In this document: piece by piece, positions 1 to 64,000 of the stretch | Numbering within the stretch: position 1 is the first letter of the stretch | Layout: the number at the start of each line of letters is the position of its first letter | Assembly: GCA_040772785.1 (NCBI GenBank) | Contig: JAXGXM010000008.1 | Span: forward strand, 6,344-70,343 | Source of the DNA: Anaerolineaceae bacterium | Lineage (GTDB): Bacteria; Chloroflexota; Anaerolineae; Anaerolineales; Anaerolineaceae | DNA: 64,000 nucleotides | Direction: 5' to 3' | Notes under the pieces: model-generated | Database searches by the model: none | What the model saw: only the letters and a program-made list of their open reading frames with translations | Told to the model about the DNA's origin: nothing | Made by a program: the position numbers and the translations under genes

Positions 1-1096
1 CGCTCACAACGAGGTCGCCGGTCGCCCAGAAATCCTGTTCCTGCTCTCCCTCTTTCAGTTCAGAGAAGCTGGCGAAAAGCTGATCGGAGGAGAGCTGGCG
101 AATCTCTTTCATCGCGCTCGCCGGGCTTACATCCGGTGGGAGTTCCATTGACCATTGCAGATATTGGGGGCGCACAGATAATCCTGTCAGGCGCCAACCC
201 CGGCTGATATGAATCCATGGCAAACTGATCGATATCCGTTCAGCCAGCTGACGGGTAAGAAAGTGCTGCGGGTTGGCGGGAACGAGCACACAGCTGTATA
301 TCAGACTATCAGAATTATCCTGCGCCACCGCAGGGTCAACGGGCTGCTCTACCCCGGGTTCGGGGGTATCACGGGATCCATCTGAAGGCGTAATGCTCAC
401 AGGAGGATTGTTATGTACTTCTGAATCGATGCCGGCTTGCTGCATCTGAATTGAAATACTCTCCTCTGACCGGGGTTCGATCTCATTTTCTTCGTTGTCG
501 GGTGATGCAGGCGGGTTTGTTTCATCATCAGCTGTTTCGGGTGTGCCATCGACTTCGTTGTCAAGGTCCTTCACTTCGGTCGAGAGGATTTCTTCCTGTT
601 CAATTGTGACCTCTTCTACGTCTTCGGGAATCGGGTCTTCCGGGATCCAGCCTTTTAGATAACTGAGGTCATCTTCTTCGACCGTCTCGACCGCGGGTTT
701 AAGCGATTCACCTTGTGCAATTTCCGGACGCCTGTTGACAGCGATCAGCTCATTTAACGCGGTGTACAGTTTTTCATCATCGAAGGGTTGACTGACCGTT
801 GAAATTTCTATAGCGCTGCTAAGGTCATCTTCGATCTCGCAGCCCGGTCTTTGGAGGAGGAGAAGTTTAGCACCAGTTTGTCTTCCTGCCATGCGTTGTA
901 TCAGCGCGGTGAGCGGAGGTTCAATTCCGTCGCAATCGAGGATTACCGCGTCATAATCATTTTCTGTGAAATGTTGTGAGAAAATTTCAAACGAGTTGAA
1001 CGCATGCAGGTTTTCGAGCCCGCCGTGCTGCGCCCAGGCATTTATCTGATCCAGTACAGAGTGATCGGGTGAGTAGGCGAGGACTGAGCTTGACAT
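1..1096 (-). CDS. Partial CDS (C-terminus outside window): pseudo-receiver domain, acidic linker, then degenerate IS200/IS605 TnpA-like (Y1 HUH) domain
   Basis: My own translation of the minus strand, from the ATG at complement 1094-1096 to nt 1, is open throughout. It is absent from the ORF track because there is no in-window stop. The N-terminus resembles CheY (VLAYSPDHS, AVILDCDG, LLLLQR, SQPFDDEKL) but lacks the DD pocket and the conserved K. A D/E/P-rich linker follows. The last ~100 aa (nt 1-304) align to the IS200 TnpA core: YSCVLVPANPQ vs YHIVFAPKYRR, RPQYLQWSMELPPDVSPASAMKEIRQLSS vs ADHIHMLLEIPPKMSVSSFMGYLKGKSS, and DFWATG vs EFWCRG. Confidence 0.55.
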   Translation of the reverse strand, partial: MSSSVLAYSPDHSVLDQINAWAQHGGLENLHAFNSFEIFSQHFTENDYDAVILDCDGIEPPLTALIQRMAGRQTGAKLLLLQRPGCEIEDDLSSAIEISTVSQPFDDEKLYTALNELIAVNRRPEIAQGESLKPAVETVEEDDLSYLKGWIPEDPIPEDVEEVTIEQEEILSTEVKDLDNEVDGTPETADDETNPPASPDNEENEIEPRSEESISIQMQQAGIDSEVHNNPPVSITPSDGSRDTPEPGVEQPVDPAVAQDNSDSLIYSCVLVPANPQHFLTRQLAERISISLPWIHISRGWRLTGLSVRPQYLQWSMELPPDVSPASAMKEIRQLSSDQLFASFSELKEGEQEQDFWATGDLVVS

Positions 1097-1240
1097 GAGA
1101 AAAGTGTATCACGTGCCCAATTGCTGCGCAAGTTGTCCGGTCAGGGGCAGCTCACAGCCGGTTTTGTTGGATTCAAAAATACCTCTTAATAATTTGACTG
1201 ATAATTCTTTAATCGATTTTCCTAACGGTCAGGCAATTGG

Positions 1241-1966
1241 TCAGCGAACCCTGGCTCCCAGCACTGCCTTCAATTGCTTTTCCACACCGTAGGCGTTTGA
1301 AACCGTGAACTTCATCTTCTGGGTGGTGGTTCTGATCTCGATGCTGTCAGGTGAATTTTCTTCAAAATCACCGTGGAAAACTATTACTTTGACGATTTCA
1401 TCATGGCTGATGGCAAAGTTTTGCGGGTTCTCCACAAGGATCAGCTCGGGAGAGGCTCCCATGTATTTTTCACCGCTGCGCGTTGCCATTTGCGCGCCGA
1501 TCTGCCCAAGGAGGTTCCTGCCTTCCTGTTTTGCCTTTTCGCGCGCTTTCTTTACGTCATCTGCCTGGTCTTGTTTGGTTTGCAGCGCGAAAACCAGGCG
1601 TTTATCGGTGATTACCATATGATAAAGCTCTGAAGAGAAAACGCCGGTTTTTCGCGTTACCATCCCCACCACGCTAATGACGTGATCAGACTGGGAAATA
1701 ATGGGAGGAGGAACCGGTGTGTTTCCTGGAGTACTTTCGCCCGTTTCACTGAAAATGGGGTTGGGAATGCCAGTACCGGTGGGAATTGGAGGGGGTGCGG
1801 AGGGAACAGCCTGTTTAAAGGGAGGAACGACCGGGATCGGAGGGGGCTGCTGCAGAGGGGGAGGGGTGGGTAAGTTCAATTCAACGGATTTTCCACAATG
1901 TGGACAGGTGTTTGTGCCCGACGATAGTACTCCTCCACAAGTAGGACAGGTGATGGATTGAGTCAT
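1241..1966 (-). CDS. Zinc-ribbon protein with proline-rich linker and C-terminal PH/GRAM-like domain (function unknown)
   Basis: The N-terminus has CPTCGG-x11-CPHCG (a 4-Cys ribbon), followed by a ~70 aa P-rich tract. The C-terminal ~140 aa is a beta-rich domain (VVGMVTRKTGVF..YHMVITDKRLVFAL). Confidence 0.5.
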   Translation of the reverse strand: MTQSITCPTCGGVLSSGTNTCPHCGKSVELNLPTPPPLQQPPPIPVVPPFKQAVPSAPPPIPTGTGIPNPIFSETGESTPGNTPVPPPIISQSDHVISVVGMVTRKTGVFSSELYHMVITDKRLVFALQTKQDQADDVKKAREKAKQEGRNLLGQIGAQMATRSGEKYMGASPELILVENPQNFAISHDEIVKVIVFHGDFEENSPDSIEIRTTTQKMKFTVSNAYGVEKQLKAVLGARVR

Positions 1967-2159
1967 TCTTCGATTCCTCCTCGAGTTTAATTCATTTAAT
2001 TAAGATGATTGCGGTCTCTGCAAGCAACCCTGCGGGATTTATATGGTGTGCATTTCGCCATCCGTGGTCGATAGCAGGAGGGATCTGCTGTGAACAGGTG
2101 ACGAACCGCAGGTCAATTACCGATAGGTATTTTCTCAAAATTCCTGTAATTAATCAAAT

Positions 2160-2185
2160 AAGTGAAGGTGATTTCACCTTCACTT
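2160..2185 (-). terminator. Candidate rho-independent terminator after the lipoprotein gene
   Basis: A perfect 12-bp inverted repeat AAGTGAAGGTGA-TT-TCACCTTCACTT lies just downstream of the stop at 2211. An A/T-rich tract follows on the minus strand. Confidence 0.4.
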
Positions 2186-2210
2186 ATTTCACAGATGTCA
2201 AAAAGATTCC

Positions 2211-2588
2211 TTACTCAAAACTTATCCCGTTGATGATCCAAGCGTCGTTGATCTTTTCAAAGTAAAGGGAGACTTCGTATGTCACACCATCCAGTTCAGC
2301 AGAACCCAGAAGTTCGCCCGTGTTGTTTTCGAACGAGCTGCTATCGAATTTCCAGGATTCAAAATTCCTTATCGAAGCCCATTCCGCCCAGCCCGCTTCG
2401 CCCCCCACCTCGGCTTGGATATCCGGGTGCAACATCTGGTACGAGGTGGCATGGTCACCTGTGTTCAGCGCAGACATAAAGGCGTCCCCTGTGTCGGAAA
2501 GCGAGCTCAATTCACCACACGCGGTGAGCGAAAATAGTAATACCAGACCTACCAACAATCCCATTACCCAGCGTTTTTTCATCCTCAT
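2211..2588 (-). CDS. Small lipoprotein, NTF2/DUF4878-like
   Basis: Signal peptide with lipobox (LFSLTAC), 125 aa, no other motif recognised. Confidence 0.55.
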   Translation of the reverse strand: MRMKKRWVMGLLVGLVLLFSLTACGELSSLSDTGDAFMSALNTGDHATSYQMLHPDIQAEVGGEAGWAEWASIRNFESWKFDSSSFENNTGELLGSAELDGVTYEVSLYFEKINDAWIINGISFE

Positions 2589-2653
2589 CTCCTCATTCTA
2601 AATATAAGTAAATTCAATTATACGAAAAAAGAGTGTTTTTGTTACCACGAACC

Positions 2654-3103
2654 TTAGAGGTCGATAACCTGCTGCCCGGGTAATTTTTTGGTTTCTTCCC
2701 AGATCTGAAATTTTTCCAGGTCGCCGCGGATCTGTCGTAGAACGAAAACCAGCACAGCCGCATCGTCAATAAGCCCGGCAACCGGGATCCAATCCAGCAC
2801 AAGGTCGATCGGAGACACAAAATAGAGCACAGCACCGGTAACCATTGCGATCGAAGCCCATGGAATAATTGTGTATTCTTTGTTGATGTAGGCTTTCAGC
2901 ATACGGATAAACGCTTTAAGCTGAGACCAGAAATCTTTGCTGATCTTGGAGCCCGGTTCGCGTTCGTTTGCCTTTTTTACTGCCTCTTCAACGAGAATAC
3001 GGGATTTTTCGGGGTCGTGAAGGTACTCTTCAGCCCTGGTTTTACTGCGGTTGACTGCCTCGTTTATCTTCTTTTCAGAAGGCGTAAATAGATTCTCGCT
3101 CAT
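2654..3103 (-). CDS. DUF1232 (YkvA-like) membrane protein
   Basis: Characteristic segment YFVSPIDLVLDWIPVAGLIDDAAVLVFVL. Its start overlaps the stop of the upstream 2H gene by 4 nt. Confidence 0.7.
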   Translation of the reverse strand: MSENLFTPSEKKINEAVNRSKTRAEEYLHDPEKSRILVEEAVKKANEREPGSKISKDFWSQLKAFIRMLKAYINKEYTIIPWASIAMVTGAVLYFVSPIDLVLDWIPVAGLIDDAAVLVFVLRQIRGDLEKFQIWEETKKLPGQQVIDL

Positions 3104-3669
3104 TTTTTCTCTTTCTTTAGGTCATAATTCCCAAGGTATTCGATCGGTCGAAAGCCGACCACGCTGAGTTGCGTGAACTCACCATCAATGGGGATGAAGT
3201 TTTCTTTAAATATCCCCACCGAGCGGCACAATTCCTCCCGGGCGAGGTTGAATTCGAGCGTCAGGTGCGGCACCCATTTACCGGGGGAGTAGTATGGTGA
3301 GGATTCCAGACCGCTGCGTTTTAAACTTTCGTGAAGCCGTGCGTGCACTTCAAGCAATTTGGGGCTGGGAACGGGGTAGAGGAACAGCACATTATCAGAG
3401 GTGGGGAACGTGCCGACTGCTCCCAGGCGGAATTCAAAAGCGGTAAGTGTAGGCGCGAATTCTTCTGTTAACTTTTGTAATTTTTGACCATCCACTTTTG
3501 GAAAAACAGCCAGGCTGATGTGGGGTTTGTCGTTCATCAATCCCTGTACCGGCTGCACACCTTCCCGGTAGATGATGTCTCTGAAGGCCAGTACTTTTTT
3601 TTCAGCTTCCGCGTCGAGGAAAAGCTCAATGGCAAATCCCTCGGTGATGCTCTTGTGGTTATTGTTCAA
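3100..3669 (-). CDS. 2H phosphoesterase superfamily protein (LigT / 2'-5' RNA ligase / cyclic phosphodiesterase-like)
   Basis: Two H-x-[ST]-x motifs at the expected spacing: KPHISLAV and VPHLTLEF. Length is 189 aa. Confidence 0.7.
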   Translation of the reverse strand: MNNNHKSITEGFAIELFLDAEAEKKVLAFRDIIYREGVQPVQGLMNDKPHISLAVFPKVDGQKLQKLTEEFAPTLTAFEFRLGAVGTFPTSDNVLFLYPVPSPKLLEVHARLHESLKRSGLESSPYYSPGKWVPHLTLEFNLAREELCRSVGIFKENFIPIDGEFTQLSVVGFRPIEYLGNYDLKKEKK

Positions 3670-3784
3670 TCATTCCTCTTTTTCTCTTTTGTCAATAAAT
3701 ATATTTTACCATCCACTGGATGAACAAAAATGGCCCCGGACGCGATTCCAGGACCATCATTGACATACAATCAGTTACCTGTCT

Positions 3785-5113
3785 CTACTTTCGCGTTTGA
3801 ACCTTCTCCATGTATTCTTTGATGGTTGGCATTCCTGCCAATCTCTCATAGAAGAAATTGTTGACGATATTGATCACCATTGCACGGGCTGCTTCTGCTT
3901 CAGCGGTGAACTGGTTGCGGGCTTCCGGCTGGGCGAGCGCGGTGCGTAAATTCAGCAGGTGTTTCACAATTTCGGTTTCTGCATCACCCTCAAGCGCGCG
4001 TATCACTTCCAGGATAAGATTATCTGTTGAAGCCACCATTTGCTCGTTTGTGATGGAGGATCCCGGGATATACGCATCATCGATTGTGCGGATTAGCGAC
4101 CAGATCTGGTAAAGGATGGTTGCCGGTTCATCGAACAGCTCGCGCAGGAACGCCGCCTCTTCGTATTTTCCGGTAAGGCGGAAGATGTTATACATGCGTT
4201 TGGCTACTTTGCCGTAGTTGACATCCTTGGTAAGGTACTTTAATACTTCGCGTTCGAGCGCACTGACGTAATCATCCAATGCATCAGAGGATACGTGCTG
4301 AGACAGCTTAGAGAAAATGGGAACTGATGAAATTTCCAGGTAGACCTCCTGGAAATAGGGATCAAGGAACCCATCCAGTGGTGTGATCTCACCGTCAGGA
4401 GCTTCCCACGTGGCGTCCAGCATGTTGCTGGCATTGGCGAGCTGTTTACGGACCGGATCCGCCACAACCCAATCGAGCTTGCACCAACCGGGATTGTACT
4501 TAACTTCATCCCAACTGACTTCGATCTTTTCACCTTCTTTAGTGAATCCATCGATCTTGCCTGCTTGTATTTCAGCAGGGTGCCAGGAGACGGGAGACCC
4601 GGCGCGAACCTCGCGATCACCGATCACGATGTCCCTGGGATGTTCTCCAAATTTCACTTCGATCAGCTGATAGTTTGGACCCTGTACGTATTTGAGGGCT
4701 TTTTCCCGCATAATGCTCCCCAGAATTTCGCAGGCTTCCTCTCTTGAAGGCGCGATAATATTGATACGTTCAAAGTAATCACAGTCACCGGGATAGGACT
4801 GTATCTTCGATTGGGCGGAGGAACCGGAAAGCGCCAGAGCGGTTTCAACTTTTCCCGGAACATCCTCAAATTCCACTATCTTACCGATGCGCTTGAAATA
4901 ATCCAGGTCTTTGTCGCTGAAGTCCAGCATGGTGATGTTGTGCCCGAACACACCAGAGCGGGTGTCCATGGAGATCTGGCTGCTACCCTTGTAAGCTGCC
5001 ATACTGGTGAGCCATTGCAGAGCCTCTTCTTCACCAACCTCGATACCAAGTCGTTTGGCTGACTCCATGATCCGGTTTAGATCCTCTTGCTTTGCTTCAC
5101 CCGTTTGTGTCAT
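3785..5113 (-). CDS. Hypothetical protein with Pol-beta-type nucleotidyltransferase-like motif and helical C-terminal domain
   Basis: LSGSS-x10-GDCDYFERINII (aa 95-120, nt ~4778-4825) fits hG[GS]-x9-13-DhDh. A downstream beta-strand acidic residue (QLIEVKFG or KLDWVVADP) could be the third carboxylate. The C-terminal ~150 aa is helical. No family was recognised with certainty. Confidence 0.35.
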   Translation of the reverse strand: MTQTGEAKQEDLNRIMESAKRLGIEVGEEEALQWLTSMAAYKGSSQISMDTRSGVFGHNITMLDFSDKDLDYFKRIGKIVEFEDVPGKVETALALSGSSAQSKIQSYPGDCDYFERINIIAPSREEACEILGSIMREKALKYVQGPNYQLIEVKFGEHPRDIVIGDREVRAGSPVSWHPAEIQAGKIDGFTKEGEKIEVSWDEVKYNPGWCKLDWVVADPVRKQLANASNMLDATWEAPDGEITPLDGFLDPYFQEVYLEISSVPIFSKLSQHVSSDALDDYVSALEREVLKYLTKDVNYGKVAKRMYNIFRLTGKYEEAAFLRELFDEPATILYQIWSLIRTIDDAYIPGSSITNEQMVASTDNLILEVIRALEGDAETEIVKHLLNLRTALAQPEARNQFTAEAEAARAMVINIVNNFFYERLAGMPTIKEYMEKVQTRK

Positions 5114-5162
5114 GATTCCTCCTTATTTATGATAAAAAAGGTCTACATTACAAATCAGTATA

Positions 5163-5190
5163 ACAAAAAATGACCCGAAAAGGTCATTTA
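5163..5190 (-). terminator. Weak candidate terminator overlapping the exonuclease stop codon
   Basis: On the minus strand the sequence reads ATGACC-TTTTCG-GGTCAT followed by TTTTTTGTTA. The stem is only 6 bp. Confidence 0.35.
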
Positions 5191-5745
5191 TTTTTGTGAT
5201 TTGTATTTCGGGTTTAGGTCGAGAATCCGGCGAAAGATTTCAGCCTGGTCCTGGGCGTCGCGCAGCGCGTTGTGGGTGAGCCGCCTGTTGTCAAGAAAAC
5301 GCTTTGAGACGAATTTCATGGAGGTGTCAGACCACTCAACGCCCTGCTGTCCCATAAAGTATGCCTTGATGTCCAGCGCGCTATGCCCGAACGGGTTCTC
5401 TCCCAGGTACCGGTGGAAGTAGTCGTTGATGAACATCCAGTCAAATGGTGCGTTAAACGCAACGAAAACCGGTCTCGCGCCCTCCGGTACAACCGCGCGG
5501 ATCCAATCGACGAAGGCGACCAGCGCTGCTTCTGGTTCCAGCCCATTCTTGCGCAGGTCGTCCATATTCAATCCGGTGATTGATAACGCCTCATCCTGCG
5601 ACTCATCACGGTCTGGTTTGAGTTCTACATAAAATGTGTTGGTAGGGTCCATGACCAGGCAAGCTCCGATCGTGAGCATGGCATATTTATCCGGGATCGG
5701 ACCAGCGGTTTCAACATCAACGGAGATGAAAATTTCTTCGGTCAT
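5188..5745 (-). CDS. DEDDh 3'-5' exonuclease (DnaQ/RNase T-like)
   Basis: Exo I is ISVDVETAG, Exo II is AFNAPFDWMF, and Exo III is HNALRDAQ (H-x4-D). Confidence 0.75.
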   Translation of the reverse strand: MTEEIFISVDVETAGPIPDKYAMLTIGACLVMDPTNTFYVELKPDRDESQDEALSITGLNMDDLRKNGLEPEAALVAFVDWIRAVVPEGARPVFVAFNAPFDWMFINDYFHRYLGENPFGHSALDIKAYFMGQQGVEWSDTSMKFVSKRFLDNRRLTHNALRDAQDQAEIFRRILDLNPKYKSQK

Positions 5746-5775
5746 ACACGCATCAGTTCCAAATTTGGGATGTGA

Positions 5776-6297
5776 TCAATCATCAAGGGGATCTTTGAAA
5801 ATTTTAATCCGGTATTTATCAGTTTCAGTCACCGTCTCCTGTTCAGAGGCAACCCGGTAGAATTTTCCCAATCCTGCCCAACTGCAAAATTCCTGCACGA
5901 AACCCGCCAGGTAGTCGCTTTGGAGAGACGCGCTTCCCGGTTGGGGATTGACCTCAATGATCCAGTGACTTTTCAGATTTTCCAGCTGGATGGGGATGCT
6001 TTTCTCCATGCTTATTTTTTCGCAGATTGAATTGAGCCCAAGCGCGATTTTCTTTTTTACCGGCGAGAAGCGAAAAGCGGGCTCATCCCAACCCAGCATC
6101 TCGCGATGCTTTTCATGCCAGTGGTAAAACCCCGCTCTCCCCGCGCGATGGAGTGTGCCGCGAACCAGCAGATCTACCGGCTTTTCAGCCAGGCTTACCT
6201 TAAACTCGGTCGCCTTTTCTTCACCCAGGATGTCCACCAGGCTGAGGGTTTCGTAATCGGAATTTAAATTGCTTTGGAGTATTCCGTTCATCAACAA
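5776..6297 (-). CDS. Hypothetical protein (173 aa) co-oriented with the small GTPase
   Basis: Only a 9-nt gap separates it from the upstream GTPase gene. No confident motif was found; a V4R-like fold is only a guess. Confidence 0.4.
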   Translation of the reverse strand: MLMNGILQSNLNSDYETLSLVDILGEEKATEFKVSLAEKPVDLLVRGTLHRAGRAGFYHWHEKHREMLGWDEPAFRFSPVKKKIALGLNSICEKISMEKSIPIQLENLKSHWIIEVNPQPGSASLQSDYLAGFVQEFCSWAGLGKFYRVASEQETVTETDKYRIKIFKDPLDD

Positions 6298-6306
6298 TGC
6301 CCGGGT

Positions 6307-6867
6307 TTACGGCTGCCCCTGTTCAGATTCTTTGCGGTCCATTTCTTCGAGGATGCTGTAAAGCAGCTCAAGCAACACATTTTTTACTGAGCTTTTCTTT
6401 GTCGCCTCGCAAGTGAGAATCTTAACGGAAGGATCGAGCCTTAATGCCAGGCGCATATCCTCCACGTCCCAGGCGTCGTAAAGGTCCTGTTTATTGGCTG
6501 CTACCAGGTAGGGCGTGGGCGCGTAGGCGTGGAAGGTTTCAAGAATGCTGCGGGCTTCGCGGAACGTCTCTGGTCGGGTGCTATCCACCATAACAATAAA
6601 GCCCAGCATACCTTCCGAGAGGATCTCCCACATGAAGTCGAATCGTTTCTGCCCGGGTGTGCCAAAAAGAAATAACACAAGATCGTTGTCAACAGTGATC
6701 CTGCCAAAATCCATGGCCACCGTGGTGGTTTCTTTCACCTTTTCCGGCGCATAAGTGATCTTGCGCTCAGTGGATACAACGTCAATTTCACTGACTGATC
6801 GAATGAATTCCGTTTTCCCCGCATTGAAAGGCCCTGTTATTACAATTTTTACCGTCTGGGTCTGCAT
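6307..6867 (-). CDS. Ras-like small GTPase (MglA/CvnD-type ATP/GTP-binding protein)
   Basis: P-loop GPFNAGKT, switch II FGTPGQ, and NKQD specificity motif. Length is 186 aa. Confidence 0.75.
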   Translation of the reverse strand: MQTQTVKIVITGPFNAGKTEFIRSVSEIDVVSTERKITYAPEKVKETTTVAMDFGRITVDNDLVLFLFGTPGQKRFDFMWEILSEGMLGFIVMVDSTRPETFREARSILETFHAYAPTPYLVAANKQDLYDAWDVEDMRLALRLDPSVKILTCEATKKSSVKNVLLELLYSILEEMDRKESEQGQP

Positions 6868-6887
6868 AAATGATTCCTTTGATGATT

Positions 6888-7703
6888 TCAGATCGAGCGA
6901 ATGCGGTCGATCAGGCGTTTGATCAAGGGGCGATTCTCTTTGGGTTTATTGACCGGCAGTGATTGCCCGGGCAGCGCGACAGGCAGACCGTCCGGACGAA
7001 TGATCTCCACTAAACCAGCCTGCAGAAGCGTGTAGACCACGCGCCGGATTTCAATCTCATCGAGTTTCGTGGTCGCGGCGATCTGCCCGATGGTGTTCTT
7101 GGGGTTCACGTACGAGATGACGCGCCACTCAGTTGAGTTGAGGTTGATCTTGCGGATATCCGTACCGGGGCGTTCAGTGAATTTTAGCGCCATTTCAAGG
7201 CTGGGGATTTCCGCTTTTAGCTCCTCGATCTCCTGCAATTCCCGCGCGCCTTCAACGATCAGGTTGGATAGGTCAAGCCTGACCGGGATGCGATCTTCCG
7301 GAGAAATTTCGCCTGTTTCGAAACGGAAGAAACCATCGTCCCAGGTAAAGACGGGGCGCAAGTGGTCCGCGTATTCTTTTTCCAGTACCTCAAGCACCTG
7401 ATCAAGCGTTGCATAGCCGGCGTTCACCAGGTAGATGCCGATTTCCCGCTCGCTCTGATCTGCCAGCCGTTCCCGCAGCAGCCGGTGTTGTGATGCGGTG
7501 ATGAGCTGGTGATCGGTGAGGATCTTCAGCAGCGAGGGTTTTTCCTCGCTGGATTCAAAGTAGGTGAGTTTGCCGTTCTGAAACACTGCTCTGGCATAGA
7601 GACCGGGTTTCTCCACGTAAAGCGCGCCGGACTTATTCGCCAGGTTTATCAGGTTGAGCAATTGGGTGAATGTAAAATCCTTAAGATTACCTTTTAATGT
7701 CAT
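6888..7703 (-). CDS. DUF4388 (PATAN-like) domain protein
   Basis: The N-terminal GNLKDFTFTQLLNLINLANKSGALYV is the typical DUF4388 opening. The gene lies upstream of the small GTPase, as in known DUF4388-GTPase pairs. Confidence 0.65.
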   Translation of the reverse strand: MTLKGNLKDFTFTQLLNLINLANKSGALYVEKPGLYARAVFQNGKLTYFESSEEKPSLLKILTDHQLITASQHRLLRERLADQSEREIGIYLVNAGYATLDQVLEVLEKEYADHLRPVFTWDDGFFRFETGEISPEDRIPVRLDLSNLIVEGARELQEIEELKAEIPSLEMALKFTERPGTDIRKINLNSTEWRVISYVNPKNTIGQIAATTKLDEIEIRRVVYTLLQAGLVEIIRPDGLPVALPGQSLPVNKPKENRPLIKRLIDRIRSI

Positions 7704-7847
7704 CCGCCAACCCTTAGGGGATATCTTGCATTCATAAAATTATACATCAAGACAGCTTCACGTCAATTAATCATTTGGTTAAGCCGGGGGCGTTCGTTAA
7801 TCAAGTTTAGTATAATCTCTTTGGGAAAAACACACACAAGGAATACC

Positions 7848-9482
7848 ATGCCGCCCATCAAATCCGCTTTAGCCAAGTATGATCTCGATTTATTACAACG
7901 CATCGCCAGAGCCTGGGATGTGGAGATCAGCCAGCGGGATGCTTCCACTGCCAGGGTAGACCTGGCAGCCAGGATGGCAGAGAAGGATCTTTTTAAGTCA
8001 CTGATCGATGAATTACCCGAAGAAGTTAAAAATGCCTGGCTGGACCTGGCGGGCATGGGGGGGCGCCAGTCCTGGTCTGAATTTTCGCGGCTGTACGGGA
8101 CGATTCGCGATTTGGGTCCAGTCGCGCGCGAACGCGAAAATCCGGATCTAAAACCGGTTTCAATTTCTGAATCCTTATTTTATTCCGGGTTGATAGGGAG
8201 GGCTTTTTTCAGAGGTACAGGTGAACCGGTGGAGCACGCGTACATCCCCGATGAAATTCTTGGATTTTACGACAAACCTGCCGCCAGCAGGCTTCGATCA
8301 AGCATCCGGCCGGCTGTTAACCAAACCCCGCGCTTCATCGTAAGGGCTGATAACGCCATCCTGGATCAGTTGACTGATCTTCTGGCTGCCTGCAGGATGG
8401 GTCAATCATTATCGCAGTCTGTTTTCACCACCTGGGGAAAACCGCAACAATTTATGGAATCGCTGCTCATTTCAGCGGGAATTCTGGCCCCGGATGGGCA
8501 GCCTGGTGCGGACGCGCTGAAGCTTTTTTTCAACGCGGATCGGGATACAGGACTGCACCAGCTTTTCAAGGCCTGGTTTGATTCACGAGAGATCAATGAA
8601 CTCCGGATGCTGCCCGGATTGATATGTGAGGGTAACTGGCAGAATGACCCGGTTATGCCGCGCAAACTGGTGGCAGATCTTATCAGCGGGCTGGAGACGG
8701 GAACCTGGTGGAGCATCTCCTCGCTTCTCGCAACCGTGAAGGATACCAACCCTGATTTTCAGCGCCCGGCTGGTGATTATGACTCATGGTTCATCCGGGA
8801 GGAGAAAAGCAGCAAGTATCTCACTGGTTTCTCATCATGGGAACGGGTGGAAGGAGCTTTGCTCTATTACCTGCTCACCGGTCCAATGCACTGGCTGGGA
8901 TTGATCAACCTCGCCCGTGGCAGCAATGAAGGCAGGTTCACCGCGTTCCAGCTGGTGTCGCAAACCCGGCGAATGCTGCAGGGTGATTCTCCAATTACGG
9001 GGCAGAAAGAAAATAAACCTCTACAGATCAGGAATGTGCGCGTTGTGGTGTTACCGGTGGGAGCTTCGCGAGTGCTGCGCTACCAGGCGGGTAGATTCTG
9101 TGAACTCAACAGTGTCAGTCTGAAGGATTCGAGGTACCTGTTGACTGTGGCTTCGCTGACGAGAGCAGCTGATCAGGGATTGCAAATTCAGCAGCTGCTG
9201 CAGCTCCTCGAAAAAGAACAACCCGGGGTGGTGCCGGCTGAATTGCAGCGTCTGGCAGAACGTTGGAGCCGCAACGGTGTTGAAGCCGGCTTTGAGCAGG
9301 TCACGATATTACGGTTCAAGGATCAGGCGGGCTGTGATCAATTTGTAAAAGCTGCCGGTGGAAGATTTAATCTTGAGGTGTTGAACCCGCTTGTGGTATC
9401 GATCAAACCCTCGCAGCAGGAGGGGATCGTCCGCATGCTTGGAGAGATGGGCATTTTGGTGGAAACCGGAGCAGATGTATAA
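7848..9482 (+). CDS. Hypothetical 544-aa protein, possible XPB/Ssl2 N-terminal-like (helicase-associated) repeats
   Basis: I prefer the ATG at 7848, which follows AAGGA, over the TTG at 7821. The C-terminal segment (ILRFKDQAGCDQFVKAAGG..LNPLVVSI..IVRMLGEMGI) resembles helicase-associated domains. This is weak. Confidence 0.35.
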   Translation: MPPIKSALAKYDLDLLQRIARAWDVEISQRDASTARVDLAARMAEKDLFKSLIDELPEEVKNAWLDLAGMGGRQSWSEFSRLYGTIRDLGPVARERENPDLKPVSISESLFYSGLIGRAFFRGTGEPVEHAYIPDEILGFYDKPAASRLRSSIRPAVNQTPRFIVRADNAILDQLTDLLAACRMGQSLSQSVFTTWGKPQQFMESLLISAGILAPDGQPGADALKLFFNADRDTGLHQLFKAWFDSREINELRMLPGLICEGNWQNDPVMPRKLVADLISGLETGTWWSISSLLATVKDTNPDFQRPAGDYDSWFIREEKSSKYLTGFSSWERVEGALLYYLLTGPMHWLGLINLARGSNEGRFTAFQLVSQTRRMLQGDSPITGQKENKPLQIRNVRVVVLPVGASRVLRYQAGRFCELNSVSLKDSRYLLTVASLTRAADQGLQIQQLLQLLEKEQPGVVPAELQRLAERWSRNGVEAGFEQVTILRFKDQAGCDQFVKAAGGRFNLEVLNPLVVSIKPSQQEGIVRMLGEMGILVETGADV

Positions 9483-9515
9483 TTTTTACATAAACCAATA
9501 ACAAAAGAGGTGTAT

Positions 9516-10697
9516 ATGGGCAACAGGCTGGATTGGATCGGTCAGGAGATTGAAGGGCTAAGGGCTGCTGGATTGTACAACAACATTCGTACCCTGGCTT
9601 CACCGCAGGGCGCCTGGCTGGTAGTCGATGGCAGGCGGGTGTTAAACTTCTGTTCGAACAATTACCTTGGGTTGGCTAATCACCCCAAAATGGTTGAAGC
9701 CGCGATCGTAGCGCTGCGAAAATACGGTGTTGGTCCGGGCGCGGTACGATCCATCGCGGGAAACATGGAAATACACACGGAATTGGAGAATCGGCTGGCA
9801 AGGTTCAAGGGCGTGGAAGCGGCTGTGGTTTTGCAATCGGGTTTTTCAGCCAACACGGCTGTGATTCCCATTCTCGCAGGCAAAGAAGACTTGATCATAT
9901 CGGATGAACTCAATCATGCCAGTATCATAGACGGCAGCCGGCTCTCTGGCGCCCGCATCGAGAGGTACGCGCACGCTGACGCGGTTGATCTTGAGCGTGT
10001 GATTCTTGAGAACGCGGGCAAGTACCGCCGGGCGCTGGTGATCACGGACGGCGTATTCAGTATGGACGGTGATCTTGCGCCGCTTGATAAAATATACGAG
10101 GTCACAAACCGATATGACATCATGTTGATGGTGGACGACGCCCACGGCGAGGGTGTGGTAGGGCGTGGAGGACGGGGGATCGTGGACCATTTCAACCTGC
10201 ACGGTAAAGTGGATGTGGAGGTTGGCACGCTCTCGAAGGCTTTTGGTGTGGTAGGGGGCATTGTCGCCGGTAACGCAAAAATCATCGAATGGGTGCGCCA
10301 GCGCGGGCGTCCATTCCTGTTCTCATCCGCAACACCTCCCGCTGATGTTGCCGCCTGCATCGCAGCAGTGGACATCCTCGAAAATTCCACCGAACTTGTC
10401 GACCTGTTGTGGGAAAACGCGCGCTATTTCAAAGCTGAACTCAAGCGGATGGGTCTGGATATTGGCCACAGCGTCACCCCGATTACCCCGGTGATGCTGG
10501 GAGAAGCACCGCTTGCGCAGCAGTTCAGCCGTGAATTATTCAATGAGAACGTATTCGCCATGTCGCTCGGTTTCCCGACTGTTCCCCAGGGTAAGGCGCG
10601 CATCAGGGTGATGATCTCAGCCGCGCACAGCCGTGAAGATCTTGATAAGGTGCTGGCGGCGTTTGAAAAAGTCGCGAAAAAACTCGGCGTTATATAA
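9516..10697 (+). CDS. kbl: Glycine C-acetyltransferase (2-amino-3-ketobutyrate CoA ligase)
   Basis: [23 protein letters not shown], and the PLP-lysine motif GTLSKAFG. Length is about 393 aa. The ATG at 9516 follows AAGAGG; the track starts at GTG 9510. Confidence 0.8.
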
Positions 10698-10702
10698 AAC
10701 GG

Positions 10703-10735
10703 GAGCGCTGGAGAAAAACTCCAGCGCTTTTTTTA
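10703..10735 (+). terminator. Rho-independent terminator of kbl
   Basis: GAGCGCTGGAG-AAAAA-CTCCAGCGCT followed by TTTTTTT. Confidence 0.75.
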
Positions 10736-11524
10736 TCGGTCAAACATTCGCCGACGCCGCCAGTTGATGAGAGGGGCTGCCAGCCGCCTTACGTGGTACT
10801 TCAAAACGATTGGTGCACAGCGTTTTCCACCGTCGCGGTAGTGTACGCGCAGCATCTCAGGCCAGCAGCGGTCGTCCGCGGCAACAGTTTTTGCATCGGA
10901 ATGCAGCCTGAAATTTGCCCATGTTTGTCCAGGCAGGTACTGAAAATCAGTCACCCTCGCCAGCCGTACCCAGAGGTCGTAATCCATGGCGAAGTAGAAG
11001 GTTGGATCCAGAGGGGCGACCTTGCGCCAGTGTTCAGCCCTGAAGAACGCCGCCGGCTGCGGGATATGGACAAAACCGCGGCGCAGCTTTTCGAGGTCCG
11101 TCTGGGCGGCGGGGAATTTGCCGATCGGTTTGCTTTTCTCGTCGATAAAATCCAGGTCGCCGTAGACCATGCCAATCTTGGGGTGGTTCTGAAGGTAAGT
11201 TACCGCCTCACTAACGGCGGTGGGTTTGTAGGTGTCATCTGAATTCAGCCAGGCGAGAATGCTGCCCTGCGCGACTGAAAAACCTTTGTTGATTGCGTCA
11301 GTCTGCCCCATGTCTTTTTCCGAAACCCAGTGCGCGAGGCGGTTTGCGTATTTACGAATGACCTCCACGCTGCCGTCAGTGGAGCCGCCATCGATCACAA
11401 TGTACTCGATATTCGGATAATCCTGCTCAAGCACCGAGCGGATTGTTTCCTCCAGGTACTTGACCTGGTTGAAGGAGGGGGTAACGATGGAAACCAGCGG
11501 TTTTTCACTCATCGCATCAATCAC
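10733..11524 (-). CDS. Glycosyltransferase family 2
   Basis: VSIVTPSFNQ..., IDGGSTDGS, and NSDD (DxD). It is a close paralog of 13077-14027. Confidence 0.85.
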   Translation of the reverse strand: MIDAMSEKPLVSIVTPSFNQVKYLEETIRSVLEQDYPNIEYIVIDGGSTDGSVEVIRKYANRLAHWVSEKDMGQTDAINKGFSVAQGSILAWLNSDDTYKPTAVSEAVTYLQNHPKIGMVYGDLDFIDEKSKPIGKFPAAQTDLEKLRRGFVHIPQPAAFFRAEHWRKVAPLDPTFYFAMDYDLWVRLARVTDFQYLPGQTWANFRLHSDAKTVAADDRCWPEMLRVHYRDGGKRCAPIVLKYHVRRLAAPLINWRRRRMFDR

Positions 11525-13062
11525 TTGTGAGGATTCTTGAGGTCAAAAAGGTAATATCCATCGCCTTCCTGGTACGGGTAATGTGCAAAAAGGTATTCTG
11601 ACAGGGCGGGCTGCCCTTCCAATTCCCCGATCAGCGTGACAAGGAAGTAGTGTTTGCCTTCCGTGCGCATGTTGAAGAGGGTCTCGAATTCAGGGTCGGT
11701 GGAGCCGATCAGCTGCTTTACGGTCAGGTCTCCGCGCGTAGGCCAGAGATCAGGTTGGATGAAGCCCCAGTAACTCAGGCGGTATCCATAATCATGTGTG
11801 AGAGCGATCACCGAAGATCGCTGTCCGATCTTGTCTCCCAGGTCTTTCCAGTATTTTGCCTCGTGCCTGAAACTTTCGCCGATCATATCGCCGCGTGATT
11901 TCATCACATTTAGACCAATCCCAAATAGCAGGAGCAGAATCACCAGCACTTTAGAGAACCAGTGCAGCGACCGGGTTTCGAGCAGGGAGAAAAGTTGCGC
12001 GGCCACAAAACCGAATCCCAGCGCGATGATGGGAATCAACGGCAGGTGGTAATAATCGTGCGTGTAAATATGATACGCGAACATGAATCCGTACAGCAGG
12101 TACCCCAGCCACATGCAAAAGAAGAAAATCTTGTGCAGTTTCTCGCGCAGGAAGAAAAATCCCAGCAGCGCGATGATGATCGGATAGTACCCGACCACAA
12201 ATTTTGCCATCATGAACCATTTGAGATACCATTTTGGATCAGAGAACAGAGCCGGCACCCAGCGGGCTCCAAAGATGGCGCCGGAATTGCCGCCCACGGT
12301 CGCGCTGATCCAGTAATAGACGATGGTCGGGATGAGCGCAATGGCAGCGATGAGCCAGACCCGCCAATTCTTGAGGGATTTCCACAAACCCTTTGAAACG
12401 ACAAGCCCGACCATGGGAATGCCGACAAAAAATACCGCTGAAGCTTTGATAAAGAGCGCGAGCCCTGTGAAGATACCTGCCAGAATGGCGCTCTTGAGCG
12501 TATCCTTTTCCGCCCAGTTGAACTGGAAATATAATGCCCAGACTATGGTCATGACCATCAGCGGGTCAGGCTGAAAACTGCGGCTGGCGATCGTGCCGAA
12601 CGGATTGAACAGGTAGACCGCCAGGGCTACAAACGCCCCGTTAAGAGAGGTCATTTTGCGCGCCAGGAGGAACAAGGGTATGGAACCGATCATCCAGAAA
12701 AAGATGGAGAGCAGCCTCGCGACCCGCATATCTTCGTGTCCGATTATCCTGTAGATGAAAGCCACCAGGTGTTCCATGATAGGCGGTTCGATCTGCGGTT
12801 CGCTTTGTCCGGTAATGATGGCGAACTGCCGGGTTTCTGCCGGTATGGCATTGGTAGCGGGCGTGTCCATTGCGTAATAGATTCCGCGTGCCATGATGTG
12901 AGAGTGCAGCTGGCGGGTGGCGGCAAAGTCCAGCGGAAGGTCATCCAGATCGATCAGCCTCAACATGAGACCGGCGAGAATGAACACCACCAGCAGAATG
13001 GTGACAACGGTTTTTGTGGGTTTCAGGAATAGGACGGTCTGGTTTGACCGGGTTTCAGACAT
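11521..13062 (-). CDS. GT-C membrane glycosyltransferase, ArnT/PMT (GT39/GT83)-like
   Basis: About 12 predicted TM helices with a soluble C-terminal domain. The DLDDLPLDF loop after TM1 resembles the GT-C acidic motif. Confidence 0.6.
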   Translation of the reverse strand: MSETRSNQTVLFLKPTKTVVTILLVVFILAGLMLRLIDLDDLPLDFAATRQLHSHIMARGIYYAMDTPATNAIPAETRQFAIITGQSEPQIEPPIMEHLVAFIYRIIGHEDMRVARLLSIFFWMIGSIPLFLLARKMTSLNGAFVALAVYLFNPFGTIASRSFQPDPLMVMTIVWALYFQFNWAEKDTLKSAILAGIFTGLALFIKASAVFFVGIPMVGLVVSKGLWKSLKNWRVWLIAAIALIPTIVYYWISATVGGNSGAIFGARWVPALFSDPKWYLKWFMMAKFVVGYYPIIIALLGFFFLREKLHKIFFFCMWLGYLLYGFMFAYHIYTHDYYHLPLIPIIALGFGFVAAQLFSLLETRSLHWFSKVLVILLLLFGIGLNVMKSRGDMIGESFRHEAKYWKDLGDKIGQRSSVIALTHDYGYRLSYWGFIQPDLWPTRGDLTVKQLIGSTDPEFETLFNMRTEGKHYFLVTLIGELEGQPALSEYLFAHYPYQEGDGYYLFDLKNPHK

Positions 13063-13076
13063 TGATCACCTCATGA

Positions 13077-14027
13077 TCAGGAGGGTATATTGTTATTGTA
13101 CTTATGTTTGCGCCGCTGAAGATAGGCTTCCCTGGCTTTGGTCAGCCCAAGCGGGGAAACTATCGCGAAGAGGATTCGGCGCCAATCCTGCAGCGCGGTG
13201 GAGGGGTGTTTCCGAAGGGAACGCCAATAAGCGCGCAACGAGCCTCTGAAGTCCTGCGCATCGAAAAGGTAAAACGCGTCCAATCGTTCCGCCCCGGCTT
13301 CAACCTGCTTTTGATTATTCATGAGCAGGTCTGCCAGTTCTGGTTGTGAACGTATCCACTCCAAAATACGGCGGGCTTCTTTGCCAAATTCAGCGGCATG
13401 AGCGGCGTTCTTGCTGCCGGCGTGATAGTGCTCGCCTGCCCATAACTGTGAAACGTACTGCGGCTGGGCTTTCATTGCCATTCGAAGCCAGAGGTGATGA
13501 TCAAGCAGGTAATGATAACTCTCGTCCAGGTATCCCGCTTCCATCAACACTTCACGGCGCATGAAAACTGATGGTTGCCCGATGATCTTGAATTCCATCA
13601 GTCCTTTCAACTTCCAGTCCTCATACGAGAGGATATTGGTCGTTTCACCGGCCGCGTTGACCACCTGCAAATTACCATAAACGAACCCGGCGCCGGGGTG
13701 CTCCTGCAGGGCACGCACCGCGTTTGTGATCGCTCCTGGTTGATAAAAGTCATCCGAGTTGAGCCAGGCGACAATGTCTCCAGTCGCCCGCCGCAGACCT
13801 TTGTTGATCCCATCTGCCTGACCCCGGTCTTTTTCGGAGACCCACCAGCTGATGCGGTCGCTATGCTTTTGGATGATCTCCACGCTGCCATCGATTGACC
13901 CGCCGTCTACCAACATGTACTCGATATTCAGATAATCCTGTTCAATAACCGAAAGGATGGCTTTTTCGAGGAAAAGCGCCTGGTTGTAGGAAGGTGTGAC
14001 GATCGAGACAGTGGGCTGTGTTTTCAT
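13077..14027 (-). CDS. Glycosyltransferase family 2
   Basis: VSIVTPSYNQ, VDGGSIDGS and NSDD. There is a 4-nt overlap with the upstream gene. Confidence 0.85.
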   Translation of the reverse strand: MKTQPTVSIVTPSYNQALFLEKAILSVIEQDYLNIEYMLVDGGSIDGSVEIIQKHSDRISWWVSEKDRGQADGINKGLRRATGDIVAWLNSDDFYQPGAITNAVRALQEHPGAGFVYGNLQVVNAAGETTNILSYEDWKLKGLMEFKIIGQPSVFMRREVLMEAGYLDESYHYLLDHHLWLRMAMKAQPQYVSQLWAGEHYHAGSKNAAHAAEFGKEARRILEWIRSQPELADLLMNNQKQVEAGAERLDAFYLFDAQDFRGSLRAYWRSLRKHPSTALQDWRRILFAIVSPLGLTKAREAYLQRRKHKYNNNIPS

Positions 14028-14830
14028 GAGAGGATCGCGTTGAAATCCACCTTGGGGAATACGGTCAGTTTCCCGTCCACCGTTGCATCCAGAATCTCGC
14101 GCCCATCCTCGAGGTAGGCTTCCTTGGCCATCCGATAGGCGATCTCGGAGGTTTCCAGGTCCGGCAGCTGCCAGCGGAAGCCCTGCCCGAAATAACCCGG
14201 GTGGAAATGATTGGGGTCATCACCGGTGGAGACGACTGTGGTATTGGGAGTGCCTTTGGTGGTGAAGTTGTGATCCACCCCGATGAGGATGACCTGCTTA
14301 AAACCCATAAAGTAGGCGAGTTGCATGGCAACGAATGTGACCGTCGCCCCTTCCCATAATCTGCCGGTGGCATTTTTATTGAAGCGCGGACGGATGTAAG
14401 ACGTGTAGAGATAGTGCAGGTTTTGCGCGGGTTGGATATGCTTTCTGCCGCGCCAGGACACAAATGTGGGAATGGGAAGCTGGCGCAAGTCTTCAGCGCA
14501 TTGTTCGATCACCAGGTCATTCACAGTGAGCAGCAGCGAGGTTGTGAAGCCGAGATCGGGAAAGGCCATATAAAACCGATTCATCCCGATCGAAAACACA
14601 TTCTTCAGTTTGCTCAAATCGGTATTCTTGAGGCTGGGACCGTTCCCGATGATCACGCACTGCTCACCGTTGTGAGAATCACGCAGGGTCTCCAATTTGC
14701 GGATCGAGTCAATACGCCATGGGTGAAAGCGTGCCAGGGGATATTCTGCTGCGATCTCAAGGCTGTCGCGCGAGGCGCGCAAGGCGTCGAGCATCGGCGC
14801 TGGGATGAGTTTTTTGATCTTTGACCGCAT
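14024..14830 (-). CDS. DUF115 / MptE-like (Maf-like) protein, candidate nonulosonic-acid transferase
   Basis: CVIIGNGPSL and GATVTFVAMQLAYFMGFKQVILIGVDHNF match the DUF115 (MAF_flag10) pattern. Confidence 0.55.
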   Translation of the reverse strand: MRSKIKKLIPAPMLDALRASRDSLEIAAEYPLARFHPWRIDSIRKLETLRDSHNGEQCVIIGNGPSLKNTDLSKLKNVFSIGMNRFYMAFPDLGFTTSLLLTVNDLVIEQCAEDLRQLPIPTFVSWRGRKHIQPAQNLHYLYTSYIRPRFNKNATGRLWEGATVTFVAMQLAYFMGFKQVILIGVDHNFTTKGTPNTTVVSTGDDPNHFHPGYFGQGFRWQLPDLETSEIAYRMAKEAYLEDGREILDATVDGKLTVFPKVDFNAILS

Positions 14831-14834
14831 TTGC

Positions 14835-15599
14835 TTACTCGGTGCTCAACCGGGCTGTGGCGCCGCCATCAACGATCAGTGCCTGGCCTGTCATAAATGA
14901 AGATTGACTGCCATCGGCGAGGAAATAGACAGCCTGCGCGATCTCGTCCGGTTGACCGATGCGCCCGTTCACTGTTTTGCGTGCCAGGTTGTCCAGCCGA
15001 TCCAACACGCTTGAGCCAGAGTGCTGTCCGCGATTCAGTCCATCGCGCAGCATGGGGGTGTCTACAGCGCCGGGAAGCACAGCGTTCACCCGGATCCCCT
15101 CGTTGGCAAATTCGATTGCCATAGCCCGGGTGATGGCGAGGATGCCGCCTTTGCTGGCAGCGTACGCGGATATATTAGTGGAGGTTTGCACAGCGTGAAC
15201 CGAAGAAATATTCACGATGGCGCTCTCGCCTGCATTGACCAGCATCTCATGGAAGAATCGCGCGCTCAAAAAAACCGGGCGCAGGTTGGTGGCGATCACC
15301 ATATCCCACTCATCAACCGTGGTTTCGACCAGGGGCTTTGAAACCTGTACCGCGGCATTATTGACGAGCGCGTGTAGAACAGGTGTGAAGGCTTTTATTT
15401 TTCTGTATATCACAGGAAATTGATCCGGCTTGGAAATATCAGCTCTGATGAAGAGACCGTTTTGCGGGAAACCTTCACCGAAATTGGTTTTGTCAATTCC
15501 GATCACCCGCCATCCCTGCCTGAAGAAGCGGCTGATGCAAGCTCGCCCGATCCCGCCGGCGCTGCCGGTGATCATGATGAATTTTTCTGATTCACTCAT
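14835..15599 (-). CDS. Short-chain dehydrogenase/reductase (SDR)
   Basis: TGSAGGIGRA, NNAA and Y-x3-K (YAASK). I prefer the start at the internal ATG 15599 (MSESEK), which overlaps the upstream stop as ATGAGTGA. Confidence 0.85.
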   Translation of the reverse strand: MSESEKFIMITGSAGGIGRACISRFFRQGWRVIGIDKTNFGEGFPQNGLFIRADISKPDQFPVIYRKIKAFTPVLHALVNNAAVQVSKPLVETTVDEWDMVIATNLRPVFLSARFFHEMLVNAGESAIVNISSVHAVQTSTNISAYAASKGGILAITRAMAIEFANEGIRVNAVLPGAVDTPMLRDGLNRGQHSGSSVLDRLDNLARKTVNGRIGQPDEIAQAVYFLADGSQSSFMTGQALIVDGGATARLSTE

Positions 15600-16584
15600 C
15601 TTGCTTTCCTTTCTGCGCTGATGCCTTAAGGCGATCAAGGTCACCAGGATCGATGTTCAACCCGAGGAGAAGATTACGGATCGTGTTCCAATGCACGTTC
15701 TCCCACGCGGTTGGGCTGGAATTGGAATTGTGGGGAGCGAGCAGGACATTGTCCATTTTGAGGAGAGGTGAATCTGCTGGAATAGGTTCATCTTCAAAAA
15801 CATCCAGCCCCGCCCCGGCGATTTTCTTTTCCTGTAGCGCGTTCACCAGGTCTTTCTCGTTGACGATTGGTCCGCGCGCGGTATTGATCAATACGGCGTT
15901 TGCTTTCATTTGATCCAGCAGCGCTTTGTCCACCATGTGCTTTGATGTGGGGTTTAGATCGCAATTAACGCTGATAAAATCGGACCTCTGCGCCAGTTCT
16001 GATAGTGACACGCTGCTGACCTTGAATTCGGTCAAAAAATCGGTCGGGATGGGGACGATATCGTTTCCCAGAAGCGTCATACCAAACGAGCTGGCGCGCC
16101 TTAACACTGCCTTGCCGATGTTGCCCACGCCGATCACCCCCAGGGTGCACTCTGAAAGCGAGCGTCCGGGGATCTTTTTCCATTCTCCTGCTTTTATCGC
16201 GCGATCCATCCAGGGCTGCTGACGCGCAAACGCAAGGATGTAGCCCAGCACACTATCCGCGACTGGCAGCGTAAAAGCGTTGAGGGTATTCCGCAGCTGG
16301 ATACCAAGCCGGTCGCAAGCCACGCGATCGATCGAATCAGTGCCGGTGCCCCACTTGGAAACCACCTTCAAGCGCGGGGAACAGGCTTGCAGTACGCGCG
16401 CTGTGTAGCGGTCATCCCCGCAGATCGCCCCATCGAATTGACCGGCGTAAGCGAGGATCTCCTCTTCCTCAAGGCGCTCATTCACCTCGGGTAAGAGCAG
16501 CTCAATTTTATAATGGTCGAAAACCGGTCTGAAGCGCTCAACGAAAGGCAGCATATAAGGTGCGGATAAAAGGATTACGGGCAT
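15592..16584 (-). CDS. D-isomer-specific 2-hydroxyacid dehydrogenase (PGDH-like)
   Basis: GVIGVGNIGKAV NAD fold, LINTARGPIVNE, and DVFEDEP...APH. Confidence 0.85.
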   Translation of the reverse strand: MPVILLSAPYMLPFVERFRPVFDHYKIELLLPEVNERLEEEEILAYAGQFDGAICGDDRYTARVLQACSPRLKVVSKWGTGTDSIDRVACDRLGIQLRNTLNAFTLPVADSVLGYILAFARQQPWMDRAIKAGEWKKIPGRSLSECTLGVIGVGNIGKAVLRRASSFGMTLLGNDIVPIPTDFLTEFKVSSVSLSELAQRSDFISVNCDLNPTSKHMVDKALLDQMKANAVLINTARGPIVNEKDLVNALQEKKIAGAGLDVFEDEPIPADSPLLKMDNVLLAPHNSNSSPTAWENVHWNTIRNLLLGLNIDPGDLDRLKASAQKGKQDE

Positions 16585-16654
16585 AGGAGTTTGATCTCTT
16601 CCTCGTGAGTTTCGATTATTATAACCTTCAAAAAGGGTGAATTACCGGTTTTTC

Positions 16655-18733
16655 CTACTTGCCTGCCAGGAAGTCGTAGAGAATAAAGTGATCGGGTCCA
16701 TCGATGGATTTACGCTCCCGCAAGCGATCCTCGAAGATCGATCGATACGGGTTCGATTCCAGCAGAGTATAAGGGTTCCCGAAGACGTAATCAAGCCCCA
16801 TAAGTTCCAGGAATTCATCCGCGGTTCCGTTCCTCATCGCTTCAAAATATGCCACACTGTTGATCAGCCCATCAAGATTCACGATCGTTCTGTTCTGGAT
16901 GAAATATGCTGTCTCACCACCGCCTGTCATACCGATCAAAGAGCCCTCCGGAGTTTCCTTCTCAAGCGATCTTATCTGCACAATATATTCAATTTCTTCT
17001 TCAGCGGGAATTGCGTAAGGATATTGGCGAACAAGGTATCTTGTGTGAAGGAACATCAGCAATACTGCCGCGGCGAATAGCAGGATTAGGTTGGGGGCAT
17101 TCCTCTTGGTTAGTTGACGGAATTTTTCGAAAATCTTCGAGCTGAATACCGCGCCTAGGAGCACAAGCAGCATTGATTCGGGCACCCAGTACCAGCTTCG
17201 GCTGTGACCGTATCCACGCGCTGCATAATACGCGATGTGCAGGAAGCATCCAATGGTAAGCGCGGGGATGAGAAGTGAAAATGATTTCCGCGCCAGGTAG
17301 CCGTCTTTTCTGGATAATAGGTAGACCATCAATATGAAGAATGTGAACAATAACGCCAGGAAGAGCAGCAGGGGAAGGTCATTTGCATCGCGTTTGAACA
17401 GGTTGCGCAGGAAGATCGCGCTATCCGCGATGATGGTTGTGATCAGCGACCAGGGGCTGTTACCGCTTCCCGGTGTCAATCCCAACAGGCTGACGAGCGT
17501 GTCGTTTTTCTTATAGATCGTGTTGGCAAGGGTGCCCCACCAGTTCTTCACCTGACCGCTGATAGGTGAGAGGGTGCCAAAAACACTCCGGTTCATCAGC
17601 ATATACCCGCCCACTAATAAAGAGATCGGCAATGAGTACACTACCCCGTTCCTGAAGATGAAAGGAACATCTTTTTCAATCCACTTAACAAAAGCCCGCC
17701 AGGGTGAGGGTGACCCACTCCTGCCTTGCCCCTTGTAAAAGATGCGAATGACCGCGATGCCTGCCATTGATAGACCCACCGCGATCAGTGTCAAGGAGCG
17801 GGAGATAAGCAGCTCAAAGCCAATGATCCGCAGCAGCATGAGCGCCCCGTATACCAGCACCGGAGAAATGATGCAGACCAGGATCAGGCGAAGGAGGAAC
17901 TCCCGATTCTTATCCTTATTCCACACTGAATAAAAACCACTAAAGAATAGAACGATCGTGATGATACTCATACTGGTAAGCATCAACGGATAGATGGAAT
18001 AGTTATTGTGTGTTGTTGGATTCGTGCCAAAGCGTATGATCCACGCTAAAACGGACATGATCAAAATGATTACCAGGTCGTAAATGATGAGTCGTTTGAT
18101 ACGTTTGATGCGAAATACGACGAACGTTCCGATCAAGCCAACCACGAAAATGTTGTCCAGGCGGCTCAAAATGGCAAGTGCGGAAAAAATCCCCAGCAGG
18201 ATGTAATCCCGCATCTTCGGCGCGGAATCGGTTTCGAGCAGTGGGACGCCTTTCAATAGAAGAAGCGCAATGAACAAGGCGCTCAGTCCGGATTCCAGTC
18301 CCTTGGTGGTGTAGTTGTTGTAGATCATCGGAAGCAGCGCCCATACCAGCGCACCGAGGATCGCAGCGTGAGGATGCAGGTAGCGGCGCAGCAAGCGAAA
18401 TAGGATCACCCCGGTGAGTCCGTTCAATAACCCGCTTACAAGAATCAGCACGCGCAGCGGAAGCAGCAGGTGAAACCTCGCCAGCCAGAAGACCGCCAGG
18501 CAGACCAGCATCCACAATGGATGGTAACCATTGGTGAGGTTAACCTGGTCGAATGTGAAACCGTGACCTTCGATAACGTTCCGGGCGACCTGGTAGTAGA
18601 AAAAGGCATCGTCGATCGAATACCAGTTCATCATACTGTTGGCGGGCGTCATGGCAGTATAAAGACTCCCGCTGATTCCCAGCAGGAGAATTGCGATTTG
18701 TGCAAAAATGAGCGCTCTTTTGGTCAGACCCAT
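16655..18733 (-). CDS. Large polytopic membrane protein (692 aa), GT-C-like or polymerase-like, with C-terminal soluble domain
   Basis: More than 14 hydrophobic segments, then a ~130-aa C-terminal domain (GMTGGGETAYF..NLDGLIN). No family was recognised with certainty. Confidence 0.45.
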   Translation of the reverse strand: MGLTKRALIFAQIAILLLGISGSLYTAMTPANSMMNWYSIDDAFFYYQVARNVIEGHGFTFDQVNLTNGYHPLWMLVCLAVFWLARFHLLLPLRVLILVSGLLNGLTGVILFRLLRRYLHPHAAILGALVWALLPMIYNNYTTKGLESGLSALFIALLLLKGVPLLETDSAPKMRDYILLGIFSALAILSRLDNIFVVGLIGTFVVFRIKRIKRLIIYDLVIILIMSVLAWIIRFGTNPTTHNNYSIYPLMLTSMSIITIVLFFSGFYSVWNKDKNREFLLRLILVCIISPVLVYGALMLLRIIGFELLISRSLTLIAVGLSMAGIAVIRIFYKGQGRSGSPSPWRAFVKWIEKDVPFIFRNGVVYSLPISLLVGGYMLMNRSVFGTLSPISGQVKNWWGTLANTIYKKNDTLVSLLGLTPGSGNSPWSLITTIIADSAIFLRNLFKRDANDLPLLLFLALLFTFFILMVYLLSRKDGYLARKSFSLLIPALTIGCFLHIAYYAARGYGHSRSWYWVPESMLLVLLGAVFSSKIFEKFRQLTKRNAPNLILLFAAAVLLMFLHTRYLVRQYPYAIPAEEEIEYIVQIRSLEKETPEGSLIGMTGGGETAYFIQNRTIVNLDGLINSVAYFEAMRNGTADEFLELMGLDYVFGNPYTLLESNPYRSIFEDRLRERKSIDGPDHFILYDFLAGK

Positions 18734-18734
18734 T

Positions 18735-19418
18735 CTATGATTTTCGGGCTTTGATCATCATTTCGACCATTTTCAGGTCGATCTCTTCGTCAATATCAAG
18801 GGATTCTTCCGGGTCGGTTTCAAACAGAATCGGATCGTCTCCGATACGGGTGCCTTTTTTCGCCAGCGTGGCTGCTGAAAACAGGTAAATACAGGAATTC
18901 TCTTCATACACCGGCGGCAGGTCCTGGGTTTGGATCAGTACGCGCGGATCGTGATTGATCGCTCTGCCCTCATGGTCATACAAGCGGGTCTGCAGACGTG
19001 TAACCGAGAACAACGAATCTTTGCCCGGGTAGGCAGCAAGAAATGTGTGTATTGCTTTTGTAATCGTAGTCGCTTTCAGCAGCGGATTGGTGGAATGTGT
19101 TTGCAGGTAGAAATCAGCGGGCGCCTGGCTGATATCGTGTTGCAGGATTGTGTTCATTGAAATGTCATCTGCGCGCAATTCTTGCGGGCGATCGATGACT
19201 TTTATGGTCGGAAAGGACGCGAGCAACCCCTCGATGATTACCGGGCTGTCTGTGTCAACCACGATTTCCGCGATCTCAGAGACAGAAAGGAGCGTGGTCA
19301 GAATATGCTGGTATAAGGGTTTCCCATCCAGCAGGCGGTAATTCTTGTTTGGCACCCGCTGGGAATGATGACGCATGGGTACCAGTGCGGTTATCTTGGG
19401 GCGTGATTCCTCAGGCAT
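18735..19418 (-). CDS. Acylneuraminate cytidylyltransferase family (CMP-ulosonic acid synthetase)
   Basis: ALVPMRHHSQRVPNKNYRLLDGKPL, VVDTDS and LQTHSTNPL match the CTP_transf_3 pattern. Confidence 0.7.
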   Translation of the reverse strand: MPEESRPKITALVPMRHHSQRVPNKNYRLLDGKPLYQHILTTLLSVSEIAEIVVDTDSPVIIEGLLASFPTIKVIDRPQELRADDISMNTILQHDISQAPADFYLQTHSTNPLLKATTITKAIHTFLAAYPGKDSLFSVTRLQTRLYDHEGRAINHDPRVLIQTQDLPPVYEENSCIYLFSAATLAKKGTRIGDDPILFETDPEESLDIDEEIDLKMVEMMIKARKS

Positions 19419-19445
19419 TTGCTATCCTTCCTATATTTCGGTCGA

Positions 19446-19733
19446 TCATCCGCCGGTAATAACGGACATCAGGTGCAGGTGTTCGCCATCTTTTACAGGA
19501 TCATTAATCACCATCGCGGGGTTGGCATAGTCACCATCGATGATGAACATATTTGAACTGAGGAAGGTCTCACCATCCCCGGCGATCAGTACGCCGATAA
19601 GCGGGGGGTAGAGCTCTCCAAGATGGCGGATGAGGTCGCGATAGGTGGAGCCTTCCGGCAGGCTCAATGTTTTCTGTGCAGTGCCGGTGATGGTTTTCGA
19701 TAAACCGGTAAACTCAACAATAACGGTAAGCAT
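19446..19733 (-). CDS. MoaD/ThiS-like ubiquitin-fold protein ending in Gly-Gly
   Basis: 95 aa with a beta-grasp-like pattern (LSLPEGSTYRDLIRHL..., DGEHLHLMSVITGG). The C-terminal GG immediately precedes the stop. It is packed within 24-27 nt of both neighbours. Confidence 0.6.
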   Translation of the reverse strand: MLTVIVEFTGLSKTITGTAQKTLSLPEGSTYRDLIRHLGELYPPLIGVLIAGDGETFLSSNMFIIDGDYANPAMVINDPVKDGEHLHLMSVITGG

Positions 19734-19757
19734 GGATTTCTCCTTTCACACTCACCG

Positions 19758-20702
19758 CTAATTATACTGAATAGGTTGTACATCGCGCTGCCCGGTTTGT
19801 TTTTTATCGCCAGCCGGGTCGCGGGGGTAATAGAAAGCCTTCTTCAAGTGCCACGTTAGTGGACCGGACAGCCGGTAGCCCTGGTAGGTTCCGTAGAACT
19901 GACGCCAGCGAAAACCAGCGATCTTCCACCAGTTGGCTGAAAACGCTTTTTGCCGCCCGGCTTCCCGCCAATCGCTGATCACGTTTTGAAAAAATAGTTT
20001 GCCGAGATCGCGCAAATGGAAGGTCTCGTGCGGGTAGATGCGCTTAAAAGCCATCGCTTCACGTTTGTAGCGGTTGAAGATGCCCGCCAGGCTTTCGTTG
20101 TGTACGTGGATCACCTCGGCTTCAGCGCTGTAGGTGATGCCGTGTCCCTGTTCCTGCGCCCACTTACCCCATTCAAGGTCTTCCAGACCAGGCAGTGTTT
20201 CGTCGTAGGCATGTTCTTCCCATAGCTTGCGCCGGATGGCAGAATTGGCATTATTGCAAAAAGGAAGAGTCTGCCACTTAACCGATTCGTCGGGATACCA
20301 GTGATGAAAGATCTGGTGTTCTGAAAAGTGCGTGGTCGCTGCGCCGCGTTGTTTTCCATAAACCAGCGCGATTCGATCGTCTTCAAATGGTTCCAGCAGT
20401 CGCTCCAACCAATCCGGATAGACCGGGTACACGTGGGCGCTTGCCATCACGATTATCGGCGCGGCGGCATGTTGGATGCCGAGGTTGAGCGAACGTCCGA
20501 AGGTGAAATCCTGGGGGGCGATTTCAACGATCTCCACGGGGTAGTCCTGCGCAACGAGCCTGGTGTTGTCCGTTGAACCAGAGTCAACCAGGATGATCTG
20601 CGTGTTTTTTACACGCTGTTCCTGTATGCCTTGCAGCAGCCGGCCGAGGTGTTTTTCCTCGTTATACGCGCGAATGATGATCGAGCACTGCGGATTGGTC
20701 AT
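19758..20702 (-). CDS. Glycosyltransferase family 2
   Basis: CSIIIRAYNEEKHL and VDSGSTDNT. Confidence 0.8.
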   Translation of the reverse strand: MTNPQCSIIIRAYNEEKHLGRLLQGIQEQRVKNTQIILVDSGSTDNTRLVAQDYPVEIVEIAPQDFTFGRSLNLGIQHAAAPIIVMASAHVYPVYPDWLERLLEPFEDDRIALVYGKQRGAATTHFSEHQIFHHWYPDESVKWQTLPFCNNANSAIRRKLWEEHAYDETLPGLEDLEWGKWAQEQGHGITYSAEAEVIHVHNESLAGIFNRYKREAMAFKRIYPHETFHLRDLGKLFFQNVISDWREAGRQKAFSANWWKIAGFRWRQFYGTYQGYRLSGPLTWHLKKAFYYPRDPAGDKKQTGQRDVQPIQYN

Positions 20703-22309
20703 AACGGGTAGGTTAGCTCTCCTTTTCCAAGGATTCCATCCAGCAATGTTTTAACCGTAGCTGATTGCTCTGGTGTCAACCGATCGAGCGGAAAATCCTT
20801 GAGTTTCACATAGCCCTTCCATATTTGATCATCTTCCAGGAATTCGCCAAATTCCAGGGATGTTGCGAACAGCTGGTAGTATAGAAAGCGCCTGGCGTTG
20901 TGCATGAATTGCGGGGGAATTTCGATATCGTCAGCGGATAACAGCTGTTCCAGGAGCTGATTGTATGTCTCCGGAGAAGAGGGGTAGAATGCGGTTTCGA
21001 GCTGCGTAAAACGCGCTTTTCCTCCCGCGATGACCGGTTTTCCGAGCAGCGTGGCTTCCAACCCGATGGTCGAGTTGTACACCATTACCAGGTGTGAACG
21101 ATGTATAAGTTCATAGGAATTTACAAATTCATTGCTGTCGTAAAAAACCACGTTTGGCAGATCAAGAATTCCTGAGGCGCGCACCCAATTCCCCACGCTT
21201 TCGCGGCTCTCCTTCCCGGGGCGGCTTTCATCCGGGTGGGCGCGCAAAACGAAGAGGATCGCGGGGTGAGCACGGGCGATCTCCTGCACATTTTCCAGCC
21301 AGGCGAACATGTGGGAAAAGATCGTGTTGGCGTGCACCTGGCTTGTATCGAAGATGACATTTGTGAAAACCGGAACGATTTTGCTGTACTTTTCAGCTTT
21401 CTCGATGAATGCTGGGTCCAGAGGCTTGATCTCAGGCCAGAAGCGGATGCCCGCCATTGAGAAGTCTCCTTTGAACCGGTCAGCCAGGTAATCATCCAGG
21501 CGTTTGTTCATTTCAGCACTCAGTTGAAAGCCCGGGTCGATATCCATCGGGTAAGCGGTAGCTTCACCTGTTGTGAAGAAAGCGGTGTAAGGGCGCAGAC
21601 CTACTTCGTGAGTGATCACACGAATGCCTTTTTGCAGGCAGGCGTGACGGACTGCCGCCTCGGGGTAGAACATGCCGTTAAATACAACTACAGCACGAGG
21701 GTTTTCTGTTTGGATCAGGTTGGAAAACTGGTGGTAGACGTTCCAGGCAGAAATGATGAACGCGCGCATAAAAGCACGATTTTGTTCATTATCCAGCAGG
21801 GTGTGGCGGCGCAGTACCCAGCGCAGCGAGTTGAGCGCCCAGAATCCCAGCGGGTTTTCCTGGTAAGTGAAGGATTCCAGTTCATTCACGGAGAGATCCG
21901 AGAGCAATTGTTCCAACTCGGGGTATTCCTCAGCCTTAAACCAGCGCGTATCCATACCGCTGAAAACCGCCCGGCTTTGCCTGGTGCAGTACTCGCACGG
22001 GGGAGGAGTTGTGAAATCATCCCGGTTGCTGCCCAGCACACAGCGCTCAAGACCTCTGTCACACACAAACTGGATAACCGGTACCCCTGCCAGCCTCACC
22101 ATCAGGGCGGTCAGCAGTGAATACGCCGCGTTCTGGCTCATCGCCTGTAACCGGGTCGAAGCGTTGAAGAAGATGACCGGACGCCTGTCATCGGTTTTCA
22201 ATGCTTCTTGGTTCACATTTTCAATTAGCGCCTGCCAGCGCTGATTGCCTTTACGGTGCACCAATCGCTGGCGGATGCCGTTCTTTATCCTCTGGTAGGT
22301 AGGTTTCAA
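20699..22309 (-). CDS. Capsule polysaccharide biosynthesis (KpsC/KpsS, Capsule_synth)-like protein
   Basis: LRAHPDE and VYNSTIGLEATLLGKPVIAGGKARF resemble the KpsS/KpsC C-terminal core. It has an extra Cys cluster CDRGLERC...CEYC. It is a paralog of 36767-38371. Confidence 0.5.
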   Translation of the reverse strand: MKPTYQRIKNGIRQRLVHRKGNQRWQALIENVNQEALKTDDRRPVIFFNASTRLQAMSQNAAYSLLTALMVRLAGVPVIQFVCDRGLERCVLGSNRDDFTTPPPCEYCTRQSRAVFSGMDTRWFKAEEYPELEQLLSDLSVNELESFTYQENPLGFWALNSLRWVLRRHTLLDNEQNRAFMRAFIISAWNVYHQFSNLIQTENPRAVVVFNGMFYPEAAVRHACLQKGIRVITHEVGLRPYTAFFTTGEATAYPMDIDPGFQLSAEMNKRLDDYLADRFKGDFSMAGIRFWPEIKPLDPAFIEKAEKYSKIVPVFTNVIFDTSQVHANTIFSHMFAWLENVQEIARAHPAILFVLRAHPDESRPGKESRESVGNWVRASGILDLPNVVFYDSNEFVNSYELIHRSHLVMVYNSTIGLEATLLGKPVIAGGKARFTQLETAFYPSSPETYNQLLEQLLSADDIEIPPQFMHNARRFLYYQLFATSLEFGEFLEDDQIWKGYVKLKDFPLDRLTPEQSATVKTLLDGILGKGELTYPL

Positions 22310-23181
22310 TCCTGGATCCGTCTCAATTTTCGCAGCGAAGGTTTTTCGCTTTCATAGACTTTTTTGACACCATCACCGATTGCGGCTTCAGTGACGCGGA
22401 TGTATTTCACCAGTCTCTCAAAGCCGCCCGGTTCAACGGAAGCTGCCTGGTCTGAACCCCAAAGCGCCCGGTCGAGTGTAATGTGGCGCTCCACCAGGCA
22501 AGCGCCCAATCCCACCGCCACAGCAGAGGTGACCAAACCGACCTCATGACCCGAATATCCAATCGGGCAGTTGAACATGTCGCGCAGGGTGTGGATCATT
22601 CGCAGGTTCAACTCATACGGGTCGCATGGGTAGGAACTGGTGGTGTGGGTGATGATGAGGTTGTCTTCACCGATCAGGCTTACCGCAGACTTGATCTGGT
22701 CGAGGGTGGACATTCCCGTGGAAAGGATAAGAGGCCTGCCGGTCGACCGTAGGTGTTTCAGGAGACCGCTATCGGTAAGCGAGGCTGAAGGAACTTTGTA
22801 AGCGATGGGATTGTATTTTTCCATGAAATCGACAGAGGGTTCATCCCATACGGAGACAAACCAGTCTATACCCGTCTCGCGTGCGAAAGAGTCAATGTCA
22901 TCATATTCCTCTTCCGTAAATTCCACCTTGTAGCGATAGTCCAGGTACGAGATGTAACCCCAGGGGGTCTCGCGCATCTGGTTGCGCTGATCAAGGGGAA
23001 CACACAATTCCGGTGTCCGCTTCTGAAATTTCACTGCGTCCACATTAGCGCGCTTGCCAACCTGGATGAGTTCCTTGGCGATGCCAAGATCTCCGTTATG
23101 GTTGATCCCGATCTCGGCGACGAGATACGCCGGGTGACCATCACCGATCCATTTGTTTCCGATCTTTACTTCTCTTGCCAT
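22306..23181 (-). CDS. NeuB-family (N-acetylneuraminate/ulosonate) synthase lacking the C-terminal SAF domain
   Basis: YLVAEIGINHNGDLGIAKELI..DAVKFQKR and GYSGHEVG. The likely start is the MAREVKIG ATG at 23181, 22 nt after the upstream stop. That gives ~291 aa ending right after the TIM barrel. Confidence 0.8.
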   Translation of the reverse strand: MAREVKIGNKWIGDGHPAYLVAEIGINHNGDLGIAKELIQVGKRANVDAVKFQKRTPELCVPLDQRNQMRETPWGYISYLDYRYKVEFTEEEYDDIDSFARETGIDWFVSVWDEPSVDFMEKYNPIAYKVPSASLTDSGLLKHLRSTGRPLILSTGMSTLDQIKSAVSLIGEDNLIITHTTSSYPCDPYELNLRMIHTLRDMFNCPIGYSGHEVGLVTSAVAVGLGACLVERHITLDRALWGSDQAASVEPGGFERLVKYIRVTEAAIGDGVKKVYESEKPSLRKLRRIQD

Positions 23182-23203
23182 TGAATTCTCCTGTGAAAAG
23201 AGG

Positions 23204-24445
23204 TTATTTACCAAATTTTTGTAAAAGCATATCGCAGAATTCCCGCACTGCACCGCGGCCACCCTTGCGATTAAGGACAAGGTCAGCGCTTCTTATAACT
23301 TCGGGTTCCGCGTCAGCAGGCACAACAGCGTACCCTGCCATGTCAAGGCATCCCAGGTCGTTGACATCATTACCGATGAACACGATCTCTTCTGCTGAAA
23401 TCCCCTTTTGCTGCATCACATTGCGCAGCACAGCGGGTTTGTCTTTTATCCCCTGGTAGACTTCCAGTTTGAGTTTTTTGCAGCGAGCTGTTACCACCGG
23501 GTTGACCTCGGTGGAGATGACGATAAACTCAATGGGTAACGCTTCGCGTACCAGCCGGATGCCCATGCTGTCGCCGCGCGACGTTGCCACTTTCTCAACA
23601 CCATTTTCATCTACATAAACGATATTGTCGGTCAACACGCCGTCAAAATCCATCGCTACCAGCGAAATCTTAGATGGAAAATGCCGTCTCCGGCTGGCAG
23701 GATCGACCATGTCAAGGTCGCCGTTGCGCACAAGCCATTCGTAGCGCTGCCAGTCAAACGGCGTATCGATATCCACTGTGTAGCGGGCGTCAATTAAGTA
23801 AGGGAGTATCACTTTGCCGCTCATGGAGGCCTGCTCAAGGATGACACTCGGGCGGATGACATCGATGTGCCCGGTCTGCCAGTAAGTGGGTGGCAGCGCC
23901 TGTCGCGGAGAATTGAATGGTTCAGCCAGGTCTTCAAGTTCAAGCAGCGGGGTCATTGGCTGATCCTTGCCAGTCAACCGCCACATTTTGTAGGGGTTCT
24001 GACCGCTGGGCACCACCCCGCGCACGCTGTCCGCTTCAGGATGTTTTTGCAGGAGCGCGACCGCCTCATCCACGCATTGACGCGGGCGGATGGGGGAGGT
24101 GGGGCGCAGTTGGATCACCAGGTCAGGCGAATAGTTCTCGTTGTCTTTCAGCCATTTCAGGGCGTGCTCAAAAACCGGCAGGTCAGTGGTCTGATCCTGC
24201 GCCAGTTCCGGTGGGCGGATGAAAGGTGTCTCAGCGCCAAATTGCCGCGCAACCGCGGCGATCTCCTCGTCATCGGTCGAAACGATCACCCGGGTGACGC
24301 TCTGAGATTGCAGTGCAGCGGCGATGCTGTAACTGATCAGCGGATAACCGGCGAACAGTTTGATGTTCTTGCGCGGAATGCCTTTGGAGCCGCCGCGCGC
24401 CGGGATCACTGCGAGGACTTCTGTTCTCTTTACCACGCTGTCCAT
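23204..24445 (-). CDS. Fusion protein: CMP-N-acylneuraminate cytidylyltransferase (N-terminal) plus HAD KdsC-type phosphatase (C-terminal)
   Basis: The N-terminal part has AVIPARGGSKGIPRKN, VSTDD and LRPTSP. The C-terminal part has MDFDGVLTDN, SRGDSMG and IGNDVNDL (HAD motifs I-IV, subfamily IIIA KdsC/NANP-like). Confidence 0.8.
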   Translation of the reverse strand: MDSVVKRTEVLAVIPARGGSKGIPRKNIKLFAGYPLISYSIAAALQSQSVTRVIVSTDDEEIAAVARQFGAETPFIRPPELAQDQTTDLPVFEHALKWLKDNENYSPDLVIQLRPTSPIRPRQCVDEAVALLQKHPEADSVRGVVPSGQNPYKMWRLTGKDQPMTPLLELEDLAEPFNSPRQALPPTYWQTGHIDVIRPSVILEQASMSGKVILPYLIDARYTVDIDTPFDWQRYEWLVRNGDLDMVDPASRRRHFPSKISLVAMDFDGVLTDNIVYVDENGVEKVATSRGDSMGIRLVREALPIEFIVISTEVNPVVTARCKKLKLEVYQGIKDKPAVLRNVMQQKGISAEEIVFIGNDVNDLGCLDMAGYAVVPADAEPEVIRSADLVLNRKGGRGAVREFCDMLLQKFGK

Positions 24446-25251
24446 CCTCCATCAACGATTACGTTGCCGCCTGTCATATATGAAGATGCGTCAGATGCCA
24501 GGAAGAGCAGCGCGCCGTTCATTTCATCCCTCTGCGCCATGCGCCCAATGACGGTGCGTGCGGAATAGTTGCGCACGAACTCCTCGTCATGATTGTTGTA
24601 TACCCCACCCGGCGTGAGCGCGTTGACGCGAATCTCGCTGCCGGCGTAATAAGTCGCCAGGTATTTGGTCAACCCCAGAATACCCGCCTTGGTGACCGTG
24701 TAGTAAACCGGTTTGAAAACTTTGGGCTGCCCGGGTTTTTCATAGATACGCTGGTCCGGTCCGCCAAGTCCGTAGGTGGAGCAGATATTGATGATCGACC
24801 CTTTGCCCTGTTTTACCATCTGACGCGCCGCTGCCTGTGAGACCAGGAAAGGTCCGGTGAGGTTGACGTTCAACGCGTCCTGCCACGACTGCAAAGGATA
24901 GGATTCGAACGCATTGCTGCTATCCTGCGTGTGCTCAGGGTCGAACTTGGGGTCGAGGGCGGCGCTGTTCACCAGCACATCGAGATGACCGGTATTGGCT
25001 ACGATCTGATCGATAACCGAGGCGGCTGAGGTTGAGTCGGTCACATCCAATCTGATCCCGTGAGCCGTGTATCCAGCAGCGCGCAAGGTGTCGGCAACCG
25101 CTTCTACCGCCTCAGCGTTGAGATCAGCGGCATAAACGACCGCGCCAGCCTGTGCCAGGGTTAGGCAGAACTCTTTTCCTAAAAGCCCAGCGCCGCCTGT
25201 AACGAGGGCTGTCTTGCCTTTTAGTGAGAATTTTTCAAATATTTCGGACAT
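24430..25251 (-). CDS. Short-chain dehydrogenase/reductase (SDR)
   Basis: TGGAGLLGK, NSAA and Y-x3-K (YTVTK). Confidence 0.85.
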   Translation of the reverse strand: MSEIFEKFSLKGKTALVTGGAGLLGKEFCLTLAQAGAVVYAADLNAEAVEAVADTLRAAGYTAHGIRLDVTDSTSAASVIDQIVANTGHLDVLVNSAALDPKFDPEHTQDSSNAFESYPLQSWQDALNVNLTGPFLVSQAAARQMVKQGKGSIINICSTYGLGGPDQRIYEKPGQPKVFKPVYYTVTKAGILGLTKYLATYYAGSEIRVNALTPGGVYNNHDEEFVRNYSARTVIGRMAQRDEMNGALLFLASDASSYMTGGNVIVDGGWTAW

Positions 25252-25299
25252 GCATCCTCCGGGTGGATCACTAAAATTTTACCAGACTACGATTCAGGC

Positions 25300-26385
25300 T
25301 CATTCTTCATCCTCTGCATTACTCACATCAGGTTTTTGTCGTGAAAATTTCAGCAGTACATCGGCCAGCACCGCCCCGGGTGCGAGCCTGATCAGGTACC
25401 AGGCACCTTGCGTTAGAACGCCTGGCATGGAGCGGTATTTGGCGATATAACTCTTGAGCTTTTCATATGAGAATTGACGGGTCGCCTTCCTTTGCGCAGG
25501 GGTTAACCGGTTCAGTTTTTCGAAAGACTTTTGAATTTGGTAGATGGTCAGCAACCCCTGCTTTACAATTTCAGGATCGGTTGTTGTGACACGTTTGATG
25601 TAATAGAATGATTCGATAACATCCACCGGGACACGGCGGCCTATCAGCTCATGGTAAGCCAGTTGAGCCGAGCGCAGGGTCTCGTCCATTTGCACGCGGC
25701 TTTTCTCGCTGGAGGTTTGTTTTTGATGCACGCGGTAAAGCAGGCAGGGTTCCTCCAGGTTGGCGTACAGGTGGTGTAGGTTCTCACGCAGCCAGAATGA
25801 ATAATCGTCCGCTGCGCGGTAATCTTTTTCCTGCGAATTCAGATTGTAATTTTTATAGTACGCCGCGCGCATGAGCACGGATGGATTGTGGATCACACAG
25901 CGGTAGTACATTTGCAGCCGGATGACCAGCGGATCGGTCGGACGGATGAGAGTTCTGCCAGTTAAGTCGCCGTTCTGATCGATAAAAGCCAGGCTGCTGC
26001 CCAGCACATCGATTCGTGGATTGGTCTCAAGATAGTCATGCTGCTTGCGAAAGCGATCCGGCAGGCTGATGTCATCCTGGTCCATGCGGGCGATGTATTT
26101 TCCGCGGCAATACTTCAGACCTTCGGTTACCGATGCGGTGATGCCCGAGTTTTCAGCCTGATTGATCAGTTTGATTCTGCTGTCTTTCTGCGCGAAATCG
26201 GTGAGGATTTCAAGTGAGCGATCCGTTGAACCGTCGTTTACGATAATGAATTCAAAATCAGAGAATGACTGGTTGAGGATGCTTTCCAGGCACCCGGTGA
26301 GGTAGTCCTCACCGTTGTAGACGCAGAGTAAGACACTGATCTCAGGCACGTCGCTCATTTCCGCATCCAGCTGCTTACCAGTCAC
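25300..26385 (-). CDS. Glycosyltransferase family 2 with C-terminal extension
   Basis: ISVLLCVYNGEDYL, VNDGSTDRS and MDQDD. Confidence 0.8.
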   Translation of the reverse strand: MTGKQLDAEMSDVPEISVLLCVYNGEDYLTGCLESILNQSFSDFEFIIVNDGSTDRSLEILTDFAQKDSRIKLINQAENSGITASVTEGLKYCRGKYIARMDQDDISLPDRFRKQHDYLETNPRIDVLGSSLAFIDQNGDLTGRTLIRPTDPLVIRLQMYYRCVIHNPSVLMRAAYYKNYNLNSQEKDYRAADDYSFWLRENLHHLYANLEEPCLLYRVHQKQTSSEKSRVQMDETLRSAQLAYHELIGRRVPVDVIESFYYIKRVTTTDPEIVKQGLLTIYQIQKSFEKLNRLTPAQRKATRQFSYEKLKSYIAKYRSMPGVLTQGAWYLIRLAPGAVLADVLLKFSRQKPDVSNAEDEE

Positions 26386-26394
26386 AATCTCATC

Positions 26395-27519
26395 CTATTT
26401 GCCCGCCTGCATGCGTTGAAAAGAGGCAAGGATATTGGAAGCCATTGAACGCCAGTTCAGTTCTTCGAAGTAGCGCTCGCGCGCAGTCCGGCTCATCCTG
26501 GCGTATCTATCCGGGTCATTGAGGAATCCCTCGATTGCTTCGACATATTTTTCTGCTGTGCTGCCGCGGGGCAGTACCATACCGGAAACCTCCTCCTTCA
26601 CAGTGGTTGCCAGTCCGCCCGCCGCGTTGGTGATGGTTGGCGCGCCAAAGGCGGCTGCTTCACTGCAAACAATACCGGCGGCTTCATAACGCGCGGGGTG
26701 AATAAGCAGGTGCGCCCATTCGTAATGCGACACATAACCCCTCAGCATATCGGGATCGGCTTTCTTGTACAGCCCCATGAACTCCACGCCATCCGAGTTT
26801 TCGCCATCCTGACCGACCACGCGCAGCTGCGCGTTGATCCCCTTGGCCCGCAGCATCTTTGTCGCGGCGATCGAGATGTCAATCCCTTTCATGTTGAAAT
26901 CCTTGGCAACCGATAACAGGCGCAATTCATCGGGTGAGATCGTTTTGGCTTCCATTTGCTGCGGGATCACGTCTGCGGGCAGCGACGATGGAATTGGCAT
27001 CACCACGATTCTCGATTTGGGGATGTGATAATCTTCGAGCAGCGCCTGGTAGGCCCAGTGACTCACCGTGACGATCAGGTTTGAGCGGTCCAGCGCTTTT
27101 TTCTCCCACGCCAGCATCCTGTAATACTCAAAGCGGGAATAGGAAGGCCATTGTTCGTGCATGTTGGAAAGGATCGCGTCAGTTTTGTAGATCACGGGGA
27201 TCTTCGACCGGCTGTAAACCAGTGGGATGAGATTGTGGGTGAAAATGGCGTCCGGCTGCACCCGTTCAGCAGTTTCATCCACGATCCGGGCGCAGTAATG
27301 CAGGTACGCCTCGGAGAACTTGGCAGTGAGCTTGCGGGAAAAGAGTCGGTGACCTTTGCGATAGATCTTCTCCAGCAGGGAGGGACGATCCTTAAATGGT
27401 CCGACTGTCGTCAGCTCAGCATCGTTCTGCTGGAAAGCCTCGTACATATTGAAATCCACACCGCTGCCAGCATCGCGGTCGAATGGGTCATATCGGCAGG
27501 AAGCGTATAAGATTTTCAT
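26395..27519 (-). CDS. Glycosyltransferase family 4 (GT-B)
   Basis: The C-terminal E-x7-E region is HPARYEAAGIVCSEAAAFGAPTI. It is a paralog of 29471-30631. Confidence 0.8.
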   Translation of the reverse strand: MKILYASCRYDPFDRDAGSGVDFNMYEAFQQNDAELTTVGPFKDRPSLLEKIYRKGHRLFSRKLTAKFSEAYLHYCARIVDETAERVQPDAIFTHNLIPLVYSRSKIPVIYKTDAILSNMHEQWPSYSRFEYYRMLAWEKKALDRSNLIVTVSHWAYQALLEDYHIPKSRIVVMPIPSSLPADVIPQQMEAKTISPDELRLLSVAKDFNMKGIDISIAATKMLRAKGINAQLRVVGQDGENSDGVEFMGLYKKADPDMLRGYVSHYEWAHLLIHPARYEAAGIVCSEAAAFGAPTITNAAGGLATTVKEEVSGMVLPRGSTAEKYVEAIEGFLNDPDRYARMSRTARERYFEELNWRSMASNILASFQRMQAGK

Positions 27520-27522
27520 TTC

Positions 27523-28464
27523 TCACCTGTCATAGTAGAGCCGGAAGATGGCGTGATACAAGCGCATCAAGGGGCTTTTGATTATTGGAAAATCAACAAT
27601 ACGTTTACGTCTCGCGATTTCCGGCTTTTTACTGCTGCCATTTGGCAGCTCAACGGTATTGCTCAGGTTCATCACATAAGGTTTGTCAGTCATTAACCTC
27701 AAATATCCGCGGTCATTCACCATCTTGTCCAACCTCAATACCTGGCCCAATGGCTTTGAAAGGTCTATCGGCAGGAACTCCTGTAACACCTTTTTATGCG
27801 CCAGAAACTGCCAGTGGGAGGCTCCGCAGAATGTGCTCACACCCCTGTAGGTCAGCCTTACGTCCTCCTGGTTGATGTCCTCGAGGATCTCCTCTTCGGT
27901 TCTTTCCAGGCTCTGCAAAAACTCGCGGATCCAGTCCGGGTTGATGAGGTGACCTTTCTCCACTTTGACGTCAGAATTTCCTTCAGCCCAATCCATGCTG
28001 GCGGAATATAACTCGGGGATGGAGTGGTAAGGGCGCGAAGTGACCATACCGACGTTCGGGTACGTATCGAGCACTTTTACTGATTCGCGCAGCCAGCCTT
28101 CGTGGTACAAAACGTCATTGTCGGCGTATGCCACGATGTCCCCCGGGGCTGCCTGCAGCATAACGTTCCAGGCGCCGCCTTTGCCCATGTTGCGGTCGGA
28201 TAGGATGAGTGTTTGGATCTTGCCATGGTCAAATTCCGATAAAAGATAAGCGCGGGCTTCCGGGCAGGAACCGTTGTCGTAGACCAGCAGATCAAAATCC
28301 ATCCCCGCGTTTTCGCGCAGGCTCGTCAGACTCATATCCAGCACATTGAGCATATCCGCGTAAAAACCATCCAGAAAGGGGATGTGGTTTAACACTGCCG
28401 CGGTAACTCGCTGCGGTTTTTCGACAGTGTTTAACTGCTTGACCGGGTTGATGCCTTTTCTCAT
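27523..28464 (-). CDS. GT-A (family 2-like) glycosyltransferase
   Basis: LLVYDNGS and ADNDVLY (DxD). Confidence 0.6.
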   Translation of the reverse strand: MRKGINPVKQLNTVEKPQRVTAAVLNHIPFLDGFYADMLNVLDMSLTSLRENAGMDFDLLVYDNGSCPEARAYLLSEFDHGKIQTLILSDRNMGKGGAWNVMLQAAPGDIVAYADNDVLYHEGWLRESVKVLDTYPNVGMVTSRPYHSIPELYSASMDWAEGNSDVKVEKGHLINPDWIREFLQSLERTEEEILEDINQEDVRLTYRGVSTFCGASHWQFLAHKKVLQEFLPIDLSKPLGQVLRLDKMVNDRGYLRLMTDKPYVMNLSNTVELPNGSSKKPEIARRKRIVDFPIIKSPLMRLYHAIFRLYYDR

Positions 28465-29474
28465 GGTTCACGCTCGCTATCTTCTGTTGTTACGAGTTCC
28501 TGAACACCGCCTTCACGGGCGGAGCGATGGACGGCTTCTGTGATTTGCAGAGCGGTCACTCCGTCCCCCAGTGTGCAGATGGGCATTTCTTCCTTGCGTG
28601 CAACGCGTAGAAAATGTGCCATCTCGTCCATGAAGAGGTGGTTGCGCTCAAAACTCGCAGGAGGTTGAACCTCGTGCCATTTTTCTTCTCCGGTATCATA
28701 ATACTTCGCAATTCCGGATGCGTTGTCCCAATAAATACTGCCCGTAGTCCCGATGATCATGAGGTCGTGCTGCGCGGGGCGCTGCAGGTAATCCAGGTGA
28801 ACGTTGGTGGTCAGCCCGTCTTCAAATTGCAGCAGCACATCGGCGGTATCTTCTACTTCCAGGTTGAGTCCACCGTTAGAGGTGTGCGCGTAGAGCTGGC
28901 TTACCTCTCCAAAGAGCCAGCGCAGGTAATCAAAGGGGTGGCAGAGTGTGTTGACCACACCGCCGCCAAGGTCAGCGCGTGCGCTGTAGCTGAGGCGGTA
29001 ATCCTCCCAGGGGTGCCATCCGGGCATATATTCGCCCCAATGTGATTTCACCGTGGTGACCCGCCCAATACGACCTTCCATCAGCCATTGCTTCACCTGG
29101 CGCAAACCGGGGTGAAAACGATACTGGAAACCGGTCAGAAATCCGCCGCCTCCCTCTCGCAGCGCCTGTTTAAGCTCTTGTACGCGCTCCATTGAGTGGG
29201 AAATGGGTTTTTCCATCAGGATGGCGCAGCCCGCCCGGGCAGCGGGGATCGCTACATCGAGGTGTAGAGAGGTCGGGTTGGCGATGATCACCGCGTCAGG
29301 ATGATGCGCGAGCGCGCTTTCAATCGTGGTCTCGACCGGGATTTCAGCGATTTCACTTACCGGCAGGGTGGATTTGTGTGATCGCAGCAAAAGAACATCC
29401 TTCTCGCCCAACGCGATGAGGTTGTTCATGTGGCGTCTTCCAATCGAGCCGTAACCGGCGATCAGGAATTTCAT
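28461..29474 (-). CDS. Gfo/Idh/MocA family oxidoreductase
   Basis: MKFLIAGYGSIGRRH Rossmann opening and EKP motif (LMEKPIS). Confidence 0.85.
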   Translation of the reverse strand: MKFLIAGYGSIGRRHMNNLIALGEKDVLLLRSHKSTLPVSEIAEIPVETTIESALAHHPDAVIIANPTSLHLDVAIPAARAGCAILMEKPISHSMERVQELKQALREGGGGFLTGFQYRFHPGLRQVKQWLMEGRIGRVTTVKSHWGEYMPGWHPWEDYRLSYSARADLGGGVVNTLCHPFDYLRWLFGEVSQLYAHTSNGGLNLEVEDTADVLLQFEDGLTTNVHLDYLQRPAQHDLMIIGTTGSIYWDNASGIAKYYDTGEEKWHEVQPPASFERNHLFMDEMAHFLRVARKEEMPICTLGDGVTALQITEAVHRSAREGGVQELVTTEDSEREP

Positions 29475-30631
29475 CGCTCGTCTCCGTTTGATTTTGAGCC
29501 GGTATTTCGCTTTTCTTCTACAGCCTGGCGGATGACCTCCACTACTTTGGCACCAGCCACTTCCCAGTTCAATTCCTGGTCGTAACGCTCGCGGGTTGAT
29601 TGCCGCAGCGCCAGGTATTCGGCTGGGTTTTCGATGTAATGGCGAATCACTTTCACGTACTCAACCGCGGGGCTGCCGGGGGTGAGCACCACGCCGGATA
29701 TACCGTCCTTCACTGTTGAGGCGATCCCTCCAACAGCGTTCGTGAGCGTGGGCACCCCAAAAGCCGCCGCTTCAGCAGTGACGATGGGCGCGGCGTCGTA
29801 ACGCGCCGGATGGATCAGAAAATGCGGCCATAAGTATTGACCAGCGTAATCATGCAGTTGTTCGGGAATGCTTTTCAGGAAAAGACCTGTGTAATGGACG
29901 TGAGGCTGGTCTGTGCCATCAGTGCCCACGACCCTCAATTCTGTGTTGATACCCGCCTCGTTTAATAGGTTGGTCACCTCGATTGCGATGTCGATGCCCT
30001 TCAGGTTTTGCACGCGCCCGACAAAGAGCAGCCGGACAGTGGAAAAATCGACCTCGTCAAAAACCGGTTGTACAGGGATGACCTCGTTGGGGAGGGATGA
30101 CGCGTTGTAAACGATGTGAATCTTTTCTTCCGGATACCCATAATCGTTGACCAGGGAGGATTTTGTCCAATCGCTGCGCGTGATGATGCGCGTCGCCTGT
30201 TTGATTACTGCGCGTTCCCAGCGGATCATGCGCCAGTTTTCAAATTTTGAGAACGTAGGCCAGTCACGGTTGAATGCTGCGACCGTGGAATCCACCATAT
30301 ATACAAAGGGTAACGAGGTTCGGTACTGCACCATGCATGTAAGATTCTTGGAAAAAATCGCGTCTGGTTTCAGGCTTTCAACAGCGGTGCGCAGCGCGCT
30401 TGAGCCTTCCCGCAGCATCGCGGCGGAATATTTGGCAGGTCTTTTGTCGGAAAAAAGGGCATGGATCTTGCGGTAAACCTTTTCCGGGAACGATGCAATG
30501 TCTTTAAAAGGACCAATGTAGTGAAGGTCAACGCCCTGGTCTTTGATGGCGTGGAAGAGACGATAATCGGTTCCGCTTCCATCATCGTGCTTTAGTGGAC
30601 TGTACTTACCTGTCGTGTAAAGAATTTTCAT
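29471..30631 (-). CDS. Glycosyltransferase family 4 (GT-B)
   Basis: HPARYDAAPIVTAEAAAFGVPTL. The N-terminus is similar to 26395-27519 (MKILY..GSG.D..L...GPFKD). Confidence 0.8.
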   Translation of the reverse strand: MKILYTTGKYSPLKHDDGSGTDYRLFHAIKDQGVDLHYIGPFKDIASFPEKVYRKIHALFSDKRPAKYSAAMLREGSSALRTAVESLKPDAIFSKNLTCMVQYRTSLPFVYMVDSTVAAFNRDWPTFSKFENWRMIRWERAVIKQATRIITRSDWTKSSLVNDYGYPEEKIHIVYNASSLPNEVIPVQPVFDEVDFSTVRLLFVGRVQNLKGIDIAIEVTNLLNEAGINTELRVVGTDGTDQPHVHYTGLFLKSIPEQLHDYAGQYLWPHFLIHPARYDAAPIVTAEAAAFGVPTLTNAVGGIASTVKDGISGVVLTPGSPAVEYVKVIRHYIENPAEYLALRQSTRERYDQELNWEVAGAKVVEVIRQAVEEKRNTGSKSNGDER

Positions 30632-30737
30632 GCGCGTGCTCCCGGGAATTCCTTAGCTTTGACCAATCTAATAGAAGAATATACAGATATCCCTGATGAT
30701 GAAAGATGATTCAAAAATGTAAAAATCGCTCTCATGT

Positions 30738-31685
30738 TCACTCGTTTTTACTCAGCGTGATCTCAATTCTCTGTTTCATCCTTTTGTCTTTTTTTCTATC
30801 TTTTATTGCCTGTATCGGATTTAGGATCGTGTAAAAAAACTTTGCAAGTCGTGGTGATTTCAGGTGCAGCAAAGGGAATATACTAATTTCCCGGATGAAC
30901 TGCTCACGGGAGAAGGGTTGTCTCACGATCCTGCCCTGAGAAATCATCTTATTGGTGTCATACAGGGTGAACATCCGTTCCCGCCCGCCTGCCATCACAA
31001 GATTATCAAGTGATTCCGGTTGTGTGCGGTGGATCGTTCCGCCGGGAAGATGGCTATAGTCATGGTTCTGATGAATGGCAGTGATCCCGCCGGTGGCGTT
31101 GATGACGGCCATTTTCTGCCGGCGTGCCTGGAAGATCATCCAGTTATCCCAACCGGCGCGTCCCACGGCAAAGGCGGGAATATCCACGAATTCGTTGCGT
31201 GGGAAGATAAAGTAATCACTCCCAACCGCGGCATGTAAATTCGCGGATTGCAGGCAGTCAGGGACAAATTTCTCACCCCAACCCGTGTTGATGTCCAGTT
31301 CAGAAGTGATCTCTGCGTCCCAACGTTGACCGATCAGCAGGAACCGCTCACAACTATTGCGGGCTAGTTCCAGTGTTTGCAGCATGTCCGGGAAGAGGAG
31401 CATATCCGCGTTAACATAACAAAGGAAAGGCGCGTTACTTCGTTCGCGCACGGTGTTGAAGATCGAGTCGATTCTGGGGGTACCCGCGCTGTTGCGCTCT
31501 ACGTCTGGGATGAAACCCACCCCAAATTCAGCCGCGTTTTCCGCGACACCTTCTTCGTCCGCCACCAGCCAGATCTCTACAGCATCTCCGAGGGCTTTCC
31601 AGCTGCGGATGGCATTGCGCTGAATAACCCGGATATGCGGATTTGTGAACGGCTTTGGTGCGGTGAAGATGGCGAGTCGGGTCAT
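30738..31685 (-). CDS. Hypothetical protein, possible GT-A-like glycosyltransferase
   Basis: The only support is a DxD-like YVNADMLLFPD after a Rossmann-like N-terminus. Confidence 0.35.
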   Translation of the reverse strand: MTRLAIFTAPKPFTNPHIRVIQRNAIRSWKALGDAVEIWLVADEEGVAENAAEFGVGFIPDVERNSAGTPRIDSIFNTVRERSNAPFLCYVNADMLLFPDMLQTLELARNSCERFLLIGQRWDAEITSELDINTGWGEKFVPDCLQSANLHAAVGSDYFIFPRNEFVDIPAFAVGRAGWDNWMIFQARRQKMAVINATGGITAIHQNHDYSHLPGGTIHRTQPESLDNLVMAGGRERMFTLYDTNKMISQGRIVRQPFSREQFIREISIFPLLHLKSPRLAKFFYTILNPIQAIKDRKKDKRMKQRIEITLSKNE

Positions 31686-31755
31686 TTATTTTCCTCGGTC
31701 GTAATACCGGTAAAGTACATTTCCTTCTTTGTGGTCAGTTTAATCAATTGAACCG

Positions 31756-32514
31756 TCATTTTCTTGCCGCTTCGTGGTCCAGGTAAGATTTGTGTTTTAC
31801 CCGTGCATTGACCTCAAACATTTTGGGCTTCTCCTGCCATAACTGTACTACATCCAGCCAGGAAAAATCGTTTCCGCCTTTGAAGTGCCGGTAAATCCGA
31901 CGCAGGAGCGTCAAATCTTCGGGGGTGTCAAGCGTCCAGCGCAGGTCCCCCAAGTCTTCGCTGTGGTTAAGTTGCAGTACCTTGAACCTGCCGGGAACTG
32001 CGTATAGGTAAGGGAGAACATGTTCGCGTTCGTGTTTTTGTCGGGCGTTCTCCCAGGCGTTCTCAAGTGCTGCAAAGGTGCAGGCTTCGACGTCCAGCCC
32101 GATCGGATAGGTGCGGGTGAATGGCGGCGGCAGCCGGTTGCAGGCAAAGTCCGATTGCTTTTCTGTCAACGCATGCACGACATCATCGATCAGGCGCGGG
32201 TCGATCAGTGGACAGTCACCGGTAAGCCGAACCACAATATCCGCCTCATATTGTTTCGCTGCCTGGTAGTAACGGTCGAGCACATCCGGCAGGCTGCCGC
32301 GATAGACCTCTGTGGCATACCTGCGGCAGGCGCTGACAATCGCGTCATCTGACGGATCGGTGGTGGTCGCCACGATGACCTGGTCGATTGTTGAAGCTTT
32401 CCGCACACGCTCAAGCATGCGATCGAGCATGGTTCTGCCGTAAGCGTTTTTAAGTACCTTGCCGGGAAGGCGGGTGGAAGACATGCGCGCCTGGATGATC
32501 GCCACAACTCTCAT
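31756..32514 (-). CDS. SpsF-type cytidylyltransferase (CTP_transf_3 family)
   Basis: VAIIQARMSSTRLPGKVLK and RLTGDCPLIDP are typical of SpsF/PseF-like enzymes. Confidence 0.75.
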   Translation of the reverse strand: MRVVAIIQARMSSTRLPGKVLKNAYGRTMLDRMLERVRKASTIDQVIVATTTDPSDDAIVSACRRYATEVYRGSLPDVLDRYYQAAKQYEADIVVRLTGDCPLIDPRLIDDVVHALTEKQSDFACNRLPPPFTRTYPIGLDVEACTFAALENAWENARQKHEREHVLPYLYAVPGRFKVLQLNHSEDLGDLRWTLDTPEDLTLLRRIYRHFKGGNDFSWLDVVQLWQEKPKMFEVNARVKHKSYLDHEAARK

Positions 32515-33638
32515 TCGGTGCCTGTCTTAATACCGGAAACCCGGTTTTGTTGGCTGTTTGCCGCTTCATAGGCTTGCAGAAGTACGGGGAAGTTGCTTCG
32601 CCAATCGGCTTTTTGCTCTGCCATGGCGCGGGCGCGGGCAGCGTATTCCACTAGAGCGGGTTCATGCCGGGCTGTGTGCATCAGCGCTGACATCTCATCA
32701 GCATCTCCATCGTGAAAAATCCATCCCTGTTCACCACTGCTTACCCATTCGCGGTTCCCGGGAATATCCGAGACAATGCCGGGCAATCCGCACGCCAGGG
32801 CTTCCAGCAGTGAGACAGAGGACCCATCGCAATGGGATGCGCTGAGGAAAATATCCGCGCTGCGGTAGGTGTACGGCAGTTCATCACGGCTCACGTATCC
32901 GCCAAAGTGGACTTTGTCCGTTACGCCGGCTTTTTCTACCATGCTGCGCAAAATCTGCTCCTGTGATCCTTTTCCGTATAGGAGCAGACGAATTTCAGGA
33001 TTACTCTCTGTAGCCTTGATAAATGCCCGCAGTGTCAAATCTACGCCGTAGATAGGTTCAAATGAACGGTTGCTGAGGAAGACGAAGTTGTCCTTCCAGC
33101 CGAGTTTTTCACGCAAACCAGCACCGCCTTGAGGTGTGAAATGCGCCAGATCAACACCCCACGGGAAGCGATAGATGCGTTCGGATGGAAAATTATATTC
33201 CCTGGTGGCTTTATCAGCCACCGCAAGGCAGTCGCAAACAAAAACCGCGCTGTAGTCGAGCGCGTGCTGGATCTTCGCGCGTGCGTCAGAATCCACCTCG
33301 CCATCGTGCAGAATATCCGCTCCCCACGACATGCTTACCAGGCGCGGAAAACTGCTCAGGGCAGCGATATGGGCAGGGCTGTGCAACGGTCCCGCGTGGA
33401 TTACATCGGGTTTTATTGAGTGGATCACCTGTTTAAGTTTTCCAACTTGTTCTGCTGGTGTTACGAGAGGTCCTGTTCCTTCTGTCGATGTTTTGACCTC
33501 GCTGATCCCCGCCGGCAGCTGCACAGGCTGGCTTGGTTCGAGGCGCAGCAGAAAGATCTCGTGCCCGCTGGTGCCGAGCGCAGTGAGGAACCGCTCATCG
33601 TGCGGTGAATAATCCCGCGTGAAATACAGGACCTTCAA
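32511..33638 (-). CDS. Glycosyltransferase family 4 (GT-B)
   Basis: SASHCDGSSVSLLEALACGLPGIVSD (E-x7-E region). Confidence 0.8.
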   Translation of the reverse strand: MKVLYFTRDYSPHDERFLTALGTSGHEIFLLRLEPSQPVQLPAGISEVKTSTEGTGPLVTPAEQVGKLKQVIHSIKPDVIHAGPLHSPAHIAALSSFPRLVSMSWGADILHDGEVDSDARAKIQHALDYSAVFVCDCLAVADKATREYNFPSERIYRFPWGVDLAHFTPQGGAGLREKLGWKDNFVFLSNRSFEPIYGVDLTLRAFIKATESNPEIRLLLYGKGSQEQILRSMVEKAGVTDKVHFGGYVSRDELPYTYRSADIFLSASHCDGSSVSLLEALACGLPGIVSDIPGNREWVSSGEQGWIFHDGDADEMSALMHTARHEPALVEYAARARAMAEQKADWRSNFPVLLQAYEAANSQQNRVSGIKTGTE

Positions 33639-33639
33639 T

Positions 33640-34707
33640 TTACTCTCCCAGGTCCACCCAGCGCAGCTCCCTGCCGGCGGGTAGATCCTTCAAAGCTCGC
33701 GTGCCAATTACCCGGTTGACCTGGTCGGGACGGATGGCGCCGGGGGTAGCCGGGCGAAGGACGTCGATCATGTCGCGGGTTAAAATCTCACCCGCTTTTA
33801 TCTCGCGCGCAGCGCGCAGACAGCGGCGTTGAACGATGGTCGTGTCTTTTTCGTTGCCGCTGATGGTTTTATCCGCTGACCCCATCGCGCGTTCCAGTTC
33901 ACGGGTGCGATCGACCATATCATGCCAGGTTTCCGGCGTCATGGAAAACGGGTGATCGGGTCCGACTCGTGAAGTATCATCAGTGAAGTGTTTCTCTACT
34001 ACCCTGCCGCCCAGCGCGATCGCGCCAAGCACCGTGGCGTGCCCGTGCGTGTGGTCGGATAAGCCCACTGTGATACCCGGGAACAGTGTTTGATAGGTCT
34101 GCAGTACGCGCAAATGAATGTGATCAAAATTGACCGGGCTGGCTGTGTAATTGGTGTTGCATTGCAGTAGCACCAGCTGGGGATTGATCGCCAGAACGGT
34201 GTGCACCGCCTGCTGCACCTCGCCAATGCTGGCGGCGCCGGTGGATAGGATGACCGGTTTGCCTTTGCGGGCGATATATTCAAGCATCTCAAGCCAGTCA
34301 ACATCTCCTGAGCCGATCTTGTGAGCGGGAACGAATGGATCGAGGTAGTCCACCGCTTCGAAGTCATAGGGGGAGGAGAAATAATCGATGCCGACCTTAT
34401 CGCATTCCTCTTTCAGGATGGGTGTCCAATCGAAGGGTATCGAAGCGTCGGAATAGACCTCAAAAACACTTTTCTTCCAGGTTGACTGATGGGAAACCTG
34501 CCCCTGCATTGCCTTAAAGCCGTAATCAGATACGATCCTGGCTGCGCGGAAGTTCTGAAACTTGGCGGCATCAGCGCCGGCTTCTTTGGCGAGCTTGATC
34601 AGCAGTTTAGCACGCTCAAGGCTGCCGTCGTGGTTCGCTGAGATGTCCGCGATGAAGTAGGTGGGATGTTCCGGACCGATCAGGTGACTGCCAATTTTTA
34701 CGTCCAT
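33640..34707 (-). CDS. neuB: NeuB/SpsE-type nonulosonic acid synthase with C-terminal SAF domain
   Basis: YFIADISANHDG, DAAKFQNF and LSDHTHG. The C-terminal REIKAGEILTRDMIDVLRP is the SAF domain. Confidence 0.85.
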   Translation of the reverse strand: MDVKIGSHLIGPEHPTYFIADISANHDGSLERAKLLIKLAKEAGADAAKFQNFRAARIVSDYGFKAMQGQVSHQSTWKKSVFEVYSDASIPFDWTPILKEECDKVGIDYFSSPYDFEAVDYLDPFVPAHKIGSGDVDWLEMLEYIARKGKPVILSTGAASIGEVQQAVHTVLAINPQLVLLQCNTNYTASPVNFDHIHLRVLQTYQTLFPGITVGLSDHTHGHATVLGAIALGGRVVEKHFTDDTSRVGPDHPFSMTPETWHDMVDRTRELERAMGSADKTISGNEKDTTIVQRRCLRAAREIKAGEILTRDMIDVLRPATPGAIRPDQVNRVIGTRALKDLPAGRELRWVDLGE

Positions 34708-34730
34708 GTCATCTCCTTTTGGTTTAGGTT

Positions 34731-35648
34731 CTAAGCGAGTGACTTGATATAAAGAGGATACCCGCGCCGGTGCTGGTCGTAGAATTTCTGCAGACCGCCG
34801 GCAAAATCGGGCAGGTCATGCCCTAATGCTGCGTGTAATTTTTCGGTTGAAAGGGTCAGGTTGGGGGAACGGGCGGCTTTAAGCCCGCTTTCTTTGATTG
34901 AAACCGGTTTGATCAGCGCCGGGTCAAACCCGAACTTTTCAGCGATCCGTTTACCAAATTCAAACTTGCTCATCGCTTCTGGTCCAACCATGTGGTAAAT
35001 ACCGCGCAGGTCAAGCGATGAAACCTCCACGAGCAACGCGCTGAGATCGAGGATATTCATCGGGCAGAAATTAACATCGGTGAAGCCCATCATCTCTTCG
35101 TTCTGTGAAAGTCTGTTGACAAAATTTTCCGCCAGGCTGCGATTGCCTGCCGCGCTCCAACCGTAAAAATTCACCCTTGTGATCAACGCCTCAGCGTTGG
35201 CTGCGAGAACGGCGTGCTCACCATCCAGCTTGGTTTGCGCGTAAACACTGAGCGGATTTGGTTCATCGTTTTCGTTGTAATTGCCGCTGCTGCCATCAAA
35301 AACCGCGTCTGTAGATATGTGGATCATGCGCACGGAGTGTTTCTGACACGCTGCCGCGATCACGCCGGGTAGTTCTGCATTGACCTGGTGCGCCAGTTGA
35401 GGGTCGTTTTCGCAGGCGTCCACATTTGCCATCGCGGCGCAGTGCAGGATGACATCAGGTTTGTGCGTGTTGATCAGCTCTTTGATCACGCCCTGTTTGG
35501 TAAGTTCGGCTTCAACATTCTTAAAGGTTGCCCACATCAGCGGAGCGGTGTTCGCCACCCCGGTGACCTGGTGCTTTTTGCCGTCAACTGCCAGGGCAAA
35601 GTTGAGTCCTAAAAGACCGCTGACGCCGGTAACAAGAAAGTGGGTCAT
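34731..35648 (-). CDS. RmlD-like NAD(P)-dependent sugar nucleotide 4-reductase/epimerase
   Basis: LVTGVSGLLG, and YAQTK for Y-x3-K. The likely start is MTHFLV at 35648, forming an ATGA overlap with the pseB-like stop. Confidence 0.7.
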   Translation of the reverse strand: MTHFLVTGVSGLLGLNFALAVDGKKHQVTGVANTAPLMWATFKNVEAELTKQGVIKELINTHKPDVILHCAAMANVDACENDPQLAHQVNAELPGVIAAACQKHSVRMIHISTDAVFDGSSGNYNENDEPNPLSVYAQTKLDGEHAVLAANAEALITRVNFYGWSAAGNRSLAENFVNRLSQNEEMMGFTDVNFCPMNILDLSALLVEVSSLDLRGIYHMVGPEAMSKFEFGKRIAEKFGFDPALIKPVSIKESGLKAARSPNLTLSTEKLHAALGHDLPDFAGGLQKFYDQHRRGYPLYIKSLA

Positions 35649-36655
35649 CCCAATCTCCCGGCTTCGTAATCGGCCTGAATGGGCGCGATGATGGTGCGAA
35701 TAGCATCCACATCCAACCACGCGTCGTTAGTATTCGAAGCGTATCGAAAACCGTCTTCCAACAGGCGCCCCTTGCTTTCCCAGTCGCGTCCAAACCACAG
35801 GGATTCTGCCGGCTGAACGACATACATATCCTCCAGCTCGATCGTCTGGCGGGCTTCATCATCAGAAATCAGCACCTCGTGAAGTTTTTCACCAGGGCGA
35901 ATGCCGATGTACTCGATCTTCGCATCCGGGGCGATTGCGCGTGCAAGATCTGTCACCGTCATACTGGGAATTTTTGGCACAAAGACCTCGCCGCCGTGCA
36001 TGTTCTCGACCGCCTGGATCACAAAACGCACACCCTGCTCGAGGCTGATCCAGAAACGCGTCATGCGCTCGTCGGTGATGGTCACTTTGCCGGAGGCGCG
36101 CTGTTTGAGGAACACCGGAACCACTGATCCGCGGCTGCCCACTACGTTGCCATAGCGCACGCAGGAGAAACGGGTGTTCTTCGCCCCGGCGTAAGCGTTG
36201 GATTGCACAAACAGTTTTTCAGCCGCAAGTTTGGTTGCGCCGTAAAGGTTGACCGGATTGACTGCCTTATCAGTGCTGAGTGCGACCACACGGCTCACTC
36301 CAGCGTCGATTGCGGCGTCGATGACATTACCGCTGCCGAGGATATTGGTCTTGATCGCTTCCATGGGGTTGTACTCGCAGGCCGGAACCTGCTTGAGCGC
36401 CGCGGCATGGATGACCACGTTGACACCTTCAAACGCCCGGCGGCAGCGCTGCTGATCGCGGATATCTCCGATGAAGTAGCGCAGGGAAGGGTGATTGAAC
36501 CCCGCTGCCTGCATTTCGTACTGCTTCAATTCATCCCGACTAAAGACGATCAATTTCTGCGGGTGATATTCCTTCAGCATGATGTCGATGAATTTTTTGC
36601 CAAAGGAGCCTGTTCCACCGGTTACAAGTACAACACTTTTTTTCCAATCGATCAT
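35645..36655 (-). CDS. pseB: UDP-N-acetylglucosamine 4,6-dehydratase (inverting), PseB/FlaA1-like
   Basis: Similarity to recalled H. pylori PseB runs along the whole length: LVTGGTGSFGK, FSRDELKQ, FIGDIRD, HAAALKQVP, YGATKL, RYGNVVGSRGSVVP, MTRFWI, MHGGEVFVPKIPS and IGIRPGEKLHEV. Confidence 0.8.
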   Translation of the reverse strand: MIDWKKSVVLVTGGTGSFGKKFIDIMLKEYHPQKLIVFSRDELKQYEMQAAGFNHPSLRYFIGDIRDQQRCRRAFEGVNVVIHAAALKQVPACEYNPMEAIKTNILGSGNVIDAAIDAGVSRVVALSTDKAVNPVNLYGATKLAAEKLFVQSNAYAGAKNTRFSCVRYGNVVGSRGSVVPVFLKQRASGKVTITDERMTRFWISLEQGVRFVIQAVENMHGGEVFVPKIPSMTVTDLARAIAPDAKIEYIGIRPGEKLHEVLISDDEARQTIELEDMYVVQPAESLWFGRDWESKGRLLEDGFRYASNTNDAWLDVDAIRTIIAPIQADYEAGRLG

Positions 36656-36766
36656 TTTATTTGCCTCTTTATGCGATGTCTGACTTTGCCAAAGATTTTC
36701 ATCAGCTCGTCACTGTGGAATTACTTTGTTCCTGTTTGTCCTCCCGGCAGGAAAAAATCCGGGAGA

Positions 36767-38371
36767 TTATTTCCCATAGTTGCTATCCATCATTCTCGTA
36801 AAGGTCATGGTGTCAAATGTTGCACGATATTTTTTCATTCCGCTCGCGGAGAGTACATTTTTCATGGGGTTGAGTTCGAGGTCGTCTTTCAACTGCCCCA
36901 TCTTCCATGGGTAGGGAAGCTGGAATCTGAAGAAAAACAAATAGGCGTATTTCCACGCGAGATTTACCCGCTCTGCGCTGAGCCGTTTCTCACGGGTGTT
37001 TTCGAGGAGTAGATTCAGTAATTTAAAGTATTCAACATAGGTGCCAGGATCATGAGTAAAACCGCGATTGCGATAGTGGGTCTTTCCCGCCACCACAACC
37101 GGAATACCCCTCAGCGCCATTTCCAGGCCGACGGTGGTCGTGTACACAAGACCAAGGTCAGCCACATCCATCAGGTCATACGTGTTGACCTCGTCCAGTG
37201 GTTCGATCAGCTTGATGTGAGGAGGCAGCTGGGGTAGTGTTTTACGGATCATGTCCAGGATGCTGCCGCGTTTCACCAGCGCTTCACCAGGGTGAATCCG
37301 GATTACCAGTTGAACTCCGGGGCGCTCAATGAAGTATTGAATGGTACGGATGATCCATTCGGTCATCGATTTTGTGAAGGTATTTCTGCCCAGGGTGAGG
37401 CTGTCTCCCAATACGTTTGTAGCGAGTAGAACAACCGGTTCATCAGTAAGGCCCAGTTTTTCCTTGATAATTGCCTGTCCTTCTGCCGGGATGCGCTGCC
37501 ATTTGCGGGTGTAATCGCCGTAAGTGGTCGCGTTGCTGCGGGAAGTAAGCAGCACGCGGGTTTCTTCAAGTTCAGAGCGGGAAAGTTTGTAATCAGCGTA
37601 CGCTTTCCACAACGTATCGGTATTCTGCTGCATGATCTCATCATTTTGCGCCAGCCACATTGACCCGCGTCTGTCACTGAACTCATAGGTGGAGGTTGGA
37701 ATCTTGAGGAAGCGGCACACCCGATAGGCAACGCCGAACTCAAGAATGGTGCCGTTGGGGATGATGGCGACATCCGGTTTATTCCTGCGAAGGTAGTGAT
37801 AAAGCGCTTTTGCTGCGTGCTGGTTGCGACGGTAGCGGAACTGGTAAAAGGGGTCTTCGCGATCGACTTCCTCGCTTTGGAAGTAGTACATGAAATCGTA
37901 ATCTGTCACCTGGTCCACTTCAGCGGAAAGTTTACTGGGAAGCTGTGCGAATGATGCGTTGTTGCGCAGAAAATTCTCAAATTGGATAAATTGGGCAGCT
38001 GTCTTCAGCACGGTATTGGCGTAAAAATTCTGCCGCCGGATGTCAAACTGGGTGGCATCGTCGCTCCAACGACCGTAAGGATAATATCCCACGCTGACAT
38101 CATGTCCCATTCCTGAAAGTGCGAGACCGGTCATCACCGTATGTTCTATCCAGTAATGAGTGGAGGCGAACAGGAAAACCTTTTTGCCGGCAGGGTGATC
38201 TTCGCGTGATTTTCCGACCACTGCTACCGATTCCGCCATAACTTCACGAATCGTCTTAAGTGAAAAATTGGATGGCAGCTGGTGGCTGTTTTGGCGTAAT
38301 AACCAGTACACCTCAGCTGTTAGGGGTAGTTCGCCTAGTACTTTCTTAACGGTTTCTTTTCTGCTCGCCAT
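36767..38371 (-). CDS. Capsule polysaccharide biosynthesis (KpsC/KpsS, Capsule_synth)-like protein
   Basis: IRIHPGE and VYTTTVGLEMALRGIPVVVAGKTHY. It is a paralog of 20699-22309. Confidence 0.5.
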   Translation of the reverse strand: MASRKETVKKVLGELPLTAEVYWLLRQNSHQLPSNFSLKTIREVMAESVAVVGKSREDHPAGKKVFLFASTHYWIEHTVMTGLALSGMGHDVSVGYYPYGRWSDDATQFDIRRQNFYANTVLKTAAQFIQFENFLRNNASFAQLPSKLSAEVDQVTDYDFMYYFQSEEVDREDPFYQFRYRRNQHAAKALYHYLRRNKPDVAIIPNGTILEFGVAYRVCRFLKIPTSTYEFSDRRGSMWLAQNDEIMQQNTDTLWKAYADYKLSRSELEETRVLLTSRSNATTYGDYTRKWQRIPAEGQAIIKEKLGLTDEPVVLLATNVLGDSLTLGRNTFTKSMTEWIIRTIQYFIERPGVQLVIRIHPGEALVKRGSILDMIRKTLPQLPPHIKLIEPLDEVNTYDLMDVADLGLVYTTTVGLEMALRGIPVVVAGKTHYRNRGFTHDPGTYVEYFKLLNLLLENTREKRLSAERVNLAWKYAYLFFFRFQLPYPWKMGQLKDDLELNPMKNVLSASGMKKYRATFDTMTFTRMMDSNYGK

Positions 38372-39634
38372 TTAGTGAACTTCCTCGATTCTCCAATCCA
38401 GCCTGGGGCGTATCGGACCATGCCTTACTTCCATCCATTGCATGCCTGGTGCCCCGGTGGGGTTGATGTTGAAATTGATCGCGCGTTCATCCGCGAAGTA
38501 TCTCTTTACCCGATACGAGCTCGCGTTGACGCCGACCACAAAGCGTCCTTCGTTCAGAGTGTCCTCCGGGATTGTGCAGCGGCTGACGTAACGACCCGCC
38601 TTGCGCACGCCGAGCGACTGGAATTTTTCAGCCTCGTCGGTGTCGAAGGATGTGAGAATGAAATCTCCCTGGGAGGTCATCAGGTAAACACCGACGCGCA
38701 GCCCTGTGATGTCGGCATCCAGCTGGTATTCCACCTCGATCGTTAATGGCTCCACTGAAAGCAGATTGTCGGTTGTGACGCCGGTTTTGTTCTTTACGCG
38801 CACCGCGATCGGTTTGAATGGATACGCGATCGAGGGAATCTCCTCAGCGTGGTATTTGCGCTCACCGCTGGCGGAGAGGTCGTTAGTCAGGTAGTAATCC
38901 ACCGCTTCAGCGGTAGGGGCGCGCAAGATCATACTGCCTTTGTCGAGGATGATACATTCGTGCGTGAGACGCTGGATGGCTGACATATTGTGGCTGACGA
39001 AAATGACGGTGCGACCTTCAGAAGCGACGTCGCTCATTTTTCCCAGGCATTTGCGCTGAAACTCCGCATCGCCGACTGCCAGTACTTCATCCACTACCAG
39101 GATCTCCGGCTCAAGGTGCGCGGAGACGGCAAATGCCAGGCGCATATACATACCGCTTGAGTAACGTTTTACCGGGGTGTCAATGAATTTTTCGATCTCC
39201 GAAAAAGCCACGATCTCATCGAATTTTTGCTCGATCTCCCCTTTTTTCATACCCAGCACAGCGCCGTTCAGGAAGATGTTCTCGCGCCCGGTCAATTCGG
39301 GGTGGAACCCGGTGCCAACTTCCAAAAGTGAACCGACCCGTCCGTGGATCTCTGCCATACCTTCGGTAGGTTCGACCACGCGTGAAAGGATCTTGAGTAG
39401 GGTGCTTTTGCCAGCGCCGTTCTTACCGATGACACCCAGAACCTGGCCGTGGTCGAGCTCGAAATTGACATGGCGCAGCGCCCAGAACTTCTCACTGCCG
39501 GTGGGGTTGATGAGAGTTTTTATCGGGCTCTTCACCACCTCCACGATCTTCTCGCGCAGGGTCATGTACTGGTTTTCTTTGAAGATGTTGTATTCTTTGC
39601 CGATGTTATCGACGCGAACAGCGAGGTTACTCAT
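38372..39634 (-). CDS. Polysaccharide ABC exporter ATP-binding protein (Wzt/TagH-type) with C-terminal glycan-binding beta-sandwich domain
   Basis: Walker A GKNGAGKST, signature YSSGM and Walker B ILVVDE. About 170 aa follow the NBD. The real start is MSNLAVRV at 39634, after GAGGAAAAAA; the 544-aa track ORF is an upstream extension. Confidence 0.85.
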   Translation of the reverse strand: MSNLAVRVDNIGKEYNIFKENQYMTLREKIVEVVKSPIKTLINPTGSEKFWALRHVNFELDHGQVLGVIGKNGAGKSTLLKILSRVVEPTEGMAEIHGRVGSLLEVGTGFHPELTGRENIFLNGAVLGMKKGEIEQKFDEIVAFSEIEKFIDTPVKRYSSGMYMRLAFAVSAHLEPEILVVDEVLAVGDAEFQRKCLGKMSDVASEGRTVIFVSHNMSAIQRLTHECIILDKGSMILRAPTAEAVDYYLTNDLSASGERKYHAEEIPSIAYPFKPIAVRVKNKTGVTTDNLLSVEPLTIEVEYQLDADITGLRVGVYLMTSQGDFILTSFDTDEAEKFQSLGVRKAGRYVSRCTIPEDTLNEGRFVVGVNASSYRVKRYFADERAINFNINPTGAPGMQWMEVRHGPIRPRLDWRIEEVH

Positions 39635-39645
39635 GCTTTTTTCCT

Positions 39646-40500
39646 CTAAATCATATCGGCGAACTGTTTTTCCATACGCCGGAAGTAGAACATACCTGTG
39701 ATAAGGATAACAATGGCGATGACCACCGAGAGGAGGATCATCAGAACCGAACCGGAACGGGCTGTGCCCAGCAGAGCGTAGCGGAATCCTTCCACCACCC
39801 CTGTCATGGGGTTCAGGAAGTAGATCAAACGCCACTTTTCTGGGATCATGGTTGATGAATAAACGACCGGGGTCAGGTACATCCACAGGTTGCTGATAAA
39901 CGGCATGATGTACCCTACGTCGCGGTAGCGCACCATTAACGCCGAGGTCCAAAAACCGACCCCAAGCGCGGTGACCAGCGCCAGCAGGATCAACAGCGGC
40001 AGCCATAAGGTGGCGAGAGTTGGAGTGACCTTGTAATAGATCATCATGCCGATGAGGATGATGAACCCAATGAAGAAGTCCACCACGCTCGACATCACCG
40101 ATGCCAACGGCACGATCATGCGCGGGAAATAGATCTTTGACACCATGTTGCTATTGGCGACCATCGACCGGCTGGCGACGCTCAATGCCGCGGCAAAGAG
40201 TTCCCATGGCAGCGTGGCTGTGTAGGAGAAAATGGGATACGGGACGCCATCCGAGGGGATCTTGGCAAAATTGCCGAAGAAAATAGTGAAAACGACCATT
40301 GCCATAAATGGCTTCAGTATCGCCCACAGGATACCCAAAACGGACTGTTTGTAGCGTACTTTTATGTCGCGCCACGTGAGGAAGTAGATCAGCTCGCGGT
40401 ATGCCCACAAATCGCGCAGGCGCAGCCCCACCCAGCCTTTGGAAGGCTTGATGAGTACCACGTTGGGCTTCTTTTTCTGGTCAAGTGTACTGGTTGTCAT
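39646..40500 (-). CDS. ABC-2 type polysaccharide exporter permease (Wzm/TagG-type)
   Basis: Six TM segments and an N-terminal YRELIYFLTWRDIKVRYKQSVLGILWA signature. The likely start is MTTSTL at 40500. Confidence 0.8.
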   Translation of the reverse strand: MTTSTLDQKKKPNVVLIKPSKGWVGLRLRDLWAYRELIYFLTWRDIKVRYKQSVLGILWAILKPFMAMVVFTIFFGNFAKIPSDGVPYPIFSYTATLPWELFAAALSVASRSMVANSNMVSKIYFPRMIVPLASVMSSVVDFFIGFIILIGMMIYYKVTPTLATLWLPLLILLALVTALGVGFWTSALMVRYRDVGYIMPFISNLWMYLTPVVYSSTMIPEKWRLIYFLNPMTGVVEGFRYALLGTARSGSVLMILLSVVIAIVILITGMFYFRRMEKQFADMI

Positions 40501-40502
40501 AA

Positions 40503-41940
<1,438 letters not shown>

Positions 41941-41951
41941 CTAACTCCAAT

Positions 41952-41966
41952 ATTCAATTGTTGAAT
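41952..41966. promoter_or_regulatory. Inverted repeat ATTCAA-TTG-TTGAAT immediately upstream of the regulator RBS (candidate operator)
   Basis: The repeat is seen directly in the sequence, 12-26 nt upstream of the ATG at 41940. Confidence 0.25.
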
Positions 41967-42011
41967 TATAAATCAGGGGCTTATTTGGGTCAAGGGTCGA
42001 ATGTTTAATTG

Positions 42012-42608
42012 AATAATGATATAATTTGCATCGTCACTGGGGCCCGTAGCTTCGAAGATCCCTGTGGGACAAGTGGTTAGAGCGCAAATAGAATTAGGAA
42101 TAATTAATGTTGCCTGCAGGAATTTCCTTTGCAGGTTTACTTTTTAATAATGATATAATTTGCATCGTCACTGGGGCCCGTAGCTTCGAAGATCCCCTGT
42201 AGGGACAAGTGGTTAGAGCGCAAATAGAATTAGGAATAATTAATGTTGCCTGCAGGAATTTCCTTTGCAGGTTTACTTTTTAATAATGATATAATTTGCA
42301 TCGTCACTGGGGCCCGTAGCTTCGAAGATCCCCTGTAGGGACAAGTGGTTAGAGCGCAAATAGAATTAGGAATAATTAATGTTGCCTGCAGGAATTTCCT
42401 TTGCAGGTTTACTTTTTAATAATGATATAATTTGCATCGTCACTGGGGCCCGTAGCTTCGAAGATCCCCTGTAGGGACAAGTGGTTAGAGCGCAAATAGA
42501 ATTAGGAATAATTAATGTTGCCTGCAGGAATTTCCTTTGCAGGTTTACTTTTTAATAATGATATAATTTGCATCGTCACTGGGGCCCGTAGCTCAGTGGT
42601 TAGAGCGC
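42012..42608 (+). repeat. Tandem array: four full copies (134, 136, 136, 136 bp) plus a fifth partial copy of a promoter + interrupted tRNA 5'-half + hairpin unit, merging into the intact tRNA-Met
   Basis: Units start at 42012, 42146, 42282, 42418 and 42554. Copies 2-4 look identical by eye. Copy 1 differs by two indels (CCCTGTGGG vs CCCCTGTAGGG). Confidence 0.9.
42559..42567 (+). promoter_or_regulatory. Extended -10 promoter element TGATATAAT for tRNA-Met (also present in every repeat unit)
   Basis: The TGnTATAAT consensus lies 14 nt upstream of the tRNA 5' end. Copies are also at 42017, 42151, 42287 and 42423. Confidence 0.5.
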
Positions 42609-42654
42609 GCGGCTCATAACCGCTTGGTCGCAGGTTCGATCCCTGCCGGGCCCA
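42582..42654 (+). tRNA. tRNA with CAU anticodon (elongator Met, or Ile2 if lysidinylated); CCA not fully encoded
   Basis: Hand-folded cloverleaf. Acceptor GGGCCCG/CGGGCCC, D stem GCTC/GAGC, anticodon loop CTCATAA, T arm GCAGG-TTCGATC-CCTGC, discriminator A. It lacks the three G-C pairs of an initiator anticodon stem. Confidence 0.85.
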
Positions 42655-42693
42655 CCTGATTTATCCAATCTCCACCCTATACAACGACCCTTT

Positions 42694-44241
42694 ATGATGA
42701 AGCTCTCCTCTCTGAAACTGGATATCCTGCTCTCATTCGCTGCTTCCCTGCTGCTCAGCCTGGTGGTGGCAGCATTCCAACCTGCGCCCTTCTTCAGCGC
42801 GTGGTTCGGTGCGAACCTGCTGTTGTGGCTCAGTTTTTTCCTGCTGCTGCGAACCTGGCGATTCTTCGGCAGCGGAAAAGTGCTGGCAGCCCTGCTGCTG
42901 GTAACCTTTTTCACCCGGTTACTGCTGGGTGTGTTCCTCCACGCTGCACTGCCCTCGATCGGCTACGACAACGCTGCTGAGAACGCCGGGTACGTGTACT
43001 CCGATGCCTACCTGCGCGATACCCAGGCGCTTTTGCTTGCCCGCGGCGAGGAATCACTGTTCACGGCGTTTGGTGAAGAGAGCGTTGACCAGTACGGCGG
43101 GTTGATGTTCCTCTCCGCAGCGGTTTACCGCCACTTCAACCTGAACGACTCGCGTCCCCTGTTCATCACCATCCTGTCGGCGCTGACAATGACTGCCGGG
43201 CTGGCTTTCCTGTTCGATGCGCTACGTAAACGCTGGGGTGAAAAGGTGGCGCTGGCAGCCGGCTGGTTCTACGCGCTTTACCCGGAGGGTATCCTGCTGG
43301 GCAGCTCACAAATGCGTGAGCCTTTCCTGATCGGTTTGTTTGGCATCGCCTTCTGGGCACTAATCACCTGGCGCGAAAAACTGCGCTGGAAAGCGCTCAT
43401 CTTTACCATAACTGTGGCGCTTTCGATGATCATTTCCGCGCCTTTTGGGGCGATCCTGGCGGGTGCATTGCTCGCGTTCTGGCTGGTGGAGTGGCTAACC
43501 CATCAGCCGTCGCGCAATATTCGCCGCGCAGGATTGCTCGTGCTGGTTTTGGCAGGCGTCGCTGGTGCTTTCGCCGGCTGGCTGTGGCTGAAGCCGACAC
43601 TCTACTATGATGCCTATCTCACCCGTATCAGTTCCGGTAATATCACTGCACTGCTGGAAATCATGGGTGAAAAATGGCAGATGCCGTTCATCACGATTTA
43701 CGGCATTGTCCAGCCTTTCCTGCCGGGCGCTCTGACCGATCCCTCGCTGCCGTTCTGGCGCACAACCGCCATCATCCGCGCGCTGGGTTGGTGGTTCGTA
43801 CTGCCTTTTCTGCCTTACGGATTTTTCGCGTTATGGAAAGCGCGGCCGAAATCAGACCGCTGGGGGCTGCTGGTCATTGTTCTCGCCCTGTTCGGCTGGA
43901 TCCTGATTTCCTCGCTGCGCGCGGGTGGGGATCTGTGGGATAACCCGCGCTACCGCGCCCTTTTAATCCCATGGTTCGCGCTGTTGGTGGGTTGGTGCTG
44001 GCAGCGACTGCGCAGCGGTCACCTGGCATGGTTTCTGCGCTGGGTTGGCATGGTGCTTGTCTTTTTCGTGGTTTTCTTCATGTGGTATCTTTTCCGCTAC
44101 CAGGTCATCAAGGAATACATTGGTTTCTTTGACATGATCCGGGTTATTCTGGCGGGCTGGGCGGTGATCCTGCTGACCGGCATTTGGGACATATACAAAT
44201 ACATCAAGGGGAAGCACAGGAAGGTTCCAACGCAGGTTTAG
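42694..44241 (+). CDS. Polytopic membrane protein (515 aa), GT-C/O-antigen-polymerase-like
   Basis: At least 12 hydrophobic helices. No soluble domain or catalytic motif was recognised. Confidence 0.45.
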   Translation: MMKLSSLKLDILLSFAASLLLSLVVAAFQPAPFFSAWFGANLLLWLSFFLLLRTWRFFGSGKVLAALLLVTFFTRLLLGVFLHAALPSIGYDNAAENAGYVYSDAYLRDTQALLLARGEESLFTAFGEESVDQYGGLMFLSAAVYRHFNLNDSRPLFITILSALTMTAGLAFLFDALRKRWGEKVALAAGWFYALYPEGILLGSSQMREPFLIGLFGIAFWALITWREKLRWKALIFTITVALSMIISAPFGAILAGALLAFWLVEWLTHQPSRNIRRAGLLVLVLAGVAGAFAGWLWLKPTLYYDAYLTRISSGNITALLEIMGEKWQMPFITIYGIVQPFLPGALTDPSLPFWRTTAIIRALGWWFVLPFLPYGFFALWKARPKSDRWGLLVIVLALFGWILISSLRAGGDLWDNPRYRALLIPWFALLVGWCWQRLRSGHLAWFLRWVGMVLVFFVVFFMWYLFRYQVIKEYIGFFDMIRVILAGWAVILLTGIWDIYKYIKGKHRKVPTQV

Positions 44242-44252
44242 CCGGGGTGTTC

Positions 44253-44281
44253 TTGACAATCATCCGTCTCTCAGGTAGAAT
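44253..44281 (+). promoter_or_regulatory. Sigma-70-type promoter of tRNA-Phe
   Basis: TTGACA, a 17-nt spacer, then TAGAAT. The -10 ends 11 nt before the tRNA 5' end. Confidence 0.65.
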
Positions 44282-44292
44282 AATCAGCACTT

Positions 44293-44368
44293 GCCGAGAT
44301 AGCTCAGTTGGTAGAGCACACGACTGAAAATTGTGGGGTCGCCAGTCCGATCCTGGCTCTCGGCACCA
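44293..44368 (+). tRNA. tRNA-Phe (GAA), CCA encoded
   Basis: GCCGAGA-TA-GCTC-AGTTGGTA-GAGC-A-CACGA-CTGAAAA-TTGTG-GGGTC-GCCAG-TCCGATC-CTGGC-TCTCGGC-A-CCA. Confidence 0.95.
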
Positions 44369-44372
44369 CACA

Positions 44373-44397
44373 CACTCCCGTAAGGGAGTGTTTTGTT
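44373..44397 (+). terminator. Rho-independent terminator after tRNA-Phe
   Basis: CACTCCC-GTAA-GGGAGTG followed by TTTTGTT. Confidence 0.7.
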
Positions 44398-44458
44398 ACT
44401 GGAAGGCGATGAGCTTCTGGTTTATGATTGGACCAATGACGAAAGAGCAGGGAAAAGT

Positions 44459-45334
44459 ATGAGAATTAACGTTTACCGGATAGGGGCGGCAGCGGTGGAA
44501 GCGCTGGGATTGGCTGAGGACGGGAGTGTGGCGGGTGTAACTTCGCGCGGTGCTTTTTTACGCGTGGCGGATCGGATCATTTATCTCACTCCGCTGGATT
44601 ACCAAAGCCCTTTCAATCTCACGCTGGCTGGCGGCGATGAACGGTTCGAGCGCCTGGCTCCCGGTGATCACTTTTCCATTGATTCAGGGAACCTCGTTTT
44701 TCCAACGCAGAGGATCACGGTTGAAACAGGTCAGGCTGAGGTATGGGAACCGCCATTACCGGTGACGATCAAGTCAACTCTAGCTGAGCAGTACGATCGT
44801 GCGATGGTCATCGCGAAAGGTTTGCGGCAGATCGACGCGCAAAAAGGCTATCTGTTCCTGTCACAGCCTGGTGATGTAACCAGTGTGCGTGATGCACTGA
44901 ACGTCACTCAGACGGCGAATGCCATCGCTTATCACTTTTATTCGCAAAAAAGATCCAGTTTTCTGAGGACGGCAGCGTCCTTACTTGGATCCGGGGCAGG
45001 TTTGACCCCGTCGGGTGATGACTTCCTGACCGGATTTTTTCTATATCATTTCAGGCGCGAGCAATCTTCCGGCATCCCCTCAGATTTCCTTGCCGGGTGG
45101 TGCGCGGACCTAAGCGCCCTGGCGTTTCAAAAAACGACCACCATTTCCGCGAACCGATTGATGTTCACGGCGCGCGGCTGGTCGGAAGCTATTTTTCTGA
45201 ACCTGATCGATCACCTGTTTGACCCTGCCGTGTCTTTCAGCGATGAGCGGGTTCGCCTGTTGATGGAGATCGGTCATTCTTCAGGAGTCGATACGTTTAT
45301 GGGGATCATCTACGCGATCAAATCAATCCTATAA
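44459..45334 (+). CDS. DUF2877 (AllH-like) family protein
   Basis: The GSGAGLTPSGDDFLTGFF motif is recalled from DUF2877/AllH proteins. I prefer the ATG at 44459 because the track's TTG start overlaps the tRNA terminator. Confidence 0.45.
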   Translation: MRINVYRIGAAAVEALGLAEDGSVAGVTSRGAFLRVADRIIYLTPLDYQSPFNLTLAGGDERFERLAPGDHFSIDSGNLVFPTQRITVETGQAEVWEPPLPVTIKSTLAEQYDRAMVIAKGLRQIDAQKGYLFLSQPGDVTSVRDALNVTQTANAIAYHFYSQKRSSFLRTAASLLGSGAGLTPSGDDFLTGFFLYHFRREQSSGIPSDFLAGWCADLSALAFQKTTTISANRLMFTARGWSEAIFLNLIDHLFDPAVSFSDERVRLLMEIGHSSGVDTFMGIIYAIKSIL

Positions 45335-45336
45335 AA

Positions 45337-45363
45337 AACAGGAGCCAAAACTTGGCTCCTGTT
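45337..45363. terminator. Bidirectional terminator between convergent genes
   Basis: 12-bp stem AACAGGAGCCAA / TTGGCTCCTGTT flanked by A-run and T-rich sequence. Confidence 0.6.
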
Positions 45364-45383
45364 TATGTGTAACGGGAGTTTAC

Positions 45384-46109
45384 CTAAACAAGGATCTCTT
45401 CGGGAACGATCATTTCCTCGTTCGCCTGGCGAACCGCGTCAGGTACATCGAAATCGAGGTCAGCACCGGCCATCTGCTGAACGTACTTCTTCACCAGCTG
45501 GTCCCAGTACTTCTTGGTGACGTAGTAAACACGCGCGCCGCCGAGTTCGTGCTGAACTTCCGGCCATGGGTAGGAGGGCTGTGCCATCCCGAGTCCCCAG
45601 CGCAACCAGCCGTTGTAAGACTCGTATGTTGCCCACCATTCGGTGTTGCCGATCATTTCGAATGCATAGTAGGCTTTGGCGTAGTACATCACCGCGCCGA
45701 TTCGGCCTCCACGCAGGAGAGCCATGGTGTGCAGGCTGATATTGACCTTCTCGTTCATCACGCGGCCGTTGGCAAAGCCGGCCCAGACACCGTCAATGAG
45801 ACCTACGAGAGTGTAAGGATCTTTTAGACGATGCCGATACCAACCGAGGATCTCGGAATATACGCGGGCGCCGACGATGTCATAAAAGTCGTGGTCAACA
45901 TCCATTAAGCGCTTCACGTATTCCATCATCTTGGGGGCTTCTTCACGGCGCGCTTCACGGATGTAAAGTGTGCGGCCATCTTTTAATTTCACCTGGGCAC
46001 CCGGCCACTTGGGAAGCTCCATTGCAGGTCCCTGCAACAGCGCTTCAACCTCGCGGGCATCGATCTCCAGGATCTCCTGACTTGCTTTTTCGGGAAGCTC
46101 GAATTTCAT
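45384..46109 (-). CDS. Hypothetical protein, possibly GNAT-fold
   Basis: LYIREARREEAPKMMEYV resembles a GNAT opening. No clear acetyl-CoA motif was seen. Confidence 0.3.
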   Translation of the reverse strand: MKFELPEKASQEILEIDAREVEALLQGPAMELPKWPGAQVKLKDGRTLYIREARREEAPKMMEYVKRLMDVDHDFYDIVGARVYSEILGWYRHRLKDPYTLVGLIDGVWAGFANGRVMNEKVNISLHTMALLRGGRIGAVMYYAKAYYAFEMIGNTEWWATYESYNGWLRWGLGMAQPSYPWPEVQHELGGARVYYVTKKYWDQLVKKYVQQMAGADLDFDVPDAVRQANEEMIVPEEILV

Positions 46110-46137
46110 TCTAATCTCCTGTAAATGAGTGTAAACC

Positions 46138-47019
46138 CTACGAAAGATTGGCTATGCTGAGCTTGTTCAGGCTTTCCACGTGCGCCGGGTTGTAGACATC
46201 GCCAAAGCGGGTCTTGGGCATAGTGGCAGCCTTCTTCATCAGTTCTTCATACTCGGCGTCGTCAACGAACGCGACCGCGCGACCAATGGAGGCTTCGCCA
46301 TCAACGAAGCGCCACGGGAAGAAACCGACTTCAACACGGCGGTTGAGCAGCAGGTCGATCATGCCGCCAAAGCATTCCGCGTGGATGATCTCGTTGGGGA
46401 ACATGTCGATGTGCATGAGTTGGTACTTCTCATCGGTGAAGAACTCCTCGAGGGTCTTTCCGAATTTCTTCTTGAAGACATACTCTGCCTGCTTCGCCTG
46501 GCGGGGCATCCATGTTCGGAGAATGGTGTTCATGGGGTGGTCCGCCGAACCACAGTCCACGGCGATCCAACGCAGTTTCATTTTCTTCGCCCAGTCAGCA
46601 AATTCCTGATCAGGACCCGGGTGCTTGGTCATATAACGGATCTCGTCAGCGGTTGGCATGTCCCAACCGAAGTGATGGTAACCGGTGTGAATGACGAGAA
46701 TGTCGCCTTCCTTGACTTCCACGCGGTCGGTGATCATTTTGCTGGTGTAAACATCATAGTCACCGCACACATCGCTCAGGTCGACGACGGCGGCTTCGTG
46801 AACCAGGTAATCCATGGTCAGGGATGCCATGTCTTTTCCGGGGGTGTAGAAGTGAATCTCGCCGTCAAGATGGGTACCGAGGTGGTTTGAGTGGGTCAAT
46901 AACTGGCCGTTGGCGCCATTGGGAGCGAGGCGTTTGAAATACTTTACCTGTAAGGGTTCATAGGTTGGCCATGCGGGGGTTCCGATTCCCAAAGGGATGG
47001 TTAGATCGAGCAGTTTCAT
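46138..47019 (-). CDS. Cyclase family protein (kynurenine formamidase-like metal hydrolase fold)
   Basis: HSNHLGTHLDGEIHF matches the HxGTHxDxPxH-type cyclase motif. Confidence 0.7.
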   Translation of the reverse strand: MKLLDLTIPLGIGTPAWPTYEPLQVKYFKRLAPNGANGQLLTHSNHLGTHLDGEIHFYTPGKDMASLTMDYLVHEAAVVDLSDVCGDYDVYTSKMITDRVEVKEGDILVIHTGYHHFGWDMPTADEIRYMTKHPGPDQEFADWAKKMKLRWIAVDCGSADHPMNTILRTWMPRQAKQAEYVFKKKFGKTLEEFFTDEKYQLMHIDMFPNEIIHAECFGGMIDLLLNRRVEVGFFPWRFVDGEASIGRAVAFVDDAEYEELMKKAATMPKTRFGDVYNPAHVESLNKLSIANLS

Positions 47020-47104
47020 GATTTTTCTCCTTTTGAAAAGATTTAGACTTTTACTTGCTGTATCTTGCTTTTATTCTAACATTAAGGTTCGACAAGCTTT
47101 CTCA

Positions 47105-47140
47105 GAAAAATCATGGCGAATTAACATAATTCGCCATGAT
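47105..47140 (-). terminator. Rho-independent terminator of the decarboxylase operon
   Basis: 13-bp palindrome ATCATGGCGAATT...AATTCGCCATGAT, followed on the minus strand by TTTTTCTG. Confidence 0.6.
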
Positions 47141-47188
47141 CATCTTACCGGGTATTACTTTGAAACCGGTGTTGCATTATTTCCAGCC

Positions 47189-48334
47189 TCATGGGATCAG
47201 GATCGGGAAGATCATCTGCATGAGAATGCCGGCTGCGAGAACAGAGGCTACCTGACCGGCAGCGTTGGCGCCTAAAGCGTGCATCAGAATGAAGTTCTGA
47301 TTGTCGACTTCCAGGGCTACTTTTTGTGCCAGGCGACCGCTCATCGGGAAGGCGCTGATCGCGGCTGCTCCGACCAGGGGGTTGATTTTCCGCCCGGAAA
47401 TCCAGCAAACCAGGCGTCCGAATAGCAAACCACCAATCGTGTTGAGCGCGAAGGCCACCAGACCGAGGATCAACACACGCAGCGTGCCCCAGTTGAGGAA
47501 CTGGGCAGCCTGCATGGTTGAGCCGATCGTGATTCCCAGGAAGATCGTGGCAGTGTTGGTAATGGCGTTCTTCGATGTTTCAACTAGCCCGGGCACGACC
47601 TCTGATTCCTTGAGCAGGTTACCAAGCATCAAGGTTGCAATCAGCGGTGCGGCTTCCGGGAGGAAAATGCCGGCGATTACGGTGATCAGGATGGGGAAAA
47701 TGATAACCGTTGCACGGGAGACCGGTCGTGGGGTGTACTCCATGCGGATACCGCGCTCTTTTTTGGTGGTGAAGAGTCTCATCAACGGAGGTTGAATGAT
47801 GGGAACGAGGCTCATATAAGAGTAGGCGGTAACCGCGATGGCAGCTGCGAGACCGGGGGTTACAAACAGATCTCCCAGCTTACCATTCACGTAGATGACA
47901 GTAGGACCATCAATGGCGCCGATCATGCCAATGGCGGTGGACTCAGCCAGGTTGAAGCCTAACAATAAGGCAACAATGAGGGTGGCAAAAATACCCAGGT
48001 GTGCGAAGGCACCCATGATGAACATGATGGGCTGGCTGAGCAGAGGGCGCAGGTCAAGCATGGCACCTACACCGAGGAAAATGAGAAGGGGAAACAGCTC
48101 GTTACTGATGCCGGCTTTGTAAAGCACGCCGAAAAGACCATGTTCGCCAACCATGTTAGCAGCAACGGGCAGGTTTCCCAGGATACAGCCGAAACCAATC
48201 GGGATCAGGAGGGTGGGTTCATAGTCCTTGAAAATTCCAAGGCCCATCAGAAGTAATCCCACCGCCACCATGATCAATTGCATTCCGGTGATGTCGAGAA
48301 GTCCTCCAAGTAGTCCTGTTAGATCGAAACCCAT
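47189..48334 (-). CDS. mmdB: Na+-translocating decarboxylase beta subunit
   Basis: A polytopic protein with the IGAIDGPT motif and OadB/MmdB/GcdB-like sequence throughout. Confidence 0.85.
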   Translation of the reverse strand: MGFDLTGLLGGLLDITGMQLIMVAVGLLLMGLGIFKDYEPTLLIPIGFGCILGNLPVAANMVGEHGLFGVLYKAGISNELFPLLIFLGVGAMLDLRPLLSQPIMFIMGAFAHLGIFATLIVALLLGFNLAESTAIGMIGAIDGPTVIYVNGKLGDLFVTPGLAAAIAVTAYSYMSLVPIIQPPLMRLFTTKKERGIRMEYTPRPVSRATVIIFPILITVIAGIFLPEAAPLIATLMLGNLLKESEVVPGLVETSKNAITNTATIFLGITIGSTMQAAQFLNWGTLRVLILGLVAFALNTIGGLLFGRLVCWISGRKINPLVGAAAISAFPMSGRLAQKVALEVDNQNFILMHALGANAAGQVASVLAAGILMQMIFPILIP

Positions 48335-48351
48335 GATAATATCCTTTCCGC

Positions 48352-48792
48352 CTACTCGATATCCATGAGAGGAGCGCCGTGTGCTACCTGGGCGCCAACA
48401 TTCACATGGATTCGAGCGACCGTTCCGTCTTGAGGAGCACGGATAATATTCATCGCTTTCATAGCTTCGATCACACAGATCTCGTCGTTCGCTTTTACTT
48501 TATCGCCAACATGAACTTTGATTGAGTTGACAACACCCGGGAGTGGTGATTTGATCGTGCCGGGTCCGGCGGCTACGGCTGCAGCTGCAGCAGCAGGAGC
48601 GGGTGCGGGAGCAGGTTTGCGCACAACCGGTGCGGGCGCAGCGGCGGAGGGGGTGAAGGTTTTGTTGTGTTCTTCAGTTGTAACGGTATATTCTTCGCCG
48701 TTAACTTTCACCTGTACTTCATCCAGGCGGGGATCATCAAGGATCTCAACATCGTAGGTTGTATCTTTGATCGTAATACGGTATTGTGTCAT
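48352..48792 (-). CDS. mmdC: Biotin carboxyl carrier (gamma) subunit
   Basis: Ala/Pro-rich linker and the C-terminal biotinyl motif IEAMKAMN. Confidence 0.8.
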   Translation of the reverse strand: MTQYRITIKDTTYDVEILDDPRLDEVQVKVNGEEYTVTTEEHNKTFTPSAAAPAPVVRKPAPAPAPAAAAAAVAAGPGTIKSPLPGVVNSIKVHVGDKVKANDEICVIEAMKAMNIIRAPQDGTVARIHVNVGAQVAHGAPLMDIE

Positions 48793-49139
48793 CTCGTTCT
48801 CCTGATTGTGGAAGATTGGTTAAGCCGGCGCTGCAGCCCGAACTGACGCCAGGCGTTTACCTCTCCGGCTGAAATATCTGTTGCTACATTCTGAATATCC
48901 GCCTGGGCACGGGCGATTGCAACAGCGATCGCAGCGACCAGCGAAAGGTCAGTTTTCGGCTCTTCAATGGTAGCAGCGGGGGTAGTTGTTTCTTCAATTA
49001 CGGTTGTTTCTTCTTCTTTTTTGTCAGTAATGAATCTTGTCAGCAGGTAAACTACACCAGCAAGAAGTGTCAGCACAACCATAAGAACCAGCAGGCCAAC
49101 CACGGCCACTTTTATTGCAAGACCTAAAGAAGGTTCCAT
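48789..49139 (-). CDS. mmdD: OadG-like small membrane (delta) subunit
   Basis: A single N-terminal TM helix and its position between the alpha and gamma genes. Confidence 0.5.
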   Translation of the reverse strand: MEPSLGLAIKVAVVGLLVLMVVLTLLAGVVYLLTRFITDKKEEETTVIEETTTPAATIEEPKTDLSLVAAIAVAIARAQADIQNVATDISAGEVNAWRQFGLQRRLNQSSTIRRTR

Positions 49140-49156
49140 TATCCTTATCCTTTCCG

Positions 49157-50719
49157 CTACAGCGGGATATTCCCGTGTTTTTTGGCAGGAGACGTTGACT
49201 GCTTGTTCCTTAAGATGTCGAGGGTTGCGATGAGGCGCTGTCGAGTTTCGCTCGGCAGGATCACTTCATCCACATAGCCAGCTCCAGCTGCCCGATACGG
49301 ATTCGAGAACTTCTCCTGGTAATCTTCCACAAGCTCTGTGCGCATCTGCTTGGCCTCTTCAGGTGACTTTTCTTTGAGCGCTTTGCCATGCAAAATGTTG
49401 ACTGCGCCATCTGCGCCCATAACCGCGATCTCAGCGGTCGGCCAGGCGAAGACCATGTCCGCGCCAAGGTGCTTGGAGCCCATTACAATGTAAGCGCCGC
49501 CATAAGCTTTTCGCGTGACGACTGACATCTTGGGTACTGAGGCTTCGGAGAATGCGTAAATGATCTTGGCACCGTGGCGGATGATGCCATTGTGCTCGGT
49601 ATGGGTTCCCGGCATGAATCCCGGAGTGTCAACGAAAGCGATCAAAGGAATATTGAAGGCATCGCAGAAACGAATAAAGCGGGCAATCTTGTCTGAGGCG
49701 TTGATATCGATAACACCAGCCATTGATGAGGGTTGGTTGGCAAAGATACCCACGGATTCACCATTGAGGCGGGCAAAACCAACAACCGCATTAGTTGCGA
49801 ACCCGGCGTGAACCTGGAAGAAAGAGCCGCTATCCACGATGCGATCGATCACGTTGACGATGTCGTAAGTCTGGTTGGGGTCGACCGGAACAAGGGTCTC
49901 GAGCTCTTTGTCTGCCCTGAAGGGATTGTCACCTGTGTTAATGACGGCGGTAGTACTGGCATTGTTGTCGGGGATGTATTCCAGGATTTTTTTGATGATC
50001 GCGAATGTTTCCGCTTCATCCTGCCCAACGAAGTGAGCAACACCTGAAATGGTGCTGTGGGTGACAGCGCCACCCAACGTCTCGGAATCGACGATTTCAT
50101 TGGTCACGGCTTTGATCACTGCAGGGCCGGTGATGTACATATTTCCGATCCCCTGGGTCATGATGACGAAGTCCTGGATTGCGGGTGAATAAACCCCGCC
50201 GCCGGCACATGGTCCCATGATGACGCTGATCTGCGGCACAACCCCTGAAGCCCGTACGTTGCGGTAGAAAACTTCACCGTATCCATAAAGGCTGTAAATA
50301 CCTTCCTGGATGCGTGCACCGCCACCGTCATTGATACCGATCACGGGCACGCCGGCGTCCATCGCCAGATCCATTACGCGGCAAACTTTCTCTCCGGCAA
50401 CCTCACCGAACGAGCCGCCCATCACGGTGAAATCCTGCGCATAAACGCAGACTTTTCTGCCATTGATGGTTCCGAATCCCGCGACCAGGCCATCACCGAG
50501 GATTTTGTCTTTATCCAATCCAAATTCAGTGTGGCGGTTTTGCATCATGCCATTGATCTCTTGAAATGAACCTTTGTCCAACAGGGATTCAATGCGTTCG
50601 CGACCTGTCAACTTTCCTTTTTCATGCTGGGAAGCGATCCTTTTTTCGCCGCCGCCCAGTTTGCTTTCCTCGCGAAGCGCTTTGAGCTTGGCATTCTTAT
50701 CTGGAAATTCCTGCGCCAT
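49157..50719 (-). CDS. mmdA: Methylmalonyl-CoA decarboxylase alpha subunit / acyl-CoA carboxyltransferase
   Basis: 520 aa carboxyltransferase with QDFTVMGGSFGE, MGPCAGGGVYSP and VDTPGFMPG. Confidence 0.85.
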   Translation of the reverse strand: MAQEFPDKNAKLKALREESKLGGGEKRIASQHEKGKLTGRERIESLLDKGSFQEINGMMQNRHTEFGLDKDKILGDGLVAGFGTINGRKVCVYAQDFTVMGGSFGEVAGEKVCRVMDLAMDAGVPVIGINDGGGARIQEGIYSLYGYGEVFYRNVRASGVVPQISVIMGPCAGGGVYSPAIQDFVIMTQGIGNMYITGPAVIKAVTNEIVDSETLGGAVTHSTISGVAHFVGQDEAETFAIIKKILEYIPDNNASTTAVINTGDNPFRADKELETLVPVDPNQTYDIVNVIDRIVDSGSFFQVHAGFATNAVVGFARLNGESVGIFANQPSSMAGVIDINASDKIARFIRFCDAFNIPLIAFVDTPGFMPGTHTEHNGIIRHGAKIIYAFSEASVPKMSVVTRKAYGGAYIVMGSKHLGADMVFAWPTAEIAVMGADGAVNILHGKALKEKSPEEAKQMRTELVEDYQEKFSNPYRAAGAGYVDEVILPSETRQRLIATLDILRNKQSTSPAKKHGNIPL

Positions 50720-50834
50720 TACTACCTCCGTTAATTTATGTGATGATTAACAATACTAATAGTTTAAGGCGAGATGTCTAACATTTCAAGTGATACTTTT
50801 AGCGTGATAGCTGGCATTTTGTCACATATCTTTA

Positions 50835-50872
50835 ACAAAAAAGCGCACGGATGGAATTTACCGTGCGCTTTT
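50835..50872 (-). terminator. Rho-independent terminator after the ABC importer operon
   Basis: AGCGCACGG...CCGTGCGCT stem, followed on the minus strand by TTTTTTG. Confidence 0.65.
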
Positions 50873-50890
50873 GGGAGGTTTATGTTTTAC

Positions 50891-51808
50891 TTACTCGCGC
50901 TTGTAGGGTTTCAGGAGGGCAGCAGGGTAAGAAGCATTGCGGCCTGCAAGGGTGAGGGCGATGATGGTAACAATGTAAGGCAGCGCCAGGAACAATTCGT
51001 AGGGCAGTTTGATGCCTGTCAGCTGAAGCCGTGATTGCAAAGCTTGCACGCTGCCGAATAAAAGAGCGCCCCAGAGAACTTTAACAGGGTGCCAGTTTGC
51101 AAAGATAATGAGCGCGATGCAAACCCAGCCGCGACCTGCGACGATGCCGAAGGTAAACGAGCCAAGTTGCGCGACTGAGAGAAAAGCTCCACCGACACCC
51201 ATCAGCGCTCCGCCAATGACCAGGGCGATTGTGCGCAACCGGTAGACATTGATGCCGGCTGCGTCAGTAGCCTCGGGATTGTCACCGACCGAGCGCAGGT
51301 TCAGACCAAAGTTGGTGCGAAAGACGATCCACCACACGATCGGGATCAAGGCAATGGCAATATACGTAAGCGCGTACTGCGAGAAGATCGGTCCAAGCAC
51401 CTCACTATTTGGGAATATCTTGAGCTGGCTGAACGGTGTGATGGACGGCAGCACGCGGCTTTCACCAAAGATCACCCTGAATCCGAATAGTGCGAGCGCC
51501 GTCATCAGAAGGGTAATTCCCAAACCGGATACATGCTGGTTTACGCCGAGTCTGACCGAGAAGAGGCTCATCAACCAGCCGGAGAGCATACCTCCAACCA
51601 GTGCGGTGAGTATACCAACCCAGAGCGAGCCGCTCAACGATGCCGCGGTGAAGCCCGAAAAAGCGCCAAAGAACATCGTACCTTCGATGCCCAGGTTTAG
51701 GATGCCCGCGCGCTCGCAAAATAATTCTCCCAGCGTTGCAAAGATCAGCGGTGTAGCAATGCGGAGGGTAGCCGCGATAATGTCAACAATAAAATCTCCC
51801 ATGATCAT
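50891..51808 (-). CDS. ABC transporter permease (BMP/nucleoside family, YufQ/NupQ-like)
   Basis: Polytopic, with operon context alongside the BMP-family binding protein. Confidence 0.8.
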   Translation of the reverse strand: MIMGDFIVDIIAATLRIATPLIFATLGELFCERAGILNLGIEGTMFFGAFSGFTAASLSGSLWVGILTALVGGMLSGWLMSLFSVRLGVNQHVSGLGITLLMTALALFGFRVIFGESRVLPSITPFSQLKIFPNSEVLGPIFSQYALTYIAIALIPIVWWIVFRTNFGLNLRSVGDNPEATDAAGINVYRLRTIALVIGGALMGVGGAFLSVAQLGSFTFGIVAGRGWVCIALIIFANWHPVKVLWGALLFGSVQALQSRLQLTGIKLPYELFLALPYIVTIIALTLAGRNASYPAALLKPYKRE

Positions 51809-52857
51809 ATCCTCTTAATTCGGTAATTCTGCAGCAGTAGCATACCCAGGGTGACCAGCAGCAAGGTGGATTGAACGACGTCGCCCAGGTAAACAGGAAC
51901 ACCAAGCACCCGGCTGACCGTTTGCGCGCCGGTGTCGATGAGCCCGATGAACATTGCGGCAACAGTGGCGCCGATCGGGTTAAGTCCTCCGAGCGTGGCG
52001 ACGATGATACCGGTGTAACCATATCCGCCTGAAAGTTCGCTGATCAGGTGATAATGGATGCCCGCAATCTCGCTCACACCTGCCAGGCCGGCGATGCCGC
52101 CGCTGACCAGCGCCGCGATCAGCATGGTGCGGTTTACATTGATACCGGCAAAGAGCGCACCGGCTTTGCTGGCGCCTGCGGCGCGCATCTGCAAGCCAAA
52201 CGAAGTACGTTTGATGATGATGAAAACAATCACCACAACAATTAACGCAATAACAAAACCCAGGTGCAGACGTGATTTGGGAATGAGTTGAACAAACCGC
52301 GCCGCTTCGAAAAATTCAGGTGATTTCGGCCATCCGGTTTCAGGATCGCGCCAGGGCCCGTTCAGAAGAGCGGAGATGATGTACATGATGATCGAGTTCA
52401 TCAGCAGGGTGGTGACCACTTCATCCACTTTCAGTTTGACTTTCAAGAACGCGGGGAGCAGCGCCCACAGCATACCGCCGGCGAAACCGAGTATCAGCAT
52501 GAGCGGAACGACGATGATGGCAGGCAGGTTGGTAAACGTCGCGCCCACCCAGGCAGCCGCAACCGCGCCCGCATAAAGTTGACCTTCAGCCCCGATGTTG
52601 TAATACCCCGCGGCAAAAGCAAAGGTCACAGCGATACCGGTGAAGATGAGTGGTGTTGCTTTTACCAACACTTCGAGAGCTGAGAATTTCGATGAAAGCG
52701 GCACGATGATGAAGTTGTAGTACGCCTCAAAAGGATTGGCGCCCGCTAATAGGATGAAGATAGAGGTGACTATAAAAGTCACCAACACCGCAGCCACGGG
52801 GATCAATGCCCTGGTCCACATGGGAGCTGGCGAGCGTTCTATGCGAAATTTTGCCAC
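51805..52857 (-). CDS. ABC transporter permease (BMP/nucleoside family, YufP/NupP-like)
   Basis: Polytopic, with a 4-nt overlap with the downstream permease gene. Confidence 0.8.
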   Translation of the reverse strand: MAKFRIERSPAPMWTRALIPVAAVLVTFIVTSIFILLAGANPFEAYYNFIIVPLSSKFSALEVLVKATPLIFTGIAVTFAFAAGYYNIGAEGQLYAGAVAAAWVGATFTNLPAIIVVPLMLILGFAGGMLWALLPAFLKVKLKVDEVVTTLLMNSIIMYIISALLNGPWRDPETGWPKSPEFFEAARFVQLIPKSRLHLGFVIALIVVVIVFIIIKRTSFGLQMRAAGASKAGALFAGINVNRTMLIAALVSGGIAGLAGVSEIAGIHYHLISELSGGYGYTGIIVATLGGLNPIGATVAAMFIGLIDTGAQTVSRVLGVPVYLGDVVQSTLLLVTLGMLLLQNYRIKRI

Positions 52858-52882
52858 AATAATTCCTCCGATAATAGTGTTG

Positions 52883-54376
52883 TTACGAGACGGCGCCAGC
52901 CATCAGCAAACCGATCTTTTCAGGTGTGGCTTCGGCGGAGGGGACAATTCCCATGATCCTGCCTTCGTAAATGACCGCGATACGGTCTGAAAGCGCAAGT
53001 ACTTCATCGAGGTCTTCAGAAAGCAGAACTACCGCGGTGCCGTGCGCTCTTTCTTCGAGGAGGCGTTTGCGAACATATTCAGTCGCGCCTACGTCCAGAC
53101 CTCGGGTAGGTTGTGAAGCGATCAATACCTTGGGTTTGCGTGACAACGCGCGCGCAAGAACGACCTTTTGCATGTTTCCACCGGATAATTTGCGTAGCTG
53201 ATCACCCGGAGAAGCCTTGATCTGGAACTCCTTGATGATTACAGCCGCATCTTCGCGCATCTTTTTACGGTCAAGAAGACCCTTATTGATATAGTTTTTC
53301 ATGTGCTCCAATGCGAGATTCTCCGCCACGGTGAGCTCACCAATTGTTCCCTCGTGCCGGTCCTGCGGGGTGCGACCAACTCCGGCATCGGAGATCTGAC
53401 CGGGTGATAGATGCGTGATTTCTTTTCCCTCTATCTTTATCGAACCTTTGCTTGGGGTAACTAAACCGGTGATTACTTCTGTCAATTCACCCTGACCGTT
53501 GCCGGATACCCCGGCGATACCAAAGATCTCACCTCTTCCCACACAAAAGCTGATACCTTCCAATACTTTCTTTTCGTCTTTTCCATCCAGTGTGATCCCG
53601 TCAAGTTCATAGATTGGGTCACTTGTTTCACAGACATCCTGCAGGCGCACGCCAAAGGTTTCGCGCCCAACCATCATTTTCGCCAGTTCAACCTGGCTGG
53701 TTTCTGATTTTTTGACGGTATTGGCAACTTTGCCGTCACGAAGTACTGTAATTCTGTCACAAACAGCCATTACTTCAACCAATTTATGGCTGATAAATAT
53801 CACTGAGAGTCCTGCTTTGACCAACCGATCAAGCGATTCAAAGAGAAGATCCACTTCCTGTGGTACCAGCACGGCGGTTGGTTCATCCATAATGAGGATA
53901 TGGGCGTTTCTGTAGAGGGCTTTGAGAATCTCCACGCGCTGGCGTTCTCCTACCGAGAGATCTTTCACCAGTGCAGATGGATTTACCTGGATACCGTATT
54001 TTTCGGATGCTGCAGCGACGTTCTTTTCAATTTCCTTTTGTGAAAGAACAATCCCGTTTGTATAACCCAGCACAATGTTTTCAGCGACCGTGAGTGGTGG
54101 AACCAGGGTGAAATGCTGGGTTACCATTCCGATCCCGGCAGCGATCGCTTCTTTCGGTGAATGGATGGTTACTTTTTCACCATCAATAAAAATTTCACCG
54201 CTATCTGCTTTATATAATCCATATAAAATACGCATTAATGTTGTCTTGCCAGCCCCGTTTTCTCCCAGCAGAGCGTGAATTTCTCCCTGCTCCAGGTCAA
54301 AATTTACATCCTGGTTGGCTTTTACAGGACCAAAAGACTTGTAGATGTGCTTCATTTCAACTGCTAGCATGGTCAA
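52883..54376 (-). CDS. ABC transporter ATP-binding protein with duplicated NBDs
   Basis: Walker A motifs GENGAGKTT and GVSGNGQGE, signatures LSVGERQ and LSGGNMQ. Confidence 0.9.
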   Translation of the reverse strand: MTMLAVEMKHIYKSFGPVKANQDVNFDLEQGEIHALLGENGAGKTTLMRILYGLYKADSGEIFIDGEKVTIHSPKEAIAAGIGMVTQHFTLVPPLTVAENIVLGYTNGIVLSQKEIEKNVAAASEKYGIQVNPSALVKDLSVGERQRVEILKALYRNAHILIMDEPTAVLVPQEVDLLFESLDRLVKAGLSVIFISHKLVEVMAVCDRITVLRDGKVANTVKKSETSQVELAKMMVGRETFGVRLQDVCETSDPIYELDGITLDGKDEKKVLEGISFCVGRGEIFGIAGVSGNGQGELTEVITGLVTPSKGSIKIEGKEITHLSPGQISDAGVGRTPQDRHEGTIGELTVAENLALEHMKNYINKGLLDRKKMREDAAVIIKEFQIKASPGDQLRKLSGGNMQKVVLARALSRKPKVLIASQPTRGLDVGATEYVRKRLLEERAHGTAVVLLSEDLDEVLALSDRIAVIYEGRIMGIVPSAEATPEKIGLLMAGAVS

Positions 54377-54407
54377 TCCTTAAAGGAAGTATGGCTTCTA
54401 TTAAAAT

Positions 54408-54435
54408 GGGGCGGTAGAGATACCTCTACCGCCCC
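54408..54435 (-). terminator. Intercistronic stem-loop after the binding-protein gene (partial terminator or mRNA stabiliser)
   Basis: 12-bp GC-rich stem GGGGCGGTAGAG-ATAC-CTCTACCGCCCC, followed on the minus strand by ATTTTAAT. Confidence 0.5.
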
Positions 54436-54446
54436 CAAATTACCAA

Positions 54447-55472
54447 TTAATTGACAGCACCAGGTTGGGCTTCATCAATGGGTACACGGAACATACCGGC
54501 CTTGATGGCTTCTTCTTTGGCTGTTACAGCTTCGAGGATCTCAGCGGGGACTTTGCTGTCGTTGCCGTGGAATGGGGCAAGTGTGGCGCCGCCCAGGGCA
54601 TACATGCTGAAGTCTTTCAGGTCCATGGCGGTGAATGTGCCGGCTTTGACCTGCGCTACGACGTATTCAACGGTCGGGGTCATGTTCCAGACGGGTCCGG
54701 TAACAACCCACTCCGGTGCGATCTCGTTCTGATCGCTCATGTTGCCGAATACGAACACACCCTTTTCAGCGGCTGCTTCGATAACACCGGCGCGCTCAGC
54801 GTAGAGCACATCAGCACCAGCGCTAATGTGGGCAAGCGCCTGTTCCTTGGCGGTGGCGGGATCGAAGAAGGAGTTGATGAAGGAAACAAGCACGGTAACC
54901 TCAGGGTTGGTCTCTTTGGCGCCAGCGATGAAGGCGTTCACCAGACGGTTAACCTCGGGGATGGGGACCGCAGCCACAACACCGATGGTGTTGGTTTCGG
55001 TGAGACCACCAGCCAGCATACCGCAAAGGTAAGCGGGTTCGTGGATCCAGTTGTCGAAGACAGCCAGGTTCGGCGAGACAGGTCCGAGTTCTGAGCCAAA
55101 CGCGAAGGCGATATCGGGATAATCTGCCGCGACACGGCGAACGGCTTCTTCGTTCACAAAGGCATCGCCCATGATGAGGTCAGGTTTCTGTTGTTCAGCC
55201 ACTTCCCGTAGAACGCGTTCCATATCACCGGTGTAGCCAATATCCTCGGTGTAGGTGTATTCGATCAAACCGGCTTCCTTGGCTTTAAGCAGAGCGTCGT
55301 GAATCACACCATCCCACGGTTCTTCGATGGGGGTGGCGAACGCGCCGAAGACCTTTACCAAATCAGTTTCAGCTGGTTCTTCAGCTTCGCCCGCGCCGCC
55401 GGCACAACCGGCAAGCAAACCGGCGATCATCAGAACTGTAACAAAAAACGTAAATAGGGACTTTTTGGACAT
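54447..55472 (-). CDS. BMP family (Med/PnrA-like) ABC substrate-binding lipoprotein
   Basis: Lipobox LLAGCAG and BMP-like sequence (GDAFVNEEA, GVVAAVPIPEVNR). Confidence 0.8.
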   Translation of the reverse strand: MSKKSLFTFFVTVLMIAGLLAGCAGGAGEAEEPAETDLVKVFGAFATPIEEPWDGVIHDALLKAKEAGLIEYTYTEDIGYTGDMERVLREVAEQQKPDLIMGDAFVNEEAVRRVAADYPDIAFAFGSELGPVSPNLAVFDNWIHEPAYLCGMLAGGLTETNTIGVVAAVPIPEVNRLVNAFIAGAKETNPEVTVLVSFINSFFDPATAKEQALAHISAGADVLYAERAGVIEAAAEKGVFVFGNMSDQNEIAPEWVVTGPVWNMTPTVEYVVAQVKAGTFTAMDLKDFSMYALGGATLAPFHGNDSKVPAEILEAVTAKEEAIKAGMFRVPIDEAQPGAVN

Positions 55473-55605
55473 TTTCTCTCCTTCTGAATATATGTAAATG
55501 GATACGTTACTGCCTGAGCTGGTTGATTTTGATGAATTTGGTTAGGGAACACCTCCTTTATATTAAATCAATATCATAGCATAAATCTTTTTCAGTTCAA
55601 GAGGC

Positions 55606-56847
55606 TTAAGAATTCTCAGCAAGGATCTGTTCCATCTTTTGCTGATCGATCAGTTCTCCGTGGCTGATCACGTAACGCGGTTTCTCGTGGAAGCGCAAAG
55701 CTTCGAGTACATTGGGCTGATCGAGCACAACCAGGTTGGCTGGCGCGCCTTCTTTGATCTCAAAATCCTTCAACCCGATCGCGCGCGCAGCGTTCTTCGT
55801 GACCATGTCGTACAGGGTTTCCATGTCATCGCGGGTGGTGAACCACAGCAGGTGAGAGTTCAGGAAAGCCACCTCGAGCATGTTGTTGCGCCCGTAGGGG
55901 TAGTAGGCGTCGGAGATGTCATCCTGACCCAAACATACAAGCACGTCCTCTTCGAGGAGCTCGCGCACGCGCGCGTGCAGCGGGCCGGTGTGGGGGTCGC
56001 TGACCACTCCCATCTGCGCTTTCTTGAGGATCGCCGCGAGTTTCTGCAGGTAGGGCTTGGGGTACATTGACATTGCGCGGGCGTGGTGGGCGAGCGAACG
56101 TCCCTGCCATCCGGTGCGGATGGTTTCAATCGCCATCACTTCCAGCGAGCGCAGACCGTTATCGCCAGCGTCATCCACCAGCATTGAAACGGGTTTGTCG
56201 TATTCTTTCGCCATCTGGAAGCAGATGCGCACGTGTTCAGCAATATCGGCATCGGTGTATTCGATCCAGGGAATACCGCCTACTACATCAGCTCCCAGGT
56301 CCATTGCCTGCCGCATCAGATCTTCAGCGCCGGGTTCGCGCACCAGTCCGTCCTGGGCGAATGCCACTACCTGGATATCGACGATGCCCTTGAATTCCTC
56401 GCGGGCGCGAATCAGGGCTTTTAGACCCTCAAGCTTGCCTTTTGAATCCACATCAGCGAATGCGCGAATGTGCGTGCAGCCGTAGCGTCCGGCAAGGGCG
56501 CAGGCTTTGCGCACATTTTTGATGATCCATTTTTCATCGTATTGCTCTTTTATTTTGGCAGCCAGCTCGATCGCGGTCATGGCTTTGCCCATGTCTGCGC
56601 CGTGATAATCTTTCAACGCGGCTTCATCCATCATCATAAGCGTGTATACCTTGCACAGGTGAAGATGCGTGTTGACGAAGGATTCGGTCACCAGGTTGCC
56701 GCCAGCGTCCAATTCGGTGGTCGCTTTGCTTTGAATTCCAGCCGCGATCTTTGCGATCTTACCGTCTTTGATGGCAACATCAAATTTGGCTTTTGGATCG
56801 TTGCGGAGTACAGCATTTCGAATGATCAGGTCGTAGTCTTGGTTCAT
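55606..56847 (-). CDS. Amidohydrolase superfamily, cytosine deaminase-like
   Basis: The metal motif FVNTHLHL (HxH). Length and layout resemble CodA/AtzC-type deaminases. Confidence 0.7.
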   Translation of the reverse strand: MNQDYDLIIRNAVLRNDPKAKFDVAIKDGKIAKIAAGIQSKATTELDAGGNLVTESFVNTHLHLCKVYTLMMMDEAALKDYHGADMGKAMTAIELAAKIKEQYDEKWIIKNVRKACALAGRYGCTHIRAFADVDSKGKLEGLKALIRAREEFKGIVDIQVVAFAQDGLVREPGAEDLMRQAMDLGADVVGGIPWIEYTDADIAEHVRICFQMAKEYDKPVSMLVDDAGDNGLRSLEVMAIETIRTGWQGRSLAHHARAMSMYPKPYLQKLAAILKKAQMGVVSDPHTGPLHARVRELLEEDVLVCLGQDDISDAYYPYGRNNMLEVAFLNSHLLWFTTRDDMETLYDMVTKNAARAIGLKDFEIKEGAPANLVVLDQPNVLEALRFHEKPRYVISHGELIDQQKMEQILAENS

Positions 56848-56916
56848 ATTCCTCCAATCATAATTTTAAAGATATGCCGGATGTCCCCATCCGGCATGTA
56901 GTGTATTTTTTCCTGT

Positions 56917-59274
56917 CTACTTCACGATTCCAGCGTCGGCCATTGCCAGGAACACCTTTTCTGGCAGGTATGGCGGACCCTGCAGACGGACACCTGTTGC
57001 GTCGTAAATGGCGTTGCCAAGGTCGGCAATGGTGGCGACCATGGGATGCTCGCCAACACCGCGCGCTCCCCAGGGACCGTCATCCTGCGGAACTTCGACC
57101 AGGATTGGTGTAAATTTGAAGTCGACATCCGCAGAGGTGGCAATGCGGTAATCCACAAAGCTGGGGTTGGTCATCACGCCGTCGCGTAAGCGAATCTCTT
57201 CGAATAACGCGGAGCTCAATCCCTGTACAAAACCGCCTTCGATCTGCGCTTTTGCGAGTTCGGGGTTGATTGCCTTCCCCAGGTCGAACGCTGAAGCTGC
57301 TTTGACCACGTGGATGCGGCCGGTTTCCTTTTCGATCTCGATGTCGATCCCTTCACAGCCAACGGTGTAGTGAACCACTGCACGAGCGCCCTGACCGGTT
57401 TCAGCATCAAGGTTGGTGACGTATTTGGGCATAAAGGAACCGCGTCCAACGATCGGACCACCCATCCAGCCTTCGTCATTCGGTTTTGGCATACCATAGA
57501 TCACTATATTTTCGAGCGGGGTTTCCTTTTCGCTCTTGTAGGAGATCACCATTCCGTCCACGATGTCGAGGTCTTCAGGGGTTTCCTGCCAGGCTTCAGC
57601 AACAACATCCAGGATTTGATTGCGCGCATCGAGCGCAGCCAGGCGCACCGCGTTACCCATGCTCCATGTAAGGCGGCTTGCAACTGTCTGCCACTCGTAG
57701 GGGCTGTATTGCGTATCAACCGGACCTGCAATGCGCACATCTTCGTATTTAATACCGAGTGCTTCAGCGGCTATTTGCGCCATCGCGGTAAATGTACCCT
57801 GACCGATTTCCTGTCCGCCGAGACCGACGGTAGCTTTCCCATCTTCTGAGAGCTCGATCCACGCGCTGGATCCGGGGTTGGGGGGCATTGCGGGGGCTTT
57901 CCACATAATTGCGATGCCCTTGCCGCGCAGGCGGTCTGGTGAGGTTGGTTTTTCCTTTTTCGAGAACTCGATCGCTTCAGCTACGCCGTCGATGCATTGC
58001 TGGATGCCATTTGCGTGCATGGTCATTCCGGTGCAGAGGATGTCACCTTCAGCGATGGCGTTTTGCTTGAGGAAGGTTATCTTGTCGATACCGGCTTTTT
58101 CAGCCAGCTCATCGACTGCCTGGTCGATACCGGTGTGCAGCTCTGACATGCCAAAACCGCGGTAGGCACCGCCGATGGGGTGGTTGGTGTAGACGCAAAT
58201 ACTGTCGGTTTCAACATTGGGAATGTCGAACGGCCCAGTGCTGGAATAGCCGGCGGCACGAGTGATATTTGATCCGTACTCGTTGGAGGCGCCAGCGTCC
58301 CAGTACATGGTGTTCTTGAGCGCGAGAATGTTGCCGTCTTTGTCGCAGCCGATCTTGACATGGATGACCAGACCCTGGCGGACAAAGTTGGTGTAGAACT
58401 CTTCCTCACGGGTGAGCGTGAATTTCACCGGCCAGCCTTTGGTCTTTGTTGCCAAAGCGACAGGCAGCGCTTCCATGGTAACGCCGGCTTTGGAACCAAA
58501 ACCGCCGCCCACCAGGGGCGCGATCACGCGCAGATCGCTCTGTGACATGTGCAGGGCTTTCGCGATGAGGTTACGCTGGGCAAAAGGAGATTGTGAGGAT
58601 GCCCAAAGGGTGATTTTCCCTTTCTCGTCCATTTGCGCCACGGCGATATGGGTTTCAATAGGAACGTGCTGGACGTGAGGAATCTTGAATGTGCGGTCGA
58701 CGATGTGGGCACATTGTTTCCACGCAGCTTCTACATCACCCTTGCGAACTTTGAAATGATTAGAGATGTTCGTACCCGGCTTGGGGAACAGAAAATTAGG
58801 GCATTCATATTCGCCCAACTGGGGGTGGATGATAGGGGCTTCGTCTGAAACGCCAAATTCGGGGTCAAAGACAGCTTCCAGAGGTTCATATTCAACTTCC
58901 ACCAGCTCGCAGGCTTTCATGGCGACCTCTTCGCTTATTGCTGCCACTGCTGCCACTGGCTCTCCGATATAACGTACGCGATCTGTCGCGAGGATGGTCT
59001 TGTCTTTAATGTAGAGCCCCATGCGTTCCGGAAAATCCTTGCCGGTGATCACTGCTTTGACGCCGGGATACTTTTCAGCTTTACTGGTGTCGATGCTCTT
59101 GATCAGGGCGTGAGGGTATGGGCTGCGCACAGCCCGACCGTACAGCAGTTTATTGCCAAACTGGATATCATCCAGGTAAACTGCTGACCCGGTCACTTTT
59201 TCAATTATGTCGATACGCGGTACACTCGTACCAACAACTTTGGTTTTCTTGTCTTTTGGTTTCACGTTTGCCAT
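56917..59274 (-). CDS. Xanthine dehydrogenase family molybdopterin-binding large subunit
   Basis: 785 aa with VGGGFGSK and Ald_Xan_dh-type sequence. It lies in an operon with the 2Fe-2S and FAD subunits. Confidence 0.9.
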   Translation of the reverse strand: MANVKPKDKKTKVVGTSVPRIDIIEKVTGSAVYLDDIQFGNKLLYGRAVRSPYPHALIKSIDTSKAEKYPGVKAVITGKDFPERMGLYIKDKTILATDRVRYIGEPVAAVAAISEEVAMKACELVEVEYEPLEAVFDPEFGVSDEAPIIHPQLGEYECPNFLFPKPGTNISNHFKVRKGDVEAAWKQCAHIVDRTFKIPHVQHVPIETHIAVAQMDEKGKITLWASSQSPFAQRNLIAKALHMSQSDLRVIAPLVGGGFGSKAGVTMEALPVALATKTKGWPVKFTLTREEEFYTNFVRQGLVIHVKIGCDKDGNILALKNTMYWDAGASNEYGSNITRAAGYSSTGPFDIPNVETDSICVYTNHPIGGAYRGFGMSELHTGIDQAVDELAEKAGIDKITFLKQNAIAEGDILCTGMTMHANGIQQCIDGVAEAIEFSKKEKPTSPDRLRGKGIAIMWKAPAMPPNPGSSAWIELSEDGKATVGLGGQEIGQGTFTAMAQIAAEALGIKYEDVRIAGPVDTQYSPYEWQTVASRLTWSMGNAVRLAALDARNQILDVVAEAWQETPEDLDIVDGMVISYKSEKETPLENIVIYGMPKPNDEGWMGGPIVGRGSFMPKYVTNLDAETGQGARAVVHYTVGCEGIDIEIEKETGRIHVVKAASAFDLGKAINPELAKAQIEGGFVQGLSSALFEEIRLRDGVMTNPSFVDYRIATSADVDFKFTPILVEVPQDDGPWGARGVGEHPMVATIADLGNAIYDATGVRLQGPPYLPEKVFLAMADAGIVK

Positions 59275-59332
59275 GTTTCGGCTCCTTTTAGGATTGCTGT
59301 TAGAAATGAACGATCACTGTGCGTGAAGTCTA

Positions 59333-59794
59333 TTAGTTAGATGCTTCTTTAACAGCTTCCACGATTCTGAAGTAGCCTGTGCAGCGGCACAGGTTGCCGA
59401 CAAGGGCTTCCCTGATCTCTTGCTCGGTGGGATGCGGGTTACGCTTCAGAAGGGCTGTGGCGGAGATCAACATACCGGGGGTGCAGAAACCGCACTGGAC
59501 ACCACCTGATTTGATGATGGCTTCCTGCAGTTTGGTGAGTTTGCCTTCTTTAGCCAGGCCTTCAACTGTGACGATATTCGCGCCTTCACATTCCGCAGCG
59601 AGTACCATGCAGCTGTTCACTGGTTCATCATTCATCAATACTGTGCAGGCGCCGCATTCACCGGCTGAACAACCGTTCTTCGTGCCGGTGAGAGAAAGTT
59701 TTTCGCGCAGCATCGTAAGCAGGGTCATATGATGCGGAACATCAACTGTTTCCTGTACGCCGTTGACGGTGAGCGTTATTCTTGAATAAGACAT
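59333..59794 (-). CDS. (2Fe-2S)-binding small subunit (CoxS/XdhC-iron-sulfur type)
   Basis: CSAGECGACTV and CGFCTPG...CRCTGY cluster motifs. Confidence 0.9.
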   Translation of the reverse strand: MSYSRITLTVNGVQETVDVPHHMTLLTMLREKLSLTGTKNGCSAGECGACTVLMNDEPVNSCMVLAAECEGANIVTVEGLAKEGKLTKLQEAIIKSGGVQCGFCTPGMLISATALLKRNPHPTEQEIREALVGNLCRCTGYFRIVEAVKEASN

Positions 59795-59826
59795 TTATTC
59801 CTCCTGTAATGAACAAATAGCCGGGG

Positions 59827-60720
59827 CTATTTGCCTAATTTTGCCCACACTTCTGTGAGTGCTTCGCGGGTTAAGTTGCGTACCATCAATTTGCGGTACC
59901 GGGCTGAACCACGCACATCATCAATGGGTGTAACGGCGTCCATGGCGGTTTCCGCAGCCAGCGCGAGCGTTTCGGGTGTAATTGGTTTCTCAGCAAGAAT
60001 GGCTTCGGCTTTGAGTGCTTCCATGGGGGTTGGTGCAACTGAAGCCAGGGCAATTCTGAAGGTATATCCTGACGGTGATTTTGAGTTGGGATATCCCATT
60101 ACAGCAACTCCCACGATGGAGAGGTCGCTGATCTTGTTTCGTCCAAGTTTTTTGTATACCCCCACCATACCTGCAGGCGGGGTGGGCAGGGTGATGGAAA
60201 TGACAACATCACCAGCATTGAGCACCGTCCGGCCTGGTCCGAGGAAAAATGAACTCAGGGGGATTGAGCGTTTTCCATTGACGCCCTCTACATTAAGTAC
60301 GCCATCGAGCACAAGACACGTACCGATAGTGTCACCGGCGGGGGAGGCATTGCATATGTTGCCGATGATCGTTGCGCGATTGCGTAACTGGTAGCTTGCC
60401 ACTGAATCGGCTGCCTGAACAAGAATGGGGTAGTACTTTATTACATCAGGGTGTTTGGCAACCTGGTTCATCGTCACCGCAGCGCCGATGGTGAGGCCTT
60501 TTTTGGGGTCGAATGAGAGTTCTTTCGTTCCATCAAGCCCCTTGATATCAACGAGGTAATCAAGTTTCAATACCCCGTCGCGCAGCCTAACGAAACTATC
60601 AGTTCCGCCTGAGAAGGGTTTTGCTTTTCCTTCATGTTCAGCGAGGAACGCGCAGGCTTCGGATAGACTGGCGGGTTTTACATACTCTAGCTCTGGAAGT
60701 CCTGGATGAGGATTGATCAT
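59827..60720 (-). CDS. FAD-binding medium subunit (CoxM-like)
   Basis: GGTDSFVRL, TIGNICNASPAGD and a C-terminal CO-dehydrogenase flavoprotein domain. Confidence 0.85.
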   Translation of the reverse strand: MINPHPGLPELEYVKPASLSEACAFLAEHEGKAKPFSGGTDSFVRLRDGVLKLDYLVDIKGLDGTKELSFDPKKGLTIGAAVTMNQVAKHPDVIKYYPILVQAADSVASYQLRNRATIIGNICNASPAGDTIGTCLVLDGVLNVEGVNGKRSIPLSSFFLGPGRTVLNAGDVVISITLPTPPAGMVGVYKKLGRNKISDLSIVGVAVMGYPNSKSPSGYTFRIALASVAPTPMEALKAEAILAEKPITPETLALAAETAMDAVTPIDDVRGSARYRKLMVRNLTREALTEVWAKLGK

Positions 60721-61164
60721 GGTATGTCCTGTCTTTCTTAGATTTTGGTTTCACGTAATTTGCTTTGTCACTTTTATTCCGCAAGTTATGATACGGCGGG
60801 TTCAAGTGAAAACTTAAAAGGTGTTTCCCTGCAATTTTGATTGGGGAATTTTGATCGGCAGTCACCTCGCTTTCTAGACCTTCTAGAATATAAACATCAC
60901 GTCATTTTGGTAATGGCGGATGAACTTGCTGGTGTTTTGCGATGAAATTTCGCTATTAAGATGATAGCATTAAAAAAAATCACTGACAAGAAAATTGTAG
61001 CGCTTGTCAGACAAAACAGGATAAATGTAATGCCGGGTAAGAATGAGTACGCTTGAATTATCAGCGTGGATCAACAATATATCTCAGGACACTCCTGAAA
61101 TGGATTCGGTTTTTCTATAATAATATATTGATTGGAATTATCTGTTCTCAAAAAGGATGAAAAA

Positions 61165-62022
61165 ATGACAAACCAGGTTGCCATAATCACTGATAGCACC
61201 AATGATCTACCCGCTGATCTGCGTGACAAATACCGCATCCGCATCGTACCGTTGACGATCGTGTGGGGGGATAAACAATACCTTGATGGAATTGAGATAA
61301 CCCCTGAAGAATTCTATGAGCGGCTGGGGAAAATACCTTTCCATCCCACCACATCACAGCCGACCCCGCAGGATTTTACCGATGCTTACGAAGAAGCGCT
61401 CAATGCCGGTGCTGATGAGATCCTGGTGATCACAATCAGCGGGGCGATGAGCGGGACGATCGAATCTGCCAGGGCAGCAGCGGAAGGGTTTCGCGCACCA
61501 GTGAAGGTGCTGGATTCCAAATCCAATTCCATGAGCCTCGGTTGGCAGCTGCTGGCTGCCGCGCGGGTGCGCGAAGCTGGTGGTAGTTTAGAGGAGATGG
61601 CAAAGGCTGCCGAAGCAGTAAGAGGACGCCTGCATTACCACATAGTGTTGGATACACTTGAGTACCTGGTAAAAGGAGGGCGGATCGCGGGGGCGGCGAA
61701 ATTTATCGGCAATGTATTGAATATCAAGCCTCAGATCCGTGTGAACCATGAGAGCGGCACGGTGGAGGCAGGGGATGTATCACGCACGCGCGCACGCGCG
61801 TTGGAAACCTTGTATTCGAGTTTCCTTAAAAAAGTGGACGCATCCAAACCATTGCGCATCGCTGTGCTGCACAATGCGGCTTATGATGATGCCAAAGCGT
61901 TGGCGGATAGGATTACGGCTGAGTTAGAACCAGTCGAGTTGATTATCGGTATCGTTTCTCCGGTGCTGGGGGCGCACACGGGACCGCGCGCGGTGGCACT
62001 CTGCGGCTATTCTGAAGATTGA
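61165..62022 (+). CDS. DegV family fatty-acid-binding protein
   Basis: VAIITDSTNDLP, ISGAMSGT and an overall DegV pattern. The ATG at 61165 follows AAGGA. Confidence 0.85.
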   Translation: MTNQVAIITDSTNDLPADLRDKYRIRIVPLTIVWGDKQYLDGIEITPEEFYERLGKIPFHPTTSQPTPQDFTDAYEEALNAGADEILVITISGAMSGTIESARAAAEGFRAPVKVLDSKSNSMSLGWQLLAAARVREAGGSLEEMAKAAEAVRGRLHYHIVLDTLEYLVKGGRIAGAAKFIGNVLNIKPQIRVNHESGTVEAGDVSRTRARALETLYSSFLKKVDASKPLRIAVLHNAAYDDAKALADRITAELEPVELIIGIVSPVLGAHTGPRAVALCGYSED

Positions 62023-62151
62023 CAATATCAAAATTTTAAGTTTTATAAAAAGGTATGTGCTTGCCTTTTATATTTAATTGGGATATCATTAATAATGCGT
62101 TTTGAGTTATAAACGCAAAATCGTTTAGTCAAACCCAAAGGAGGAAGAAAA

Positions 62152-63039
62152 GTGAAAAGGTCATTGTTTGTAGTGCTTTCCCTGTTGTTGGTCGCAACCC
62201 TGGTGTTAACCGGTTGTGCCAAAGAAGCCAAGCTCGGGACGGAAGAAAATCCCATTCAGTGGGTATTTGTTCCTTCCGGCGAGATGGAAGATGTCTCTGC
62301 GGGCGCGGACGCTGTTGCCGACCTTATCTTTAAGGAAACCGGCCTGGTCGTCGAAACTTTCGTGGCGACTGACTATACCGCTGCCATTGAAGCGTTGTGC
62401 TCCGGTCAGGCCCAGATGGGATCACTGGCGACCTTCGCTGCCATCACCGCTGCTGACCGTGGTTGCGCTTTCCCCGAACTGGTCGCCACCCGCTACGGCG
62501 CCCCGTTCTACACCGGTCAGATCATCGCCGGTGTTGATAGCGGCATTACCTCGGTTGCTGACCTGGCAGGAACCACCTTCTGCGCAACTGATGAAACCAG
62601 TACCAGCGGTTGGATCATCCCCAGCATCATGATGAAAGCCGCAGGCGTCAATCCTGATACTGATGTGGACGTAATCTTCGCTGGTGCCCATGACTCTGCT
62701 GTGATGGGTGTCTACAATGGCGACTGCGATGCCGGTGCCAGTTATGTTGATGCGCGCGCTGGTGTAGAGGATGAGTATCCTGATGTCATGGATAAAGTCG
62801 TCCAGGTCGAGATCTCAATGGAGATCCCCAACGATGGTGTGCAGTTCATGAAAGACTTCCCAGCTGAAGAGAAGCAGGCTATCATTGATGCGTTGTTAGC
62901 CATCATGGAAACTGAAGAAGGACAGCTTGCCATGGATACCGCTTACGAGTGGGACGGTCTCGAAATTCATGACAACACTTTCTACGATCCCTTCCGCCAA
63001 CTGCTTGATGCTGCCGGGGTTACAGCAGAAGACCTGTAA
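62152..63039 (+). CDS. phnD: Phosphonate/phosphite ABC transporter substrate-binding lipoprotein
   Basis: Lipobox LTGCAK and a PhnD-like core (VFVPSGE, YTAAIEAL, TSTSGW). GTG start after AAAGGAGGA. Confidence 0.7.
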   Translation: MKRSLFVVLSLLLVATLVLTGCAKEAKLGTEENPIQWVFVPSGEMEDVSAGADAVADLIFKETGLVVETFVATDYTAAIEALCSGQAQMGSLATFAAITAADRGCAFPELVATRYGAPFYTGQIIAGVDSGITSVADLAGTTFCATDETSTSGWIIPSIMMKAAGVNPDTDVDVIFAGAHDSAVMGVYNGDCDAGASYVDARAGVEDEYPDVMDKVVQVEISMEIPNDGVQFMKDFPAEEKQAIIDALLAIMETEEGQLAMDTAYEWDGLEIHDNTFYDPFRQLLDAAGVTAEDL

Positions 63040-63069
63040 AAAATCGTTTTACCAAGCAACTAACCTTCT

Positions 63070-63096
63070 AGACGGGGGGCTTAATGTCCCCCGTCT
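63070..63096 (+). terminator. Intercistronic stem-loop after phnD
   Basis: AGACGGGGG, a 9-nt loop, then CCCCCGTCT. No strong T-run follows, so it is probably an attenuator or stabiliser rather than a full terminator. Confidence 0.4.
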
Positions 63097-63116
63097 TGAC
63101 AATTGGAGGGAATCTT

Positions 63117-63920
63117 ATGCTCGAAATTCGCCACTTGACGAAAGTATATGATGATGGAACGGTGGCACTGCGCGATGTCAGCTTTAGTGTTCCAGAAGGT
63201 GAGTTCCTGGTTGTCATCGGTTTGAGCGGCTCGGGTAAATCGACGCTTTTAAGATGCATTAACCGTCTCATCGATCCCACCGAGGGAGAGATCCTCTGGG
63301 ATGGCGTTGATCTGGCTAAACTGAAAGGAGATGACCTTCGTGTTGTGCGCCGGAAGATCGGTATGGTTTTCCAGCAATTCAACCTTGTCAAAAGGTCTTC
63401 TGTTCTGACCAATGTGATGGCAGGCAGGCTTGGCTACACTCCGACATGGCGCAGTCTCTCCGGCCAGTTTTCTCAAGAAGATCAGCAACGTGCAATCAAC
63501 GCGCTCGAGAGGCTGGGACTCACTGATCAGACCAACAAACGCGCGGATGAGTTGAGCGGTGGGCAGCAGCAGAGAGTGGGTATTGCCAGAGCCCTCATGC
63601 AGGAACCAAAAATAATCCTGGCGGATGAGCCTGTTGCGAGCCTTGATCCTGTATTAGCCCATTCCATTCTCCAGCACCTTGAGCGTTTAAATAAGGAAGA
63701 TGAAATGACGATCATCTGCAGCCTGCACTATCTTGACCTTGTGCAGCGTTACAGCACAAGCGTGATCGGATTGCGGGATGGCAGACTGGTCTATGAAGGA
63801 TCTGGTGAGGATATTCGAAAGATCACGGATGCGCAATTCAAATCCATTTATGGAGAAGAAGCCGAAAGAATGGGCGGTCTTGTTGGTGAACTCGCCACAG
63901 AAAATGAAGGTGTCGCATGA
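63117..63920 (+). CDS. phnC: Phosphonate ABC transporter ATP-binding protein
   Basis: GLSGSGKST, LSGGQQQR and ILADEP. The ATG at 63117 follows GGAGGG. Confidence 0.85.
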   Translation: MLEIRHLTKVYDDGTVALRDVSFSVPEGEFLVVIGLSGSGKSTLLRCINRLIDPTEGEILWDGVDLAKLKGDDLRVVRRKIGMVFQQFNLVKRSSVLTNVMAGRLGYTPTWRSLSGQFSQEDQQRAINALERLGLTDQTNKRADELSGGQQQRVGIARALMQEPKIILADEPVASLDPVLAHSILQHLERLNKEDEMTIICSLHYLDLVQRYSTSVIGLRDGRLVYEGSGEDIRKITDAQFKSIYGEEAERMGGLVGELATENEGVA

Positions 63921-64000
63921 GAACTCGAAAATCTGATTCCGAGATTAAACCAAGCCTGGTTTCCCCGATTGTTGCAGCTTTGATTTCGGTTGTCTTACCC
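63917..64000 (+). CDS. phnE: Partial CDS, probable phosphonate ABC permease
   Basis: ATGA overlap with the phnC stop. The translation MRTRKSDSEIKPSLVSPIVAALISVVL begins a TM helix. The call rests on position only. Confidence 0.5.
   Translation, partial: MRTRKSDSEIKPSLVSPIVAALISVVLP

Follow-up and report, generated by a model that had tools for sequence, protein, structure and literature searches.

Two neighbouring genes of an Anaerolineaceae bacterium, one encoding a protein of 442 aa with a nucleotidyltransferase (NTase) fold and the other a DEDDh exonuclease, suggest an undescribed pair made of a nucleotide-signal synthase and its degrader. A module of nucleotide synthase and degrading enzyme is the most plausible reading of the locus. 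The window, that is, the whole stretch of 64,000 nucleotides analysed (GCA_040772785.1 JAXGXM010000008.1:6344-70343), contains here four ORFs, all co-oriented on the minus strand: the exonuclease (5188-5745, 185 aa), the NTase-fold protein (3785-5113), a LigT/YjcG-type 2H phosphoesterase (3100-3669, 189 aa), and a DUF1232 membrane protein (2654-3103, 149 aa). The same four genes are called publicly on identical contigs. This layout, the gap of 115 nt between the NTase and 2H genes, and the 4-nt overlap of the 2H stop with the DUF1232 start (3100-3103) are all as given in the first-pass annotation, which had assembled the four genes into one synthase/degrader module. The idea of such a module is retained, but the candidate for the degrader is the exonuclease, which lies directly upstream of the NTase gene and co-oriented with it in 67 of 80 species loci, and not the 2H enzyme. 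The best explanation is a unit of two genes, NTase and upstream exonuclease, with the 2H and DUF1232 genes separate from it.

Fold and conserved residues of the 442-aa protein

The 442-aa protein has no match in Pfam, NCBIfam, PADLOC, PHROG, or PDB sequences and is a member of a previously unannotated Chloroflexota NTase family. A GS-x11-DCD motif had been noticed in it at about nt 4778-4825, and it is present as described: G97-S98 is followed by eleven residues and then by D110-C111-D112 (nt 4825-4778, minus strand), which together make up the predicted catalytic signature. G97, S98, D110, and D112 are invariant in all 74 homologues aligned (alignment A4), with identity down to 27%, and this invariance excludes a chance match. 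D233, K302, R306, Y308, N309, and R312 are likewise invariant in the 74 sequences. Two residues encoded between 4415 and 4660 on the minus strand are candidates for the third carboxylate of the triad, namely, E152 (codon 4658-4660), located on the strand after helix 3 and occupied by E or D in 68 of the 74 sequences, and D233 (codon 4415-4417), which is D in every one. The basic and aromatic motif K302-x3-R306-x-Y308-N309-x2-R312 of the helical lobe (4178-4210, minus strand) is, in view of comparable Lys/Arg residues in the C-lobe of OAS/cGAS-class enzymes, a putative binding site for NTP phosphates.

A high-confidence AlphaFold2 (AF2) model of the protein (pLDDT 88.8, pTM 0.86) is divided into an N-terminal extension (residues 1-65), a Pol-beta-type core (about 67-245), and an all-helical C-terminal lobe (261-440), the last being the helical domain that had been expected. 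In the core, a helix (67-80) is followed by a strand (89-95) that ends before G97-S98, a short helix (97-100), a strand carrying D110 and D112 (110-120), a helix (124-141), and a further strand (148-157). This is the alpha-beta-alpha-beta-alpha-beta order of the Pol-beta core, with hG[GS] ending strand 1 and [DE]h[DE]h on strand 2; in the model the GS that closes strand 89-95 and the DxD that opens strand 110-120 reproduce the Pol-beta NTase pattern. An NTase fold therefore holds at the level of the model, and the first-pass NTase call is borne out by the model, by the structural matches given below, and by the conserved GS/DxD residues.

The only significant Foldseek matches in the PDB are 4xul, 4ams, and 4amq (E 4e-6 to 4e-5, probability 1.00), which are Mg662-type structures described as a “new nucleotidyl transferase”, one of them bound to GTP. 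An independent first model of the protein gave the same Mg662-type match, and in BFVD virophage and giant-virus NTases were matched (E 3e-13 to 3e-6). Mg662 of Megavirus chilensis and its related entry are, like the 442-aa protein, bilobal, with an NTase core and a helical lobe (TM 0.57-0.61 on target length). However, sequence identity is 12-16%, no match is detected at the sequence level, and the bacterial protein is enlarged by a further N-terminal segment and by an insertion rich in beta structure. No functional paper on this NTase family or on Mg662 was found in the literature. We know of no product or partner for Mg662, so that the match gives a fold and not a function.

The first-pass annotation had read the motif as a Pol-beta/OAS/CD-NTase signature. 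The Pol-beta part stands, whereas membership in the CD-NTase/OAS class was rejected, as no sequence test supports it. The protein has no Pfam match at E <= 0.01 (no SMODS PF18144, Mab-21, or OAS) and no match to the PADLOC cyclase models at E <= 1, and hhalign of the NTase family profile against four CBASS cyclases gave a probability of 0.2%; a genuine CBASS cyclase matches SMODS in the same scan. The PDB matches that come next after the Mg662 type are nonsignificant (E 0.04-0.3). They include several bilobal enzymes of the OAS/cGAS/DncV/CD-NTase/FAM46/MiD51 kind (TM about 0.2 for the OAS/cGAS class), among them DncV, OAS1, CdnB, and CdnE, interleaved with unrelated proteins such as CorA and kinesin. 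CD-NTases, cGAS, and OAS1 share with the 442-aa protein the Pol-beta GS...DxD signature followed by a helical lobe, and they would share with the proposed pair the logic of a synthase opposed by a 2′-5′ phosphodiesterase. They differ from it in that there is no family match, the structural similarity is nonsignificant, and no effector is adjacent.

The upstream exonuclease and a possible role at RNA 3′ ends

By sequence, the exonuclease is a member of the CBASS Cap18 family. It matches Pfam RNase_T (PF00929, E 1.5e-10), the PADLOC model PDLC00753, which is named “Effector” and described as “Exonuclease” (E 3.6e-73, 243 bits), and PDB 7t2s (E 6e-51), the latter over residues 3-182, full length and ungapped, at about 55% identity. 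7t2s is listed as a 3′-5′ exonuclease and was here matched to the Cap18 structure of E. coli upec-117. Canonical DEDDh enzymes are matched far less well (RNase T, E 1.5e-6; PolC exonuclease, E 6e-5). Identity between the Anaerolineae and CBASS copies is 37-56%, comparable to the 53-75% by which the CBASS copies match one another. On plasmids, homologues with 45-53% identity sit in type II and type III CBASS operons, and CBASS genes lie beside them in 5 of the 7 loci inspected.

The Cap18/Exo family has been reported to cleave 2′-5′ phosphodiester bonds selectively, as judged from three homologues, with no detectable activity of the tested homologues on single- or double-stranded DNA or RNA, and P15, N97, and F120 of VcExo touch the 2′-5′ substrate (preprint, bioRxiv 10.1101/2025.03.04.641389). 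The equivalents of these three residues in the window exonuclease are P16, N98, and F119, while D10, E12, D102, H158, and D163 are its predicted catalytic residues. Among 66 Anaerolineae copies, D10, E12, D102, and N98 are kept in all, H158, D163, and F119 in 65, and P16 in 64. H121 and E52 are specific to the Anaerolineae lineage, the four CBASS copies compared having I/F and A/K at these positions. By homology at 37-56% identity, and on the authority of the preprint, the Anaerolineae enzyme would be expected to share the 2′-5′ selectivity.

The Cap18/Exo proteins of CBASS (E. coli upec-117, V. cholerae, and S. marcescens) thus resemble the window exonuclease in the DEDDh residues and the P/N/F contact positions, and Cap18 also adjoins a nucleotidyltransferase gene. 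The differences lie in the surroundings. Here the partner lies outside the CD-NTases, genes for HORMA/TRIP13, E1/E2/JAB, an effector, or Cap19 are absent, and the exonuclease is found among chromosomal housekeeping genes of Chloroflexota, not on plasmids or in defence islands of Proteobacteria.

The main rival to a synthase/degrader pair, although an unlikely one, is maintenance of RNA 3′ ends, in which the NTase would add untemplated nucleotides as TENT, poly(A), or CCA-adding enzymes do and the exonuclease would trim them. Opening of 2′,3′-cyclic phosphate ends would fall, in this lineage, to the LigT-type 2H enzyme, giving a small end-healing cassette. RNase T is known to trim opposite the CCA-adding enzyme, and the exonuclease matches both RNase T and Pfam RNase_T. 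The TENT5 poly(A) polymerases FAM46C and FAM46A are among the best structural matches of the NTase outside the Mg662 type (E 0.04-0.06), the 2H enzyme is of the LigT/ThpR/YjcG RNA 2′,3′-cyclic phosphodiesterase type, and the context is one of housekeeping genes (dnaG, rpoD, and glycyl-tRNA synthetase). However, the exonuclease is far nearer to Cap18 than to RNase T, and the inactivity of the tested Cap18 homologues on DNA and RNA argues against trimming of RNA. Moreover, no CCA-adding enzyme or PAP structure occurs among the top 50 Foldseek matches, and the 2H gene accompanies the pair in only 19 of 80 loci.

Linkage, intergenic signals, and genomic setting

Linkage of the NTase gene to 2H and DUF1232, whose conservation the first-pass annotation had named as a check, is confined to those 19 loci, which are the closest genomes; it is linkage to the exonuclease that is conserved. 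The exonuclease persists beside the NTase down to 62% NTase identity, whereas the 2H linkage is gone at about 72% or below. A median of 78 nt separates the paired genes, with 17 loci in which the gap does not exceed 22 nt. Two of the 80 loci have no upstream sequence, and in 11 of the 78 evaluable Anaerolineae loci the exonuclease is absent. It was also not found with the distant NTase homologues sampled (Thermomicrobiales and unlabelled metagenome contigs), so that the NTase can evidently do without this partner. A single predicted ORF (P0070) in which exonuclease and NTase are fused favours the linkage, but it may be an assembly or read-through artefact.

Between the two genes of the window, a 9-pair terminator-like hairpin followed by a T-run (5168-5189, minus strand) begins inside the exonuclease stop codon. 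It is a reasonable terminator-like stem, but comparable hairpins were scored in only 3 of 53 related intergenic regions, and for this reason it is not considered a conserved feature. An extended -10 promoter-like element, TGTTATACT (5157-5165, minus strand), lies about 45-50 nt 5′ of the NTase ATG. Of the 22 closest species loci, 17 have the corresponding motif TGnTATACT 47-57 nt 5′ of the NTase start, against a mean of 0.7 loci with the motif across all 79 loci in shuffled controls, and the element is a putative promoter. Given this hairpin and this conserved element, the exonuclease and the NTase are probably transcribed separately in the window, as had been suspected from a hairpin and a gap. 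A second terminator-like hairpin, of 12 pairs with a T-run (3729-3758, minus strand), lies 3′ of the NTase gene and would part its transcript from the 2H and DUF1232 genes.

The 2H protein matches 2_5_RNA_ligase2 (PF13563, E 3.1e-16) and has the features of the 2H superfamily, i.e., two H-x-[ST]-x motifs in a protein of roughly 180 aa with a Pfam 2H match. The motifs H50-I-S-L and H135-L-T-L, already recognised as HISL and HLTL, are kept in all relatives. The best PDB matches of the family profile are 2d4g (YjcG), 2fyh, and 1vdx (PH0099). These properties are those of LigT/ThpR/YjcG, from which the protein differs in falling below the NCBIfam equivalog cut-offs and in being coupled to a DUF1232 membrane protein; identity as a ThpR equivalog (TIGR02258) was rejected at 27 bits against a cut-off of 65.7. 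The DUF1232 assignment (PF06803, E 3.6e-12) scores 46.3 bits against a gathering cut-off of 23, and the protein shows no relationship to CBASS Cap19. In all loci that have a 2H identity of 43% or more and downstream sequence, DUF1232 follows 2H, one locus (L108) excepted. In another locus (L121) the two genes occur without NTase or exonuclease, beside a YdcZ exporter and a pullulanase; in a third (L117) they lie 3.1 kb from the NTase; and in several genomes a small conserved ORF, likely a YdcZ-type exporter as in L117 and L121, separates them from it. No described function for the 2H-DUF1232 arrangement was found in the literature. Linked to the NTase in only the 19 closest genomes and occurring also without it, the two look like a neighbouring, translationally coupled pair that adjoins the NTase only in this lineage, and not like the degrading enzyme and membrane partner once proposed.

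It is accordingly improbable that the four genes form one cassette with the NTase as synthase, 2H as degrader, DUF1232 as membrane partner or effector, and the exonuclease as accessory. Some 2H enzymes are 2′,5′-phosphodiesterases, and the window, 19 related species genomes, and many metagenome contigs all carry the four genes side by side in one orientation. The presence of two families able to cut 2′-5′ bonds beside one NTase is a notable coincidence. However, besides the loss of linkage, the independent 2H-DUF1232 loci, and the intervening 12-pair hairpin, the 2H protein is closest to YjcG/LigT and not to known 2-5A or cyclic-nucleotide phosphodiesterases, and DUF1232 is unrelated to Cap19.

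The pair is chromosomal in Anaerolineae, among dnaG, rpoD, and glycyl-tRNA synthetase, and at least 591 species genomes have the NTase gene, with identities of 62-86%. Housekeeping or variable genes surround the NTase within +/-6 kb in the 80 loci, and no signal-activated effector (SAVED, TIR, patatin, TM, nuclease, or phosphorylase) was found, in line with the earlier remark that no canonical CBASS/OAS effector is visible. No receptor or effector gene consistently adjoins the pair, and no CBASS genes occur in the window or in the 80 related loci. A CBASS-like anti-phage system, in which the NTase would sense infection, Cap18 would damp background signal, and an effector elsewhere would kill or arrest the cell, is slightly less probable still than the cassette. 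It is favoured by the Cap18 membership of the exonuclease and by the viral nature of the only structural relatives of the NTase (giant virus and virophage), which hints at a past of virus-host conflict. Yet an adjacent effector, HORMA/TRIP13 and E1/E2/JAB genes, and a PADLOC cyclase match are all missing; no relatives of the NTase were found on plasmids or viral contigs; and the housekeeping setting across so many genomes points to vertical inheritance, unlike the patchy distribution of defence islands. The setting, housekeeping and chromosomal, does not support the description of the locus as defence-like.

Least probable of all is that NTase and exonuclease are neighbours with unrelated jobs, held together by inherited synteny: the loci and distant homologues without exonuclease and the separate promoter and terminator signals would fit, but the pair is kept amid changing surroundings, with at least 30 kinds of context on either side (30 clusters of upstream and 31 of downstream neighbours), and with gaps as short as those noted above, while its outer neighbours (2H, DUF1232, GTPase, and DUF4388) are lost within the closest 7-19 genomes.

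A proposed resident circuit of nucleotide signalling

The reading preferred here, that the NTase makes a product with a 2′-5′ bond and that the Cap18-like exonuclease degrades it, is given a little less than an even chance. At its GS/DxD site the NTase would build from NTPs a small linear or cyclic oligonucleotide, and either this product or an intermediate that is released would contain at least one 2′-5′ phosphodiester bond. Hydrolysis of this 2′-5′-linked species by the exonuclease would set a threshold or turn the signal over, as is reported for Cap18/Exo in CBASS. A receptor or effector would be encoded away from the pair. Catalysis by the NTase, the 2′-5′ chemistry, and the signalling role are predictions of the proposal; what the analysis shows is the class of fold, the conservation of the catalytic residues, the family to which the exonuclease belongs, and the conserved adjacency of the two genes. 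Against the proposal count the absence of a consistently adjacent receptor or effector gene, the distant NTase homologues without exonuclease, the probably separate transcription in the window, the two conserved positions (H121 and E52) at which the exonuclease departs from the CBASS copies, and the nonsignificance of the OAS/cGAS-class structural matches. Its chromosomal position among housekeeping genes makes the pair resemble a resident signalling circuit rather than a mobile system of abortive infection.

In a bolder and more doubtful form, the 442-aa protein may found a new family of second-messenger synthases, vertically inherited, with a 2′-5′-linked product checked by a Cap18-type exonuclease. 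As part of that tentative proposal, the family would be structurally allied to the orphan Mg662 NTases and unrelated in sequence to CD-NTases, GGDEF, DAC, and CRISPR polymerases. If this is true, 2′-5′ nucleotide signalling and its control by surveillance of intermediates would not be limited to CBASS and OAS immunity, and the Mg662-like enzymes of viruses would acquire a function that can be tested.

The nucleotidyltransferase and its family

Four co-oriented genes lie on the minus strand of the window, whose source is an uncultured Anaerolineaceae bacterium: an exonuclease (5188-5745; 185 aa; Pfam RNase_T, E 1.5e-10), a 442-aa protein without any Pfam match (3785-5113), a 2H phosphoesterase (3100-3669; 189 aa, TTG start; Pfam 2_5_RNA_ligase2, E 3.1e-16), and a DUF1232 protein (2654-3103; 149 aa; Pfam DUF1232, E 3.6e-12). 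They are the genes that the first-pass annotation had joined into one signalling or defence-like cassette, and public gene calls on identical contigs give the same coordinates. The details it had reported are likewise present, namely the GS-x11-DCD motif (G97-S98-x11-D110-C-D112, at nt 4825-4778), the 4-nt overlap of the 2H stop with the DUF1232 start, and the 115-nt gap between the 442-aa protein gene and the 2H gene. Elsewhere in the 64-kb window, two tRNA genes on the plus strand (42582-42654 and 44293-44365) are the sole Rfam matches at the gathering threshold.

The 442-aa protein has no usable match in Pfam, NCBIfam, PADLOC, PHROGs, or PDB sequences, either as a single sequence or as a 74-sequence profile (phmmer and PDB profile search), and noise-level FadR and JetA matches are the sole output of its sequence annotation. 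By sequence comparison, it belongs to a large and well-conserved family: 6105 proteins at E <= 0.001 in a 90%-clustered database, forming 558 clusters at 50% identity and encoded in at least 591 GTDB species genomes of Chloroflexota, with 86% identity to the window protein in the nearest GTDB species locus. No precomputed Pfam domain is found among 120 listed homologues, bar one exonuclease fusion. Labelled matches come mostly from Anaerolineae and other Chloroflexota, including Thermomicrobiales, and two records are labelled Armatimonadota. Two long family members carry the nucleotidyltransferase module at the C-terminus of larger architectures: P0247 (1291 aa) behind eukaryote-style F-box-associated, AbfB, C-type lectin, and PLAT domains and P0169 (1067 aa) behind a PQQ/BamB-like beta-propeller. 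Because of this domain make-up, the family may reach beyond Chloroflexota, possibly to eukaryotes or their viruses.

In a first AlphaFold2 model, built on 35 close homologues, the active-site loop was disordered (pLDDT 71); a confident model from 74 diverse homologues (pLDDT 88.8, pTM 0.86) superseded it. In the latter, a helical/hairpin extension at the N-terminus precedes a Pol-beta-type alpha-beta core, and the C-terminal lobe is made up entirely of helices; strand 89-95 ends at the GS, and strand 110-120 carries D110 and D112. Foldseek against the PDB returns only three significant matches, 4xul (the Megavirus protein Mg662 with GTP), 4ams, and 4amq (E 4e-6 to 4e-5, probability 1.00), all belonging to the Megaviridae “new nucleotidyl transferase” group and also obtained with the first model. 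In BFVD, the matching proteins come from virophages, mimiviruses, and pithoviruses and are uncharacterised (E 3e-13 to 3e-6). Further PDB matches are non-significant (E 0.04-0.3) and mix template-independent bilobal nucleotidyltransferases (FAM46C/A, DncV, OAS1, CdnB, MiD51, and CdnE) with the unrelated CorA and kinesin. Aminoglycoside or lincosamide nucleotidyltransferases, AbiEii/MenT toxin nucleotidyltransferases, and CCA-adding or PAP enzymes were considered and rejected, as no such structure is among the top 50 Foldseek matches.

In the 74 homologues, down to 27% identity, the residues G97, S98, D110, D112, E115, R116, G156, K212, and D233 are invariant, as are W236, D247, D251, Q255, Y258, K302, R306, Y308, N309, and R312. 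The third catalytic carboxylate would be either E152, at the canonical strand-3 position and E/D in 68 of the 74, or the invariant D233. The confident fold, the Mg662-type matches, and the invariant GS and DxD bear out the original call of a nucleotidyltransferase (NTase). Its placement with the CD-NTase/OAS enzymes is not supported: there is no SMODS match and no PADLOC cyclase match, and hhalign against CBASS cyclases gives a probability of 0.2%.

The adjoining Cap18-family exonuclease

The exonuclease is assigned by sequence to the Cap18 family, reported as a 2'-5' nuclease of CBASS. The PADLOC profile PDLC00753 (named “Effector” and described as “Exonuclease”) matches it over its full length (E 3.6e-73). 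The alignment with PDB 7t2s, which is listed as a 3'-5' exonuclease and matches the cited E. coli upec-117 Cap18 crystal structure, is gap-free, with an E of 6e-51 against only 1.5e-6 for RNase T. Homologues are detected by tblastn on 97 plasmids, with 36-53% identity among the 55 listed, and are mostly annotated as 3'-5' exonucleases. Seven plasmid loci were inspected. Three are type III CBASS, two of which encode a phosphorylase, a CBASS cyclase, HORMA, a TRIP13-like ATPase, and the exonuclease, and the third of which, from Bradyrhizobium, has no annotated cyclase. In two more, of type II CBASS, the exonuclease adjoins SAVED, nucleotidyltransferase, ThiF, and JAB genes; of the remaining copies, one is solitary and one degraded.

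It has been reported that nuclease activity of CBASS Exo proteins is undetectable on ordinary DNA or RNA, that they selectively hydrolyse 2'-5'-linked dinucleotides and 2-5A, using F120, N97, and the DEDDh centre, and that they threshold cGAS-like synthases by destroying a released 2'-5' intermediate (bioRxiv 10.1101/2025.03.04.641389). Cap18 was named, and found dispensable for phage protection, in an earlier study (NAR 2022, PMC9122588). The 66 Anaerolineae copies retain the DEDDh residues together with P16, N98, and F119, each in at least 64 of them; their identity to CBASS copies is 37-56%, as compared to 53-75% among the CBASS copies themselves. Position 121 is H in 65 of the 66 and position 52 is E/D in 63, whereas I/F and A/K, respectively, occupy these positions in the four CBASS copies compared. 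In V. cholerae Exo, the acidic residues D49 and E51, close to position 52, bind the guanine base (bioRxiv 10.1101/2025.03.04.641389), and the base preference of the Anaerolineae enzyme may therefore differ from that of CBASS copies.

Gene linkage and transcription signals

Among 80 GTDB species loci (NTase identity 62-86%), the exonuclease gene lies directly upstream of the NTase gene and co-oriented with it in 67, and the upstream sequence is missing in 2 more. The intergenic distance, as approximated, has a median of 78 nt, with 17 loci at 22 nt or less. Outside the pair the neighbours vary, falling into 30 upstream and 31 downstream clusters that include dnaG, rpoD, glycyl-tRNA synthetase, and NAD synthetase. 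No exonuclease is found near four inspected distant NTase homologues (34-38% identity, tblastn), two from Thermomicrobiales and two on unlabelled metagenome contigs. From this conserved adjacency, the varied outer neighbours, and the distant homologues lacking the exonuclease, it follows that the robust unit is the exonuclease plus the NTase, assembled within Anaerolineae. One record, P0070 (663 aa), is a fusion of the two reading frames; it reads through the intergenic region, and its linker enters the normal NTase Met. Either a genuine fusion or an error of assembly or gene calling could account for it, and it is weak evidence.

A conserved third gene or effector beside the pair was sought, and the sole gene that recurs downstream in tight coupling is DUF3786, found in 11 loci, too few and too uninformative to fill that place. 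DUF3786 (PF12654, E 4e-43) follows the NTase gene in L032 (3117-3794), L043, L047, L056, L065, L070, L073-L076, and L079, its start lying anywhere from 23 nt inside the NTase stop to 25 nt past it. This close spacing suggests an exonuclease-NTase-DUF3786 operon in one subclade. To our knowledge, DUF3786 has no known function. Among distant homologues, L082 and L084 are flanked by a divergent zinc-ribbon (DZR) protein with a long acidic low-complexity linker, and L081 and L084 have a convergent 181-182-aa protein downstream. In L039, a DZR protein gene is directly upstream of the NTase, and the window holds a 241-aa zinc-ribbon protein at 1241-1966, about 700 nt beyond DUF1232.

On the minus strand of the window, terminator-like hairpins follow the exonuclease gene (9 pairs, 5189-5168) and the NTase gene (12 pairs, 3758-3729), and a promoter-like extended -10 element, TGTTATACT, lies upstream of the NTase at 5165-5157. 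In 17 of the 22 closest loci, TGnTATACT is found 47-57 nt ahead of the NTase start (shuffled sequences over all 79 loci give a mean of 0.7 loci with the motif). Together with the hairpin, this conserved element suggests that the NTase has its own promoter in the window's clade. More distant genomes lack the motif and have a short exonuclease-NTase gap; their spacings of 8-22 nt, or overlaps, suggest co-transcription. Upstream of the exonuclease, the minus strand encodes a DUF4388/PatA_N protein (6888-7703), a small Ras/Arf-like GTPase (6307-6867), and a 173-aa protein of no family (5776-6297), 30 nt past which the exonuclease starts. The exonuclease may be transcribed from the DUF4388-GTPase operon, which has a strong sigma-70-like site, TTGACG-16-TATAAT, at 7766-7739 (minus strand, 11 of 12 positions matched). 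These three genes accompany the pair in only 7-10 of the 80 loci. Divergent from the operon on the plus strand is a 553-aa protein (7821-9482; sub-threshold Helicase_C_3, E 4e-4), conserved in the 10 closest loci.

Candidate function of the pair

The best-supported reading, tentative and a little short of an even chance, is a synthase of a 2'-5'-bonded nucleotide with a Cap18-type degrader. The NTase would polymerise NTPs into a small product or intermediate with a 2'-5' bond, and the exonuclease would remove it, giving thresholding or turnover. Underneath lie the fold and invariant catalytic residues of the one protein, the family and substrate-contact residues of the other, and their conserved adjacency. 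Catalysis, linkage chemistry, and a signalling role are what we infer for the pair.

It is unlikely that the pair serves tailing, trimming, or repair of RNA 3' ends. The LigT-type 2H neighbour and the FAM46 structural matches would fit such a role; Cap18 homologues, however, reportedly lack RNA and DNA activity, and the 2H gene is not conserved with the pair. The latter point also makes the four-gene cassette quite improbable in spite of the intact gene order in the window, as 2H and DUF1232 are not conserved partners of the NTase. Together with a 125-aa lipoprotein-like gene, they stand beside it only in the 19 closest of the 80 loci, none of which falls below 70% NTase identity. In a metagenome scan seeded with the 2H family, DUF1232 follows 2H in all cases with 2H identity of at least 43% and downstream sequence, bar L108, and neither partner is present for homologues of 40% identity or less. 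In locus L121, 2H-DUF1232 stands amid a YdcZ exporter, a phospholipase C-like gene, and pullulanase, and the 4.4 kb upstream contain neither NTase nor exonuclease; in L117, a 3.1-kb insertion parts the NTase gene from 2H. In both L117 (4489-6010) and L121 (3951-5478), the gene directly upstream of 2H-DUF1232 encodes a YdcZ-type DMT exporter (PF04657). A small conserved ORF between NTase and 2H in several genomes is likely the same type of exporter; in five GTDB loci (L011, L014, L015, L017, and L019), ORFs of 160-174 aa that form one cluster occupy this place. As judged from gene order, 2H-DUF1232 is thus a separate, translationally coupled pair, and what travels as a block would seem to be [YdcZ]-2H-DUF1232-(125-aa lipoprotein-like gene), irrespective of the NTase. 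DUF1232 was also considered as the three-TM CBASS protein Cap19, which follows Cap18, and rejected (BLASTP against the proteins following the plasmid exonucleases, E 2.4); those proteins on CBASS plasmids show a weak 8xMP match.

A CBASS-like defence system with a remotely encoded effector would accommodate the Cap18-type enzyme but is very improbable. The NTase was looked for on plasmids and viral contigs and none was found. This absence favours resident signalling over a mobile abortive-infection system, and so do the surrounding housekeeping genes, what looks like vertical inheritance, and the missing effector gene next to the pair. Least probable is a coincidental synteny of the two genes.

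In the literature, no paper was found describing the 442-aa family, the function of Mg662, or a Cap18 homologue paired with a non-CD-NTase, and searches on Mg662 and the PDB codes gave only irrelevant accession-number matches. A synthase opposed by a dedicated phosphodiesterase is a known arrangement; what is new here is the family of the synthase, the pairing, and the setting among housekeeping genes. Removing 2H and DUF1232 from the model spares experiments a wrong direction. The Cap18/Exo family, recently reported as the 2'-5' thresholding nuclease of CBASS, is here tied to an entirely different, unannotated NTase family, and the pair is a concrete candidate for a new class of nucleotide-signal synthase. 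It is possible, if rather doubtful, that the NTases are a new family of second-messenger synthases, producing 2'-5'-linked signals outside immunity; in that case, the viral Mg662-like enzymes would gain a function. For the Mg662-type NTases of giant viruses and virophages, whose structure is solved and whose function is orphan, the pair offers a first lead on function, and it hints that 2'-5' nucleotide chemistry serves ordinary bacterial physiology, beyond immunity.

Follow-up and report, generated by a model that had tools for sequence, protein, structure and literature searches.

The stretch of Anaerolineaceae DNA analyzed here (64 kb in full length, hereafter the window) encodes on its minus strand a protein of 95 residues (19446–19733), which starts with ATG and ends in ...HLHLMSVITGG followed by a TGA stop codon. 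Positions 19449–19454 encode the C-terminal Gly-Gly, at which adenylation and thiocarboxylation presumably take place. The small gene lies between two longer ones of the same strand. The upstream gene encodes a GT2 glycosyltransferase (19758–20702; PF00535, E 5.6e-22) and its stop codon, TAG (19758–19760), is followed by a spacer of 24 nt (19734–19757) before the ATG. On the coding strand this spacer reads CGGTGAGTGTGAAAGGAGAAATCC, and it provides the small gene with its own Shine-Dalgarno sequence, AAGGAG, located 6 nt from the ATG. A second spacer of 27 nt (19419–19445), carrying the Shine-Dalgarno sequence GGAAGGA, leads to the downstream gene for a CMP-sugar cytidylyltransferase of the nonulosonate type (18735–19418; PF02348 CTP_transf_3, E 1.1e-27), which also weakly matched PseF. 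The first-pass annotation had described the same 95-residue protein ending in VITGG, the same two neighbors and gaps of 27 and 24 nt; the gaps are exact and the other assignments were borne out, with all three genes on the minus strand. The GT2 and cytidylyltransferase genes form the left and right borders, respectively, of what is referred to below as the insertion slot.

The three genes belong to a set of nonulosonic-acid glycan operons (10733–41486), recognized by the Pfam and NCBIfam scans, and all the genes of this cluster (about 10.7–41.5 kb) lie on the minus strand. The cluster holds two NeuB-type synthases, three CMP-sugar cytidylyltransferases (one fused to a KdsC-like phosphatase), two Capsule_synth/BFO_1060-like putative transferases, one MptE/Maf-like protein, GT2, GT4, and GT-C (PMT_2) enzymes, dehydrogenases, and a Wzm/Wzt ABC exporter. 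No member of a ThiG-like family was found in any ORF of the cluster or in the syntenic modules of relatives. A Pfam scan of the large ORFs of the window and seven small non-overlapping ORFs found no E1, JAMM, MoaE, rhodanese, or ThiG, and no Moa/Thi biosynthesis genes. The first-pass statement that the window lacks E1, JAMM, molybdopterin, and thiamine genes thus stood with regard to biosynthesis genes, but it had passed over a xanthine-dehydrogenase-type enzyme dependent on the molybdenum cofactor (Moco), encoded at 56917–60720. A tblastn search of the 64-kb window with the small protein matched only the gene itself, and exact-protein look-ups of the genes at the ends of the window gave no match on record.

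The ORF is a real gene and not a chance reading frame, as indicated by its 89 homologs, an invariant C-terminal TGG, its Shine-Dalgarno sequence, and a low dN/dS ratio. The median dN/dS (Nei-Gojobori) was 0.14 among the copies located in the glycan slot and 0.29 among the other copies; the gene is under purifying selection. Two contigs assembled from the RNA of sediment metatranscriptomes, with an identity of about 96%, span the junctions on both sides of the ORF: X2 (19585–20102) extends from the GT2 gene into the ORF, and X5 (19273–19503) continues from the ORF into the gene for the cytidylyltransferase. These contigs weakly indicate co-transcription of the three genes, being assembled at low depth without strand information and with DNA carry-over possible. 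The GC and GC3 contents of the ORF are those of its flanks, and its composition gives no sign of recent foreign origin.

Fold and family of the 95-residue protein

The ThiS model PF02597 matched the protein over its full length (model positions 1–76 of 76) with 33.0 bits (E 9e-8), above the gathering score of 22.5 bits, and the same match was already precomputed for most of its homologs. An AF2 model built from a 50-sequence alignment displayed a beta-grasp fold (pLDDT 83.9, pTM 0.76), in which the only disordered part is a flexible tail formed by the last four residues (91–94, numbered without Met1; pLDDT <50). In a Foldseek search against the PDB, 25 matches were obtained at E ≤ 1e-3. The top match was SAMP1 of Haloferax volcanii (3po0; TM 0.83, E 8.5e-7), followed by mycobacterial MoaD2, Methanosarcina acetivorans SAMP1, human MOCS2A, HVO_2177, Urm1, and CysO; the top 25 are nearly all chains of SAMP1, MoaD, Urm1, or CysO. 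ThiS itself was a poorer match. A profile search of PDB sequences agreed with this ranking, and the N-terminal motif F-x-x-L-A-R-x-I-x-G lined up with MoaD-type chains. Both the membership of the ThiS/MoaD family and the beta-grasp fold, which the first-pass annotation had read from the letters alone, were thus confirmed by these searches.

Against NCBIfam, the protein scored 19.8 bits with the SAMP1 model (NF041918; curated cut-off 60) and 19.1 bits with moaD_arch (TIGR01687; curated cut-off 49.5), in both cases below the cut-off, and it gave no match to the MoaD model TIGR01682. The SAMP1 model weakly matched 46 of 50 family members, with a best E-value of 4.4e-6. Among the nearest outgroup relatives (n = 57), the SAMP1 model was matched by 53 and moaD_arch by 51. 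When 1.84 billion cluster representatives were searched exhaustively with the profile, only 181 relatives were retrieved at E ≤ 1e-3. The 89 homologs have identities of 44–93%, and those with a named source all come from metagenome bins of Anaerolineaceae-type Chloroflexota. Judging from the small number of relatives and from an outgroup consisting of SAMP1 and archaeal-type MoaD proteins, we regard the family as a small, divergent, lineage-restricted offshoot of the SAMP1/archaeal-type MoaD branch. Long proteins with 11–14 partial profile matches also appeared in the search and are probably spurious; the one examined (P0219) contains ankyrin repeats, and its helices resemble the LGEKYPELIG helix of the carrier.

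The terminal TGG does not vary within the 50-sequence alignment, and in all members it closes the protein or very nearly does so; in five relatives, a short tail follows the Gly-Gly, as in the precursors of processed ubiquitin-like (Ubl) carriers. The alignment also contains an invariant core specific to the family, T-F-L-S-S-(N)-x-F-x-I (TFLSSN.F.I). Compared with SAMP1 (Haloferax volcanii; NF041918, 3po0), the carrier shares a length of about 90 residues, the beta-grasp fold, and the terminal Gly-Gly, but the identity is 17%, the carrier is bacterial (Anaerolineaceae) instead of archaeal, and it has its own invariant TFLSSN motif. The C-terminus also differs, being MSVITGG in the carrier in contrast to the FPPVSGG type of SAMP1. 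Conjugation and the partners JAMM and UbaA are features of SAMP1 and would be hypothetical for the carrier. SAMP1 acts both as a modifier and, in MPT synthase, as the small subunit (PMC4443979).

The carrier as an insertion in the glycan module

The distribution of the carrier gene was examined in a scan of one genome per species (GTDB), and the context of each locus was read by probing it with proteins of the window. The scan gave 38 loci in 38 species genomes, with a single member of the subfamily in each, all from Anaerolineaceae or related Chloroflexota. At 18 of the 38 loci, the gene occupies the slot between the GT2 and cytidylyltransferase genes (46–82% identity to the window's protein). 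At 16 loci (37–55% identity) it lies among genes for xanthine-dehydrogenase-type (XDH-type) enzymes, a cyclase, AllH/AllG/AllF, and a 241-residue protein (unk241), and the remaining four (41–49% identity) gave no probe match. A neighbor-joining tree of 40 distinct carrier sequences placed the slot copies in one clade nested inside the island copies (bootstrap 180/200, 90%).

The GT2 gene adjoining the carrier has thousands of homologs, and most orthologous modules lack the carrier. Three loci (L049–L051) contain GT2 orthologs of 64–68% identity and the same module gene for gene, with the GT2 gene directly followed by the cytidylyltransferase gene; a ThiS-like sequence was undetectable there even at E 10. 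One of the three belongs to Bellilinea, a genus whose carrier gene was found in the island. A metagenome scan with the GT2 alignment yielded 80 loci with an ortholog of the window's GT2. The junction was direct, with no ThiS-like sequence anywhere in the locus, in 49 of these; the insert was present in 13, another arrangement was found in 12, and six loci were too short for a call. The carrier is therefore absent from 49 of the 62 classifiable junctions, in contrast to what would be expected of an integral component of the module. All loci with a GT2 of at least 68% identity to that of the window have the insert. In the direct junctions examined, 0–31 nt separate the GT2 stop codon from the cytidylyltransferase start, and in all insert-bearing loci a spacer of 12–32 nt, purine-rich and Shine-Dalgarno-like in most, precedes the ThiS-like gene. 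Comparison of the junctions indicated that the insert consists of the ORF and its own ribosome-binding site, and nothing more.

A tree of the two border genes (GT2 + cytidylyltransferase, 72 modules) placed all 26 insert-bearing modules in one derived clade (92/100), with about 40 insert-free modules outside it. One insert-free group (L050, L051, and L060–L063) lies within the insert clade as the sister of the deepest insert-bearing lineage (91/100), which points to one gain followed by one clean loss. A strict split of the modules with and without the insert received a bootstrap of only 5–8%; these six loci nest inside the insert clade. We do not take the nesting to refute a single origin, given that the slot copies all fall into one clade of the ThiS tree. 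The gene contents of the modules with and without the insert are otherwise identical, and the module comparison revealed no sulfur-transfer enzyme, ThiG/BexX-like protein, rhodanese, E1, or other enzyme gained together with the insert.

These comparisons lead us to regard the carrier as a late insertion into an already complete glycan module. The insertion would have taken place in the common ancestor of a single Anaerolineaceae clade, where the gene and its own ribosome-binding site came to lie between the GT2 and cytidylyltransferase genes of a complete, pre-existing nonulosonic-acid glycan module, and the gene would have been co-transcribed there since as a passenger. The carrier thus probably travels with the glycan operon without taking part in the modification of sugars. 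Set against passenger status, the slot has been kept with tight spacing and strong constraint across lineages whose carriers are 46–82% identical to the window's copy, and retention this long and tight would also be compatible with a function gained within the operon.

The first-pass annotation had proposed a role in the glycan pathway itself, namely a thio-modified sugar or the tagging of a glycosylation component. In such a scheme, the carrier would have been co-opted after capture, giving sulfur to a nonulosonic-acid or other sugar intermediate or activating a carboxylate for the glycan. This scheme agrees with the tight packing of the gene between the GT2 and cytidylyltransferase genes and its co-transcription with both, as well as with its long retention in the slot under purifying selection. 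Sulfur-carrier proteins reportedly feed 2-thiosugar biosynthesis via BexX, as Sasaki and colleagues are said to have described in Nature in 2014, and the BexX/CysO complex (4n6e) was among the fold matches. In the BexX system, a carrier of the same superfamily (CysO/ThiS/MoaD type) gives its sulfur to a sugar; this route is the only known link of the ThiS/MoaD family to sugar chemistry. The BexX system, however, requires a ThiG-like enzyme (BexX) within the cluster and draws on carriers from other sites, whereas here the carrier is in the cluster and no ThiG-like enzyme accompanies it. In the known thiosugar case, the carriers are encoded by housekeeping genes outside the cluster. The proposal was not supported by the analysis and is further weakened by the module being complete without the gene at 49 of 62 junctions and in L049–L051, by the sublineage that lost the insert with its module otherwise intact, and by the orthologs of deeper lineages, which lie outside glycan clusters in the XDH island while the slot copies form a single derived clade. 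We therefore consider co-option by the glycan pathway very improbable. The more specific proposal that the carrier modifies the nonulosonic-acid glycan of this clade, as a thio-nonulosonate or through conjugation to a glycosylation enzyme, with an E1 encoded elsewhere and an existing enzyme of the module as the acceptor, seems to us equally hard to credit. If glycan co-option were true, the carrier would provide the first case of a sulfur-carrier protein devoted to a surface nonulosonate glycan. In full-text literature searches, no description of a ThiS/MoaD-type gene within a nonulosonic-acid cluster came to light, and on Anaerolineae nonulosonate glycans there was a single passing mention.

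Association with xanthine-dehydrogenase operons and probable function

The window itself contains the island in which the carrier gene resides in other lineages. A purine/oxamate-type catabolic island spans 44–61 kb, with parts of it 25–40 kb from the carrier, and includes AllH, the 241-residue protein, a cyclase, a Na+-pumping decarboxylase (OAD), a nucleoside-type ABC importer, an amidohydrolase, and the XDH-type molybdoenzyme. The molybdoenzyme (56917–60720, minus strand) consists of Moco, FeS, and FAD subunits (Pfam MoCoBD_1/2, Fer2_2, and FAD_binding_5), the MoCoBD subunit being located at 56917–59274. The organism therefore requires the molybdenum cofactor. XDH orthologs with 64–69% identity adjoin the ThiS-like gene at three loci (L007, L008, and L029). 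The 241-residue protein (45384–46109, minus strand) belongs to no Pfam family; tblastn located its orthologs (53–58% identity) just upstream of the ThiS-like gene and divergently transcribed at five further loci (L026, L032, L034, L037, and L044) and on the P0082 contig.

The commonest gene order outside the glycan slot is cyclase–XDH (FAD, FeS, Moco)–CoxG–xanthine/uracil permease–NmrA-like–unkA–unkB–carrier, on one strand throughout, where unkA is an unknown protein of about 165 residues and unkB a membrane protein of about 110 residues. The string XDH–CoxG–permease–NmrA–unkA–unkB–ThiS is annotated in several loci, and the genes beyond the carrier vary. The XDH2–CoxG–NmrA block was not seen in the window. 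A search with unkA retrieved a tiny family of 14 proteins. In two loci (L132 and L133), NmrA–unkA–unkB is followed by an AT-rich spacer of 410 nt without a ThiS remnant. These loci are no more than suggestive of an empty donor site of the carrier.

The recurrent proximity to the NmrA-like protein, unkA, and unkB in island-type loci would be in line with a role other than that of a carrier. TmoB and RnfH are beta-grasp proteins without sulfur chemistry, and the present protein might likewise be a subunit or adaptor whose partner is NmrA–unkA–unkB or XDH and whose Gly-Gly is a relic. The absence of an E1 nearby would agree with such a role. On the other hand, the TGG is invariant and lies at the C-terminus of all members or very close to it, the slot clade keeps the gene without unkA or unkB nearby, and L132 and L133 keep NmrA–unkA–unkB without the carrier. 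We accordingly give this possibility very little weight.

In the superfamily, the C-terminal Gly-Gly is adenylated by an E1 of the MoeB/ThiF/UbaA type and converted to a thiocarboxylate, which donates its sulfur. By analogy, an E1-type enzyme (MoeB/ThiF/UbaA-like) encoded elsewhere would adenylate the flexible Gly-Gly tail of the carrier, a persulfide donor would turn the adenylated C-terminus into a thiocarboxylate, and the carrier would hand this sulfur to a biosynthetic enzyme. The search for an E1 was negative for the window and for about 50 related loci, and no MoaE, MoeB, rhodanese, or JAMM gene was adjacent in any context examined, the island-type neighborhoods included. The lack of an adjacent E1 is unremarkable, because it is usual for MoaD-type genes; MoaD genes rarely adjoin MoeB, and distinct MoaD paralogs occur beside enzymes with pterin cofactors (PMC1779556). 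We regard this class of mechanism, as predicted from the superfamily, together with the passenger status of the gene in the glycan operon, as well supported.

With respect to the enzyme receiving the sulfur, the likeliest client would be molybdopterin synthase, with the carrier in a MoaD-like role supplying the XDH-type enzymes that adjoin its gene in other lineages; the XDH-type enzyme of the window (56917–60720) is a likely client of the cofactor pathway. The carrier resembles MoaD (TIGR01682/TIGR01687; 1fm0, 6jbz, and 5mpo) in its fold, length, Gly-Gly tail, and N-terminal F..(R/K)..G, as well as in adjoining molybdoenzyme operons in other lineages without an adjacent E1, which is usual for MoaD (PMC1779556). 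A parallel to the XDH-island home of the family is provided by the AOR-linked MoaD paralogs that Iyer, Burroughs and Aravind described in 2006 (PMC1779556), where a distinct MoaD-like gene adjoins a given oxidoreductase with a pterin cofactor and is separate from the main operon for cofactor synthesis. The neighboring enzyme of the carrier differs in belonging to the xanthine dehydrogenase family and not to the tungsten AORs, and AOR neighborhoods often include MoeB or MoaE, whereas those of the carrier contain neither. Set against the Moco reading are the curated MoaD and SAMP1 cut-offs, which the carrier misses by far, the lack of an adjacent MoaE in any context examined, and the invariant TFLSSN.F.I motif peculiar to the family.

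The same fold and Gly-Gly chemistry would also suit a carrier that delivers sulfur outside Moco synthesis, for example in TtuB-like 2-thiolation of tRNA or in CysO/HcyS-like synthesis of cysteine or homocysteine. CysO and Urm1 were among the fold matches, and the gene has been retained although the XDH2–CoxG–NmrA block is not seen in the window. Ubl carriers, moreover, serve W/Mo-cofactor synthesis and tRNA thiolation redundantly (PMC11323500), which leaves room for such a function. No TtuA/NcsA, CysM, or Mec+ gene was found near the carrier in any context examined, however, and its sole recurrent association is with molybdoenzyme operons; a pathway of this kind is, in our estimation, unlikely.

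A further proposal takes the best structural match, SAMP1, at its word: the carrier would be a ubiquitin-like modifier in the style of SAMP, TtuB, or Urm1, with its Gly-Gly joined to lysines of target proteins, possibly glycosylation enzymes. The weak matches of 46 of the 50 members to the SAMP1 model are in line with this, and the tails after the Gly-Gly in some relatives, which would need a JAMM-type peptidase, hint at processing. SAMP1 (PMC4443979) and the Thermococcus Ubls (PMC11323500) both carry sulfur and form protein conjugates. Nevertheless, the search of the window and the examined neighborhoods revealed neither a JAMM nor an E1 gene, the SAMP1 score is far below the cut-off, and nothing points to glycosylation enzymes as targets. 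In known systems, conjugation accompanies sulfur transfer and does not replace it, and we judge a modifier function to be improbable. A modifier role could coexist with sulfur transfer.

We presume that the carrier is an E1-activated thiocarboxylate carrier, most likely for Moco synthesis, residing in the glycan operon as a passenger, and we hold this account as a whole to be somewhat probable. The MoaD-like role in cofactor synthesis is the best single guess, given the recurrent placement beside molybdoenzyme operons, the need of the organism for Moco, the precedent of MoaD paralogs linked to enzymes, and the rarity of MoaD genes next to MoeB.

The present case illustrates a failure of guilt by association: a packed, conserved, and co-transcribed gene turns out, when relatives are compared, to have entered at a late stage a module that functions in its absence. 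This comparison leaves no case for a new system of thio-sugar synthesis or glycan tagging. There remains a small, uncharacterized branch of SAMP1/MoaD carriers, restricted to Anaerolineaceae, with a motif of its own and a link to XDH-type operons elsewhere. This family could be a bacterial counterpart of the dual-use archaeal Ubl carriers.

Tails in the ThiS-like family and partial matches to its profile

In a few homologs of the ThiS-like protein (P0059, P0061, P0062, P0066, and P0070), one to nine residues follow the Gly-Gly motif, as in GGSLQTSKYSP, GGQS, and GGEVKS. If these tails are real, a C-terminal peptidase would be required ahead of activation; alternatively, the tails could be due to errors in gene calling or assembly. 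An exhaustive search also returned six proteins of about 1000–1800 residues (P0219, P0234, P0266, P0284, P0288, and P0292), each containing 3–14 segments that partly matched the N-terminal half of the ThiS-like profile. One of them, P0219, belongs to the ankyrin-repeat proteins, and the VQWLAENYPDL helices that recur in it mimic the LGEKYPELIG helix of the ThiS-like family. Because of this mimicry, the partial matches are probably spurious.

Catabolic island and the unkA-unkB pair

The window also carries a catabolic island of the purine/oxamate type (44393–60720). It encodes AllH, a 241-residue unknown protein, a cyclase, an amidohydrolase, a Bmp-type ABC importer, and an XDH-type molybdoenzyme, together with the carboxyltransferase, gamma subunit, biotin carrier, and beta subunit of a Na+-translocating decarboxylase. 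Additional island genes found in relatives are AllF/AllG and a second XDH paralog accompanied by CoxG, a permease, and an NmrA-like gene.

In most of the relatives' loci where the ThiS-like gene lies among such catabolic genes, the NmrA-like and ThiS-like genes flank a conserved pair of unknown genes, unkA (about 165 residues, soluble) and unkB (about 110 residues, a membrane protein with two transmembrane segments). The pair is located at 8992–9907 in locus L039, 9042–9906 in L046, 10302–11167 in L007, and 6001–6821 in L132. Neither protein belongs to a Pfam family, and the unkA family has only 14 members among 5.8 billion proteins. In the Anaerolineae MAG GCA_013178185.1, NmrA-unkA-unkB is followed by a 410-nt AT-rich spacer (L132, 6822–7231; L133, 2345–2754) and then by the XDH1 operon. 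No ThiS-like remnant was found in this spacer, which may represent an ancestral site emptied of the ThiS-like gene.

Glycan module and its surroundings

Just downstream of the cytidylyltransferase gene, the module varies: a gene for a 692-residue PMT_2-like membrane protein (16655–18733, minus strand) lies there in the window and in most relatives but is missing from six loci (L001–L003, L012, L015, and L049). Between the cytidylyltransferase-phosphatase gene and NeuB, some modules, among them ones with and ones without the ThiS-like insert, have an additional gene of the radical-SAM/SPASM type (L009/L010, 5464–6525; L050, 4427–5488), which is absent from the window.

The NeuB ORF at 22306–23280 (minus strand) was mechanically called as 324 residues with a TTG start and a 77-nt overlap with the upstream gene. 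Since its orthologs are called at 289–291 residues, the true start is probably an internal ATG near 23181 (MAREVKIG...), which would leave a 22-nt gap between the two genes.

Just outside the glycan cluster, a Ras/Arf-like small GTPase (6307–6867) adjoins a DUF4388/PatA_N protein (6888–7703) and a 173-residue unknown protein (5776–6297), all on the minus strand (5776–7703), an arrangement similar to that of MglA-type polarity modules.

The surface-glycan supercluster itself spans about 30 kb (10733–41486, minus strand). On this strand it encodes two NeuB-type nonulosonate synthases (22306–23280 and 33640–34707), two Capsule_synth/BFO_1060-like putative nonulosonate transferases (20699–22309 and 36767–38371), three CMP-sugar cytidylyltransferases, an MptE/Maf-like protein (14024–14830), and a Wzm/Wzt exporter (38372–40536). 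This gene content suggests that an Anaerolineaceae bacterium carries two different nonulosonic acids on one glycan.

Follow-up and report, generated by a model that had tools for sequence, protein, structure and literature searches.

A predicted reductase branch of the pseudaminic acid-type pathway in a conserved Anaerolineae gene cassette

What does a nonulosonic acid locus make when its first enzyme is that of pseudaminic acid synthesis and the next is a reductase rather than the aminotransferase PseC? The question is raised by a 64,000-nucleotide window (the whole stretch of DNA analysed here) from an Anaerolineaceae genome of 86.8% completeness. Five tightly packed genes on the minus strand encode, in order, PseB, an RmlD-like reductase, a NeuB-family synthase with a SAF domain, a GT4 protein and an SpsF-type cytidylyltransferase. 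They are coupled by gaps of 1 and 23 nt, the former between the NeuB stop codon and the GT4 start, and by two ATGA overlaps, one joining the PseB stop codon to the reductase start, as a preliminary description had stated and as can be read in the sequence, the other between the GT4 stop codon and SpsF. Profile searches recovered the four genes named in that description; the 375-aa GT4 gene between NeuB and SpsF had been omitted. Two readings had been offered there without a choice: a 9-deoxy nonulosonic acid in which a hydroxyl stands where the second amino group would be, or a PseB-reductase pair that makes a QuiNAc- or RhaNAc-type donor unrelated to the NeuB step. We favour the first; the second, as worded, is not supported.

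[quoted passage not shown] The reductase (305 aa; 34731..35648, minus strand) matches PF04321 with 208.6 bits, in agreement with the earlier assignment, and TIGR01214 with 197 bits, under the cut-off of 224; it carries a YxxxK motif. RmlD-family enzymes are known as nucleotide-sugar 4-ketoreductases, and this one putatively reduces the C4 keto group of what PseB makes. The pair resembles the beginning of the UDP-L-RhaNAc/L-QuiNAc (WbvB, WbvR, WbvD) and UDP-L-FucNAc (FnlA/CapE, FnlB/CapF, FnlC/CapG) routes, in which a short Polysacc_synt_2 dehydratase precedes a 4-reductase, RmlD-like for WbvR, that acts on UDP-4-keto-6-deoxy-L-HexNAc. Unlike those routes, the cassette has no 2-epimerase and its pair is always tied to NeuB and a cytidylyltransferase. 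The UDP-L-FucNAc/L-QuiNAc pathway is defined by an FnlA/WbvB-type dehydratase, which also epimerises C5 and C3, plus a C2 epimerase. Here the dehydratase reaches 255 bits on the FnlA model against a cut-off of 730 and, being PseB-type, is not expected to catalyse C3 epimerisation; the genome has no WbvD/FnlC-type 2-epimerase and no second Epimerase_2 gene. Both results speak against a QuiNAc/RhaNAc donor.

The synthase (355 aa; 33640..34707, minus strand) is complete, as had been reported, with both its NeuB (PF03102, 246 bits) and SAF (PF08666, 38 bits) domains matched. It falls below the cut-offs of the NeuB model (281.6 versus 399.65) and the PseI model (264 versus 340.25), scores about 160 bits each against SpsE (1vli), PseI (8h2c) and NeuB (1xuu), and has a KIGSGD motif and a Thr at nmNeuB position 184. 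In a tree, a check that the preliminary description had proposed, reductase-linked NeuBs group together with 99/98 support, the cassette NeuB among them, and judged from these sequences its clade is distinct from NeuB, PseI and SpsE. The catalytic acid is preceded by Gly, which is what Neu/Leg synthases have, whereas Phe is reported at this position in Pse synthases (PMC7371886), so that the stereochemistry of the substrate is uncertain. The SpsF-type enzyme (252 aa; 31756..32514, minus strand), a putative CMP-nonulosonate synthetase, bears out its earlier annotation with 122.6 bits on CTP_transf_3 (PF02348); the PseF and KdsB models all score under cut-off (PseF 28.8 versus 205.7). SpsE-like NeuB+SAF and SpsF-type proteins are also found among the legionaminic acid sps genes of Bacillus subtilis (SpsC, D, E, F, G, M; PMC7439481), which differ from the cassette in including an aminotransferase, an acetyltransferase and a PseG-like protein.

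Gene content and synteny, on which our case is built, suggest that the cassette probably encodes a reductase branch of the pseudaminic acid-type pathway whose product bears a 7-hydroxyl. By orthology, PseB would dehydrate UDP-GlcNAc, and the RmlD-like enzyme would reduce the C4 keto group to give UDP-6-deoxy-L-AltNAc or its C4 epimer, a reduction that would replace amination and acetylation of the same position by PseC and PseH. After removal of UDP, the synthase would condense the free 6-deoxy-hexosamine with PEP to a 5-acetamido-3,5,9-trideoxy-non-2-ulosonic acid with a 7-OH (calculated C11H19NO8, about 293 Da), and the SpsF-type enzyme would form the CMP-sugar. Since the aminotransferase steps are replaced by a reductase, the product is probably a rare nine-carbon acid sugar hydroxylated at C7. 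The predicted route shares with CMP-pseudaminic acid synthesis in Campylobacter jejuni and H. pylori (PseB, PseC, PseH, PseG, PseI, PseF) its PseB, a NeuB-family synthase and a CTP_transf_3 protein, and a putative 9-deoxy nonulosonic skeleton derived from UDP-GlcNAc. It differs in having the RmlD-like reductase in place of PseC, PseH and PseG, in a synthase and cytidylyltransferase under the PseI and PseF cut-offs, and in a predicted 7-OH rather than 7-NHAc. Beyond PseB, membership of that pathway extends to NeuB and CTP_transf_3 at the Pfam level; the cassette proteins do not qualify as PseI or PseF equivalogs, and no PseC, PseH or PseG equivalog was found in the genome.

A chemical counterpart is provided by the O-antigen of Fusobacterium nucleatum ATCC 25586, which is described as containing fusaminic acid (7-OH, 9-deoxy) together with 6-deoxy-L-AltNAc (Vinogradov et al. 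2017, cited in PMC9912281, PMC7371886 and PMC13014188). As far as these citing papers describe it, fusaminic acid is likewise a 3,5,9-trideoxy 7-OH nonulosonic acid, the only natural one found, and its partner hexosamine is the one that would be expected from PseB plus a 4-reductase. It differs, on the same accounts, in its N5 acetimidoyl group and a C4 configuration that is not Pse-like. For fusaminic acid only the chemistry is described; the product of the cassette is predicted from gene content. Literature searches for the biosynthesis genes of fusaminic acid or 6-deoxy-L-AltNAc returned structural papers only, and Fusobacterium did not appear by name among low-GC NeuB representatives or among homologues of the Lysinibacillus reductase.

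The co-occurrence of the two sugars in F. nucleatum suggests by analogy that UDP-6-deoxy-L-AltNAc may also serve as a direct glycosyl donor. In one alternative the cassette has two unrelated outputs, a UDP-6-deoxy-L-HexNAc donor made by PseB and the reductase for use by GT4, and another ulosonic acid made by NeuB and SpsF from a different precursor. Three observations are consistent with this: F. nucleatum, according to the papers cited above, carries 6-deoxy-L-AltNAc as a glycan residue in its own right, GT4 lies within the cassette, and a UDP hydrolase linking the two halves is missing (no PseG match). We nevertheless think it unlikely, as the dehydratase is not FnlA/WbvB-type and the genome holds no other route to a NeuB precursor: its only Epimerase_2 gene, on another contig, is a non-hydrolysing WecB (478.5 bits) that scores 70.6 on the NeuC model (cut-off 235.9), leaving the genome with no NeuC equivalog and hence without the NeuC plus NeuB equivalog pair of the Neu5Ac pathway. 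Moreover, the two halves travel together. Among 400 sampled Chloroflexota, orthologues of the reductase and of NeuB occur in the same 35 genomes and adjoin each other in 34, and reductase orthologues without an adjacent NeuB were not otherwise found. The order PseB-reductase-NeuB-GT4-SpsF is held in the related Anaerolineae loci, out of 80 fetched, whose length suffices to show it, including that of the cultured Leptolinea tardivitalis, and is conserved in about 80 Anaerolineae species; these loci are not independent, because the synteny stems mostly from one vertical lineage. Genes inserted in them encode methyltransferase, Asn-synthase-like, PMT_2 or WD40 proteins, with no aminotransferase, acetyltransferase, hydrolase or PseG. 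One locus (L067) that seemed a natural variant without PseB and GT4 was rejected as such; frameshift errors of long-read assembly are the most likely reason why its ORFs are broken up.

A core of four genes, PseB, reductase, NeuB and CTP_transf_3, recurs outside this lineage: together on two metagenome contigs, in a Neisseriaceae MAG, and beside Maf in flagellin-glycosylation islands of Lysinibacillus (whose cytidylyltransferase is 42% identical to the SpsF-type enzyme), Paenibacillus dendritiformis and a Lachnospiraceae MAG. The flagellin islands hold the four genes and the Maf transferase with no other sugar-forming genes, which again argues against two separate outputs. In sister NeuB clades the arrangement is PseB-CTP-[DegT or Aminotran_3]-NeuB, so that an aminotransferase occupies the slot filled by the reductase in Lysinibacillus, in the locus L099 and in a distant Chloroflexota genome (G391), which keeps a truncated DegT (a 175-aa N-terminal remnant). 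This slot substitution, the Maf islands, the joint distribution of reductase and NeuB and the lack of PseC, PseG and NeuC in trans favour the 9-deoxy reading with a hydroxyl for the second amino group. In Firmicutes and Neisseriaceae versions, a PseH-like GNAT adjoins NeuB with no aminotransferase present, hinting at an amino group to acetylate; the reductase might therefore act otherwise in those lineages. The 4-keto sugar might be freed and condensed first and the reductase act on the resulting 7-keto nonulosonate, either free or CMP-linked, or the reductase might do more or other than plain ketoreduction, with C7 N-acylated where the GNAT is present. The gene order PseB-CTP-reductase-NeuB of several lineages, which differs from our proposed reaction order, fits such schemes. 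We regard them as quite improbable. The Anaerolineae cassette has no GNAT, the established role of RmlD-family enzymes as 4-ketoreductases of nucleotide sugars is also against them, and we know of no precedent for such chemistry.

Finally, ordinary Pse or Leg might be made if PseC/PseH/PseG or LegC/LegH/LegG were encoded at another place in the genome or in its unassembled 13%. The preliminary description had found no PseC/LegC, PseH or PseG/NeuC-type genes in the window and had proposed a whole-genome search, through which the absence now extends to the rest of the genome. Profile searches detected no DegT family match on the window's contig and no Aminotran_3 match within 40 kb of the cassette. 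PseG (TIGR03590) has no match anywhere in the genome, and the best PseH (TIGR03585) match, on another contig, reaches 67.6 bits (cut-off 93.1). The sole DegT aminotransferase (344 bits, PseC cut-off 423.5) is on contig C9 beside its own LegB-like dehydratase, a nucleotidyltransferase and a phosphoglycosyltransferase, a group that looks like a bacillosamine-type initiating-sugar unit. About half of the 61 genomes sampled in the order carry the cassette, and in none of its 32 bearers (the window genome and 31 sampled relatives carrying the reductase), two of them single-contig assemblies listed as 99% complete, did a PseC, PseG or NeuC equivalog exceed its cut-off; such equivalogs were seen only in cassette-negative genomes, PseG in just two of the 61. 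Incompleteness of the genome and the one DegT gene notwithstanding, ordinary Pse or Leg is thus a very remote prospect that would leave the reductase without a role.

Our preferred pathway, reduction at C4 followed by condensation, has one step for which we identified no enzyme among the cassette genes or PseG/NeuC equivalogs. NeuB-type synthases need UDP to be released beforehand, and to our knowledge all characterised Neu, Leg and Pse routes have a nucleotide-releasing step, the Leg and Pse routes also aminating C4. We tentatively suggest, as a possibility of lower probability than the pathway itself, that the four-gene core makes CMP-7-hydroxy-9-deoxy nonulosonic acid without PseG or NeuC, through a new kind of UDP release, for which GT4 (in Chloroflexota) or an additional activity of one core enzyme might be responsible. 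GT4 (GT-B; 32511..33638, minus strand; PF00534, 109 bits) always comes next after NeuB in related Anaerolineae loci, and G391 has a full-length orthologue, 31% identical, in the same position; it may transfer one of the cassette's sugars or be a candidate UDP-sugar hydrolase. We rejected it as the counterpart of a Lysinibacillus Glyco_trans_1_2 protein, as similarity between the two is undetectable, and there is consequently no common candidate hydrolase.

The CMP-sugar would probably join a glycan built by flanking glycosyltransferases and exported by a Wzm/Wzt ABC transporter. After SpsF, in nearly all related loci, comes a Chloroflexota-specific 315-aa protein (30738..31685, minus strand) with no Pfam or NCBIfam match. 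Its AlphaFold model (pLDDT 94) resembles GT2-type GT-A enzymes in Foldseek (K4CP, WrtF, TarP; TM about 0.5); on this model and its synteny it is probably a glycosyltransferase of the same glycan, and the GT-A fold led us to reject it as the missing hydrolase. Directly upstream of PseB, and kept there in related loci, is a 534-aa KpsC/KpsS-like Capsule_synth protein (36767..38371, minus strand; PF05159, 26.8 bits, residues 308-443), a candidate transferase for the CMP-sugar. The next gene, also kept, encodes a Wzt-type ABC ATPase that ends in a Wzt_C carbohydrate-binding domain (38372..40006, minus strand; PF00005, PF14524). An adjoining ORF holds ABC2_membrane (Wzm, 39646-40536), and because the 5' part of the longest Wzt ORF overlaps it, the true Wzt start is probably internal. 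We rejected the idea that the Fcl-like gene at the head of the operon encodes another reductase acting on what PseB makes: with a true GMD elsewhere in the genome, an ordinary GDP-sugar role is simpler. Short, low-depth contigs from anaerobic-digester RNA libraries cover parts of PseB, NeuB, GT4 and SpsF, some spanning gene junctions, with the greater part of the reductase gene left uncovered; carry-over of DNA is possible, so these contigs are not proof of transcription.

Nonulosonic acids affect bacterial surfaces, flagellar assembly, and host and phage recognition. In the literature searched, we found no published biosynthetic genes for the 7-hydroxy 9-deoxy type and, among the matches listed, no paper linking nonulosonic acids to Anaerolineae. 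If our reading is true, the cassette would be a gene set for a mono-amino, 7-hydroxy class that we otherwise found reported only from F. nucleatum, and it poses the enzymological question of which protein takes off UDP. Because its host order is very common in sludge and sediment and cultured Bacillales, too, carry the cassette in their flagellin islands, the pathway would be testable in culturable organisms.

The preliminary description had read the minus-strand cassette at 31756-36655 as a PseB-like dehydratase, an RmlD-like reductase, a NeuB synthase with SAF domain and an SpsF-type cytidylyltransferase; profile matches bear out all four, but a GT4 glycosyltransferase at 32511-33638 (-) had been passed over. 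PseB (35645-36655, -) scores 504.5 bits against TIGR03589 (cut-off 407.75) and 255 of 730 with the FnlA model; it matches H. pylori FlaA1 (2gn4) at 385 bits, compared with ~233 for CapE, FnlA and CapD, and its alignment keeps the TDK...Yx3K motif. The reductase (34731-35648, -), an RmlD-like SDR with YxxxK kept, matches PF04321 at 208.6 bits and falls below the TIGR01214 cut-off (197 against 224). NeuB (33640-34707, -) reaches 281.6 of 399.65 with the NeuB model and 264 of 340.25 with the PseI model, and the CTP_transf_3 (SpsF-type) cytidylyltransferase (31756-32514, -) stays under all equivalog cut-offs. Read from the sequence, ATGA overlaps join PseB to the reductase and GT4 to the cytidylyltransferase, GT4 starts with TTG one base 3' of the NeuB stop codon, and the 23 nt between the reductase and NeuB include a GGAGA motif. 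Contigs from RNA libraries made from anaerobic digesters match parts of four of the five genes, which is no proof of transcription.

The genome-wide search for PseC and PseG that had been proposed as a check agrees with the absence described earlier. Within the 2.23-Mb, 10-contig assembly (86.8% complete; window at G000:C8:6344-70343), whose near relatives are Anaerolineaceae, PseG had zero matches and PseH none above cut-off, and a single strong DegT aminotransferase turned up, in a cluster of its own on contig C9. That cluster (G000:C9:7600-13268), which also holds a LegB-like 4,6-dehydratase, a sugar-phosphate nucleotidyltransferase and a phosphoglycosyltransferase of 510 aa that has an additional C-terminal part, is probably a separate bacillosamine-type initiating-sugar unit. 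The genome's sole Epimerase_2 is a non-hydrolysing WecB adjoining a UDP-ManNAc dehydrogenase, and every Aminotran_3 gene is >40 kb away from the cassette. Because the genome is incomplete, we also looked for PseG, PseC and NeuC in 60 further genomes from the order; 31 of these have a reductase orthologue. Across the genomes sampled, PseG passed the cut-off in 2, PseC in 3 and NeuC in 2, all cassette-negative; none of the three did so in any of the 32 that carry the cassette, among them the single-contig assemblies G076 and G043.

Scanning species-representative genomes with the NeuB protein gave 80 loci from Anaerolineae (69-89% identity), one of them in Leptolinea tardivitalis YMTK-2. Those long enough to show gene order keep the series regulator, Fcl-like, Wzm, Wzt, Capsule_synth-like, PseB, reductase, NeuB, GT4, SpsF, 315-aa protein and GT2, with methyltransferase, Asn-synthase-like, PMT_2 or WD40 proteins inserted in some; no aminotransferase, acetyltransferase or hydrolase is among the inserted genes. 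In 49 related loci a ~290-aa methyltransferase separates the Capsule_synth-like gene from PseB, and in eight a 500-aa Asn-synthase-like protein does so; the window has neither, and the two genes are 110 nt apart. Across 400 evenly sampled Chloroflexota, reductase and NeuB orthologues share an identical set of 35 genomes (the 34 sampled from families f1-f3, plus the distant G391) and are adjacent in 34 of them. The G391 locus, which also has CTP_transf_3, shares 53% identity with the cassette in PseB, 33% in the RmlD-like gene, 63% in NeuB and 31% in GT4. Wedged between its PseB and cytidylyltransferase is a 175-aa ORF (L109:11567-12094, -) whose match to DegT aminotransferases is confined to their N-terminal half; it is likely a relic of an ancestral PseC.

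On the 5' side of the cassette are a MarR-type regulator, an Fcl-like SDR, Wzm, a Wzt ATPase with carbohydrate-binding domain and a 534-aa Capsule_synth-like protein; on its 3' side are a 315-aa protein without family, several glycosyltransferases and a second ulosonic-acid module. The GDP-fucose-synthase-like SDR at the operon head (40503-41486, -) scores 313 bits against a cut-off of 500 and is 67-90% identical among related loci; the genome's sole GMD above cut-off is on contig C2. The Chloroflexota-restricted 315-aa protein (30738-31685, -), which lacks a Pfam family, yields a confident structural model (pLDDT 94) as a GT-A fold glycosyltransferase, and its invariant residues include N92, D94, H205, Q206 and H208. 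In the second module (22306-25251, -), a NeuB homologue that lacks SAF is accompanied by an SDR and by a cytidylyltransferase with a fused KdsC/Kdn-9-P-phosphatase-like HAD domain; the set resembles a phosphorylated-intermediate (Kdn-type) route in which nucleotide release is not needed. A second Capsule_synth paralogue also belongs to it. Of the two ~535-aa paralogues, which match Capsule_synth (KpsC/KpsS-like) weakly (20699-22309 and 36767-38371, both -), one adjoins each NeuB module. Both are candidate CMP-ulosonate transferases.

Beyond Chloroflexota, an exhaustive NeuB search against 50%-identity representatives found sister clades at 46-57% identity, and PseB, reductase, NeuB and CTP_transf_3 occur together on two metagenome contigs. 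A Lysinibacillus flagellin-glycosylation island encodes flagellin, Maf, DUF8042, PseB (62% identity to the cassette), CTP_transf_3 (42%), RmlD-like (30%), NeuB (51%), GNAT and methyltransferase; its reductase, used as query, revealed the family in many Bacillales, and the module is also present in Paenibacillus dendritiformis and in Lachnospiraceae and Neisseriaceae MAGs. The neighbour of NeuB varies by lineage: Chloroflexota have GT4 there, Firmicutes and Neisseriaceae a PseH-like GNAT. This GNAT lies directly 3' of NeuB in all four of these loci (Lysinibacillus, Paenibacillus, Lachnospiraceae, Neisseriaceae), which lack an aminotransferase; its presence is a caveat to a simple 7-hydroxy reading for these versions.

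In NeuB clades one step further out, the place between CTP_transf_3 and NeuB, where reductase-type modules carry the reductase, is taken by a DegT or Aminotran_3 aminotransferase. In two such clusters (L104 and L106), the genes after PseB, CTP_transf_3, aminotransferase and NeuB encode a DUF218/YdcF protein and a ~210-aa protein without annotation; PseG is absent from both. A cluster of Leg type that includes a NeuC-like epimerase is first seen at 42% NeuB identity. In a 12-sequence maximum-likelihood tree, built without characterised PseI, LegI, NeuB or Kdn references, the reductase-linked NeuBs form one group (support 99/98) that includes one aminotransferase-fusion locus and has the aminotransferase/DUF218 clade as its sister. 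No independent version of the module examined has a PseG or NeuC homologue to which UDP release ahead of the NeuB step could be assigned.

Besides a KIGSGD motif, the cassette NeuB shows Thr at nmNeuB position 184 and an insertion of three residues, a combination that fits exactly neither the Pse synthase pattern (Phe, Ser; PMC7371886) nor the Neu pattern, so stereochemistry cannot be inferred from it. As far as the accessible portions of the literature go, one natural sugar of the 5-acetamido-3,5,9-trideoxy-nonulosonic type is described, fusaminic acid, which the O-antigen of F. nucleatum ATCC 25586 contains alongside 6-deoxy-L-AltNAc; compared with Pse, it is described as having another configuration at C4 and, at C7, OH in place of the amino group (PMC9912281, PMC7371886, PMC13014188); the literature searched yielded no paper on its biosynthesis. 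Because the reductase occupies the aminotransferase slot, DegT has decayed in G391, reductase and NeuB are strictly linked, and the core adjoins Maf transferases where other sugar pathways are not encoded, these gene comparisons point to a reductase that takes the PseB 4-keto product as substrate and a NeuB that acts on the 4-hydroxy 6-deoxy-hexosamine so formed. The sugar predicted from this is a 5-acetamido-3,5,9-trideoxy-nonulosonic acid.
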